Shown here: positions 1-64,000 of the stretch, one piece after another | Position numbering within the stretch: position 1 is the stretch's first letter | How the letters are laid out: every line of letters begins with the position of its first letter | Assembly (NCBI GenBank): GCA_051294375.1 | Contig: CM119264.1 | Coordinates: forward strand, 27,447,469-27,511,468 | Origin: Paraspadella gotoi | Taxonomy: Eukaryota; Animalia; Chaetognatha | Reading direction: 5' to 3' | Length of the DNA stretch: 64,000 nt | Translations under genes and position numbers: made by a program | Notes under the pieces: generated by a model | The model's input: only the letters and a program-made list of their open reading frames with translations | What the model was told of the DNA's origin: nothing | Database searches by the model: none

Positions 1-551
1 GAACAAGTCTGGATAAATACCTACATATATATTAAAATTATTCATTTATACAGAACGCATTTTGTATGTAAATGGAAACATATTGTATGAAGTTATGAAC
101 AACCTGAAGCGACGATCATAACAACGTCGGCGACGACAACAACAACAATCGATTATGCGCGATTCGTCGTCGTCATCGTCGTCGTCGACCTCATCGATNN
201 NNNNNNNNTTAAATCGTTTATAACTTAGTTTAAAGCTGAGATTATTTCAAATGTTAATCGGCGATTTGTCGTGCTTCTTNNNNNNNNNNNNNNNNNNNNN
301 NNNNGACGACGATGACGACGACGAATCGCGCATATCGATTGTTGTTGTTGTCGTCGCCGACGTTTGTTATGATCGTCGCTTCAAGGTTGTTCATACAATA
401 TGTTTCCATTTACATACAAAATGCGTTCTGTATAAATGAATAATTTTAATATATATGTAGGTATTTATCCAGACTTGTTCGAAGAAGCACGACAAATCGC
501 CGATTAACATTTGAATAATCTCAGCTTTAAAACTAAGTTATAAACGATTTA
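1..551. repeat. Scrambled inverted duplication broken by N gaps (likely assembly artefact)
   Basis: 1-~190 is the reverse complement of ~305-480, and 209-279 is the reverse complement of ~482-551. N runs lie at both junctions. Confidence 0.85.
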
Positions 552-1610
552 ATAAAGAGAAATAAAAAGAGTCGACAAGGAGCTTCGATACCGGGACAAA
601 GTCAAGAACTGTGGCTCAGTGGTTGGCACAACCTGACTTACTTACATACTTTACATATTCCAATTATATTAATTTATTATGACATGATATTATAATCATG
701 TTAGAAACAAAAGAACATCATAATCATTTATATTTTACTAGATCACACTATAGTAGTTCTATAGTTTACATCGTTAATGAGTTTATTTCTTTGTCTTCTT
801 AGCAAAGGGAGTTCTTTTACATTGTTAAATGTATACTGTCACAGTAAAGGGTCACCTGAGAAATGCGCGCTAAATACTGGAGTGTTTTTACAATATTAAT
901 AAGTTATCAAATAAATTATAATTTAAAATTCTCTGATTGCCCTCCTAGTCTAAAATGAATTTTAAAAATTAAGATTTAAATCCCGATTATTCGACGAAAA
1001 AAAAAGGAAAAAGATTTGAACGCCTTAGACGTAAAGAATACAAAGGGTCCCGAGTTCCATCACGAAAAGCCACGATTCCACCAATTTTGCTAAAATCGCA
1101 ATTTTTCCGAGATTCTGATTTTCGGTGTTTTTTTTTTTTTGCGGTGACTCGATGAGATGGGGGTTTTTTTTGGTCGGTCTGTCTGTTATTTATCCGTCTG
1201 GTAATATTGAGTTGAAGGAATTAATATTTAAAAAACAAATAAATAAAAAATTTTATTGTAAGTGATTGTTTTTTTTAAATGCAGACTTGATGTGACTGAA
1301 AAAGTGTTTTTAATTACTGATAAAATTTCAAAACGATTGTATTTCTGAGCCACGACTAATGGAAAACTTATAAGGCGTCCTTTGTTATTTTCCCTTCTTC
1401 CAGTTTTTTTGGCGAAAAACAAAATGTTTTCTCCTTTCCCGACGACGTCAAGGGTTTTTAATTCACAAGCTTCTTCTACATCCCCAGCGACGTCACTGAC
1501 GACGATTCTCAAAAGGAGAAAAAAAAAGGCAGCACGTGCATCTCGGCGAGGTTTCGGCCCTCCACCCACGAAGCGAGAGAGAGAGGGGGAAAGAGAATGG
1601 GGATAAAGGG

Positions 1611-1675
<65 letters not shown>

Positions 1676-1799
1676 AGAGAGAAGAGAGAGAGATAGAGAG
1701 AGAGAGAGTGCCTAGTTTGTGATCGGCAAAAAAGACAGTAAGTCGACCTCATCGATTTGATGGTCATGAATGATGCAAAGATCTCCCTCTTGTTTCTCC

Positions 1800-2465
1800 G
1801 AGTCCTCGTGTCGTCGTCTTCCTCTTAGTCGTCGATGTAAACAACGTCAACTTCTCAACTTCTCAGGTCTACTGATGTTTTGGCTTCGTTGTTATCATCG
1901 TCGTCTTTTGTCATCATCGTCGTCTTTGTCATCATCGTCGTCAATTTCTAAGGACCTGTTATGTTTTGGCTTTTGTCGTCATCGTTGTTATTTTCATTGT
2001 CGTCATCTTCATCCTTATTGTCGTCGTCGTCATCGTCATCGTCAACTTCTCAGGTCTTGCGATGTTTTGACTTCGTTGTTGTCTTCGTTATTGCGTCGTG
2101 GTCGTCATCTGTGTCGTCATCTTTGTCGTCGTCGTCATCAGCGACATTATCATCGTCGTCGTCGTCATCGTCATTGTCATCAACTCATCCAGTGATGTTC
2201 ATCGTCATCTTTTTCATCTCCGTCATCATGGTCGTCGTCTTCATCGTCTTCGTTTTCGTCATCTTTGTCGTCCATATTGTCTTCATCGTCGTCATTATCG
2301 TCATCTTCGTCGTCGTCGTCACCTTAGCAGGTCCAGTGATGTTTTGGCTTCGAAAGGAAATTCATTAAAGATTCATCTCAATCCTTCGTCCCTCGAGTTT
2401 TGGCTGTTGTCGTCGTCGTTGTTGTTGTTGTTGTCGTCGTTGTTGTTGTCGTCGTTTGCGTCATG
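1800..2465. repeat. (GTC/ATC)n low-complexity tract with a recurring ~25-nt unit
   Basis: TCG/TCA triplet runs interrupted by variants of CAGGTC..TGATGTTTTGGCTTCG near 1862, 1952, 2050 and 2328. Confidence 0.75.
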
Positions 2466-2887
2466 TCGTCTTGATCACGCTTTTCATAGCCATTTCTTTT
2501 ATACCTAATCGTTTTATCATTCATTGAACATTCTTTTTTATTGTACTTTCTTTGCTCTTAGTTTTATACATAGATTTTTATTAACGTGGAGAATCATAGT
2601 ATCATAATCTCACACTTGCTTTCTTTGCAAGACGACTCAACATTCTCGCCTGAATCTCTGACGTATATATTCACCTGCATTCAAACTTGTTTTTTTTTTC
2701 TCCAAACTCTTTTGTGAAACTTTTTTCATTCCTCAAGGTTTTTTCCGAAACGATTTTATTTTTAAACCGCATTTTCCTAAAAAAAGTATGTTTTGGCTGA
2801 ATAAGCTTTTGAATTCTTTTCTATATGTGTCGATTTAAAGAACTCGCTAATTAACATCATAAAAGTTTAAAGTCCTTTTGTTATTTA

Positions 2888-3152
2888 AGTAGATAAGGCG
2901 CGAAGTGGGCTACTATCCGTAGCTTCCATGCCCCCTCAGCAGCCATGGAACGGGTCCTGGGCTTGGTTCAAGACTCGAGGGTTTTCCACGCCGCTAAGGC
3001 AATTTCCAGCCGTCCTCAGGCTTCCAGCGGGGTAGGTACAGGGTTGGGATTGAACCCGGTACATATTGGTCATGAGCGGATTGCTTTACTCAATGAGCCA
3101 CCGGGTCACAACAGAAAGTGTCATGCTTACAGGGCAATATAGGCGGACTACA
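2888..3152 (-). mobile_element. Probable solo LTR of the tRNA-promoter element family (ribozyme region degenerate)
   Basis: Minus strand runs TGTAG...CTACT and is flanked by TTTA (2884-2887, 3153-3156). A box TGGCTCATTGAGT 3100-3088, B box GGTTCAATCCC 3056-3046. Only partial twister-like motifs remain (TGAG-GAC-GG...CTTA-GC...CCAAGC). Confidence 0.55.
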
Positions 3153-3715
3153 TTTATACCGAGATGAGCGTTGAGTCAAGTAATATTATCCCATCAAACG
3201 TTGGTTTTCGAAAGATTTCGAGGAAAAAGACTTGAAAAAAATATTTTTGTTAACATGTGATACATCAAGAAACAATTTCACCCAAACGAGAAACAAATTT
3301 GTGATCATCGTGTTTTTTGTTAGAAAGATTAATTAGGAAAAAAAAAAAGATATAAATTGAACTAAAGGAAAAACAATAAAAGGAGAAAAAAAGGAACAAA
3401 AAAAGGTTAAAAAAAGGAAGAAATAAAAAGAAGAAATTAGCATTTTTCTTTGGGAATTTGGCGAAGGGAAGGGAACTCAGTAGGAGTGTCGCAGTGTTAG
3501 AGTTAGAGACCGGAGGCAGGTCCAAGGGTGTTGAGAAGATACGAGAGCTGTGGAGCCGAGTGTAGTCGACCCTTGAGGAGTAGACTATAGAGGAGTGGAC
3601 TCTAGATCCATAAAACCACGAAATCTTAAAATCATTGGCCCCTTTAACCAGGACCCAAGGAACTCAGTGATTTGTCATTTGGAGAATACTTCCCTCTTTC
3701 ACATCCAAAGGAGGA

Positions 3716-3787
<72 letters not shown>

Positions 3788-3854
3788 CACAATCCATCAA
3801 CCATTCACAAAAATATTTTGTCATTTTATTTTCTTTCTCAACACAGTCGTCGTC

Positions 3855-3888
<34 letters not shown>

Positions 3889-4130
3889 TTTTTGTCATCG
3901 TTTTAATCCTCGTTGTTTTAAATATTTCACTTCACATCAACGACTTGTTCTTGCAGTAATGGTTGCAGTAATCACGCATATATTAAAGCCGAAAAAAAAT
4001 ATATAAATAAATTTATCATCTTGTTAAACTGATTTTGTTAAATTTGTCCCTGTCATTTAATGTTATTGCAGACATCGTCGTCATCATCGTCGTGGGCCTT
4101 GTTTACGTGGCATTTTAATTGAACCACCGA

Positions 4131-4199
<69 letters not shown>

Positions 4200-4689
4200 A
4201 CAATCAGGTTGGATAAAGAAAGCTAAAATATTTTTTCTAAATTGAATTTTTTTCTATTTCTAGTTTTTTTTTCATCCATCCGTCCGTCCATCTCCCCTCC
4301 CATCCATCTAATCATCCATCCATCCTTCTATCTATCCATCCATACCAACATCCATCCTTCTTTCTTCTGTTAAATTTTTGCTTTTGTTCCTTCTTCTTTT
4401 TCATCGAATGGTCGTAAAATCCTTGAGAAAATTGTATGTTAACGCTCTTTCTTATTCACTATTCACTCCTAACCAACCGCCCTATCTCTATCTTCCCCCC
4501 TAACCTCCCTCTTCGCCCTTCCTTCCCCTAAATCCGTTCAATCTCCGCCAAAGATCGAATTCCCTTTCAAATCCCATTTACTTTTTCCCTTTTTTTTCCA
4601 TTTAAATCCTACTTAGTATTACGCCTCCCCTTAAGACTTGTTCAACCACCCTCCCCTTAAGGATTTGAATCTCGACCATCCCCTTAAAA

Positions 4690-4969
4690 CAGTAGCGTAC
4701 ATAGAGAAGTAGTGGGCACCCAGGAAGCCAAGCACTTGTCACCCCTTAAGGTTAACTTAATTTAATAAAAAAAGAATAAGGTTTGGGTACTTTTAAAATC
4801 CCAAATCACCGTATGGACATATTATGTTTTTATTCTAAAATTTCCTACTGGTACAAAAATATTTTACATACATAGTTAAAAGCTATTAGGTAGTTCTCTT
4901 ATATTTTTTTCCTCAGAACCCCGGGCCCCTCGGGTTTGTAGAGGGTGTCTACCCCTCCACACACTCCTG
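4690..4969. mobile_element. Non-autonomous hAT-type MITE, 280 bp
   Basis: Perfect 8-bp TSD CCTTAAAA (4682-4689, 4970-4977). Imperfect TIRs CAGTAGCGT / CAGGAGTGT (7/9). Confidence 0.7.
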
Positions 4970-6302
4970 CCTTAAAACTTCCCTTTTATAGAAATCTTTT
5001 CCCTTCCATCCCTCAAGAGTCGCCATCTTTTTCCTCCTCGGAAAAAAAAGGACAACCGAGATTTTCTCCTCTTTCCAGATTTTACATCTTTTTTATGTCA
5101 GATCCTCATTCTGGCATTTACGACTTTTCTCTCCTCTTTGCCTCTCTTTTTCTTTTCTTTTCTTTTCTTTTCTCTTTCTTTTATATATTTTCTTTTCTTT
5201 TATTTGCTTCTCTTTTCTCGTTCTTTTATATCTTTTCTTTTCTTTTCTCTTTCTTTTATATCTTTTCTTTTCTTCTTTTTTCTCTTTCTTTTATATCTTT
5301 TCTTTTCTTTTCTTTCCCTTTTTCTTGTTGTTTTTATTTTCCTCCAAAGGGAATCAAGGAAGACGCAGGGATTCATAAAAAGACGAATATTTTACGGGGA
5401 TTTTTTTCACTCGCATCTTCAGAAGACAATTTTTTGGTTGGCAAAATAATGTCGCTTTCTCTCTAGAATATCCTTATCTGTTCTACCTCTCTCTCTCTCT
5501 CTCTCCCTTTCTCTCTCTCTTTCTCTTTCTCTCTATTGATTAAGGCAATTTTTGGTCGCCGGTTAATAGTGTCGCTTCCTCTTGTAACTCTCTCTCTCTC
5601 CGGTTAAATAACAAATTTTATTTAAATTTTGCTTAAATAATTGATAAATATTTAGTTATTTTACGAAATCAGACGAGATTTTATTCGAATTTTTCGCCCA
5701 GTAACTGTGATATCCCATAAGGAAATATACATAAGTATGGAATATTCACTGTAGATATTAGGTATCTAAGACATAAATTGCCACTTTTGTACTTTCCTTC
5801 AAAGACCATTTTTTTCCATCCATCCTTCGACCCTCCATATCTAAACACATCCATCCCTTTTTCCCGCTTCTACTTTTCAAAAATTTCCATTACATTTTGT
5901 GAACTCGAAAATCCGAATCGTCTGCTCCAATTTTCATCTTTCTTTTTTTTTCTTTTTCCACTTTCGCTTCCATCTTTCACTTAATAAGTCCTTTTTTCCC
6001 AAAAAAAGCATCTTTTCCTTTTTTTTATTCCTTTTTTTGTGGTTTAAAAGCGTTTTGATCCTTTTTTTCTCTCTCCCTTTATCCACTTTTTTTCCCTATT
6101 ATTAATATTAATATTATTAATCTTATTATTATTAATATTAACGAACATTTTTGTCATTTTTTTCTTTAAATTTTCTTTTTATTTTCTTTCTTTTTAAACT
6201 TTTGCTTGAATTTCTTTCGTAATTATCTTCCTCGAATTTTTCTTTCGCCGTTTTATTCGCATCCTCTTTTCAAAAACTCCACAGTTGTTTATCCTGACGA
6301 TC

Positions 6303-6426
<124 letters not shown>

Positions 6427-7370
6427 CAAATTACTTCTTCAATCCCCTATTCTTAGTTCTCAGTTCCCTCTTTCCCTACGACGCTAATTTTAGTTTCTGA
6501 GAACAAGTTTTTCCCGCCCGGGTCCTCGGGGAATTAACGCCGCCGGGGCAATTTAGCGGCGTCAGCGGCGACGGCGTCAGCGCCAGCGGCAGCAGCGGCG
6601 GCGACTCTTCACGAGTCTGAGAAATGGAAATTTCTCTTTCCCCATAACACCTCCCCGCCCCCCAAAACCTTAGAAGGCCCATCTCCTTCCTCATACTTCT
6701 GTCGTCCCAAACTGTGTCTATGATCATCTATCACCATCATCGTCGCCATTTTCTCCATCAATTCGTTCATCTTTCCCCATCATCTTCCACCATCAATTAC
6801 CACTTTTACAACAGCTTCTTCCTCAGCCTCTTCTCTTAAACTTTGTTTCCTCCTGTTTTTTTTTCTCTTTGCGTGAAAACTTAAAAAGGTGGCATCGCAA
6901 CGCCAATTCCTTGCAGAGCAAAGTGGACCAATTGTGGACTATTCCGTCAGATGTGAATAAGAAAAATCAACATTCAACTGTTTAACGTTAAAGTTTAAAT
7001 TTATAAATTTATAAAAATAACCAATTTAAAAAAAAATATAAATTCACTCAATAAACATGGAACAATCCGTCTTGCTCCTCTTACAAGATAATAACATAAA
7101 AGTTTTCGGTAACGTAACAATTTTCAATCAACGGACTTGACTTTTGGTTTCAGTTGTTAGTATTTATTCTTCGCTTGAAACTATTAGTTGTCAGTTGTAA
7201 GCTTTTAGCGTTTTTATCTAAGTCTTTAGTCTTAAGTAGTTTTTTTTATCTTAGCTCATAACGGTCAGTCTTACTTTCGCTTTCTTGGCATTGCTAGTCC
7301 GTCAGTCAAGCGAAATATAAGAAAAAAAAACCGTTATAATATACAAAAAACATTTTGTTTGTGGATGAAT

Positions 7371-7730
7371 TCAAAGAAAGCTTTGAACAAAAGTACATTT
7401 AATCAATATTTGTGAATAGCTATTTTTAATAGAAGTAACGAATAATTCCGCGAATTGAATCGTGATGAAAACAAACCAAGTTTCTTCTTCTCCTCTTCGC
7501 GTATTTGTTCCGCGCGAAACAAATAGTCGCCATAAAAACTTGATGGTTCTTTGAGATTCCCCGGCGTCGGGAACGTCTTGGGCTTGAGTGGCGGCGGTAA
7601 TAGCGGCGGAATTAGTAAGAGTGGCGGCGCTGATGGCGGCGGTCATGGCGGAAGAGTCGGCGGCGGCGGCGGCGGCGGCCGCTGATGCCGCGAAGCAAAC
7701 TGAATCATCATAATTGCCACTCGAGCACAT
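7371..7730 (-). other. Possible coding-exon fragment (poly-Ala), unidentified
   Basis: GC-rich open frame in an AT-rich background. No recognisable domain; splice sites not established. Confidence 0.2.
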
Positions 7731-9278
7731 GGAAATTTCGATTTTATGAATTTGAGATACTGAGACGACTTACCACCGGTCTCTCTCTCTAAACGATACA
7801 AACAATAGAATACAATAAAAACTAATAGAGTTCATCCAACTATTACGTTCTGTCAAAATTTTTTCTCCTCTTGTCTTTCTCTCTATCTCTGAATCATTTA
7901 ATTAATCTATTGTCAGTCAGAGTCATCGATGATTTTATCATTTTTTTTCTTCCTCGAATTCATCATCGTCAATGTTTCGTCGTCGTCGTCGTCGACGACA
8001 TTTCCGGCGCAATAACCATTTTTATTGACGTTCAATTCTCGTGGCGACGTGGCGGACAGCATCGGCGCCACGTTGGTCATAATCGGAAGAAATCATTTGT
8101 GGGTCGGAATCTAGTGAGAAAATAAAATTGTTTCCCTTTAACAGTTGCTTTCAGTTATCGTCCGCGTCGTGGTCGTCATTTTCGTCGTCATTGCGATAAT
8201 CTTAAACGCCTAAAAAGAAGTTCATTCATCCTCATTAAGGAGGAGACAATGGGGGCGAATCTCTCAGGAGAGGCGACGCCGGTGGAAAGAGTGAGAAATA
8301 ACCTGGGAGTGTCGACACAGGGGTGAAGGAATGGGAGATCGTAAGAGTGTCAAACTTAGAGGAAAAGTGGAGGAGGAAAGGAAACGTTTATGTAATATGT
8401 AGGGATGCGCATCGTTCGAATCGAAGTTCCGATCAAGATTCCTTTATATTTCACTTCTATTCAAAACTGCATAATCAAGGCCCCAACAAATTATATCAAT
8501 ATGGGCATATTTTGAAAGCGTGGCGTCTTGGGAAGCCAACGAAGGTAGAGCGCGATCGAAATTCCCATTTTATCATGGCCCAAAAATGGTATTTAAATGG
8601 ACTGGTCAGGCCGTTTTTTCCCTTTTCCCAAAAAACCTGCTAGATCTTTTGTAAAATAGAACAAATCATAAATATCAGTACGGTTTCGAATAGCTTATTG
8701 TATTATTGTCTTCTTTTAGGTGAAAACTGCAGTCAAGCAGTCAAACTGAGAATATTGTTAATTTAGTCGTGTAAGATAAATGGATAAATGAAGAATGAAT
8801 GTCGAGGATGAATTCTTTATTATAGGAAAATTGAAATTAAACAATGAGTTTAGTTTGGAGGATGTGAGTCCCGGTTAAGGAGAAGTTTCGCATTAGAGAT
8901 TCCGTAACCGGTAAAAATTAACCGTTAGTAACGGTGAAAATTTTTTTTTAACTTAACCGTTAATTTTTTTATTTTAACGGTTAAATTCGGTTAAATTTTA
9001 TTTTTTCTAATTTAGATATTTTGGTAAAAAATATTTGGGTTTTCTTTAACTTATTATGTTTTTAGAGAAATTTTTCTTTAAAAGAAAGTGAAGGGCTTAA
9101 ATCAGACTCACTTTTTTTAAAAATATAAATATAAGTTTTTATATTTATAAAAAGTTTGAAATTTTATTTCAACAACGATTTTATTTCATAAAAAAAACGT
9201 ACATGTTTCGACTCTTGTTACGAGTCTTCATCAGCGTTATCAAGTTTTTGAAATGGTATACAAAATTTGTGCAAAAGA

Positions 9279-9316
<38 letters not shown>

Positions 9317-9364
9317 AAGAGAGAAATAGAACGAGGCCCGGCGCTTCTTTTTTCGGGTCAAGGG

Positions 9365-9585
9365 TCAAGAGTTGAGCCTCAGAATAGATTCTGTCCCGAA
9401 TTCGATCGTGGCGGCCTCCCCTAACTCCCTGGTCGTCGTGACAGTGCATGGCTTGGTCTCCGTGCTCATCCTCCTCGCGCTCGCAGGTTTCAATGGCGCT
9501 ATTATCTGCTCTGCGATTCTGCCGCTCTCTGCCACTGCTGCTGCCGCGTTAACTCCCGATCCCGAGCCGAAGCTGCACTCGTCAA
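9365..9585 (-). CDS. Candidate terminal coding exon of an unidentified gene
   Basis: Pyrimidine tract + CAG acceptor at 9588-9586, then open frame DECSFGSGSGVNAAAAVAESGRIAEQII...ILRLNS* to TGA 9367-9365. No homology recognised. Confidence 0.3.
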
Positions 9586-9682
9586 CTGAATCAAGATAAA
9601 CAGGAAAAAAAAAAGAACATCGGTTTTGCTAGTAACCTGACGAAAAAGATTTTCCTTTAGTTTCTTATTAAATAAAAATTTC

Positions 9683-9945
9683 ATTCTATGGTGGACTAAA
9701 ACCCACCAACCGTTCATCAGCGGCCATTGGTGCCGGAGGCAAGTCATTCGCCTCCCAACCCAAAGGTCCGGGGTTCTAGCCCGGTGGTCGTCTGGCAGTT
9801 TAGAGGGACGGGGCGCTTAACCCGCCTGTAACATGGTGTTACAGCCTGATCCGAAGCTCAGGGACTGCTTATATTGAACGGTTCTATCACTAACTCATAA
9901 CAATAATTACTGTCTCTTCAATTCTTCCCTTTTTTAATTTTTATG
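9683..9945 (+). mobile_element. tRNA-derived SINE-like element carrying a twister-like ribozyme
   Basis: A-box-like TGGTGCCGGAGG (~9728) and B box GGTTCTAGCCC (~9772). 15-bp direct repeat TTAAATAAAAATTTC at 9668-9682 and 9946-9960. Confidence 0.7.
9794..9869 (+). ncRNA. Candidate type-P5 twister ribozyme
   Basis: P5 GGCAGTT/GACTGCT; GAC-GG (9807-9811); T^AA at 9818-9820; GC; P3 CTGTAACA/TGTTACAG; P4 CCTGA/TCAGG closing loop TCCGAAGC. P2 is one base short (CCC vs GAGG). Confidence 0.75.
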
Positions 9946-11096
9946 TTAAATAAAAATTTCGCGATAATAACTGGACTATTTCACTTTACCCTGACCGTTT
10001 GATATGTAAATGGCTAAATACAAGAAAAAGAAAAAAAATTGCGAGCCCTTCAGACATATGGCTATCGGATTCCTGAATTCGAAGTTTATTGTAAAATCAC
10101 AACATATCTTAAATGCGTTGACATTGTATTGAAGTTGAGAAATCCCTTTATTATATAAAAATTGAGTCAAAAGTATTTTCCCGAGCGGACCAGTCCATTT
10201 GAAAAAGTCTTCCTCGATTTCTAAGAACGACGTAGACTCCTAATATAACGCTATTTCTTTTTAATTTTGAAAAAATATAAATGAAAAGTATAGAGTTATC
10301 GAAAAACTATTGAAAAACTTGAAAAACTATTGAAAAACTTGAATTGGTTTAGGCAATAGAATATAGCAAGACTTTAAAGTCAGAGTCTCAAACGGAATTG
10401 GGAAAAAATTATTTCCAAAGTTTTAGAGTTTATGACACTTCTTTTTCTGACTGGTGTTTACAATATAGAATTGACAAAATCATAATGGAATTAAACCTAT
10501 AAAAGGGTCGGCAATAAATTTGCTTTACTTTTCTATAAATATATTTTTAGCAGATTCGAAAAAACGAAAGTTTTTAATATTTTTACAACGAATTTTATTA
10601 CTAATTATTGGACATATTTCGACTCTTGTTTTGTTCGAGTCTTATGAACAATGAAAAGAGAGAAAATACACAAAAATATTTTTTTAATTCCTACAAAATA
10701 TAGTATATTTATTAATAAATTCTGAAAAGTGAAAACAATCATTTTAAAAAAAAATATCTTAAAATCAAAAAGTACTTTTATGACAAAAATAAAAAAATTC
10801 GTTTTAATATAATTGTGAGATTTTATTTTAGTCTGCTTCAACACGAGATGCCATAAGAAAAAAAACCTAGATGTGAAAAAACTTTGAAAGTAATCTTGGG
10901 TAACCATAGCCAATGAAATTTAAATTATAATGTATACAGCATTAAAATAGTTTTTCATGAGCATAGATTATGGTAGGGGTAGCCTTATTCAATGGGTGAG
11001 TCTAAAATTTAGAATGAGTACATGCTCAAACGAAATTCTTATACATTATGGCAACGGGAGTAGCCTGTGATACCCGGGGCGCGGGTATCTCACCAA

Positions 11097-11175
11097 CTGG
11101 CATAGGGCTGCGGACCCTCAGTGACCGCCTCCTGTCACTGGCATGTTTATACCGGCACCATCACATTTAAGCCAG
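11097..11175 (-). ncRNA. Candidate type-P5 twister ribozyme in the 3' LTR
   Basis: Minus strand CTGGC-TTAA-ATGT-GAT-GG-TGCCGGTA-T^AA-ACAT-GC-CAGTGAC..GTCACTG-AGGG-TCCGCAGC-CCT-AT-GCCAG. P5, P2, P3, P4 and both pseudoknots can form. Predicted cut between 11149 and 11148. Confidence 0.75.
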
Positions 11176-11189
11176 AACCGGGATACCCA

Positions 11190-11242
11190 GGGATTGAACC
11201 CGGACGCACGGATGGAATGAGATGATTTAGCCTGCTCAGCCA
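11190..11242 (-). promoter_or_regulatory. Type-2 Pol III promoter (A and B boxes) in the 3' LTR
   Basis: A box TGGCTGAGCAGG 11242-11231 and B box GGTTCAATCCC 11200-11190, with tRNA-like 30-nt spacing. Confidence 0.8.
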
Positions 11243-11298
11243 TTGAGACGAGGCTGAGGACGGACAGCAGTGAGGCAGCTTTAAGTCTTGCTGCCACA

Positions 11299-11311
11299 GG
11301 ATCCCCCCACC
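11299..11311 (-). other. Polypurine tract
   Basis: GGTGGGGGGATCC immediately precedes the TG of the 3' LTR on the minus strand. Confidence 0.75.
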
Positions 11312-11499
11312 AGACTTCTCCACAGGGGCCTCAATCCTGAGGAGATGTCTGAGAGAAGGTTTTGATCTCATTGCCATAGTGAGAGCGAGCGGGCGAGCGA
11401 GTCTGGAGCGTTACCAGAGAAGTAGGGCATAGGCGTGATATGCATACCCTAAGCGACGTAAGCGTGGGCGCACGGTGCGCAGCGGTTGCGTGTTCGAGA

Positions 11500-11512
11500 G
11501 TCGGGCTCACCA
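11500..11512 (-). other. Primer-binding site
   Basis: TGGTGAGCCCGAC starts 2 nt after the 5' LTR; TGG is complementary to the tRNA CCA end. It resembles a tRNA-Arg-type PBS (unverified). Confidence 0.7.
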
Positions 11513-11567
11513 CTTATGGCAACAGGAGGATAGCCTGTGATACCCGGGGCGCGGGGTATCTCACCAA

Positions 11568-11647
11568 CTGGCGTAGGGGCTGCGGACCCTCAGTGACCGC
11601 CTCCTGTCACTGGCATGTTTATACCGGCACCGTCACATTTAAGCCAG
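11568..11647 (-). ncRNA. Candidate type-P5 twister ribozyme in the 5' LTR
   Basis: Same architecture as 11097-11175, with GAC-GG and a full 4-bp P4 AGGG/CCCT. Predicted cut between 11621 and 11620. Confidence 0.78.
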
Positions 11648-11661
11648 AACCGGGATACCCA

Positions 11662-11714
11662 GGGATTGAACCCGGGACGCACGATGGAATGAGATGATTT
11701 AGCCTGCTCAGCCA
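11662..11714 (-). promoter_or_regulatory. Type-2 Pol III promoter (A and B boxes) in the 5' LTR
   Basis: A box TGGCTGAGCAGG 11714-11703 and B box GGTTCAATCCC 11672-11662. Confidence 0.8.
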
Positions 11715-12748
11715 TTGAGACGAGGCTGAGACGGACAGCAGTGAGGCAGCTTTAAGTCTTGCTGCCACAACATATTTATTTATAGATATGAAAGGCCAAA
11801 ATTTGTCTACACAAAGTATAATTATTTGTTAAATATTTTTATGATAATTGAGTCAAAAATTAAAAAACTATTAAAAATTGTTATCAGTAACATCTTTCGA
11901 TGATTTTATCAATTTTTATTTGTTTTTACTGAGAAAACGTAGTAATTTTAAAAAGCTATAATTATATTTCTTGTTTAATTTTTTATGCTCTATCAGAATT
12001 CTTCCAAAAATTTTAAGTTTCTAAAAAAAAACTTATAATGCAAAAAAGATAAGTGACATTTAATGTAGTAATCAAAACGTATAATGTAAATTTGTTTGAA
12101 AATGATTGCTTAAATATTTAGTCAAGAAAACGAAAAAAATTTTGCTAATAGTCAAAATTTTATATTATCTCCCTAATTATGGTATTAAAATAGTTTTTGT
12201 TAAAAATGCTTTTTTCTGAGGGTACTAGCCTATTTAAAATTATTATATTACTATATAGAAAAAGTTTTTTAATTTTTTTATTTATATATATATATATATA
12301 TATTTCTATATCATTTTTAAGTAAAATATAAAAGTCATCAGTTGGGAACCTATACCCTTCATGGATTTCGGCTCTTTAATCCCAATATTTCATATACGTA
12401 ATTATATCGTTCTCCAACCGAATTCAATCACGAAAATTATCAAACTGTATGTGCAAGGTGAGACAGAAATGGGAATCAATTTCAGATTGCAATAGTCATA
12501 ATTGACTCATTACTGAAGTGGTTTATTTCAATTGAGTAATTGATAGAATCAGAAAAATATTCGTTTCCATCAGCAAACTCCCCCCACTCCCCCCCCTCCC
12601 CCCCCTAAAGTTTGTTTTTGGTGACATGGTTTTTAGTCGGATCAGCTTATCAGCAGATTAACTTTGTCGGTTCGTCGGTCCCACCCCAAAATCTTGTCGG
12701 TAAATCCCTTTTACAGGGACTTCAATCTGGAGTGATACGAAAAAAACT

Positions 12749-12947
12749 TGTAAAATAATCGAAACATCTCCCGACAGCTAGCGTTCAGGGCTTTGGACTT
12801 GTAGTAAGCGCCCCAGGTAACTGGCGTGTTTATGCCGATACCATCACACTTTAAACCAGCGGGACCGTGAGGGGATTGAACCCGGAACTCACAGTTGGTG
12901 AACGAGTACTTAGCTGTCCAAGCCAATGGGAAGAGCTGTGTTTCACA
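12749..12947 (-). mobile_element. Solo LTR of a related subfamily (tRNA promoter + twister)
   Basis: Termini TGTGAAA...TTTTACA; flanks AAACT/AAGCT (4/5). A box 12925-12913, B box GGTTCAATCCC 12882-12872. Core is clearly similar to the 11-kb LTRs. Confidence 0.75.
12777..12860 (-). ncRNA. Candidate type-P5 twister ribozyme (partly decayed)
   Basis: P5 GCTGGT/GCTAGC; P2 GTGT/ACAC (compensatory relative to ATGT/ACAT); GAT-GG; T^AA at 12832-12830; GC; loop TCCAAAGC. Mismatches in P1, P3 and P4. Confidence 0.7.
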
Positions 12948-13035
12948 AAGCTATTCGGGAGGCGAATTTAGGATTCGCCACACTACTTGACTTTTTTCCC
13001 CAACTAATTTATCCTTCAAAATACGACGATTTTAA

Positions 13036-13076
13036 GGTCACGTGACCAATATTGACCAATCACAGTTCGCGATTGG
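13036..13076. promoter_or_regulatory. E-box/CLEAR palindrome with three CCAAT boxes
   Basis: GGTCACGTGACC 13036-13047; CCAAT 13046-13050 and 13056-13060; ATTGG 13072-13076. Target gene unknown. Confidence 0.4.
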
Positions 13077-13538
13077 CTATTTTTTTATAAATTTAAAAAA
13101 GGCGTGTGATCCCGAATATTCATTAATCAATTACTGTTGTGAAATTAAAGAAAACTACAAAGGGCAAAGGAAAAAACCGAGAGGTAGAAGATTTTGAAAA
13201 AAAAAATGTCATAGATCAGCCTTATTAAAGGTCTCAGTAAAATAAATTGGTATTTTACAAGTTTTTAAAAGCTTTGCAGTAATCTTGACAGCAAAATATT
13301 TTTTAAAGTTAAACTACTAAAACAAGAATGAAAGAGTCAAAAACATGATCACAAAATACATACGTAGGAGAAATATAATTTAAAAAGACTAAAATTCTAT
13401 TTTTTTATTTCTCATTTTCTCAATTGTTTTTTTGTTTGATGATGTCAAGAACAGAACAAACTAAAAGGTGGTAGAGAAAAAAGTTCAAACATTTGATTGA
13501 ATTTAAAAAACCATTTTGCTTGTTATACATGTCTTTGT

Positions 13539-15455
13539 TCAATTTTTATCATGAGCAAGCAGAATGACTGAAGGAAATATCAAAAAAATTAGACATGGAA
13601 AGTCATAAAAACTTGTCCAATGTTTATCAACATAATTAATGTAATCATAAGAGCTAAGATTTAAAAGAAAGGAAATATGCTTGCATTTCATGTAAGGTCG
13701 ATCAATCTTGCAGCATTTAAGTGCAGCCGTAAACAGCCAAAAATTATCTCTGTCAATACGAAATTTATCTGTTTTTTTTTCTACCTGAAACTTCATCCAG
13801 GCCCAAACAAAACAATAAAAAATTAAAACTACAATAAAGTAAATGGAACATTTTAATTTAGAGATCATTTTTATTTTCATATAGCATAGACTTAAAAAAG
13901 GTAAAAATGCTAGAGTAAAGTAAAAAAAGAAAAGAGAGTTTAATTTAGCATAACCATAAAATAATAAATATCTGTCTTCATAATTATAACCCGGAATAGG
14001 TCCATTATAAAAACCATCACTTACGCACAATCCCTTAATAACCGATTGAATCTCTCCTTTTACACCAGGTCCACGAATCAACCAAAAGATCACCAAGGGC
14101 AGAAAGGCACTCACAATGACCAAAAATACAATTAAAGAGAGACAAATCTTTCGAGCAATCAACTTAAGCATCAGTCTCTGTACAGCTCTTGTGAAGAACA
14201 CACAAATGAATAATGGAAACCAATTAGCGACTATTTTACTAAAATTTACTAAGCTTGTTTTTTTGTCTGAATTGTAACCATAGTGAAATTGTATAAAATA
14301 TAAAAATACCATTATGCCGGTAAAACCAAAGAATTCCAACTTCAAAAGCCAATCCCGAAATTTGTTGTTATATAGGACAAAGATAGTGTTATAGAACAAT
14401 GAAATAATGACATCCAGAAAAACTAACAAAATCACTCTTTTAAAATTTGGATACACAAAAGGTTGATTTCCTAGCATTATCGTGAAGTAAAATGGATTTG
14501 TTGTCCGATATGTTAGATCGCTGGAATGCTTCTCGTTTTGAAGGGATTCCAATAATTGTTTCATAAACTTGCACCAATTTAAGTTGTGTTTTACTTTAAA
14601 GCATGTAATCGTTACCAGCATATCATAATTATTTCTAATCACCTCCGTGGTCTTTAAATTTAATTGAAACGTAAAAAAACTTTTGAGTCGGTTACCTCTA
14701 ATTGCTATTCCCCAGGAAAGACGACTTCTTAACCCAATTTTATGGTCATCGAAAGTCAAACGCGTAGCTAAGATCAGCAGGGAGTAAAAATTCTTGATCC
14801 ACCATTCAAACCAAGAGTTTGAAACGCCCTTTTGTATTGACGTAATTTGGCCATCGAAAAGAACCAATTGGCTTAAAAAACTGAACAGGAATTTAAATTC
14901 GGACCAAGTAAAGACTCGAATAATTAGAGGAACTAGGAAAAGGAGAAACAAATAAGACGTGTTCAATGCTTCAACGTATATGTAATAGAGAGTAACAGAT
15001 AGGCCCAGGGTTTCTTGAAGGACTCCAAATACAACCAAAAATATCCCTTTTGTCTTCAGCGGACGTTGACCCAAATTATTCCCCCTCAATTGTGCAGCAG
15101 CTTTGGTCACACTTAACATCGATACAACCACAGAGAAAATGGTCCAGTAAAAATCTATTTTCCACTGACAGACTATTTCGAAAGGTTTATTGGTAAATTT
15201 GCATTGACAAGTTTCCTTTAGGCCCACGATCGTTCCGTTGTCTATTGAAATGTACATGTTTCCCAAATTCTTCATTTTATCCCCGCCGCTAACATAGGGA
15301 TCATGGCCCAGTTCAAGTAAGTCTGGAATACATCTTTTATCATCCAACACTAAGGAATAGGCAATGACTCCAGTTTGAATCACCATTTGGACGTAAGATT
15401 CTAACAAAACGTGAAGGATGTTGATGCCGTATAATAGTTGAGACTTTTTGTTCAC
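13539..15455 (-). CDS. Main coding segment of a divergent XK-related (Xkr/CED-8 family) multipass membrane protein
   Basis: 638-codon open frame in AT-rich DNA with many hydrophobic segments. LLESYVQMVIQ resembles the XK-family LESxPQxxLQ motif and FSVVVSMLSV the following S-x3-S-x2-S helix. The 5' boundary is not a true start. Confidence 0.65.
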   Translation of the reverse strand: MNKKSQLLYGINILHVLLESYVQMVIQTGVIAYSLVLDDKRCIPDLLELGHDPYVSGGDKMKNLGNMYISIDNGTIVGLKETCQCKFTNKPFEIVCQWKIDFYWTIFSVVVSMLSVTKAAAQLRGNNLGQRPLKTKGIFLVVFGVLQETLGLSVTLYYIYVEALNTSYLFLLFLVPLIIRVFTWSEFKFLFSFLSQLVLFDGQITSIQKGVSNSWFEWWIKNFYSLLILATRLTFDDHKIGLRSRLSWGIAIRGNRLKSFFTFQLNLKTTEVIRNNYDMLVTITCFKVKHNLNWCKFMKQLLESLQNEKHSSDLTYRTTNPFYFTIMLGNQPFVYPNFKRVILLVFLDVIISLFYNTIFVLYNNKFRDWLLKLEFFGFTGIMVFLYFIQFHYGYNSDKKTSLVNFSKIVANWFPLFICVFFTRAVQRLMLKLIARKICLSLIVFLVIVSAFLPLVIFWLIRGPGVKGEIQSVIKGLCVSDGFYNGPIPGYNYEDRYLLFYGYAKLNSLFFFYFTLAFLPFLSLCYMKIKMISKLKCSIYFIVVLIFYCFVWAWMKFQVEKKTDKFRIDRDNFWLFTAALKCCKIDRPYMKCKHISFLLNLSSYDYINYVDKHWTSFYDFPCLIFLIFPSVILLAHDKN

Positions 15456-16018
15456 AGGGATAAATAATTTTTTTTAATTTCTTTTTGTCTTTGAGAATTT
15501 GATAAATATGAATAAAAATTATACTATTTTTATAAACAATAGTGTACATTACTGTACAATAATTATTTTTTTGTCTTTAGTAAAAAAAAAATTATCCCTG
15601 CCTTAAAACTTCTTGTGTGATCAGCATCTGAGCCTTTAATTACAGTCGCCAAAAATTAACTTCCAAAAAGATTTTTATTTATTTAAATTTGGCGAAAAGA
15701 TGCCATAAGATAGCAACAAGAGAATTATACTCAAATCTCAGGTCGTTTGCCTGTGATGGATATCTGGGTAAAATGATTTTGTGTTTTTACCTCAAACCTC
15801 TAGTCAATGGTGCCCAGTCAAAATTTATTATATTTTATAATATGATATTTATGATTACCCATCAGCAGTACTGATAAACAGCCAGACAGATAGAAAAATA
15901 TCAAATCAAGTCAGGGCTTGCCACGACTAATGAAACTGAACAACTTGAAAAGACTTGTCTTAAAATTAGTGTAAGTACAAAAATACAACAGCATTATTTT
16001 ATGTGGAATATTTTGCAA

Positions 16019-16336
16019 TCAAGTTATTTTTTGGCGACCATCATCCAAATACAAATCCATTGACAAAACCAGCGCTCCCAACCCAACCAAATGCAAAGAG
16101 ATTGTTATCAACTTTCTTATTTTTGTTTTCCAAACAATCGGAAAATGATCAGAATTTTTATAAATAATGAACAAACTAAAAGAAGATGATACAATGATGT
16201 AAAGGATAAGCGACGCCAAAAAAGCCCAACCAAAATAATTATTAGGCCCCAAACGGAAATGATCCCCCAGAGTCTTTAGATCTGTCCCTAGATCAAGCAG
16301 GTTAAGAAAATTGGCAAAAATAACCAGAGATGCCAT
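16019..16336 (-). CDS. N-terminal segment of the XK-related protein
   Basis: ATG at 16336, after a splice acceptor at 16361-16360. LLDLGTDL matches the XK TM1 D-x2-TD motif, followed by two hydrophobic helices. The link to the main ORF is interrupted by stops. Confidence 0.55.
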   Translation of the reverse strand: MASLVIFANFLNLLDLGTDLKTLGDHFRLGPNNYFGWAFLASLILYIIVSSSFSLFIIYKNSDHFPIVWKTKIRKLITISLHLVGLGALVLSMDLYLDDGRQKIT

Positions 16337-17833
16337 TTTGACCACAAGTACTCTTCCACCTGTACCAAAAAAAAAATAAATAGCTATTGCTGGGTATTGG
16401 TTTTAATTCAGGTCTGCTTAAACCAAACAGCATAAAATTAAATTAGTTAATCCTTAGAAATCAAAATGAAATTCAAGACTGATTGTATCATGTACATATT
16501 TGTTTCATTTGATTGCACCAAACAACATCAAAAATTATGCTCTTGCAAAATATTTAAAAATACTTTTAATACTTTCGTCAAGCATGTAGAGAAATATTGC
16601 AATAGGAGCCTAAAAAATCCTAGTCAGATAAATAAAATTAATAACAGTATTTTTACCAAAAATTTTGTTTTTGTTTAGCGGCATTGTAGAAAGACGCGAG
16701 CAGTCGGGTATTTTCTTGAATAGCTCCTTCAATAATGTTTTCTAAAGGGAGAAAGCACTTTTATTAAAATAAATAACGCACATCATTACCTATTTTGACA
16801 TTTTTTTAAAAAAATGTTGGTTTTACTATGCTATGCTAGTGAGAACAAACAATAGACCCCCCAAAATTTATCAACTGTTGTCGATATTTTTTTCACTTCA
16901 TATGTAATAGTAGCACAACAATTGTGCGTCGATCAGTTGATATGAGGAGGAAGCGAATATGATTTCATGTGATCTTGAGAAAACAAAATATTATAGCGAC
17001 ATTTTTTTAAATTTTATTTTATTTTTTTATGCTTTGCTGAGAAATACGGACAAAATATATATAAATTGGAAAAAATGTATAAAACGGTACATCATGTTTA
17101 TTTTTTTTACCATTTCCGTTTAATTTATACATTAATTATTTATCTTAATTTGAATCATCTAGCGAATGGACGAAAATTGTTGGGGGCAAATGTAAAAAGG
17201 TGAAAAACAGTTAGATTCTAACTTAACTTAAAAGGCAAGAGATTGAAAAAATTAAATGAGAAGGTATTATTCAAAAAGTTCCCCATTTCAGCCCAATCTT
17301 CTCTTTTCCTTTCGCTTCAAAAAAATTTGGCCTAATAACAACTAGAAAACAAAGACAACAACAACAACAAACGGCCGGGAAATTCGCGTCGAGAGAAACG
17401 ATGACGAAAATTACTAAGAAGTTGACTGTTGAGGAGGAGGAGGAGGAGGAAGAGGAGGAGGAAGAGGAGGAAGAGATGGAGAAGTGGATGAGGAGAAAGG
17501 GAGGAAAGGAGAGAGGAAAGGAGGAAAGGAAAGGGAGAGGAAAGAATAAATGAAAGAAATGGGAAGAGAGGTGGAGAGAGGAAAGAAAGGAGGATAAGCG
17601 GAGGAGGGAGTGAAGAAAAGAGGAAAGAACAGGATAAGAGGAGAGAGGGAAGAAAGAAAGAAAAAAAAGAGGAATTAGAGATTGAGGAGAGAGGAGAGAA
17701 AAGGAAGAAAGGAGGAGGAGATAGGGAGAGAAAAAAAAAGAGAAGAAGAGGAAAAGAGGAGTAATTGTGCAATAGTCTGATGAAAAGTAGACCAGAGTTG
17801 CAGTTATTGAATGAAGTAAGAGTGGGGAGGGGG

Positions 17834-17876
<43 letters not shown>

Positions 17877-18320
17877 AGAAGAAGAAGAAGAAGAAGAAGA
17901 AGAAGGAGAAGAAAAATGTTAAATCTTGGATTGGTATGAAGAACGTTGTGAATGTTGTGATTCTGTGAATTTGATTAGAAGCTCACGGAATTCGATGTAA
18001 GTTTCATTTAGAAACTGAAGAGGGAATGATGTCTCGTGAATATTCAGCGGCGAATGTTTTTAAAAATTCTCCGAGTAAGGAAACATTTGACTATATACTC
18101 GCGAATAAGAAATTTTTATTTCATGCAATAAATAAGCTCTCTTGCCACTTAATAAAAAAATTGAACCAAAAAAAAAGATTTATTTTTTTTGCTGAAACTT
18201 CATTCAAAAAAAAAAAAAAAAAGTAAAAAAAGTAAAATAAATTATAACCCTTTTCAGACGGTATTGAAGTCGTTGCTGAAATATGGTTTGTCAAAAACTA
18301 CTATTTTTAAGAGTACTTAA

Positions 18321-19200
18321 GGGGACCCAGTGATAAAAATGATATCATAAGCTTAAGGGTCTATCATCAAAGGAATTTGAATGGTGATAGTCATTAATTT
18401 TTCTTTGCACGGGAAACTGGCAAAAAAATTCCTATCTCTTATTGTAGCGGAAACAAAAATTTAATAATTATGAAAAAAAAATTTAGTTGACCCTACCTAA
18501 ATATTTATATAATCTATTATTTTATTTTTGCATTAGAAAGTATTTTTTACTAAATTCCAATTTTTTATTTTTTACTGTACAAAGCTATAATTTTAGGTTT
18601 AAGCCTCATTGAACAAAGGCTTTACAATATTAATATTTTTATATTTTTATATTTATTTAAAAGCAGACAAATCAAACCTAAATTCTATTCTTACAGAAAC
18701 AAAACTGTAATAATTATTAATTAATATTCATATTCATCCCTTAAATGTATAATTAAACTATATTGATTCCTAATTATAACAATTAAAAATTTAGCAGAAG
18801 TACAGAATCTTTCTCTTCTTTTTATATTTATATTACTTCAAAGAGTTTTATTTTCATCCAATTAACAGAATCATTTGAAAAGAAAGTTTAAATAAAATCA
18901 GTCGATACCTTAAATTTTGATTCATTCCTAGTTTTTTTTCTTATAAATTTTTGTAATAAAAGCTGAAAATCTTTTTAAAATTGGATCTTACCCTTTTTTG
19001 GGAAAAAAAATTTTAAACTTGAAAAAGATTTTCTTCTTACCGATTTTTTAAAGAAAATTAAGCTCGCTGATTTTATCGAATTTTTTAACTACTTTCCCAA
19101 ATGATTATAGAAGAAAAAATTATATGATCAGAACCAGCTTAAGTTAAAGGGTCAAACGTTATGTTTTCAGCTTTTTACCCCCCCTGTTCACTTGGTCCCC
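18321..19200. mobile_element. Non-autonomous TTAA-specific DNA transposon (Kolobok-like), 880 bp
   Basis: TIRs GGGGACCCAGTGA / GGGGACCAAGTGA (12/13). TTAA on both sides (18317-18320, 19201-19204). RR...YY termini; no ORF. Confidence 0.8.
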
Positions 19201-20274
19201 TTAAAGATTTCAGTATACCTGATCGAGTAACGGACGTTTCGAGGGTTAATTGACGAGATATTAAACGTTATATTACTCTTTAATTGAGGTTGTTCAATTC
19301 GAGTTTGTTTAATTGGCATTTCAAGGAATTTAGTTAACTCCATTTTAAGGTTTAAATCGTTTTATTACATAAGTTCATATTTATGTAGACAGTAGAAAAC
19401 AATAACAAATTTAAAGCAGATTGCATTGTAGTTTTCATTTTTTGTAAGGAGTATAAGCACTAAAAACTAAAAATAACAATTTAATAGAAACTTATTCTTT
19501 AAAGAAAAATAATCATTTTTTATAAGACAAAATACTTACATCCTTTTTAGCCAGGAGATATCAAACCTCAGTGACTCAAACAAAGTGAAGCTGCCTTTTA
19601 TATAGGGATGTGACTTTTGTTTCTTACAAATATTTACAAAACTCATTTCAAGATGGCAGCACATAAAATTAGTAAGTAATATAGAAATATGGCGTCGCAA
19701 CTGTTATAGAGAAAACAAAAGACTACTAAATTTAATCATAATGTCAAAAGTATTCCAACAATACCTATATCGTTATTAAATGTCGTTACATTCGGCTCAG
19801 TGCGAAAAATATGTCAGCCAAATGTAAATGCGATGAGTTTATACTACTTTTTGATTTAGAAAAAAAAAAGAACTTTTAGTCGTGTAGTATTTTATTTTTC
19901 TTTTTGGCGCAGAAGAACAGAATCTCATCACATCACTGACGAACGGGAAGGTTTGATTTATTTTATGAAAGAGAAATGGAAAATATTTTGTTCAGGTCTG
20001 ATATGTATTAAATATATTTAAATATGTACAAAAAGATAAAAGTTTAAAAAAAACTTTTAAAAAACCTCCTGAAAAGAAAAGCAAAATAAAAATGAATAAG
20101 GAAGAAGATAAAATCCTGAAAGAATACATAAAGTTTTAGGATGCAATAAAATAAGTTAATAATGTAAAGTTCTTTAAAAAAAACTCGATGTGACGTTATA
20201 TATGATAAATGGTTTCTGGCTTATTTGATAAAAACTATCGGGAGAAAAAGCGAGAACTACCCGGCTTCTCTCTC

Positions 20275-20405
<131 letters not shown>

Positions 20406-21344
20406 ATTTTGTTAGTTAAATTCGTAAAATTGTGATGAAAATCCAACATAAAAACATAACAAAAAAAAAAATTTTTCGGGTCTGTATTGTATTATTTTGA
20501 ATTCAGTGTCTGAACAGCTAACAACTATTAGACGTTTTTTTTTCTCCCTTTCGTGTTTTCGCTTTTGGGTTTCACGCATTCACTGTTTACATTTGAAAAC
20601 AAAAACAACCAAACGAAGTTTTTTTTTCCTTTTTTGTTTACCTTTTTTTGGCACTTTTGCTCCTTTCCTTTTTTTTCCCTTTTTTTATCAAATTTTCTCT
20701 TTCGCTCCCAAACGTCAGTGAGTCGCGGTTCCAGTGATTTACAAGCAAGAGCTTTTACTTTCCTTCTCCTTTGCCAAGCTTTTTTTTTGTTGCAAAACCC
20801 GAGGTCTCACTTGCTTACCAATTCTTTTCTCTTATTTCTTCTTTTCTTCCTCATTAAACTTTTTTTCTCTTCCTCATAGATGGGCTTCAGAATTTTTTTA
20901 AACCGAAACATTTTTTTCCCTTTCCTTTTTTTTCCTTTCCTTGCCTTGCTTTGCTTTGCCTTGCCTTGCCTTGCCTTTCTATTTTTTTCTTTCTTAATTC
21001 GAACTATTTTTCGTTTCTCTTTTCTTTACTTTAATTTACTTTACTTTACTTTACTTTACTTTACTTTACTTTACTTTACTTTACTTTACTTTACTTTCCT
21101 TTCCTTTCCTTTCCTTTCCTTTCCTTTCCTTTCCTTTCCTTTCCTTTCCTTACCTTACCTTACCTTACCTTACCTTTCCTTTCTCTTATCGCCCCCACCC
21201 TCAAAAACTCGAGCTGATAAAAAATGAGAAAAAAAAAATCCCCCGACGAAAAATAAATCGTGAATCGCGAAAAAGATTTTAACGTCTGATGTTTACAGTT
21301 AACGACGCGACCTCTGGTCCGACCTTACTGTAAAAATGTTGGAT

Positions 21345-21582
21345 TCACGCGCCATTAGGGTCGACGTCGGTCTCACCGTCGTCGCTCGTTTTCACAATCC
21401 TCAAGCTCACAGATGTTGTTCTAGCAGATTTCGGTTTAACAGACGTCGGCCTCACAGATTTCGGTCTCACGAAGTCGATCTCGCAGATGTCGGCTTCACA
21501 GGTGGAAGCATAACGATCCTCGCCCGCAATTTGACTCGAAAAATTTGCGTAAGATTGCTTCGCACTTACTTCCAACATATTA
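21345..21582 (-). other. Possible coding exon, unidentified
   Basis: CAG acceptor at 21585-21583, then a 77-codon open frame with VRPKS/VRPTS/VKPKS repeats. Confidence 0.25.
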
Positions 21583-22066
21583 CTGTTTAAAAATGTAAAT
21601 GAAGATATTAGAGCTATTTATATTTATATATTTATATATATATCTTTATTTATATATTTCAGCTTGTTCAATATTTATCCTATTTTTTACCTACCTCTTA
21701 CTAATTACTCTAAACTTGTTATTCCGCTCGCTACATCATCACCATCCCTATTCTTAAACCTACTTTAACCTAACTTAAACCTACTTTACCATTCTTAAAC
21801 CTACTTAAACCTACCTATTCCGACACTCCTCTCTCTGAAAATTAAAATAATGACATCATGTTACCGATGACACAATCTTATCTTATCTTTACTTAATTGA
21901 ACGTTAGTCCCGTCCGTATGTCGCCCCGGCCCTTTCACGTTGTCACGGTCTTCGCATGTATTTTGCAGGAGAAGCTCCCGGTCATAAAACACATACAACC
22001 CGAGAATATTTCGCCGTTATCTCTTCTGCTATCAGCCTAGTATCGATTTCACTCATTTTTATTGCA

Positions 22067-22109
<43 letters not shown>

Positions 22110-22128
22110 AGAGAGAGAGAGGAGAGAG

Positions 22129-22164
<36 letters not shown>

Positions 22165-22218
22165 AGAGGGAGGAGGGGGAGAGTGGGAGAGAGAGAGAGA
22201 GAGGGAGAGAGGAGAGAA

Positions 22219-22255
<37 letters not shown>

Positions 22256-22509
22256 CAGAGACAGAAATAGTTCATGCTAATGATAAACGGGAGATGATCA
22301 AAAGGAGAGAGAGAGTGACCGACGTTGTTGGGCGTGGTGAATCGACGGCGGGCAAGAGTCGAGAACCAAGTTAGAATTCGTGATCAATTTGTGAATTAAA
22401 GTCACCACGCGCAATAGACCCCATGGACATTTGACATTTGACATTGGAAATTGGACAACATTGTTCTCGTGAAGAGAAAATTCCGAATAGCAACGTTCAA
22501 CAAACTGGA

Positions 22510-22592
22510 AATACGGACAGTACGGACAATAAGGACAATACGGACAATACGGAAAATACGGACAATACGGACAATACGGACAATACGGACAA
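22510..22592. repeat. 9-bp tandem repeat (ACGGACAAT)n, about 9 copies
   Basis: Directly visible. Confidence 0.9.
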
Positions 22593-22881
22593 TCAGCAAA
22601 GCGGCATAAATGAAATAACTTTGAGGGAGGGAATGAATACAAAACATAAGATAAAACCAGAAAGAAAACTCGCCAATCGACGCCAACCGAAAGCGTCGGC
22701 TCGGCCACAACCGACAGACAGACCGAGAGAGAGAGAGAGCGAGAGAGAGAGAGAGAGAGCGAGAGACAGACAGATCGGATTATTAGACAACCACAGGTGA
22801 CGCCTTTTCCAGTCGCACCTCGCTCAGAGCCGAGTCGCCTCATTTACATGTTTAGTGGCGGACTGGTTGGGGCCTCCGCCT

Positions 22882-22921
<40 letters not shown>

Positions 22922-23722
22922 CATGCCCGCCGCCTGAAAGGTGATAAATTCCGGCAGGAAAGGCGGTGTTTCGTGGGTTTGTGGAATGGAGGGAACGGGA
23001 GAGTGAAGGGCGAAGTATAAAAATCAAGTTGACTGAGCATTGAGTACTGAGTAGTCAACAAAAGAAAAGGAGACGTTTGAAAATCCTGATTAGTTAATCG
23101 CTGAAGGAAAACGTGAAACTTGAAGGAGAATGAGATGAATATTAAAGAGTTTTGAATGTAAAATGTAAATGAGCGTTTTTATACGAAAGCAACAAGGTTG
23201 ATTCAGTAAAGAAAACAAATAAAAAATGTGAAAGAAGATAATTGTCACGACAATTTTAACTTTAAATTAAAATTAAAAATCTAAAAATATATAAAAGTTA
23301 AAAAAAACAAACCATGAGATCTATCTTTAAGCTCTAAATAATATTTTGCTGTTGAGAGCGAATCTTTTAATTAAGTTGTAAAGAGGTCGTATTATGTACA
23401 TATGAAGACCTATTTTATCCAAACGTCGACGCGAAAGTTGTGCTGATAATAATGAAAGTTTATGTATATATCTTTAGCTTTTATATCCCAGCACAACAAA
23501 TAACAAACCCAATAAAGAAAATATCGTTTGGGTTCTGTTACTCATTACGTGGTTGTCGCGGGTTTACAACTAATTGGATTGTCGAAGCGACATCAGCGAT
23601 CTGGCTTGCGCAGAAGCTTTAGACTTTTTGTTCATGAATATAAAGGTTATCTCAAAATATTTAAAGTTTTTAACGAATATCCTTCACTCCTCTGTCTGTC
23701 TGTCTCTCTGTCTGTCCGTCTC

Positions 23723-23778
<56 letters not shown>

Positions 23779-23866
23779 TCTTCTCTGTCTGTCTCTCTCT
23801 CTCTCAGTCTGTCTGTCTGTCTGTTTGTCTGTCTTCTGTCTTCTCTCTCTCTTTTTCTCTCTCTCT

Positions 23867-23903
<37 letters not shown>

Positions 23904-24019
23904 GCTCTCTCTCTCTTTTTTCTCTCTCTCTCTCTCTCTCTCTCCTCTTCTCGTCTCTCTCTCTCTCCGTTTTTCTCTCTGCTCTGTCTTCTCTCTCTCT
24001 CGTCTCGCAGTCTGTCTGT

Positions 24020-24093
<74 letters not shown>

Positions 24094-24194
24094 CTTCTTC
24101 TTTTCTCATGATATCTATCTCTAATTTTGTCGCAGTCTCTGTCTCTATCTCTCCCCCTCCACCCCCGCCACTTTTCGAGCCCCGGAAATAAAAT

Positions 24195-24429
24195 TTAAAC
24201 AGATTTCTTCTCCCGCAGCGAAAGACGACATTTTAAGACGAACGACCTTTTGAGTTTTTCTGGTTTTCCTTCAGATGGTCGGGGCCTCGATGGCTTCATT
24301 GCAGAAACCGATTCACGGCGCGGGGCTCCGTTGTGGAATATCCGAGATCGATACTCGGATAGCGGAGCTGCGTGGCATTTGCTCGTACGGATTAACATTT
24401 GCGATCCTGGTCGGGATAAAGATGGTTCA
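24195..24429 (-). other. Possible coding exon, unidentified
   Basis: TTCTACAG acceptor ending at 24430, then an open frame EPSLSRPGSQMLIRTSK...; no domain recognised. Confidence 0.25.
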
Positions 24430-24741
24430 CTGTAGAATTGGGTTAAGTTGTTTCGTTTTTAATTGTGTCAAGGAATCATTGGATGAAGTCAATGTGCGTT
24501 GTGAATGAGATGTGAGAGATGAGATAACAAAATCGGTTCATCCAATGCGTTGCGCCGCAGTGACTTTATTTTCACGTGTATGACGCTAGTACGCGCGGCA
24601 GAACTAAAAACAACAATCTAGTAACAGGAACAATAATTATATCATTAACCTCTTACGTGGAATTGAATGAAAGTAAAGACTAAAGTAAAGAGAAATGAGC
24701 AATTGATATTGAATTCTTCTTCTTTTTTTACGTCGTCGTTT

Positions 24742-24775
<34 letters not shown>

Positions 24776-24777
24776 TT

Positions 24778-24811
<34 letters not shown>

Positions 24812-25170
24812 ATCAACATTCATCGCGACGTTTTGCCGATTTCTCTCTCGTTCACTCTCGCTCAATCCCGGTTCCCCCGGCCTCTCTCTCTCTCTCTCTC
24901 TCTCTCTCTCNNNNNNNNNNNNNNNNNNNNNNNNNNNNNNNNNNNNNNNNNNNNNNNNNNNNNNNNNNNNNNNNNNNNNNNNNNNNNNNNNNNNNNNNNN
25001 NNNNNNNNNNNNNNNNNNNNNNNNNNNNNNNNNNNNNNNNNNNNNNNNNNNNNNNNNNNNNNNNNNNNNNNNNNNNNNNNNNNNNNNNNNNNNNNNNNNN
25101 NNNNNNNNNNNNNNNNNNNNNNNNNNNNNNNNNNNNNNNNNNNNNNNNNNNNNNNNNNNNNNNNNNNNNN

Positions 25171-25206
<36 letters not shown>

Positions 25207-25546
25207 TTGGGAGGAAAATGAGGTAAGATAAAAGGAAAATAGAAAAAAAATAAAGCGAATCGAGTAAAACGAAAGGAAAATGACAAAGATTAAGAAAAAG
25301 CGATTTGGAAAAAGAAAAGAAATTGATAGAAAGGGAGGAAGGGAGGAAAAACGAGTAAAAAAGAAAGGAAGGGAGGAAGGAGATAGAAGAAAGAAAGGGA
25401 GGAAGGAGGAAAGAGGGAAAAAGGGAAGGAGGAAAGAGGGAGAAAGGGAGAAAGAAGATAGAGGAAAAGGGGGAGGAAGGGAGGAAAGAACCTGGAGGAA
25501 AGGAGAGAAAATCATGGGCTCGTGTCACTAGCCGAGTGAGAGGAAA

Positions 25547-25617
<71 letters not shown>

Positions 25618-26914
25618 TCTGGCGCGTTTCACTCGTCCTCTTTGCTCGGGACTCGTGGCGTCGCCTCGCGACTCGGAGGCGTGAAAAGCGAAAAAAAGAG
25701 CAAATGCTCTTTTTCTTCTTCTTCCTCTCCCTCCTCTTCCCCCTCTTCCTCTTCCTCCTCCTCCTCCTGCTCCTCTTCCTCACTGGCGGGGAAGAGAGTT
25801 TTCTGCTTTCGAAAAAATCTCGCCTAGAGAGAGTAAGAAAAAAAATGGGGGGAAAATTAATCAAAAAAATAAAAAAAAAGAAAAAAAAAAGGAATAAAGA
25901 TGAAATTAAAAAGGAGTACCTCACGCGCTCATGAAAATAGTATCACCAAAAAATAAAAATCTCACGTCACAAGAATTGGATCTAACTCCTCGTCGCGCCA
26001 TCTCGAGTCCACGACGCGAATTTATTTAAATTGATATTTTTTACATGTTCTATCGAAGAAAAAAAAATATGGTTCGTATTTTATCTCCCGTCGCATCTTT
26101 GCTGGCATCATAATAGCGCCATAGAAATCCCGTGGCACGCAGCAAGGGAAAAGATCCCGTGTGTGTGAGAAAGACATGGAGGAAAAAAACAGGATAATAA
26201 AAATATAAAAAAAAAGAAAAAGAAGGGAGGAAAAAAAAGGAAAATGGGCTGCGAAGACGGGACACAAAACCGGATATTAAGGCATGGTGACATCTGCCCG
26301 GGATGAGGACGGAACAAATTTCTTAAGGAGCCGTCCAAAGGGTGGAAAGGAGAGGGAGAGAAGGGGGAGAGAGAAAGAGAAGGAGGGAGGGAGAGAGAGA
26401 GAGGGAAAGGGAGAGATAGAGGGNNNNNNNNNNNNNNNNNNNNNNNNNNNNNNNNNNNNNNNNNNNNNNNNNNNNNNNNNNNNNNNNNNNNNNNNNNNNN
26501 NNNNNNNNNNNNNNNNNNNNNNNNNNNNNNNNNNNNNNNNNNNNAGAGAGAGAGAAAGAAAGAGAGGGAGGGAGGGAGAGAGAAAGAGAGAGAGACAGAC
26601 TGACAGACAGACTGAGAGAGAGAGAGAGAGAGAGTTCCCTTAAATGATCAGATCAGATTATAGCTCCTTCGTCGAATTTTTTTTCAAATTCAATTTAGAC
26701 TCTTTCTAATGTTTTACGTTTTTGTTTACTTTCACTGATTCTGTTTACAGGACGTCATTAAAATATTATGGCATAGTTTATAAAAAAATAATATTACATC
26801 AATTACCAAAGAAAGAATCCTCTTTCCAAACTATAAACCGCGTTTACAATCAATAAACTAGTTCCAACTGTTTATTTATTTCTAAGCCTTACCCCCCCCT
26901 GCCGGTCATCAAAT

Positions 26915-27321
26915 TCGCCAACCATTAAACCTTTTCAACCAATAAAAATCCTTTTCAACTAATCTAAATATTTTTACAACCAATCACCCTTTACAACCAA
27001 TCACCCTCTCTCCCCAAACAATCACCCGATCCAACCAAGCACCCTCCCTCTCCAATCAATCCCCTTCTCCAACCAATCATCTTCTCTCCTCAACCAATCA
27101 CCCTTGACAAGCAATCACTCCCCAATCAATAACCCTCCCTTCTAAACCAAACGCCCTTCCTCTTCAACCAATCACCCTATCTCCCCAACCAATCACCCTT
27201 CCTCTTCAACCAATCACTCTCCCTCCCCAATCAATCCCTCTCCCTCTCCAACCAATCACCGTCATTCCCTAACCAATCACTCTCCCTCCCCAACCAATCA
27301 CCCTCTCCAAGCAATCTTCCA
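26915..27321. repeat. Degenerate minisatellite built on CAACCAATCACCC, running into an N gap
   Basis: More than 15 recurrences of (A)ACCAATCA-like cores at roughly 16-25 nt spacing. Confidence 0.85.
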
Positions 27322-28231
27322 NNNNNNNNNNNNNNNNNNNNNNNNNNNNNNNNNNNNNNNNNNNNNNNNNNNNNNNNNNNNNNNNNNNNNNNNNNNNNNN
27401 NNNNNNNNNNNNNNNNNNNNNNNNNNNNNNNNNNNNNNNNNNNNNNNNNNNNNNNNNNNNNNNNNNNNNNNNNNNNNNNNNNNNNNNNNNNNNNNNNNNN
27501 NNNNNNNNNNNNNNNNNNNNNNNNNNNNNNNNNNNNNNNNNNNNNNNNNNNNNNNNNNNNNNNNNNNNNNNNNNNNNNNNNNNNNNNNNNNNNNNNNNNN
27601 NNNNNNNNNNNCTTCACATGATTTTAATAGAGTTTAATCATTCATTCGCCTATCATTTAATTAATATCTTTTTTTATTTTAATTTTAATAATTTTTTTTA
27701 TTCTGGATTTTTTTNNNNNNNNNNNNNNNNNNNNNNNNNNNNNNNNNNNNNNNNNNNNNNNNNNNNNNNNNNNNNNNNNNNNNNNNNNNNNNNNNNNNNN
27801 NNNNNNNNNNNNNNNNNNNNNNNNNNNNNNNNNNNNNNNNNNNNNNNNNNNNNNNNNNNNNNNNNNNNNNNNNNNNNNNNNNNNNNNNNNNNNNNNNNNN
27901 NGTTACTGGTTCGCCGAACGGGTCCTAATTTCGTCCCCGTCACTGTTTCGAATTCTGTCATTTTATTGGCACCTTTGGAATCGAAGAAGCTTCATTGGCA
28001 CCTTTTGTAACCTTGCCGCCCGAATTTGCAATGCTGGGAATCTTGTTCACCTTAACCAGCTGAGCTTAGTGTTGCCATCATTATTTTGAGGAGCTTCATA
28101 CATGAACAGACTTTAGTATTGATTTATAGCCAATTTTAGCCATAATATTTAGATCACAATCTTAATAAATTATCAAAACATTAAAACACCCTTCAAATTT
28201 AGTTTTTTAAACTTTGCTCTCATAGTTGATA

Positions 28232-28334
28232 TAATTTAAACCCATAATTGACACTAATTTAAACCCATAATTGTCACTAATTTAAACCCATAATTGTCAC
28301 AAATTTAAACCCATAATTGTCACTAATTTAAACC
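28232..28334. repeat. 23-bp tandem repeat TAATTTAAACCCATAATTGTCAC, about 4.5 copies
   Basis: Directly visible. Confidence 0.9.
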
Positions 28335-28600
28335 CTACCTTTCCGAAAACATTTTTATGATTAGCGTCCGTTATTAATTCGATTAGAAGCATCGCTGTTA
28401 TTTCCATTTTCGCCACCATAATTGTTGGCATTCCTTCCGTCTTCACCGTCTTGACTGATGCTGCGCTGCGATACGCTGCTCTGCTCTGCGCTGCGCTGAA
28501 CTTTCAACCTTCGATCGTCTCCGGTTTTTTGAAAGGCGATGGATTTTGAATTCTTCCTCCTGAGTCTCAATTTAAATTTCATGGGTTTTTCCAGATTTTC

Positions 28601-28654
<54 letters not shown>

Positions 28655-28682
28655 GTGTCTCTCTCTCTTCTCTTCTCTCTCA

Positions 28683-28739
<57 letters not shown>

Positions 28740-30434
28740 CTTCTCTCAAGCAACTACTATGCATTTATGCCTCCGAGTCACAGATCTTAACGCTTCGCTA
28801 AACGCGTTACCGCGTACAAACGTTTGCATTTCGGAAAAAAAAAACTTACTCTTTCCACTATTGTTCAGTTGTTACTTACAATGATGATTAACTTTGTACC
28901 ACAACACAAATTTAGGCCGAACGGAAAGGATTGGTTAGAAACATGCTCCACCCGTTTCTAATGATAAAATAGTGCCATTTTTTGGGCAACTTTTAGCCAA
29001 AAAAATTTCCATGTCCATTTTTGTCATTTTTTACTTACGACTTTCTGATTGTTGAATGCCAAGGAAAAGTGAGAAAAGTTTTTTACTTTGGAAATCCGTT
29101 CTTTCTTATCTTCTTTTACCTCTGGGTAAATTATTTAAGCTGTAAATTCATTTATAGTTATGCCTATGAATGAATTTTAAAGTTAACAAGTCAAAAGTTG
29201 GAGTTTTCAGCTTTATCATAATTTGTAAACAAAAATAAATCAAATGCGTTGAAATTAACAGAAAATATAGCCTAATTGAATAAGCTTTTAACACCTATAA
29301 CAATTATCAAAAAAACTTTTTTGTTTAGCCACAAATAATTTTTAAAGACGTCTTTTAAAATTATGCTGACTTTTTGTGACTTGCCATTTATTTTTTTGAT
29401 AAAGCAGAATATTTACAACTCATTTATTAGTTTTAAAGATGAGGTACATACTAGACCTTGCATTAATTAAAAAAAAACCGCATCCTTTTAACCCATGGGA
29501 AAGCTCAGGACTTTTTTCTTCAGAATCGACAGATTTTTGCGGAAAATTTTTCCGCAAATATCTGCGCATTTACTAAATTTGCTAGGCACCAAAATTGAAA
29601 GAAAAAAATCATTGCGCTTACCCCGTTCATTTTCTTTCTTATAATGAATCAAAAAATTTTTCATTGATTTGATTCAATTCTAAATGAAAGAAAAATTAAG
29701 TGATAAGAAAGAGGGAAAGTGCAGAGAACAAGAAGAGGAGAAGGGGAAGATTTGAGAGAGAATGAGGTGAAAAAAAAAAGAAAAAGAGAAAGGCAAAAGG
29801 GATAAAAGTAGCAGAGATTAAGATAATGGCTGGAAAGGAGGGGGGAAATTAAAGAAAAAGTAAGGGGAAAGAAAGGAAGGAGAGAATAAGAGAAAAAAAA
29901 AGATAAAGGGAAATGGAGGAGAAGCAGGGAAAAGCTAGGTGTGGTTAAAAATTGAAAAGTGAGGTCGTGATATGAAAGGGAAGGAAGGGTTTAGAAAAAA
30001 TGAAAGCTTGCTGAAGAAGAAAGGTAACGAGGAGAAAACAGGAGGATATGGAGAAGGAAAAATGGTAATACAGATATTTGTTGTCTTTTGCTGAATAGTT
30101 TGCTCTAAATAAAAGATACAAAAATTATTTATAGGAATTCGATCTTTTAAATAGTTTTCTGTACCATGAAAATTCATACATACTTTTTTTTAAAAACTAA
30201 GGAAGTTATTGAGATCTTAGATTGATAAGCATCAAGAAATCTTGTCTTTACCGTATTTTAACTCATAGAATTTTATCTGGGACGTACTATGTCATAAGGA
30301 GAGGAAGATAACTATAGCCCTACGTTTTTTTAAATGAAGAAAGATTTCATACTAGTCAATGAAGATCATCAGAGATTGAACGTAAATTAAGTTCAGATTC
30401 CATTGTCGAAAAAGAGTCTGATTGTAGGCGGAAC

Positions 30435-33400
30435 CTAACATCTTCGAACTGTCAACGGCCCAAATTTAAGACGCCACCGCTCGCTGGCTTTAAAACTGTG
30501 GCTCGAGCTTTGGTGGAGCTTTGGTAGCCGGTGCTTGGTTAGCTTGTGCTTAGCGGAAGGTGATTATGAACGGGCCTCGCGATGCGGTAGTTGTTACTTA
30601 GTTAGCCGTGCTTTAGGTTGATCAGAGGTCAATGCTTGGGATGACCCTCATTTGAAGCTCAAAACCGTAAATCGCGTCGATGTTTAGGTGTCTTGCGCGA
30701 TTGGGACGGCCCGTCTTGCTTTTCTTGCTTTGGGATAAGTTTCTAGGTAGTTTTGAATGCTTGCCGAGGGTTGGTGGTCCGATGCTTGGTTTCGCTCTCA
30801 TCGACGCCCAAAATTCGTAAATCGCGTTCTTGGATTACAATCTTATCCGTCTCTGAGCTTCCGGACTGGGGCGCGACCCTCATAACCGGTCTTAGCGGGA
30901 AAAAAGCGAGGATGAGAAGTAAAGGGATGAGCAGAGAGGGATGAGAAGAGCGAGAGAGGAGGGAGAGAGAGAGGCGAGGGAGAGAGGAGGGATGAGAGAG
31001 AGCGAGAGAGAGAGGGAGCGTAGAGAGGGAGACGGGGGAAAGGAAAAAGAAGAAAGGTGGAGGAAGCGGAAGCAAGATTGAAAAGAAAAGGAGAAAAAAA
31101 AGCAAGGTATTAAGGAGAGAAGGTTTAGGTTCTTAACAAGAATTCAGTTTTTCTAGAGAGAGAGAGGAGAGAGAGAGAAGAGAAGATAAGAGAGAGCAGA
31201 GCAGAGAACGAGAGAGATACAGCGAGAGAGAGAGACGAGAGGAGAGAGATAGATGAGATAGATTAGATAGAGATAGAATAGATAGCAAATGAGCTAGATA
31301 GATAGATAGATAGAATATAGACGTAGAAGATATCAAATGGACAAAGGAAAAGTAGAAATGAAAAAGGAAAGGAATAAAAAAAAAAAAAGAAGTGAAAACA
31401 TGATGAAAGAGAAGAAAAAAAACAAACATAAAGAGAACACACACAATTATAGAAATTTGAACGAATTCAAAATTCAGACACTAGATATAAAAAATAAAAA
31501 AAATTTCGTACTCTTAAAATGATATTGAGGATTCAAATAGAAGAGAGAGAGAGAGAGAGACGGGAAGGAAGAGAGAGTGAGGAGAGAAGACGGGAGATGG
31601 GAGAGGAGATGGAAGAGGAGAGAGGAGAGAGAGAGAGAGAGAGAGATCGGAGAACGAGAGCGGGATGTCTTGATTCATCTCCAGCAGATTGCGGCGTTCC
31701 CTTTGTCCCGCCCCCCTCGCCCTCCCCGGCTTTGGATTTGTTAACGCGCTATCATCCGGACGGAGAATCGAAAGAAGGGAAATGGATTAATTTAAATGAG
31801 AGAGAGCAACAGAGACTTTGTTAGAGGGAGAAGAGAGCGAGAGGAGAGAGTGAGAGATAGAAGGAGAGAGACGAAGAGAGCAGAAGAGAGAGAGAGAGAG
31901 AGAGAGGAAAGAGAGTGAGAGAGAGAGAAGAGAAGAGAAGAGAGATGAGAAGAGAGAAGGTCGTCCTCCGTTCTCTATTTTCATGATCTGAATGAAACTG
32001 AGCAAAGAGTAAAACAAACGGCATTTACAACGAAGAGGAGCAATCTATGGCGCTTGGCGTTTCCTAAACGGCATGTCACTCTTTTCGCGATTCTCCAGTG
32101 AGACTCGTTCTTTCCGAGCAAATTCCGTTCTGTAAGTGTAGCTACGACGAAACGACGACGACCGACGACGACGACGATTGCCCGTTGGATTATTTTCGAT
32201 GAGGACTTTAGCTCTCTTTTCAAAAGGCGCCCCATTTTGCTCCCTAATCCCAGAAATTAATTTTAATTTTAAATATTTATAAGACAGTTTAATTATTTAC
32301 AACAACAATTTATTATTAAAAGACAAACATGTTTTTGGTGCCAAAAATGTTTTTGTTGAATATATTACAAAATAATTAAACTGTCTTATAATCTACAAAC
32401 ACATAATTAAATATTAAGCATTATTTATCAGTATAAAAAGGTGAATAACAGACTAAATCCTTAATCTAATCTCTAACACTTAATTTCCTAAATCTAATCC
32501 TTAAACCTTATTTGTCCTTAATTGTAAACCTTAATTAATAACCATTAACCATTAACCTAATTAGTAATCATTAACCCCAATTTTTAACCTAAACGTTCAA
32601 ACATAAAATTAAATATTGATCGTTATTTAGACAAAATGAGACGTTCTGGAAATAAGGCCTAGATTACTTTTTAAATAAAAATATGAACGATAATATTAAA
32701 TTATATTAATATTCGACAAAAACGTCAGCTGAGGATTTCTTTTTAAATAAAAATATTCGAAATCATTAAATATATAATTATCGACAAAATCTCAGCTGAG
32801 GCGAAAAAATGCAAACCTCGCAGGCGGCCTGTTATACACAACACTGCGTACATAAATGATTCGCAAAGAAATATGAATATTAACTTAATATTATTTTAAT
32901 ATTAAATATTTTGTATTTTAGGATAATTATATGAAAAATATATTGACAAAATAAATGTTCATTTTTTTAATTTTATAATATCATATATATGAGTATTTAG
33001 TGAATATAATTTAAGACATTATTTCTATTAAAATTTTAAAAAAATATTAATACTAACTAATATCAAAATTTGTGTAAAAATTATTTAAATTTATTCCATT
33101 TCAAAATTTTAATAAACGCTAAAATTAATCATAATGATGTGCCAAAATTAAACATTCTTTTCCGAATAAGCTTACGAAGAGTGAGAAAAAGAGAAAAAGA
33201 AAAACTAAGAGGCTTCTTCCCTTTTCTCCTCGACTCATTTGTCAGGAATCAACTCACAAAAAGAAAAAAAAAAAAAGAAAAAGCAGAGAGAAAAATGAAT
33301 CGACAAATCTCATTGTTATATAACGGGAAAAGAGGAAAAAAAAATTGAAAGAAAAAGGAGATAAATTTACGGTGGAAAGGTAAAACAATGAAACGACGCG

Positions 33401-33746
33401 AATCAGAAACCCGCGATTGAAAAAGGAAGATGACGATGCTGGAATGGATAACAAAGATAACAAGGAAGTTTAATCCAGAAAATATTGTAAACAAACAAAC
33501 TTTCTCCATCGAAAAATTTGAAAAAAAAACACGACGAAGCCATATTTTTTAATTAAAAAAAAAAAAAAAAAACTCGGAGAAAAAGTTTAATTATTCGCAT
33601 TTCGAAAAATTGAATATCGTTGTGACAAACAAATTTCTTTTGATTGCGAGGAAATTAAAATGATTTCACACTGCACTTACAATAGTTGAGCGTCTTAAAC
33701 TGAAAATTCTCTCCTCTCCTCCTTCTCTCTCTCTCTCTCTCTCTCT

Positions 33747-33799
<53 letters not shown>

Positions 33800-34520
33800 T
33801 CCACATTGAAAATGCTTGATTATCATACATACATCGATAGATATAAATACATTATTTTAATCCAAAAGGAAAACTTGCTTCGCTTTGACTAAGCGATCTT
33901 CTTCTTGATGATGATTGAAGATCTTCACTGGATTTCTTCTCTGAGAAGCCGAACATTTTTCACCATAAGCGAAATCAAGCTCTCACTCTTTCCGAGTTCA
34001 CGAAAGGTCGCAACATTGCGAAGTTAATTAAACCGTACACCGAGGAAACAATTCGCTCGACATCAGACAAATTGTATAGAATAACTTTTACTGGTATAAA
34101 CAAAAAACATTTCAGTCGTATGCCACGAATTATTTCACAATTTTTATTTCAAAACGGCCCGTCGCCAATTAAGGCGAAAGCAATTGAACCACATAAAAGC
34201 CAGTTGGCTGGCCCTGACTGAATTGCTCTCACGACTCACATCAACTAAACGGCGCATTTCAGTCCGCTCACAGCCTTCGAGTCGATTATATCCGAGCAAT
34301 CCAGCGCCATAAACGTGGCACTAGTAGAGCGAAGCGCAACCCTACTTAACGCGGCATCGAGTCGAGACCGCAGCGGCTATAAAGAGTAAGTACGAACAAC
34401 TATCGAAGCCACCGACCTGTTTCCCGCCATTTTCTAAGAGCGCCTCGCGTTGCCAAAGGTGAACGTCGCGCCGCTTCTGGATTTTACGCGACGCCCCCTT
34501 AGGTATGGCGACGTGCGTTG
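30435..34520. repeat. Copy A of a triplicated segment (noisy; ends at an N gap)
   Basis: Colinear with 34546-~38350 and, from ~31270, with 45862-~48880. Differences are mainly 1-2 nt indels. Confidence 0.9.
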
Positions 34521-34545
34521 NNNNNNNNNNNNNNNNNNNNNNNNN

Positions 34546-35512
34546 GCTAACATCTTTCGAACGTCAACGGCCAAATTAAGACGCCACCGCCTCGCTGTAA
34601 AACTGTGCTCGATGCTTGGTTGGAGCTTGGTAGCCGGTGCTTGGTAGCTTGTGCTTAGCGGAAGGTGATTTATGAACGGGCCTCGATGGTAGTTACTTAG
34701 TAGCCGTTGCTTGGTGATCAGAGGTCAATGCTTGGATGACCCTCATTGAAGCTCAAAACCGTAAATCGGTCGATGTTTAGTGTCTGGCGATTGGTGGACG
34801 GCGTCTTGCTTTTTTCTTGCTTTGGGATAAGTTCTAGGTAGTTGAATGCTTGCCGAGGGGTGGTCGATGCTTGGTTCGCTCTCATCGACGCCCAAAATCG
34901 TAAATCGGTCTTGGATTAAATCTTATCCGTCTCTGCTCCGACTGGGCGCGACCTCTAACCGTCTTAGCGGAAAAAGGGAGAGAGAAAGGGAGAGAGAGAG
35001 CAAGAGACGGAGCGAGAGACGGCGGGGGAGAGAGGGGGGGAGAGAGAGGGAGGAGAGAGGAGGAGAGAGGAGCGAAGAGGAACAAAGAACGGGAAAGAAA
35101 GTAGAGGTGGAGAAGCGGAAGAAGTTGAAGAAAAAGGAGAAAAACAAGCAGAGGATTAGGAGAAGGTTTAGGTCTATAAACAACGCCAATTTAGTTTTTT
35201 CTAGAGAGAGAGAGAGAAGAGGGAGAGAGAGAAGAGAGAGAAGAGAGAGATAGATAGAGAAAGAGATGAAAGACATAGATACGTAGATCGATAGATAGAT
35301 AGATATGATTAATATATAGATAACGAAAGGAAAGGAAGTAGAATGAAGATAGAGAGGATAGTAAATAGAAAAGAAGAAACAGAAATAAACAACATAAAGA
35401 GACACCAAATATGAAATTGAACGAATTCAACATAATTCAGAACGACGCCTATAAAAATAAAAAATCCTGTAAACTCTAAATATATTTGAGGGATTCCAAA
35501 TAGGAGAGAGAG

Positions 35513-35579
<67 letters not shown>

Positions 35580-35746
35580 AGAGAACGAGAGCGGGAGTGT
35601 CTTGTACATCTAGCAGTCGGCTGTCCCTTGTCCCGCCCCCTCTCCCGGGCTTCTTGTTTAACGCGCTATCATCGGACAGAATGAAAGAAAGGAAATGGAT
35701 AAGATTAAATGAGAGAAGAGCAACAGAGCTTTGGTTTATAGGCAGG

Positions 35747-35779
<33 letters not shown>

Positions 35780-38700
35780 AGAGAGAGAGCGGGGAGAGGA
35801 GAGAGAGGAGAGAGAGAGAGAAGAAGAGAGAGAGGAGAGAGAGAGAGGGAGGAGAAGAGAGAGGGTCGTCGTCCGTTCTCTATTTCATGAATCTGAATGA
35901 AAGGAGCAAAGAGAAACAACGCATACACGAGAGGTGAGCAATCTATGGCGCTTGGCGTTCTAACGGCGTCACCTCTTTTCGCGATTCTCCAGTGAAGACT
36001 CGTTCTTCCGAGCTAATCCGTTCTGTAAGTGTAGCACGACGACGACGACGCGACGACCGACGACCGCACGAATGCCCGTTGATTATTTTCGAATGAGGAC
36101 TTTAGCTCTCTTTTTCAAAAAGCGCCCTCTTTCTGCTCCTAATCCAGAAATAATTTTAAATTTAATATTATAAGACAGTTTAAATTATTTACAACACAAT
36201 TTAATTATTAAAAGACAAACCCATGTTTTGTGCCAAAATGTTTTGTGAATTATTACAAAATAATTAAACTGTCTTATAATCTACAAAACACATAATTTAA
36301 ATAATTAAGCATTATTTATCAGTATAAAAGGTGATAGACAGACTAAATCCTTAATCTAAATCCTAACACTAATTCTAAAATTCAATCCTTAACCCTTATT
36401 TGTCCTATATTAGTAAACCTTAAATTAATAACATTAACGCATTACTAATTAAGTAAATCATTAACCCCATTTAACCTAAACTTCAAACCATAAAAATTAA
36501 ATATTGTGCGTATTTAGGACAATAAATGAGACGTTCTGGAAAATAAGGCCTAGATTACTTTTTAAAATAAGAAATATTTACGAAAATATTAAAATATATA
36601 ATATCGACAAAACTCAGGCTGAAGATTTCCTTTTAAAATTAAAAATATTTCGAAATATTATATATTAATATGCGACAAAACTCAGCTTGAGGCGAAAAAA
36701 GCGAAAACCTCGCAGGCGCCTGTTATCACAACCACTGGTACATAAATGATCGAAAGAAATATTTGGATTATTAACTAATATATTTTAATATTAATATTTT
36801 TATTTTAGGATAACTTATAGAAAAAAATATATGACAAAATAAATGTCATTTTTTAATTTATAATAATATATATAGAGTATTTAGTGAATATAATTTAAGA
36901 CATATTTCTATAAAATTTAAAAAAATAATTAATCTAATTACAAAATTTGTGAAAAATTTTTAAATTTATTCCATTTCAAAAAATTTAAATGAAACGCTAA
37001 AATTAAATCAATAATGATGGAAATAAACATTCTTTTCGGGATAAGGCTAACGAACAGAGTGAGAATAAGAAAAAAGAACAAACTAAGAGGCCTTCTTCCC
37101 TTTTCTCCTCGACTCATTGTGTTCAGGAATCAACTCACAAAGAATAAAAAAAAACAAGAGAGGAGAAATGGAATCGCAAAATCTCATTGTATAACGAGAA
37201 AAGGGAAAAGAAAATGAGAAAGGGGATAAATTACGGGTGAAGTGAAAAACAATGAACGGACGGAATCAGAAACCCGCCGCTGGAAAAGGAAGAATGACGA
37301 TTGCCCTGAGTGTGGATAACAAGATAACAAAGGAAGTTTAAATCCCAGAAAAATCTTATGTTAAAACAAACCACTTCCTCCATCGAAAAAACTTGAACAA
37401 AAAACGACGAGCCAATTTTTTTCAATTAAGAAAAAAAAAAAAAAACTCGGAGAAAAATTAATATTCGATTTTCGAAATGAAATATCGTTACAAACAAATT
37501 TCTTTTGATTGCGAGAATTAAAATATTTCACACTGACTTAACAATATTGGAGCGTGCTTAACCATGAAATTCCTCTCTCTTTGCTCTTCTCTCTCTCTTC
37601 TCTCTCTCCTCTCTCTCTCTCTTCTCGTTCTCTCTCTCTCCTCCTCGTCCCCAACATGAAAATCTTGATATCATACATACATCATAGATATAATACATTA
37701 TTTAATCCAAAAAAGAAAACCTTTTCGCTTTGACTAAACGATCCTCTTTCTGATGATGAATGAATCTTCACTGGAATTTCTGTCTGCGAGAAGCGACATT
37801 TCACCATAAGCGAAAATCAAAGCTCTCACTCTTTCCGATTCACGAAAGTCGCCAATTGCGAATAATTAAACGTACACCGAGGAAAAGACAATATTTCGCT
37901 CGACCAGATCAGACAAATGTATAGAATAACTTTTACTGGTATAGAAACAAAAAAATCATTCCAAGTCTATGCACCGAATATTTCAACATTTTATTCAATG
38001 ACGTTAACCGTCGCCAATAAGGCGAAAGCAATGACACATAAGATGCAGTGGCTTGGGCCCTGACTGAATGTCTACGACTACAACTCAACTAAACAGGACA
38101 TGATTTCATGCCGCTCAAGCCTCGCGACGATAGTGCCCGAGAATCACGCCATTAACGTGCACTAGTAGAGCGAAAGGCATCCTACTTTCAAGGTGCAATC
38201 GAGTCGGAGACCCCGAGGCTATAAAGAGTAAGTACGAACAACTATCGAAGCACCGACGTCTTTTGGCGCCGCCATTTTTTAAAGAGCGGCCTCGGTTCCA
38301 AGGTGAACGGTCGCAGCCGGCTCTGGAGTTAGCGGACACGCCCGCTACCGTGTTGGCGCTGCTTGGCTGCGTTGGCTCGTTGATGCAACGTTATGCTTGG
38401 CGTTGTGGGTTCGCTATTTCACTTTCACTCACTTCTAGATGTGCAGTTACGACTTTTTTTCTTTGGCCCCCAAGATCGTGCCTCGCTATTCCTCTCCTGA
38501 TTGCCATAGTCGAATTTTTGTCCGTTTCTTGATCTTGGTCTAAGATCTCTGCGTTCTCCTGTCGTCTAAAATTGGCCATCGTATGCGTTTCACTTTAGCC
38601 ACGCAAAACCGTGCATACACTCGCTATTTTGCGTGTGCTGCGCTGCAGTCAAATCCGGCAAGCTCGGTTCCCTTTACGGTTGACGAGATGTTTTTTCTTA

Positions 38701-41635
38701 CTTTTATTCAAGAATCAGCGAGAAATATTTGTTTTCTGTAATAAAAAGTCTTCACAAAGGAATTCGTGTTTCATTTTAAAGATTGTTTTTTTTCTTCGTT
38801 AAAACTTTCTCGCAGTGAATTATGTCGGAATTTCGGGTTTTGTGTGGAAAAAAATCAGTCGAAACAAAACAGAAAATTAAGAACAACCAACAACAACAAC
38901 AAGCGGAAAAAGAACGAAAACCAAAACCTAATCTCCCGGTCTGCGCCACTCACGCGCGCCGCAGCCGCAGCCTGCCGGACACTGGCCGCCGCGCAGCCGC
39001 CAGGCACGCCGTACACTTTGCGTCGCCGTTCCGACCGGACGTCCGACTCCGCACTTGAAATGGGAGGGCTCTCAACGTGACCCGAGGGCGACCCCTGCCA
39101 TGGGTGGAAGTGGCAGAGGTCGAATCCCATCTGCATGGTGAGGGCTCCTGGCAGGGGTCACTCGACCCGGGAAAAGGAAGACGATCAGCGAAATACAATC
39201 ACGAGTGCGCGGAAGACGAGGCGAAGCGACCCCCGTGGTCATCTGCTTCCATAATACTAATCAGAAATTTAAGGAAAAATAATCACATTTCGGCTCCCAT
39301 TCTTACGGACGAATGGATTAGAAAGCGATCGCGAACGTGAGCAGACAGAAACGAAAACAGAAACAACACAAAGACAACGTACCAGTCCTTGGCGCATCAT
39401 CAGCTTATAGTTTCTGAGATGTCCGGAAGTTTTTCAGGCCGCGCTGCGACGTGAGAACAGGGTTTACGGCGTGGTGCGTATAAGCAAAGACGCTACGTGG
39501 CTGTGGACAAGGATCGGCCCCCTCTGCGAGACGTATTACAAAGGACGCCAGTGCCCGGTGGCCTGAAAACTTATTCACGCCGGGCCACAGGTGGCGTAAG
39601 CGATGATGTGGCGCTCAATAGAAATAGAGGAATGACTTGAGCAGATCTGTATCTTCATCCTTGCTCTCAAACAACGAGCGACGTTCTCGTTCTCGCATTC
39701 TCGTCGTCATATCGGAGAGGAGAGAGAAGAAGCGAGAGGGAAGAGAGGATATTAAAGAGATAAGTAAGTCTGTCCAACAGGCTCAACAGCGCATCTCGCC
39801 CATGGACGGGAAGAAAGTAATGTTCCCAGTAAAGTGTGAGTCGAAGGAGGTGAGTTGAAACTTTAGACTGATGAAAATAGGAAAAGAATCATTTATTTGG
39901 TAAACGAGGAATCAGGGTGTGGGGAAGAATTTTTGGTCTCCTGGATAAATATTTAATTTGAGAGACATCTATTCAAAGTATCGTTAGGTTAATCAAATAT
40001 TTTTTTTACTGTTCATTATTATGTTTATTCTAATTAAAAAGAAACAGACTGCAACGTTTGGTCCTGATAAAATTATGTTTAATTTGCAGAGAATATATTC
40101 AGTTTGCCAAGGTTGTTTTGGTTAATCGAATGGATTTTTATTGTTCATTATATCATTTATCTACATTAAGAGAAACGACGATCAATTTTACAAATAGGGG
40201 AAATATTGAAAAAACCATAAATATCTTATTGAAATCACCTGATATGAAATAAAATATCACCCCACCCGTCTTGATAGGCCTGATGCGGGCTTAATGAGCT
40301 GCACCTAATTACATAAGAAATAGAATTAATCTAAGTTCGTTGAGCTAAGACGCTTAATTGCTGAAGGGCAAATTGTTCCCATGGTTCGTTCCGCCTTGTC
40401 AGAGTTGTCTAACCCGGATGCGTCCCACCGATAGCAAGCCGACCAGAGTCGTGGATCAGTGTGCCGGAAGTAGTCATCAGCGCAATCTAAGTGTGGGGGT
40501 ATATGTATCTAACTGTCAAGAGGATGCTGATCTCCCTAAGAGGAGGCATGGCGGTCCCCCTCAGAAGAGGCCATGGGCGTCTCCCGTCGTCCGTTCCACG
40601 TAAGATTCACTCTGGGTTTTCGCGATTTGGAGAAGTTGTTGAACTTTAATCCCCTACCGAAAAGTTAACGTCTTATTCTGACTGTCCGTCTGAAAAACAA
40701 GAGCATTTAAAATACTTTGTCGATTTTGGGAGTTGGGTAACCTTGTGTCGAGTTGACAACAGCAAAAGTCTGAGCCAAATATTCTCTATCTCTCTCTCTC
40801 TCTTCTCTCTTCTCTCTCTCTCTCTCTCCTCTCTCCTCTCCTTCTCTCATCTCTCTCTCTCTCTACTCTCTCTCTTCTCTCTCTTTTTCTCTCTCCATAA
40901 TATTCGAAGAACAACAATAAAAAAGTCCGACTGAATGTAGGAGCGATGGAATGACCTCGAGATTGGCCAAGGCCCCGGCGGCTGCGGCCTGCGACTGCGG
41001 CCGGTCCGGCGTCGGCCCTTGCTCCCTTTCGAGTCACATTAGCGATGGTTAACGTGTTTTCTCAGATCTGACGTTGACACGCTAAAAGGATCGCGGGAGA
41101 CGCCGGGGCCGAGAGAGACGGTGGGCGTGGCCCATATTTTTTGGTGGGAAAGGGCGGGGGGGGGGCAAAGGAGAAGACATTCTAGACAAGTAACCGAGAA
41201 ACAACATACGGAGAAATTTCGGCAAGGCGCATGGAAATCCATGGAGAGAGCATGCTGAGAGGCATGGATTGATTGGAATTAGAGTGGGCGATTAAATCTG
41301 GAAATAAAACAGGAACATGAGAAATACAAATCGGAAAACCTTTTATCGCATGTATCTATTTTTAGAAGCGAATTATTCCGCTGCAACTGGCGCAGATGGT
41401 TAACGAAGCGTGATTTGGGGGCGGGGGGGGGGTTGCAATATGCACATACATAACTCGTTTGAAACGAAATGGGAAACAGACGAAAATGCCATCAGTTTTG
41501 TTTAAACTGAAATATTAATGAGTTTCGTCTCCGTCGCTCGTGTGCTTCGTTAAATATTTCAGGTCTCAATTTCGTTCCGACGAAGCTAATATTTGAGGAG
41601 AGAGAGAGAGAAAGAGAGGAGAGAGAAGAGAGGAG

Positions 41636-41689
<54 letters not shown>

Positions 41690-44086
41690 GGAGAGGGAAA
41701 GAAAGAGATTTATGAGAGATGTGAGAAATGATAAGGGCAAATTTTTTAATCTTTCATTTCTTACTTTCAATCGGTTATTATTTAGGTGTTCGTTTTTATG
41801 CAATTTTTTAATTATTCATTAGCTACTTTTATATTATTATAATTATCTTGACTATCTTCCTTTCTAAATATATCTTTCCCTTCCTTCTTCCAAACTTCTT
41901 TTCTCTCTTTCTTTCTCCTTCCTTCCTTCCTTCCTTCCTTCCTTCCTTCTTCTTTTCTTCCTTCCTTCATTTCCTTCGCTTTTCTGTACTAATTCCGAAA
42001 CAAAAATTAAAAAATAACACTTTCATCATTGGCTGAGATCAAAGATATGTTTTTATTACGAGACATATTTCTATAAGGCAGCTACGTGAGTGCGGATTCG
42101 ATGTTAATGTGATCGTCAAAATACAGAATGTTAAGAGTGAATTTACAAAGACGTCACCAAGCGAATCTTTTTTCTGACATCAAGCTCGTGGTAGAAAAAA
42201 GTCTTCATAAATTATACTGTAAACGCGAAAAAGCTTGGTTAATTGTTAACAAAAAAGAAATAGGCAAATAGCTGGTTGTTTCTTTCTTTTTTTTATTCTT
42301 ATCATTCGTCTTACCGTAAGGCACTTTCGGGCATTGGTCGTTTTACTAATTCAATTTTTTTCTCATTGATTTAATAAAAACAGAAAAATAAATTAAAGAA
42401 ACTAAGAATTAAGGTTCCCGATGGTCCGATGACCGGTGACGAGGCAATCTTCGTGAGCGTGGCGTCAGCGTCACGTTGGATTGGCGGCTCCCGAGGTGGC
42501 GCTGGGTGAGACGCGTCGGCGTTGGACAATCCAGTTGATAGAGGCCAAAATGATGCGGACGAATAATGACGAGCCCGACCACGGACTGCGGGGAAAAAAA
42601 ATTGTTAAATTATTCCTTTAATTATTGGTTGTTTATGATTATCGATTTATCAATTTTGTGAGTATATAAATCTTACAGTGTATTATCCATTATTTCTTCA
42701 ACAAAAATTAACCACGATCAAATTTTAAAGACCGACTGTCAGAAATTCATGCGTCATGTAAACAGTGAACGCTTGCAAATTGTTACTTCCAAAATTTTGG
42801 GATTTAATTTTGGATATTTGAACGGTAAGATCTGGAACCTACGACAACCCCAACAACGCGACAACAAAATATAACAATAACTTGGTAATAAAAAAAAACC
42901 CACAACAGATGCGATCAGAGAGCTGATCAAAGCTCTTGGGCGCTCAACGTCGCCGACCGGTAACGAAATCCCAGACAAATTATATACGGAGCGAAATTAT
43001 ATTTCGTCTCTTCGACGGAGCGAAAAAACAAAAGAGGATTTTTTTTGGAGGAGGAAAATATAGAAAGAGGAGAAGGGAAAAAGGAGAAGGAAAAGGAAAA
43101 GAGAAGAAAAAGGAGGAAGAGAAAGAAAAAGGAAAGGAAAAAAAGGAAGGAAGGGGAAAGGAAAAGGGAAGAAAAAAGGAAATAGAGAAGAAAAAAGGAG
43201 ATAGAAAAAGAGAAAGGAAAGGAAAGGACATAGAAAAAGAGAACAACAAAGAAAAGAAGAGAGAGAAATCGAAAAGGGGAAAAAGAATAGGTAAAGAAAA
43301 AAAAAATATTTGGAGTCCCAGGGAGAAAGTGAGGGCAGAAGAAATAAAAATTAAGGAGGAAATTGGAGAAGAAAGAAGGAAAGAGGAAATGTACCGTAGT
43401 CTTTAGGTCGAGACAGAAAACTAAGAAAAAAAAAGAAAAGTAAAAGAGAGAGAAAACGGGAAATCGAGTTGAAGGGGAAAACAAGATCGAAAGTAAAAAA
43501 GGAGAAAAATTTGAATTTCGATGTAAGAATGAGGAAAAAAAGGGAAGATGCGCCTGAGGGATACAAATCTCGAAGTTTATTGGAAAAATCTTTTTAAAAA
43601 AGAAAAGAAGGAAGAAAAAAGAAAAAAAAAGAACAAAAAGAAAAGGAAAAAAAGAAAAGAGAGGAGGAAAAAATATAAACAAAAGAACGAGAGGAAGAAG
43701 AAAGGAAAAAATAAGAATTCGCTTCAGTGACCGATTATAGAAGTTTTATCATTTAAAAAAAATCAGTGAGAGAATGAATTCTCTATTTTTTTTTTCGCGG
43801 ATCAAAATTCGTTTTTTTTCATTCACATACGACTGTATTATGGAATGATTAGGCGTCGAAAAAAAGTTAATTTGAGAAACCTAGGAATCAATCAAGTCAG
43901 AGTGAAGTATAATAACTTAAAATACGAGTTGAAAGAAATTACTTTATTACAATTCTCTTAATCATCTTTTATAATTTTCTCTCAATGACGAGGGAAATCT
44001 TATAATACTATTTAGATTTTTTGTTTTACTTGGATATATACAAGTCGTGATTTTTACTCCTGCTTAGATTAATGCTCATTACTTAT
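34546..44086. repeat. Copy B of the triplicated segment (noisy; starts at an N gap)
   Basis: Colinear with copy A and with 45862-54340 up to CATTACTTAT (44086 = 54340). Confidence 0.9.
42471..42585 (-). pseudogene. Frameshifted duplicate of VAMP exon 3 (probably artefactual)
   Basis: Aligns to 52705-52820 with several single-base indels. No duplicate of exons 1-2. Confidence 0.7.
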
Positions 44087-44359
44087 AGACCACATTTTTT
44101 ACCGCAACAATGTCATAGAACTCGGAAACCACGAACATTCGAAATAAAATTCTCTTTTCGTTTGGTAATATAATTTTAATTAATTTCTAAAAAATTCGCT
44201 TGACCCAGGCGAGTTAAAGCAAAGGTAACAACATCCAAATTGGAACTCTTCTCAGTTACATATTTATTATTTTCGATATAATTTAGTTAATTATTAAATT
44301 TCTGTGACTGATAGATAGTTATTCTTTGTTTAATTTATTAAGATAATCTTTTTTTACAG

Positions 44360-45660
44360 ACAGTCCATTTAGATCCATGAACACTCGTCTGCTACAGGGG
44401 GAGTTCCTCTGTTTCCCGATTTGGTATTTGCAAGCGCTTAGCGAACTTTCGACCACCGTGGCAGAACACCAAAAGGGGCAGCAATATTGGAAACGGTTCT
44501 TTACATTTTTACATCAGCCCAAAAACCAACGAGATAAAATGAGACTGCTTATGTCGTAGCTCTAGAATTAACTTTGGAAACTGGGTGACCGCGCGAATCC
44601 CTTTGCTTCACCTGAAAATAATTCGGAAGAACTAAGGAAGAACTAAGGAAAAAAATTACAATGTCAATTTTTAGTAGATATGAGTAGAGTAAAATTAGAT
44701 AAATTAATTATGCACAAAATGCTTTGTAGTTTGCAGATTTATTTAGATTTTTAGAAATCATTATCATTATATTGCCAAAAGCACATCATAATAAATTAAT
44801 ATGTAGTCAGTTGATCTCGTCTCTTTTTCTTCAGGCAAAGAAGCTCAACTTCACATGACAAAGGCTAAGCACATACCTCACGTCGTTGGATGGGTAGCTG
44901 CCTCTACATTCTAAAATGCGATCGTTGGTGATTCTTTCGTTTTGAGTCACCAGCAGAAAATGGATGTCTTGGTGATGTCTTATTACATCTTTGTACATTC
45001 AATTTTATTACTGGTTCTGCTGTCCATTCATGGCGGATGCTCCATTCCTTACTCTCTCCCTTCGATGAAGATCTAATGGCGTGGCGATCAAGGATCGCGA
45101 TGGGGCCATGATGAACTAAGAAAGATTGATTTACATACCGAATATCTTTCTGGCCACTGCGGTTATTCTCGCTGGCTCAAAAAAAAGTCTCAAATCAACT
45201 AAATGTCGATGGCTGAAGCCCTCTGAGCTCTGAAAAGGTCTAAGTAGAATGGGAAAGCCGGAAATACCATGTGTATATGAAGACAGCAAATTAGAAGATT
45301 ACGTTTCGGCTGATTCATGGTTATTTTTTCAGGTTCTTTGCAATATTTTATCAATAATTTTTATATTAATTATATCTAATTTCAATACTATTATCATTTA
45401 TTACACAGCTTGTCACTTTGAGCCATCTCTTTTTTGTCGAAACCTGGGGAAGAAATGTAATGATACGCCAACTACCACTCATCTGCAAGCTTGTAAATGG
45501 ATTTTCGCCACTCCAATGATGCTTGCGGAGAGGGTGGTTAAATTTGCAAGTGATTACAATGGTTCATAACCCGTAATAAAATCAACATGAAGCATGCTTC
45601 AGGGCGTTGAGAACATCGTCGATCTCACCCTAGCCAAACAAGTGTCTCATGACTTCAAGT
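44360..45660 (+). mobile_element. Decayed or noisy intron-containing hAT-like (hATm-type) transposase, C-terminal half
   Basis: Across frameshifts: RWMGSCLYILK (~44884), HTEYLS (~45133), KLEDYVSADSWLFFQ (~45290) and ND-AERVVKFASDYNG...LQGVE-HRRSHP (45515-45630). These recall the RWMxxxIYxLK / HLWYLS / NDxAERGVK motifs. AT-rich introns end at 44834 and ~45408. Confidence 0.65.
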
Positions 45661-45861
45661 TAAAAGATTCAGTTAACATAACAATGCAAGAATTGTTTGC
45701 CTCTTGCTGTCACTTTCATGAGAGAAATAAATTGGTTTAAAAATATTAAATTACACTTCGGTATATTTTGCTTAATACTTTTTTATTAATTTTTAAATAA
45801 ATTACAACTACATCGAGTTTTTTACATTCATTTCAANNNNNNNNNNNNNNNNNNNNNNNNN

Positions 45862-45894
<33 letters not shown>

Positions 45895-46103
45895 TAGATA
45901 TCAAAGGAAAGGAAAAGTAGAAATGAAAAAGGAAAGGAATAAAAAGAAAAGAAGGAAAACATGAGTAAATAGAAAAAAACATAACATAAAAGAGACCACC
46001 AATTATAGAAATTGAACGAATTCAAAAATTCAGACACTAGATATAAAAATAAAAAAATTCTGTAACTCTAAAATATATTGAGGGATTCAAAATAGAGAGA
46101 GAC

Positions 46104-46178
<75 letters not shown>

Positions 46179-46342
46179 AGAGAGAACGAGAGCGGGAGTT
46201 GTCTTGTCATCTCAGCAGTCGGCTGTCCCTTGTCCGCCCCCCCTCTCCCGGCTTTGATTTGTTAACGCGCTATCATCCGGACAGAATCGAAAGAAGGAAA
46301 TGGATAATTAAATGAGAGAAAGCAACAGAGACTTTGTTTAGC

Positions 46343-46381
<39 letters not shown>

Positions 46382-46622
46382 AGAGGAGAGAGAGAGAGAA
46401 GAGAGAGAGAGGAAAGGAGAGAGAGAGAGAGAGAGGGCAGAGAGAGAGAGTCGTCCTCCGTTCTCTATTTTCATGATCTGAATGAAAGGAGCAAAGAGAA
46501 ACAACGCATACAACGAAGAGGAGCAATCTATGGCGCTTGGCGTTCCTAACGGCGTCACCTCTTTTCGCGATTCTCCAGTGAGACTCGTTCTTTCCGAGCA
46601 ATTCCGTTCTGTAAGTGTAGCT

Positions 46623-46653
<31 letters not shown>

Positions 46654-46684
46654 TGCCCGTTGATTATTTTCGATGAGGACTTTA

Positions 46685-47125
46685 GCTCTCTTTTTCAAAA
46701 GCGCCCCATTTCTGCTCCCTAATCCCAGAAATTAATTTTAATTTAAATATTATAAGACAGTTTAATTATTTACAACAACAATTTATTATTAAAAGACAAA
46801 CATGTTTTTGGTGCCAAAATGTTTTGTGAATTAATTACAAATAATTAAACTGTCTTATAATCTACAAACACATAATTTAAATATTTAAGCATTATTTATC
46901 AGTATAAAAGGTGATAGACAGACTAAATCCTTAATCTAATCTCTAACACTAATTCCTAAATCTAATCCTTAACCTTATTTGTCCTTAATTGTAAACCTTA
47001 ATTAATAACATTAACCATTAACCTAATTAGTAATCATTAACCCCAATTTTTAACCTAAACTTCAAACATAAAAATTAAATATTGCGTATTTAGGACAAAA
47101 TGAGACGTTCTGGGAAAATAAGGCC
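46685..47125. mobile_element. MITE-like element with degenerate telomere-like (TAAMCC) interior
   Basis: Right end CGTTCTGGGAAAATAAGGCC is shared with 57979-57998. Left end GCTCTCTTTTTCAAAAGCGC is found inverted at ~58075-58097. Also present in copies A and B. Confidence 0.5.
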
Positions 47126-48122
47126 TAGATTACTTTTTAAATAAAAATATACGAAATATTAAATATATTAATATCGACAAAACTCAGCTGAGATTTCTTT
47201 TTAAATAAAAATATTCGAAATATTAAATATATTAATATCGACAAAACTCAGCTGAGCGAAAAAAGCGAAACCTCGCAGGCGCCTGTTATACACAACACTG
47301 GTACATAAATGATCGAAAGAAATATTTGATTATTAACTAATATATTTTAATATTAATATTTTGTATTTTAGGATAATTATATGAAAAAAATATATGACAA
47401 AATAAATGTTCATTTTTTAATTTATAATATATATATATGAGTATTTAGTGAATATAATTTAAGACATATTTCTATAAAATTTAAAAAAAAATTAATTACT
47501 AATTATCAAAATTTGTGAAAAATTATTTAAATTTATTCCATTTCAAAAATTTAATAAACGCTAAAATTAAATCATAATGATGTGCAAAATAAACATTCTT
47601 TTTCCGATAAGCTACGAAGAGTGAGAAAAAGAAAAAGAAAAAACTAAGAGGCCTTCTTCCCTTTTCTCCTCGACTCATTTGTTCAGGAATCAACTCACAA
47701 AAGAAAAAAAAAAGAAAAGCAGAGAGAAAATGGAATCGCAATCTCATTGTATAAACGAGAAAAGGGAAAAAAAATGAGAAAAGGGATAAATTACGGTGAA
47801 GGTAAACAATGAAACGACGGAATCAGAAACCCGCGATGGAAAAAGGAAGATGACGATTGCCTGGAATTGGATAACAAGATAACAAAGGAAGTTTAAATCC
47901 AGAAAATTATGTAAACAAACAAACTTTCTCCATCGAAAAATTTGAAAAAAAACGACGAAGCCATATTTTTTAATTAAAAAAAAAAAAAAAAACTCGGGAG
48001 AAAAATTTAATTATTCGATTTCGAAAATTGAATATCGTTACAAACAAATTTCTTTTGATTGCGAGAATTAAAATATTTCACACTGACTTACAATATTGAG
48101 CGTCTTAAACATGAAATTCTCT

Positions 48123-48205
<83 letters not shown>

Positions 48206-50795
48206 TCTCTCTCCTTCCACATGAAAATCTTGATTTATCATACATACATCGATAGATATAAATACATTATTTAATCCAAAAAGAAAACTTGTTCGCTTTG
48301 ACTAACGATCCTCTTCTGATGATGATGAATCTTCACTGGAATTTCTTCTCGAGAAGCGAACATTTTTCACCATAAGCGAAATCAAAGCTCTCACTCTTTC
48401 CGATTCACGAAAGTCGCCAATTGCGAAGTTAATTAAACGTACACCGAGGAAAACAATTTCGCTCGACATCAGACAAATTGTATAGAATAACTTTTACTGG
48501 TATAAACAAAAAAACATTTCAGTCTATGCCACGAATTATTTCACAATTTTATTCAAACGCCGTCGCCAATAAGGCGAAAGCAATGACACATAAAGCAGTG
48601 GCTGGGCCCTGACTGAATGTCTCACGACTCAACTCAACTAAACAGGCGATTTCATCCCGCTCACAGCCTCGAGCGATATCCCGAGAATCCAGCGCCATTA
48701 ACGTGGCACTATAGAGCGAAGGCAACCATACTTAAGGGCATCGAGTCGAGACCCGAGGCTATAAAGAGTAAGTACGAACAACTATCGAAGCCACCGACCT
48801 TTTCCCGCCATTTTTAAGAGCGCCTCGGTTCCAAGGTGAACGTCGCGCCGCTCTGGATTACGGACGCCCCCTAGCGTTGGCGCTGCTTGCCTGCGTTGCT
48901 CGTTGATGACGTTGCTTCGCGGTTGTGGCGTTCGCTATTTTCCTTCTCCTTCTAGATCGTGCCAGTTACGACTTTTTTTTCTGGCCCCAAGATCGTGCCA
49001 TCCGCTACTTCCCTTCTCCCTCTAGATCGTGCCATTCGATTTTTTCGTTTTCTTTCTAAATCTTGCCATTCGTTGCTTTCACTTTGCCACCAAAACCGTG
49101 CCACCCGCTATTTTCGTTCTGCCAGTAAATCCGCGCAACTCGTTCCCTCTTACGGTGACGAGATGTTTTTTTTTTACTTTTATTCAAAACAGAAATATTT
49201 TGTTTTCTTAAAAAAATCTTTCACACGGAAATTCGTGTTTCATTTTAAGATTTTTTTTTCTCGTTAAAAACTTTTCAGTGAATATCGGAATTTCGGGTTT
49301 TGGTGAAAAAAAATCAGTGAAACAAACAAAAAATTAAGAACAACAACAACAACAACAGCGGAAAAAAAAGAAAAACCAAAACCTAATCTTCCCGTCTGCG
49401 CCACTCACGCCGCCGCAGCCGCAGCCGCCGCCGCCGCCGCCGCAGCCGCAGCCGCCTACACCTTTGCCGCCGTTCCGCCGCGTCCGACTTCGCCCACCTT
49501 GAATGGAGGGCCTCACGTGACCCGAGCGTCGACCCTGCCATGGGGTGGAATGGCAGAGGTCATCCACTCTGCCATGGTGAGGCCTGGCAGGGGTCATCGA
49601 CCCGGGAAGAAGGAAGACGATCGCGAAAACAATCACGATCGTCGGAAGACGAGCGAAGCCACGCCCACCGTGACGTCATCGCTTCCAAATAAAATCAAAA
49701 TTTAAGAAAAAAATAATCAACATTTCGCTCCCATTCTTACGGACGATATGGATGAGAACGACGCAACGACAACAAAAACGAAAACAACAACAACAACAAC
49801 AACGACCTCCTTCGCCTTCGTTTAAGTTTTGAGATGTCCGGATTTTTTCAGCCGCGTGACGTGAGAAAGGGTTACCGCGTGGCGTAAGCAAAGAACGCTA
49901 CGTGGCGTGGACAAGGATCGGCCCTCTGCGAGACGTTTACAAGGACCGTCCCGTGGCGAAAGCTATTCGCGCCACATGGCGTAAGCGATGATTGGCGTCA
50001 ATAAAATAGAGGAATGACTTGAGCGACTTATCTTCATCTTCTCCAAAACAAGCGACGTCTCGTTCTCTCTCGTCTCAATCGGAGAGAGAGAGAGAGAGCG
50101 AGAGGGAGAGAGATATAAAGAGATAAGAATGTCTTCCACACTCAACAGCTTCATCGCCTGGGGGAAAAAGTAAGTTCCGTAATGTGAGAGGTGAGTTGAA
50201 TTTAGACGAAATAGAAAAGAACTTTAGTTTGGTAAAAGAGAATCAGGTGTGGGGAAGAATTTTTTGGTCTCTGGATAAAATTATTTAATTTGAGAGAATC
50301 TATTCAATATTGTTAGGTTAATCAAATATTTTTTTATGTTCATTATTATGTTTATCTAATTTAAAGAAACGACATGCAATTTTTTGGTCTCTGGATAAAA
50401 TTATTTAATTTGAGAGAATATATTCATTATGCAATGTTGTTTGGTTAATCGAATGATTTTTTATGTTCATTATTATATTTATCTAATTTAGAGAAACGAC
50501 ATGCAATTTTTACAAATAGGGAAATATTGAAAAACCATAAATCTTATTGAATCCCGTGATAGAAATATAATATCACTCCCCGTTGGATAGGGCTGTGCGG
50601 GTTAATGAGCTGCACCTAAATTAATAATAAATAATTAATAATTCGTTGAGTAAACGCTTAATGTCTGAAGGCAATTGTCATGGGTTCTCGCCTTGTCAGA
50701 GTGTCAACCCGATGCGTCCACCGATAGCAAGCCGACCGACGGATCAGTTGTTCCGGAAAGCAAGGCAACTAAGTGTGGGGGATATTTACACTGTC

Positions 50796-50863
50796 AGAGA
50801 GGCATGGCGATCTCCCTAAGAGAGGCATGGCGGTCCCCCTCAGAGAGGCATGGCGATCTCCCT
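50796..50863. repeat. 23-bp tandem repeat AGAGAGGCATGGCGATCTCCCT, 3 copies
   Basis: Units start at 50796, 50819 and 50842. Confidence 0.85.
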
Positions 50864-51053
50864 CTCCTTCACAAGATCACTCTGGGTTTCGATTTGATAG
50901 TTTGTGAACTTTAACCTAAAAAGTTAACTCTTTATTCTTGACTCCGTCGAAAACACATTTAAACTTCGATTTTGGATTGACCTTCACACCAAATTCGCCA
51001 AATATTCTCTACTCTCTTCTCTCTCTCCTCTCTCTCTCTCTCCTCCCTCTCTC

Positions 51054-51091
<38 letters not shown>

Positions 51092-51794
51092 CAAAAATTG
51101 AAAAGAACAACAATAAAAAAGTCGACTGAATGTAGAGCGATGGAATGACCTCGAGATTGGCCAAGGGCCCGGCGGCTGCGGCTGCGACTGCGGCGGTCCG
51201 GCGTCGGCCCTGCTCCCTTTCGAGTCACCATTAGCGACGGTTAAGTGTTTTCTCAGATCTGACGTTGACACGCTAAAAGGGATCGCGGGAGACGCCGGGG
51301 CCGAGAGAGACGGTGGGCGTGGCCCTATTTTTTGGTGGGGAAAGGCGGGGGGGGGGGGCGAAAGGAGAAGACATTCTAGACAAGTAACCGAGAAACAACA
51401 TACGGAGAAATTTCGGCAAGGCGCATGGAAAATCCATGGAGAGAGGCATGCTGAGAGGCATGGATTGATTGGAATTAGAGTGGGCGATTAAATCTGGAAA
51501 TAAAACAGCGAACATGAGGAAATACAAATCGGAAAACCTTTTATCGTTATCTATTTTTAGAAGCGAATTATTCCCGCTGCAACTGGCGCAGATGGTTAAC
51601 GGAAGCGTGATTTGGGGGCGGGGGGGGGGTTGCAATATACATACATAACTCGTTTGAACGAAATGGGAAACAGACGAAAAATGTTCATCAGTTTTGGTTT
51701 AAACTGAAATATTAATGAGTTTCGTCTCCGTCGCCTCGTGTCGCCTTCGTAAATATTTCAGGTCTCAATATTCGTTCCGACGAAGCTAATATTT

Positions 51795-51933
<139 letters not shown>

Positions 51934-52704
51934 AAGAGAATTTATGAGAGATGGAGAAAATGAATAAGGGCAAATTTTTTAATTTCATTTCTTACCTTTC
52001 AATCGGTTATTATTTAGGTGTTCGTTTTTATGCAATTTTTAATTATTCATTGAGCTACTTTTATATTATTATAAAATTATTTGACTATCTTTCTTTCTAA
52101 ATATATCTCCCTTCCTTCCTTCCAACCTTCTTTTCTCTCTTTCTTTCTTCCTTCCTTCCTTCCTTCCTTCCTTCTTTCTTTTCTTCCTTCCTTCATTTCC
52201 TTCCCCTTTTCCTGTACTATTCCAGAAACAAAAATTAAAAAATAACACTTTCATCATTGGCTGAGATCCAAAGATATGTTTTTATTACGAAGACATAATT
52301 TATAAGGCAAGCTACGTGAGTGCGGATTCGATGTTAATGTGATTCGTCAAAAATACAGAAATGTTAAGGTGAATTTACAAAGACGTCACCAAGCAATCTT
52401 TTTTCTGACATCAAGCTCGTGGTAGAAAAAAGTCTTCATAAATTATACTGTAACGCGAAAAAGCTTGGTTAAATTGTTAACAAAAAAGAAAAGGCAAACT
52501 AGCTGGTTGTTTCTTTCTTTTTTATATTCATTATCATTCGAGTCTTACCGTCAAGGCAACTTTCGGGCATTGGTCGTTACTAATACAATTTTTTTCTCAT
52601 TGATTTAATAAAAACAGAAAAATAAATTAAAGAAACTAAGAATTAAGGCTTCCCGATGGTCCGATGACCGGTGACGAGGCAAACTTCGGAGCGTGGCGTC
52701 AGCG

Positions 52705-52820
52705 TCACGTTGGATTTGGCGCTGGCGAGGTGGCGCTGGAGGGAGACGCGTCGGCGTTGGACGAACTCCAGTTGATAGAGGCCAAAATGATGGCGACGAT
52801 AATGACGAGCCCGACCACGA
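52705..52820 (-). CDS. VAMP8: VAMP8-like R-SNARE exon 3 (transmembrane helix + lumenal tail)
   Basis: TTTTTTCCCCGCAG acceptor, phase 1. Encodes VVVGLVIIVAIILASINWSSSNADASPSSATSPAPNPT*. Confidence 0.85.
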
Positions 52821-55255
52821 CTGCGGGGAAAAAAATTTAAATTATTCCTTTAATTATTGGTTGTTTATTGATTTATCGATTTATCAATTATTGTAAGTAT
52901 TAAATCTTAAGTGTATTATCCATTATTTTTCAACAAAAAATTAACCACCGATCAAAATTTAAAGACCGACTGTCAGAATTCCATGCGTCATTGTAACAGT
53001 GAACGCTTTGCATAATTGTTACTCCAAAATTTTGGGATTTAATTTTGATATTTTGAAGCGGTAAGATCTGGAAACCATAACGACAACAACAACGACGACA
53101 ACAAAAAAATAACAATAATCTTGGTAATAAAAAAAAACAACAAGGCGCCAGAGGCTGTCAAAGCTCTTGGGCGCTCAGTCGCCGACCGTCAACGAATCCC
53201 AGACAAATTATTGCGACGAAATTATTTTCGTCTTTCGACGGAGCGAAAAAAACAAAAGAGGATTTTTTTTTGGAGGAGGAAAATATAGAAAGAGGAGAGG
53301 GAGAAAGGAAAAGGAGAAGGGAAAAGGAAAAGGAGAAAGAAAAAGGAGGAAGAGAAAGAAAAAGGGGAAAGGAAAAAGGAGGAAGGGAAAGGAAAAGGGG
53401 AAAGAAAAAAGGAAATAGAGAAAGAAAAAGGAGATAGAAAAAAGAGAAAAGGAAAAGGAAAAGGACATAGAAAAAAGAGAACGAGAAAAGGACAAGAAGA
53501 GAGAGAAATGAAAAGGGGAAAAAGATAGGTAAAGAAAAATATTGAGTCCCAGGGAGAAAGTGGAGGGAGAAGAAAAAAAATAAAGAGGAAATTGGAGGAA
53601 AGAAAAGAAGGAAAGAAGGAAATGTACGTAGTCTTTAGGTCGAGAACAGGAAAACTAAAGAAAAAAAAAAGAAAAGTAAAAGGAGAGAGAAAACGGGAAA
53701 TCGAGTTTGAAGGGGAAAACAAAGATCGAAAAGTAAAGGAAGAAAAATTTGAATTTTCGATGTAGAGAATGAGGAAAAATAAGGGAAGATGCGCCCGAGG
53801 GATACAAATCTCGAAGTTTATGGAAAAAATCTTTAAAAAAAGAAAAGAAAGGAAGAAAAAATAAAAGAAAAGAACAAAAAGAAAAGGAAAAAAAAGAAAA
53901 GAGAGGAGGAAGAAAATATAAACAAAGAAAAGAGAGGAAGAAGAAAAGGAAAAAAATAAAGAATTCGATTCAGTGGACCGAATTATAGAGATTTTATCAT
54001 TTAAAAAAAAATCAGCTGAGAGAAATGAATTCTCTATTTTTTTTTCGCGGGATCAAAATCGTATTTTTCATTTCACTACGACTGTATTATGGATGATGAG
54101 GCGTCGAAAAAAGTTAATTTGAGAAACCTAGGAATCAATCAAGTCAGAAGTTTGAAGCACCAACTAACTCCGTAAAATACGAGTTGAAAGAAATTACTTT
54201 ATTACAAATTCTTCTTAATTATCTTTTATAATTTTTGGTCTTCAATGACGGGGAAATTATAATACTTATAGACTTTTTGTTTTACTTGGTATAACAAGTC
54301 GTGATTTTTACTCCTGCTTAGATTAATGCTCATTACTTATGCCTGTAAGGCTAATGGAATCAATATAATATATATCTACAAATTTACAATATTGTTTATG
54401 TTGAAAAACTAAGTAAATATTGTGTCCGAAATAAACCTATCCGACTTACTAGAAATTTAGAGCGATGAATAATTCCATAATCCAAGTGACTTTCCAGTAT
54501 TTTTAGTATCTTGTATTTTTCTCTTCTTTATCTTCAATTTTTCAATTTCTTTTCTCCTTTCACGTTTCCATTCCATTCCATTCCATTCACTCCCATTCCT
54601 CACTTTTCTTCCTCCTGCTCCATCCCCATTTTCACATCGCCTTCTTCACTTCACCCACAAACGCTACTTTTTCCTCTCCAGATTTTTAACACAGTATTTT
54701 TACAAGCAGTTATAATTAGCACATGTGCTGACGTAGACTTGCATCAAAGTCGAAACATGTCCATTTTTAATATTAATAATAAATAATTTCATATTATTTG
54801 TACCAATTTCATTATTAAATCAGAATTTTTATTATTTCTTTTTTCTCTGCGTAGTCTAGAATCACATATTAAATCATTTTTAAACCATTTTTCCCACGAT
54901 TTCCATCTTTCTTCTACATTGAATCACACGGATTCACAGATCTGGGATCCTCGAATCAAGATTCTTTTGCCACAGAGTGAATCCTTGTCAAATACATCAC
55001 CCAAAGAGGCGGTAGCTCATATTTTAAATATTTGTATAACTTTGTATCATTGTCTCATTTGAGTCATTACGTGGAATTTGGTGAACACATAAATAGCACT
55101 TCAGTCTTCAGTCTTCTTATCCAAACTCATTTCACACGAGAGAGAAGCTTTACTCAGAAGAAACATTCACCCTAACCTCCTCACAACGATCTAAACCCAA
55201 CCACTCCAGACTTTCACCACCTCTACCACCAGACACTCCCCCATAACCCCCTCAC

Positions 55256-55372
55256 CGAGGATGAGCGTCATTTTCGTGTTTTTCCACCACATCTTCCGCT
55301 TCACTTTAGAACTGCGATCGCGGAAGACCGCAGCCCCGGCTTCCAGGTCGGTCGTTTTGTTCACCAAGTCGT
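55256..55372 (-). CDS. VAMP8: VAMP8-like R-SNARE exon 2
   Basis: (CT)nCAG acceptor, GTGAGG donor, 117 nt, phase 1-1. Encodes [39 protein letters not shown] with the synaptobrevin WWKN motif. Confidence 0.92.
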
Positions 55373-55495
<123 letters not shown>

Positions 55496-55626
55496 GTTAA
55501 CGGTTTAGAGAATATTGAACAATGAAATAACCAAATCATGAGGGGCTTTCGCGAGAATACATATGTTCATCCGAGAAAAAAATATGTTTCTATTTTCCTC
55601 GCTCTCTCTCTCTCTCTCTAACTCAC

Positions 55627-55804
55627 CAAGATTGTCCCCTCTTTCCATAACCCTTTCGATGTTTTTGCTCATAACGTCCTTGACATCGTTGACTTGAGAT
55701 CTGAGTTGTGCCACGCGTTGATTTCCCGGATCTCCGGGTTCCGACGAGACGACGCCCGTTGCGGCGCCGGACGCCGCGCCCGATGCCGGGCCAGACGATG
55801 CCAT
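55627..55804 (-). CDS. VAMP8: VAMP8-like R-SNARE exon 1 (136-aa protein when spliced)
   Basis: QRVAQLRSQVNDVKDVMSKNIERVMERGDNL with the zero-layer Arg; GTGAGT donor at 55626. Family is certain, exact orthology (VAMP8 vs VAMP7/3) is not. Confidence 0.9.
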
Positions 55805-55964
55805 CCTCTTCGTGAGGGTCGACGGAGAGAGTGAGAGAGAGTTACAAGGAGTGAGAGTAAGAGCTCTTGGGATCGGGAAGAAAAAAAAATTCCAGCGACT
55901 CTCGCCTTTATTCGAGTCGGCGTTCGGTGGACGGAAGTTTTTCGCTCAGATTCTAGGAAAGAGA

Positions 55965-56000
<36 letters not shown>

Positions 56001-56020
56001 AGAAAGAGAAAGAGAGAGAG

Positions 56021-56058
<38 letters not shown>

Positions 56059-56775
56059 GAGAGATTCCTAGTTATTTATTCCACCGCCAGCGCGATGGAT
56101 TATCGTCGGGGCGAACGTCCGTATTTATATTCGATCCACGAACCAGTTTGCCGTTTTTTTTTCGGCACGAGATGGTGTGAGAGCGAATTAGAGAGAGCGG
56201 AAGCGAGAGAGAGATAGAGATGGAGAGAACAGAGGTCGAATTGCGTAGCGTTTTCAAAGGCGTTTATCCGACGATAAAAGTCAGTTAACCGTAAACAGAG
56301 GATCCTGGAAAGCCTTGTTTGGCAGAAACTGGGGAAGCACAGAGAGAGAAGCAGAGAGAGAGACAAGAAGAGAGAGAGAGAGAAGAGAGAAGAGAGAGAG
56401 AGAAGAGAGAGAGGAGAGAGAGAGAGAGAGAGAGAAAGAGATAGCAGAGGCGTGCGGAGAAGGACCAATCAGAATCGGGTAAGGCTGTTTTGGTTGGGTT
56501 GTTGGAAAGAAATTCTTTCGAAATAAGAAAACAAAAGACTTTTCTCGTTTATATCCACAGACAACGCAGTTAGATTAGATTAAGATAATTTAGATTCCGT
56601 CGTTCAAGTCGGGAATAGATTATATATATTTATTATTTAGTATGTACAAAAAAATAAGAATATTATGTTCGATATGTTCGTCCACAATATCTTTATTATG
56701 AGTTTTAAACAAAATGTAATAGTTAATACAGGACAAATAATTTTTTTTTTTAATATGAGCAAAAAGCCTCGTCAT

Positions 56776-56830
<55 letters not shown>

Positions 56831-56844
56831 ACTCCCTCTTACAG

Positions 56845-59800
56845 GACGGTGGAGGAGAAATCCCGGAACATCGCCGAGTTCGCGGGCAGCAGCGGCCTCG
56901 ACACAATATCCTCCAGATTGGGAGGAGGGGATCTCGAAACTTCGCCAGAGCATTTATCTCAAAAAGAGGACATATCATCCAAATCATCATCAAACAGTGA
57001 GCCTTGTTTGGATGATTTAAGAAATTTGATTGATTGATTTGATTTTGGAAATTAAGTTTAGGCAGATGATTAAGATTGATTGATTGCTTCAATGATAGAC
57101 CCATAAGCTTATGATATCATCTATTTACCTACACTGAGTCCCCCTGAAGAGATTAATTTCAATTTTTAGATCAATTTTTAGTTTCTGGATTAGTAGTTGA
57201 TCTTTAAAAATCTGTCATTTTGTGATTGTCTCATAATGATTCATCCACGTTCCTCCTCCAGCTGTGCTACCGAAAAACCAAATTCTTTCAACTTCGTTCA
57301 TTCCTCAAGATTCTTCATTATCATCAGACACATATCAGGCAAGCGCGAGAACGATCAAAGTGAACTGATTTGATTGATCGATCGATCGATTGCACTTTTC
57401 AGAAACCTGTGATCCTCCCTCAATCTGAAAAGCCTCCGCCAACATCCTCACCCGCCTCATCAGCTCCCGTAGCTACACCAGCGAATTCCTCGACTACATC
57501 AACTCCAGCAAAACCTTGGACGTCGTCGTCAACAGCGGCGTCGATTGATCTGTCTGCGTCGACGACGAATTCCTCTAGAATTTCCTCGACCGAAGATTCG
57601 ATCCGAAAGAAGGAAAAACGAATCGGGACGGATTCCATCGAGGTAACCTTTGAGGCGGTCGGGTAAGTGGGGGGGTTTCCCCAAAACGCCTCATTTCATT
57701 CTAAATTCGGAAAGAAGTTTTTTTTTGTTTTAATAATTTATTTTTATAAATATGGCTAAGGTTTTTATTAACTATTATTAGGTTAAAGATTTGGGATATT
57801 TTTTTTGTTCCTTTATCCCGAAATGTTATTTTAACTTTAATAATTAATTTAAACATATAACCCTAACCTTATTCCTAAACCTTAACTTAATCCTAAACTT
57901 TAACAATAAACTTATATTCTTAATTTTCAACCCTAGCCCCTATCCTTAAACCCTAACCCTAATTAATATAGAATAAAGCGTTCTGGGAAAATAAGGCCAA
58001 TTAAGATTAGAAATTAATTTTTACGGATAGGGGTTAGATAAGGATAAGGGATTAAGGTATTAAATAACGGAAAGGAGCGCTTTTAGAAAAGAGAGCCAAA
58101 AGGAAACCCCTCTTTCGATTCAGACGGCGCAACTCGTTTCCTCCGCAAATTACGAAGGTATCGAATCAGAAAATCCACGTCTGCCTCATCAAAGTCGAGC
58201 TCCGCCGAACTCGACTCGGACTTTGCCGGATCCTACCGGAGGTCCGCCGAACTCGACTCGGACTTTGCCGAATCCGAGTCGGGCTTTGCCGAATCCGACT
58301 GCCGCTGACACGAATCAAACCGGCGCTTTGCCTCCTTTCTCTACCTCGGACCGAAATCCTGCCGGTACGAGTTTCATCTTGACGAATTGAAAAGATTAAC
58401 TGATTTTTTAAATAATCTCCAGCTCTTAACTCTTAACATTGGAATATTGATTAAGAATCATTATATTGTCTATCATCTTTGAATTCGTTGCGTTTGAAAT
58501 GATTTAAACGAAAAGAGTTACATTTCTTTTTACCGACATGTTTAGACTAAATTGTTAGCATTCGTCAGCGCAATTGAGATATTGCAATACAATATACCAT
58601 TATAAATTATACAATGCATGTATTTAATATCATTATCCTATCGAAGAATATTATATATATTGTGGCGGTATATTCACACCGACGTTCAGCCAATACCATT
58701 GGCTCAGAGGGGGAACACACCATCCCAGGCGTAGTGTTCCATCCACAGTCCTAACGACTTCCCTCTTCGTTGGCAAAGCTAGACCGTCCTTGGGTAACCG
58801 CGCCAGTGACTGGAGGCGTCACTGAAAGTCGGAAACCTACAAAGCCAACGTTAAGATGACGCATCCCAATGGGCATCACAGGCAACCCGACTGTAGCCAT
58901 AATATACTAATTCTGTAATAAGGAAGCTAGTAACAGCCTGCGGAGATTTGCTAAAACTTTAAATATTGTCCCAATTTCACAAAGTTAATAATAATTAAAA
59001 ACCCGCCTACCCCCTCCATCATTTCTACTCCACAAGTCCCATCGACGAACGCCCTCGACGCCCCCGAGCCACTCCAACGGGTCTCCAAGGAGGGAGACCA
59101 TCTTCCGGGCGAAGCCTCTCCGGACGCGAGTCTCACATCCTCGCCGTCTCTTTCCGAAGGCGAAGGGAATTCGTCGACGGTGAAGCGAAGACCCAAGGTC
59201 GAGCCTTTAAAGGAGGCCGTTAAGGACAACCCTACCCAAGCGCTCGTCGACGCCGGGAGGCCGCGAGGTAAGTGAGAAGGGTAAGGGCGCCAGTCTAACG
59301 AGTATTTAAAGTTAATATTTTTATAAAATATTTAGTTATTATCAGTTATTTAAATTTGAATATTGGTATCTAACGAATTATATACTGAGAGGGAAGCCAA
59401 GTACTCTGGGAGTAAATAAACCAAACTGTGCTCAAGAGAGTCTTGATTAAGAGCTTTCAGGGACCTTCTATGTCATTATTTTATAAGAATGATGGAGGCC
59501 TTAAACCCCCAAAGCCTGTCCAAAGTCAGGGGCAAGATAGCTTATTTATTAAATGAAGGGATAATTCTTATATTTTGATATTTAATACTGCAGTATTAAC
59601 TTTTTTATTGATTAAAATTAATCAAAATAAACCTCAGACAATTGGTTTCGTGATCGATCATGCAGATCTATGGATGAACAAACAGACGATTAAAAACGAA
59701 TAATGATAATAATAATAATAATAATTAAAACGAAAATAATTACGCCAACAATTAACGACGGAGCCTATTTGCGCCTCGCGTCGTTATTCGCGATAGAAAC

Positions 59801-62176
59801 GTCACGCGACACGTGACCACCCGATCACGTGACCACCCGATCACGTGACCACCCGTTCACGTGCTTCCCGCGTTCCCTTGCGCGACCAGGTGCGTCCGAT
59901 TCTCCGGCGACGGCTTCCAAGGAACCTTCCAATCGCGCCAACGACCAGAGCCATCGTCCGTCTCGTTCGGGCGACGATAACGGGCCTCGCTCGGGAGACG
60001 CTCCACCTGCTCCCGCGCCTCCACCGAGGACACGCCCACCCGGAAGTGGCGCCGCCCACTCGTCAGAGAATCGAAGGTATGTCAAGAGGTGGTGTGGGAA
60101 GGGGGGGGGAGGTAATGGAAGAGAAAATGGAACCTGGGGGGGGGAAATATAAAAGAGAACAAAAGGAGGAAATCAATAGAAACAAATGGCCAAGAGGAGG
60201 CGCGCGGGGATGGACGGGGGGAAAAATAAACGAATTGAAAACAAAAGGTCACTCGAGCGAGAAATGGGAAACAAACAGAAACGTGGATAAGTGACGATTC
60301 TTGAAAAGGCATGCGTTGTGTGTAGAATAAAGGTTAGCAAATAAGATATAACAATGAAGTTAATTATTAGCTCGTTTTTAACTATTTAACTATTGAGCGA
60401 CTTATTTATACTGATATATATTTAGTTTTATATTTTCAACAAATTTATTAGATCTATGTTTAAACATTAGTTTCTTGTAATTCTTTGAATAGTCCTTCAA
60501 TCTTATCATCTTAATATAAACATTAATATTCAAAAATCTCTTTCTATCTGCCCCATTCTCATTCTTGCCTCGCGTTTTTTTCCTCCTTTCATCTCGAATG
60601 TAATCTTAACTGACTTAGTAAAAATGGAAACGATTAATAAAACCCGATCGGCTAAAAAAATAAACACAGGGATACGGGTTTAGTAATAGTTACTGCTGGA
60701 GTTAGTTTTTAGTTGTTTTTTTTTTGGCCGATGTTTTTTCCAAGAATTTTCTAAATTTTCTAAATTTTCTATTTTTTTTTTCCAATTTACATAGAGTATA
60801 ATTATTTCTGTTGTTCCAAAGTAATTATAAAGTTATCAACTTTTCACCGTTTCACAAGAATACTCATCAGCAACCCCTTCCTATCGCCCCATTCCAGAGA
60901 ACGCCACCCCGGATCAGCGACGCCGGCCCGAGGAAACCCAGCGTCATCGGCGCCGAGAGAAGACAAGGAAGGGCGCCAGGCGCCGAGAGAGAAAAGAGAA
61001 GATAGAGAGGCGAGTCAAACTTTGCGGGAGAGAAAAGAGGTTCGTCCGTCGTTGAGAGAAGAAAGGAAGGCCAGGGAAGAGAAGGAAAGTCGGCCATCAT
61101 CCAGAGAGGAAAGGCAGGGTCGTCCGAAGTCTAGAGAGAAAAGAGAGGGACGTCCGTCGTCGAGAGAAGAAAGAGAAGTTCGCCCGACTTCAAGAGAGGG
61201 AAAGGAGTCGCGTCCTTCGTCAAGGGAAGCGCGTCCATCGTCAAGGGAAGCGCGTCCTTCGTCAAGGGAAGCGCAATCACCTTCGAGAGAAGCGCGTCCT
61301 ACTTCCAGAGAGAAAAGAGAACCGCGCTCAGGATCGAGAGAGGATAGAGAGGCGCGGCCGGACCGAGAAACGGTAGAGCCACGCCCACAATCAAGAGAAG
61401 ATCCTCGATGTCGACCGAAAGACGCTGATACCGATCGACCCGCTCCGGCGTCAAGGACGACAGATTCGACGGAGCGCGGCGTCCACTGGCCGGAAGACCG
61501 AACGGCGCGGGGCGATCGCGACAGCGCCGAGAAACGAGGAGAACGAGGGAGAGAACGGGGAGAACGAGACAGAGGAGAACGCGGTCACAGGGGAGAACGT
61601 GGCGAGAGAGGGGACAAAGGAGAACGGGGAGAACGATACGAGAGGGGGAGGAGGCTTCGAGGGGGACCCGGCGAGTGGAGCCATCGAACAGAAAGCGGTG
61701 AACGACGGGAAAGAGATTCGCGTAGCGAGAGCGGCGAACGCGAAAGAGGCGAACGCGAAAGAGGCGAACGCGAAAGAGGCGAACGCGGCGATCGTCCCCC
61801 GCGCGGCGAACCAGGTCAACGACCTCGATCCGGCTCGGGCGACTCCGGATCCCGAGTTCCGCGCGACTGGGAAACGAGGACGAGATCAAACTCGAGAGAC
61901 AGAGAGGGGCAAAGGCGGGGACCGCCCCCGCTGGGTCAACCGGGCCAAAGGAGGAGGGGTGAGTTGTGTTGGGGGTAGAGGATTGAGGGGGGGAGGTCTG
62001 GGAAGGGTGAAAGGAAAAAACGCGGGGGGAAATGAATGAAAGGAAATAAAAAAAAGCGAAAAAAAAACGGGGGAAAAAAAAATAAAAAGACGAAAGGGCA
62101 AAGTGCGATCGTGGTGGTGAATACAAAACGGTTAACACCTGAAGGCTGATAGAAAGATATAAAAAAAGATATGAAA

Positions 62177-62224
<48 letters not shown>

Positions 62225-62325
62225 AAAAAAGAAAAAAAAAGAAAAGGAAAACAAAAGTGAAAGAAAGCTAAAAAGAAAGACCAAAAGAAAGCAAGTAAAA
62301 AGAAAAAAAGAAAGAGAGAAAAGAC

Positions 62326-62388
<63 letters not shown>

Positions 62389-63860
62389 AAAGAAAGCAAA
62401 GAAAGCAAAGAAAGAAAGGAAGAAAGAAAGAAAGAAGGAAAAAGAGAAGGAAAGTTCACGACCGTGAAGTAACGGATTGACATTTTCCTTCCGTTCCAAG
62501 GTTCTTCTTTTCCCCGTTTAATCGCTCCTCCTCCTCTTCCTCTTCCTCCTCCTATTTTTCCTCTTCCTCCTCCTCCTCCTCACTCATTTTTCTTCCAATC
62601 TAAACGCTCCTTCCTTCCTTCCTTCCTTCCTTCCTTTTTATACCTCCCACTCTTTCCTATTACTCATACCCCCTTATCTTACCTTGTTTTATCAAAAACC
62701 ACAATCCGCCATAATATTTCTAACACTTCTATTAATAAACCAACAACCCATTTCCACCCAACTTTCCCCCCCCCAACCAAACCCCCTCCACCCACCCCGC
62801 CTCCATCCCCAGGTTCCCACGACCGTTCCCTCTCCCGCGACCGACAAGGCCCGCCCGACGGACTTCCCCCGAAGCGAGACGGGGTCTCCTCGAGGGACCG
62901 CAACCGCCGCCCCTGCCGCCGCCGCCCTTTCCGCCCGGACGGCCGCGGTCGCGCGACCCCTCGCGGGATCGGGGCTTCGACCGAGACGGAATAGGGCCGA
63001 GACCCGCGCCCATCGGGGGCGAGGTCCGAGACCGCGGTCCGGGTCGGCCGACCGAGAGGGCACGCGACATCACAGGCGGCCGCCGCCGTTTGATTACTAC
63101 AGGTGACGCGACTGGGTTCAGCGTCTGTGATATTAATGTAAAATGTGAATATTAAACAGTACCTACTTTAGTAATATTTAAAAACAATTATTCTGGAGAT
63201 AAAATCTGTTTATCAAGGTCCAATGTGTGAAGAAAACCATTAAACACACGTTTATAAAATGCTTTGTTATTTTATAGTCATTCCATGGCACGCAGACAAC
63301 GCTATTTCTGTTTTCGTCAACAAAAACAAAATCAAAAAAATTAGCCTAATGCCATATAAACTATAAACAGGTTTTTTAACGTTGAAAGGAACCACCGTTT
63401 TTTCTCCTATTTTTTTCTCTTTCACTTTCCCCACCCGCCGTGAATAACTGTCGATAACTTTCCTTTTCAGCTGATACAACCTTTTCTCACAACTCGCTTT
63501 TATTTCTTTAACTTTTCTGTCTCACTTTCATAACACATTAAGGTCAGCCTAAGAAAATGGGAGTTCCTCAGTCCTCACTGTAACTTTCTCGTTCTGTCAC
63601 TTTCAACCCGCGCCTGACGTGCTCCACTTCTCAGTTTTCCTCTATTCTTCTCAACCTATTGTCAGATGACCCTTCTCTAACTTACCTTTATCACTCTCAG
63701 TCTTGGCCGTCGTCCCCGTCCCCTCGGCGCGCCTCACTTTCACCCTCGACCTCATCCTCCTCCTCATCCTCCTCCTCCTCCTCATCATCATTCCTACTCC
63801 TTAACCGACAAAGATCTCTTGGACGAAGACGGCGAACTTACCCTCGTCGGAAAGGCGCTT
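56845..63860 (+). CDS. Multi-exon gene for an unidentified disordered Ser/Pro/Arg/Glu-rich protein (incomplete)
   Basis: GC-rich blocks with acceptors and donors: 56845-56996, 57262-57338, 57403-57662, 58124-~58364, ~59037-59267, ~59890-60076, ~60898-61958, ~62813-63102, ~63700-63860. The first junctions are phase-compatible; later exons need frameshift corrections. RPSSRE and ERG repeats. Confidence 0.6.
57672..58097. mobile_element. Intronic MITE-like element(s) with telomere-like interior, same family as 46685-47125
   Basis: Imperfect TIRs TTTCCCCAAAACGC / GCGTTCTGGGAAA, CCCTAA-like interior and an adjacent inverted partial copy. Confidence 0.5.
58661..58901 (+). mobile_element. Solo LTR of the tRNA-promoter/twister family, intronic
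   Basis: Termini TGTGGC...GCCATA as in the 11-kb element. 4-bp TSD ATAT (58657-58660, 58902-58905). A box TGGCTCAGAGG 58700-58710. Shares the GCCAGTGAC..GGAGGCG..TCACTGA hairpin and an ATCACAGGC tail. Confidence 0.85.
58768..58850 (+). ncRNA. Decayed type-P5 twister ribozyme
   Basis: P5 CGTTGGC/GCCAACG; GAC-CG pairing with loop T-CG-GAA-AC; T^AA at 58795-58797; P3 CAGTGAC/GTCACTG. P2, P4 and the GC pseudoknot are damaged. Confidence 0.55.
59809..59864. repeat. 16-bp tandem repeat CACGTGACCACCCGAT, about 3.5 copies, each with an E-box
   Basis: Four CACGTG at 16-nt spacing just upstream of a splice acceptor. Confidence 0.85.
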
Positions 63861-64000
63861 GGTAAGTTATTTTAAGAGGTCGTGCCCAAGTTTGCCAAAG
63901 AGAAAAAATCATTTCCGAAAGTTGGGCATTAACGGTCACCATATGTTTTAGGACCGAGAAACGGCCGAAGAACATCGGATCCCAGTTTAGAAACTTCCGT

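What the first reader, a model, noticed from the sequence alone, without database searches (positions are those of the whole stretch)
11047..11769. Complete LTR mini-retrotransposon with a Pol III promoter and a twister ribozyme in each LTR (twister retrozyme-like system)
Seen: two ~253-bp LTRs, PBS, PPT, 4-bp TSD ACAT and no protein coding. Each LTR carries tRNA-type A/B boxes followed by a sequence that folds as a circularly permuted twister: P5, AA, P2', GAN-GG, short P1, U^AA, P2, GC, P3, P4 with loop UCCGCAGC, P5'. Established: TRIMs with small-RNA-derived LTRs exist (Cassandra, 5S; Helenus, tRNA-like, 4-bp TSDs in animals), plant retrozymes carry hammerheads in their LTRs, and twister cleaves U^A leaving 2',3'-cyclic phosphate and 5'-OH. 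Inference: this element unites these modules. I do not recall a description of tRNA promoter + twister within an LTR, but I cannot search the literature. Caveat: loop L4 has CA where the consensus I recall has AA.
Basis: partly seen in the sequence, partly recalled or inferred. Interest (0 to 1): 0.93.

Follow-up and report, generated by a model that had tools for sequence, protein, structure and literature searches.

The report
Twister-ribozyme mini LTR retrotransposon
A 723-base, protein-less jumping element, present in many copies in what is likely an animal genome, has in each of its two end repeats tRNA-type promoter motifs followed by a conserved twister self-cutting RNA fold, which would likely cut its transcript into a 472-base RNA circle, a design I found described only for plant elements that use a different ribozyme.

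Summary
11047-11769 (minus strand) is a complete miniature LTR retrotransposon: 255- and 252-bp LTRs (96% identical), PBS, PPT, 4-bp TSD, no Pfam hit. Each LTR has degenerate tRNA A/B boxes followed by a type-P5 twister fold.

Rfam does not reach threshold. But the window holds three more diverged LTR families with the same boxes-then-twister layout, one found by a model not trained on it (E=1.6e-6). Compensatory changes occur in P2, P3, P4, P5 and pseudoknot T1.

The element fits Helenus/TRIMp3 (Kojima 2024) and is built like a plant LTR retrozyme. I found no LTR element with a twister, and no animal LTR retrozyme, in ten paper searches; Repbase and Dfam could not be searched.

Two extras. 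P1 is only 6-8 nt and self-complementary, so the two LTRs may build a strand-swapped double twister. Two published gall-wasp Helenus LTRs carry, by eye, an unremarked hammerhead at the same position.

Cleavage, transcription and circles are untested. Verdict: new variant of a known kind.

The parts
11770..11773 (-). Target-site duplication, upstream copy (ATGT)
11515..11769 (-). 5' LTR, 255 bp (family F1)
11703..11714 (-). Degenerate tRNA-type A box, 5' LTR
   Evidence: TRGCY half as in PMC10886601; strict pattern not met
11662..11672 (-). tRNA-type B box in a T-arm-like hairpin, 5' LTR
11568..11647 (-). Type-P5 twister fold 1; predicted cut U11621/A11620
11622..11629 (-). 8-nt self-complementary P1 segment of twister 1 (2-bp hairpin, or 8-bp duplex with the other LTR)
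11500..11512 (-). Primer-binding site, tRNA-Trp-like (12 of 13 here; 11 of 13 with the letter most copies carry)
11299..11514 (-). Internal region, 216 bp, no Pfam match; predicted to pair with the U5/PBS end
11302..11311 (-). Polypurine tract, 3 nt before the 3' LTR
11047..11298 (-). 3' LTR, 252 bp (family F1)
11231..11242 (-). Degenerate A box, 3' LTR
11190..11200 (-). B box, 3' LTR
11097..11175 (-). Type-P5 twister fold 2; predicted cut U11149/A11148; one G.U pair in T1 and a 1-nt deletion in P4
11043..11046 (-). Target-site duplication, downstream copy (ATGT)
12765..12982 (-). Family F2: 3'-truncated related LTR with A/B boxes and a twister at 12858-12779 (canonical AA in L4)
58661..58901 (+). 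Family F3: solo LTR with ATAT on both sides; decayed twister at 58770-58847 (P2 and T2 partly broken, T1 compensated)
9687..9899 (+). Family F4: LTR-like unit TATG...CATA with A-like box, B box and twister at 9796-9867; no TSD recognised

Best explanation
This is a protein-less miniature LTR retrotransposon with tRNA-type promoter boxes and a twister ribozyme fold in each LTR, which likely works as an animal LTR retrozyme: RNA polymerase III would transcribe it, the two twisters would cut out a 472-nt unit, and that unit would be circularised and copied back into DNA. SHOWN in the sequence: LTRs, PBS, PPT, 4-bp TSD, boxes, twister fold with covariation across four LTR families, many copies, and no T4 terminator on the sense strand. 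INFERRED, step by step: (1) Pol III starts just upstream of the A box of the 5' LTR and, with no T4 run, reads through both LTRs (about 0.75). (2) The family's twister cleaves at U^A (about 0.8), either as a monomer with a 2-bp P1 or, about as likely, as a strand-swapped double twister whose 8-bp P1 is formed between the two LTRs, so that only full-length transcripts cut. [quoted passage not shown] (4) A Trp-like tRNA primes at the PBS, and a Gypsy-type helper's reverse transcriptase runs round the circle, rebuilding both LTRs; the helper's integrase inserts the DNA with a 4-bp TSD.
For: Anatomy. Descriptor above chance: 3 real hits against 16 in 1274 window shuffles. Four families align over the whole LTR. 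Four twisters: 11 of 27 pairs change on both sides, T1 is paired in all cells with 2 of 3 pairs compensated, and 0 of 500 shuffles reach this. A model built from those four finds a fifth twister at E=1.6e-6, again behind tRNA boxes; the next hit is at E=2. With five sequences, 13 of 22 nested pairs change on both sides (alignment fitted to the model). The catalytic-site letters (UAA, and the GA before T1) are invariant in 4 of 4 and present in the fifth. In sequencing runs, the letter most F2 copies carry pairs at two places where the window copy is unpaired: P1 at 12839 (45,604 of 46,600 depth in X1) and P4 at 12799 (6,954 of 7,233). No T4 run in the element or in 4 of 4 LTR families. Literature: A-to-C at the A.A pair and P1 defects are tolerated (PMC11662667); the circle model follows from loss of R (PMC4918200); RtcB circularises animal retrozyme RNA, and a weak helix with a palindromic tetraloop marks dimer-acting axolotl hammerheads (PMC7229834). 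The double-twister fold is 13.7 kcal/mol below two monomer folds (-243.3 against -229.6, nested helices only). The circular monomer folds better than 100 of 100 shuffles (z -2.6).
Against: No Rfam twister match at threshold. The isolated domain prefers another fold by 6.5 kcal/mol without pseudoknots (-26.0 against -19.5) and has z near 0. The unconstrained fold of the two-LTR transcript (-256.0) builds the helices of only the outer swapped ribozyme, the one that cuts in the 3' LTR; the inner one is mispaired. That favours the first rival. The A box is degenerate. The PBS match to tRNA-Trp drops to 11 of 13 in most copies (11502), so primer and helper are uncertain. Covariation rests on five sequences of one genome, and the structure was drawn from F1. 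P1 self-complementarity is 8 of 8 in F1 and 6 of 6 in F4, but 6 of 8 in the window copies of F2 and F3; a tetraloop is self-complementary by chance about 14% of the time. No autonomous helper was found: 0 RT, integrase or gag hits among the 102 ORFs scanned.
Confidence: 0.6

Rival explanations
1. The twister is active but acts as the 3'-end maker in place of a Pol III terminator. Only the 3' LTR site is cut, which leaves a linear RNA with a repeat of about 105 nt (start site to cut site) at both ends. That RNA is reverse-transcribed by ordinary LTR strand transfer, as for Cassandra, with no circle.
For: No T4 run in any LTR family, whereas many published Helenus LTRs have a T run right after the B box (seen by eye). 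The unconstrained fold forms the nested helices of only the ribozyme that cuts in the 3' LTR. Cassandra transcripts start and end inside the LTR small-RNA units (PMC10886601).
Against: The two twisters are nearly identical, so a self-sufficient one should also cut the 5' LTR and remove R. The energy model ignores both pseudoknots. Plant elements of the same layout make circles in vivo (PMC4918200).
Confidence: 0.25
2. The twister is a non-functional passenger: it came in with a SINE-like unit that inserted into the ancestral LTR, and the element moves as a plain Helenus TRIM.
For: Rfam below threshold. Very short P1 and an alternative lowest-energy fold. F3 has a broken T2 and P2. Kojima proposes SINE insertion as the origin of such LTRs.
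Against: Compensatory changes in P2, P3, P4, P5 and T1, with invariant catalytic letters, across four families whose LTRs have a mean column identity of 66%. Majority letters pair where the F2 window copy is unpaired.
Confidence: 0.1
3. The repeats are pseudo-LTRs of a Penelope-like element, or a tandem SINE or non-LTR retrozyme, and not true LTRs.
For: Ribozymes in animal repeats are usually in Penelope pseudo-LTRs or tandem non-LTR retrozymes. The ends are TG...TA rather than TG...CA. F4 shows no TSD.
Against: PBS two bases after the 5' repeat, PPT before the 3' repeat, inverted termini, a 4-bp TSD, and a solo repeat with a 4-bp duplication. The F2 left end is fixed at 12982 against many different flanks: 64, 31 and 11 contigs in three runs, agreement 0.44-0.45. 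Some published Helenus LTRs also end in TA.
Confidence: 0.04

Closest known systems
Helenus / TRIMp3 (Kojima 2024, PMC10886601)
   Same: Short non-coding TRIM, tRNA-type A/B boxes in both LTRs, PBS, PPT, 4-bp TSD as in animal Helenus, length within 311-1263 bp; Trp-like PBS as in Helenus-2_SyJa and Gypsy-32_NVi.
   Different: A twister follows the B box. The paper never mentions twister (0 occurrences). I saw no twister in the consensus sequences read (parts 1 and 5-9 of 11), and six L4 motifs gave 4 hits in the whole file, none in an LTR. No similar LTR was seen by eye.
Plant LTR retrozymes (Cervera et al. 2016, PMC4918200)
   Same: Non-autonomous, a self-cleaving ribozyme in each LTR, PBS, PPT, 4-bp TSD, GC-rich unit between the two cuts (57.6% here), presumed Gypsy helper.
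   Different: Twister instead of type III hammerhead; likely animal host; tRNA-type boxes in the LTR; Trp-like instead of Met PBS; 472-nt unit instead of 600-1000 nt. Circles are shown for the plant elements and untested here.
Type-P5 twister ribozyme (Rfam RF02684, clan CL00120)
   Same: Same order and core letters as the Rfam consensus line: P2', GA, T1 strand, P1, UAA, P2, GC, P4 with loop UCNNNAGC; both pseudoknots can form.
   Different: P1 segment of 6-8 nt, self-complementary, where the model has about 20; a 7-bp P3 is present; C at the A.A position in F1; scores far below gathering.
Ribozymes in animal non-LTR elements: Perere-3 twister T-variants (PMC8501958), metazoan non-LTR retrozymes (PMC7229834), Schistosoma Pol III hammerhead repeats (reviewed in PMC6765202)
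   Same: A ribozyme processes retroelement RNA. The Schistosoma repeats join a Pol III promoter to a ribozyme. Axolotl hammerheads work as dimers.
   Different: None of these has LTRs with PBS and PPT.

Membership tests
Helenus (TRIMp3) | Two LTRs around a short non-coding internal part, total under about 1.3 kb | tested here: met
   723 bp; LTRs 255 and 252 bp; the 3 element ORFs scanned have no Pfam match
Helenus (TRIMp3) | tRNA-derived A and B boxes in the LTR (TRGCY and YGG; GGTTC) | tested here: met
   GGTTC and TRGCY present, YGG half replaced by AGG; strict A pattern 0 of 4; no cloverleaf. The paper asks these motifs of 'most' LTRs only
Helenus (TRIMp3) | PBS complementary to a tRNA 3' end, and PPT | tested here: met
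   12 of 13 to the tRNA-Trp site printed in Fig. S2, 11 of 13 in most copies; host tRNA not available; PPT
Helenus (TRIMp3) | 4-bp TSD (animal type) | tested here: met
   ATGT for F1, ATAT for F3 (the latter in AT-rich flanks); none for F4; F2 truncated
Helenus (TRIMp3) | Transcription by RNA polymerase III | not testable with these tools
   also unproven for Helenus itself
Twister ribozyme | P2 and P4 with pseudoknots T1 and T2 and the conserved U^AA, GA, GC, UCNNNAGC | tested here: met
   T2 broken in 1 of 5 copies (F3)
Twister ribozyme | Match to an Rfam twister model at gathering score | tested here: not met
   best 13.6 bits against 67.2 (twister-P1, partial) and 10.7 against 37.6 (P5); none
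Twister ribozyme | P1 helix | tested here: inconclusive
   2 bp as a hairpin, or 6-8 bp between two copies; P1 reported dispensable
Twister ribozyme | Site-specific self-cleavage | not testable with these tools
   needs an in vitro assay
LTR retrozyme | Self-cleaving motif in each LTR with PBS, PPT and 4-bp TSD | tested here: met
LTR retrozyme | The ribozyme is a type III hammerhead | tested here: not met
   twister fold; no Rfam hammerhead match. So it is not filed as a retrozyme in the strict sense; it is built like one
LTR retrozyme | Unit-length circular RNA accumulates in vivo | not testable with these tools
   only assembled contigs were available

The most novel reading that the evidence does not exclude
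Animals have their own LTR retrozymes: Pol III-driven TRIMs that took up a ribozyme right behind the tRNA boxes at least twice (a twister here, a type III hammerhead in two gall-wasp Helenus families). The twister here is a natural strand-swapped double ribozyme: its P1 forms only between the two LTRs, so only full-length RNA is cut and the resulting circle, with one half-partner, cannot cut itself again.
Probability: 0.35. Interest if true: 0.85.

Novelty: new variant of a known kind. Interest (0 to 1): 0.72.

Why it matters
Papers up to 2026 divide retrozymes into plant LTR types with type III hammerheads and animal non-LTR types with type I hammerheads. An LTR element with PBS, PPT and twisters in a likely animal genome breaks that division. 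It suggests that any self-cleaving ribozyme can drive the circle route of LTR retrotransposition. It also gives eukaryotic twisters a second job beside the 5' end of RTE-type LINEs. It points to ribozymes that Rfam misses inside already catalogued TRIMs. A dimer-gated twister would be a natural solution to keeping a ribozyme-made circle stable, and it is cheap to test in vitro.

Tried and rejected
No whole genome is held, so there is no genome-wide copy count or TSD survey.

Sequencing runs: no RNA holder listed. X9 and X10 are only guessed to be RNA and are contigs, so they were not used for expression. Per-position variation among F1 copies over the ribozyme remains open: one search shows 40 of 199 difference rows and 22 of 1251 loose-end rows, and the F1 termini are not among them.

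Relatives elsewhere: pattern scans gave 0, 44 and 2 loci in viral contigs and 0 and 40 in metagenome contigs. 0 of 44 and 0 of 42 passed the descriptor, and blastn of the LTRs against all 86 found nothing. Model R1 gave 2 weak hits in 86 pattern-selected loci (E=0.0018 and 0.21), with broken pairs, so rejected. L068, the only locus with a direct repeat, looks by eye like a bacterial tRNA-plus-small-gene duplication. These collections hold little eukaryote DNA, so the blank says little.

Host: two protein searches found nothing. The host is named only as a likely animal, from synaptobrevin and XK-related Pfam hits (100 of 152 candidate ORFs scanned there, plus 2 ORFs).

The supplement of PMC11662667, which lists about 2600 tested twisters, could not be read, so this twister may already be listed there without its element context. 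The supplement of PMC5113685 was listed but not read.

Rejected ideas: the c-di-GMP-II and U7 matches are chance. A hairpin over the cut site in the F1 circle is not conserved in F2-F4 by eye. The first descriptor script timed out, and one pattern had a slip and matched nothing (corrected).
Full report
OBSERVATION. The element lies on the minus strand at 11769-11047. The LTRs are 11769-11515 (255 bp) and 11298-11047 (252 bp), 96.1% identical, around 216 bp of internal sequence. ATGT flanks both ends. The termini are imperfect inverted repeats, TGTGGC...GCCATA; ends in TA also occur in published Helenus LTRs. A PBS begins with TGG two bases after the 5' LTR, and a PPT ends three bases before the 3' LTR. 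The PBS matches 12 of 13 bases of the tRNA-Trp site printed in Kojima's Fig. S2. Most copies differ at 11502 (147,490 of 148,262 depth in X1), which lowers the match to 11 of 13, so the primer is uncertain. Each LTR has a good B box and a degenerate A box; ARAGORN finds no tRNA. The sense strand has no T4 run; the first is at 11007, outside the element. The three element ORFs among the 100 scanned have no Pfam match.

THE TWISTER. Behind each B box the order is P5, P2', GA, T1 strand, an 8-nt P1 segment, U^AA, P2, GC, a 7-bp P3, P4 with loop UCCGCAGC, P5'. This is the order of the Rfam Twister-P5 consensus line; details of the fold are partly recalled. Rfam itself does not call it: no match at gathering score in the window, none on 10800-12000, a partial twister-P1 match at E=1.7, P5 at E=8.4 for family F2 and nothing for F4. 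The model has about 20 nt where these have 6-8. A descriptor with both pseudoknots gives 3 hits in the window, against 16 in 1274 shuffles and 7 of 367,441 LTR shuffles. It was written after seeing F1 and F2 and leaves the CA/AA position free.

The stronger evidence is comparative. Blastn found two related LTRs in the window: F2 at 12982-12765 and F3, a solo LTR at 58661-58901 with ATAT on both sides. Over four twisters, 11 of 27 pairs change on both sides. T1 reads CGG/CCG, UGG/CCG, UGG/CCA and CCG/CGG and is paired in every cell, and 0 of 500 shuffles reach the observed values. The structure was drawn from F1, and related sequences can beat such shuffles. A covariance model of the four found a fifth twister at 9796-9867 (E=1.6e-6; next hit E=2). 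It lies behind tRNA-like boxes in a unit, F4, that aligns with the LTRs but has no recognisable TSD. With five sequences, 13 of 22 nested pairs change on both sides (fitted alignment). F3 is decayed (T2 and half of P2 broken). Among natural twisters, A-to-C at the trans A.A pair, G.U in the pseudoknots and P1 defects did not lower cleavage (PMC11662667). The four positions that tolerated no single change in Osa-1-4 (PMC5113685) are intact in F1 by my recalled numbering. Against: without pseudoknots the isolated domain prefers another fold by 6.5 kcal/mol and does not beat shuffles.

COPIES. In run X1, flank contigs have depth 27.7 and 33.9, while summed depth over the internal bins is about 67,000-73,000. 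In X9, one 231-bp internal contig with no substitutions has depth 897. The tool warns that summed depth is no copy number, so I read this only as many, roughly hundreds to thousands. The F2 left end at 12982 meets many different flanks (64, 31 and 11 contigs). At 12839 and 12799 the letter most F2 copies carry pairs in P1 and P4 where the window copy does not. The F1 ends and F1 ribozyme positions are not among the rows shown.

MECHANISM. Cutting at both sites releases 472 nt (57.6% GC; circular fold z -2.6, 0 of 100 shuffles as stable). Double cleavage removes the terminal repeat needed for strand transfer, which is why a circular template is proposed for plant retrozymes (PMC4918200). RtcB circularises animal retrozyme RNA in vitro (PMC7229834). 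Animal Helenus are thought to use Gypsy helpers; none was seen in this window.

The P1 segment is self-complementary: 8 of 8 positions in F1 (duplex -10.9 kcal/mol), 6 of 6 in F4 (where a hairpin would need a 2-nt loop), and 6 of 8 in the window copies of F2 and F3. The majority F2 letter makes it 8 of 8 by my count. In a two-LTR transcript, a strand-swapped double twister is 13.7 kcal/mol below two monomers. The half that cuts the 5' LTR is then an ordinary type-P1 twister with the internal region as its P5 loop. The precedent is axolotl hammerheads, with a weak helix and palindromic tetraloop, that cleave better as dimers. The chance of a self-complementary tetraloop is about 0.14 and the families are related, so support is modest. 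The unconstrained fold (-256.0) forms the outer swapped ribozyme's helices but mispairs the inner one. That keeps open the rival in which only the 3' LTR is cut and the ribozyme replaces a terminator.

COMPARISON AND NOVELTY. The element meets the testable features of Helenus/TRIMp3, and it works like, but is not strictly, a plant LTR retrozyme (different ribozyme). The Helenus paper has 0 occurrences of 'twister' and one of 'ribozyme', in a reference title. In its consensus file I saw no twister in the parts read, and motif searches of the whole file found none in an LTR (motifs split over line ends would be missed). By eye, however, Helenus-2_SyJa and Helenus-2_SyUm (Synergus wasps) carry a complete type III hammerhead just behind their tRNA boxes: a GUC site, the CUGAUGA and GAAAC core, three stems and 12-nt complementary loops, with a Trp PBS. 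This was not run through a tool. Papers state that metazoan ribozyme repeats lack PBS, PPT and LTRs and that LTR retrozymes are primarily plant elements (2026 preprint). Twisters in retroelements are reported for RTE-type LINEs, and a Pol III promoter with a hammerhead for Schistosoma non-LTR repeats. Ten searches showed no LTR element with a twister and no dimeric natural twister. The library lacks most subscription papers, and Repbase and Dfam could not be searched. Earlier scan notes hold Helenus elements and Naiad or RTE twisters separately, none with both.

WHAT I SAW OF EACH PAPER. PMC10886601: main text parts 1-4 of 6, term search, supplement parts 1 and 5-10 of 11, two motif searches of the whole file. 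PMC11662667: abstract, passages, sections 32, 33 and 35; supplement unreadable. PMC5113685: whole main text; supplement not read. PMC4918200: passages and Discussion. PMC7229834, PMC7761336, PMC6765202, PMC8501958, PMC11721086, PMC13570524 and 10.1101/2022.07.19.500677: passages. 10.64898/2026.07.22.740005: abstract and passages. PMC12029980: abstract.

VERDICT. A real, multi-family TRIM lineage with tRNA boxes and a conserved twister fold in its LTRs. Architecture about 0.92, active family ribozyme about 0.8, circle route about 0.6. New variant of a known kind; interest 0.72.

Noticed in passing
PMC10886601 supplement DataS1: Helenus-2_SyJa-LTR and Helenus-2_SyUm-LTR: Both LTR consensus sequences hold, by eye, a complete type III hammerhead with kissing loops right behind the tRNA boxes. 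The paper does not mention it. A second candidate animal LTR retrozyme.
   Followed up: partly
window 9687-9899 (+), 12765-12982 (-), 58661-58901 (+): Three more LTR families of the same lineage in 64 kb, each with boxes and a twister fold. F4 has a 9-bp inverted repeat bracketing its tRNA-plus-twister unit (seen by eye).
   Followed up: yes
window 11299-11530 (-): The internal region carries an inverted copy of the LTR end and PBS start, and the PPT pairs with the U5 end in the predicted fold, bringing both LTR junctions together.
   Followed up: partly
window 13539-15473 (-) and 16022-16402 (-): A 644-aa intronless hydrophobic ORF with no Pfam match and no homolog found. An upstream ORF has a weak XK-related hit (E=1.4e-4).
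   Followed up: partly
window about 55200-55804 (-): Exons of a synaptobrevin/VAMP gene (Pfam E=1.4e-8).
   Followed up: partly
window 30435-54340: Large diverged segmental repeats (35284-44086 against 45865-54340 at 85%; 30435-34484 against 34547-38330 at 80%), plus many CT/GA microsatellites and 943 N.
   Followed up: no
window 60764-61978 (+): A 404-aa Arg/Glu/Ser-rich repetitive ORF with no Pfam match.
   Followed up: no
window 12614-12743: Another high-depth repeat directly beyond the truncated F2 LTR, unidentified.
   Followed up: no
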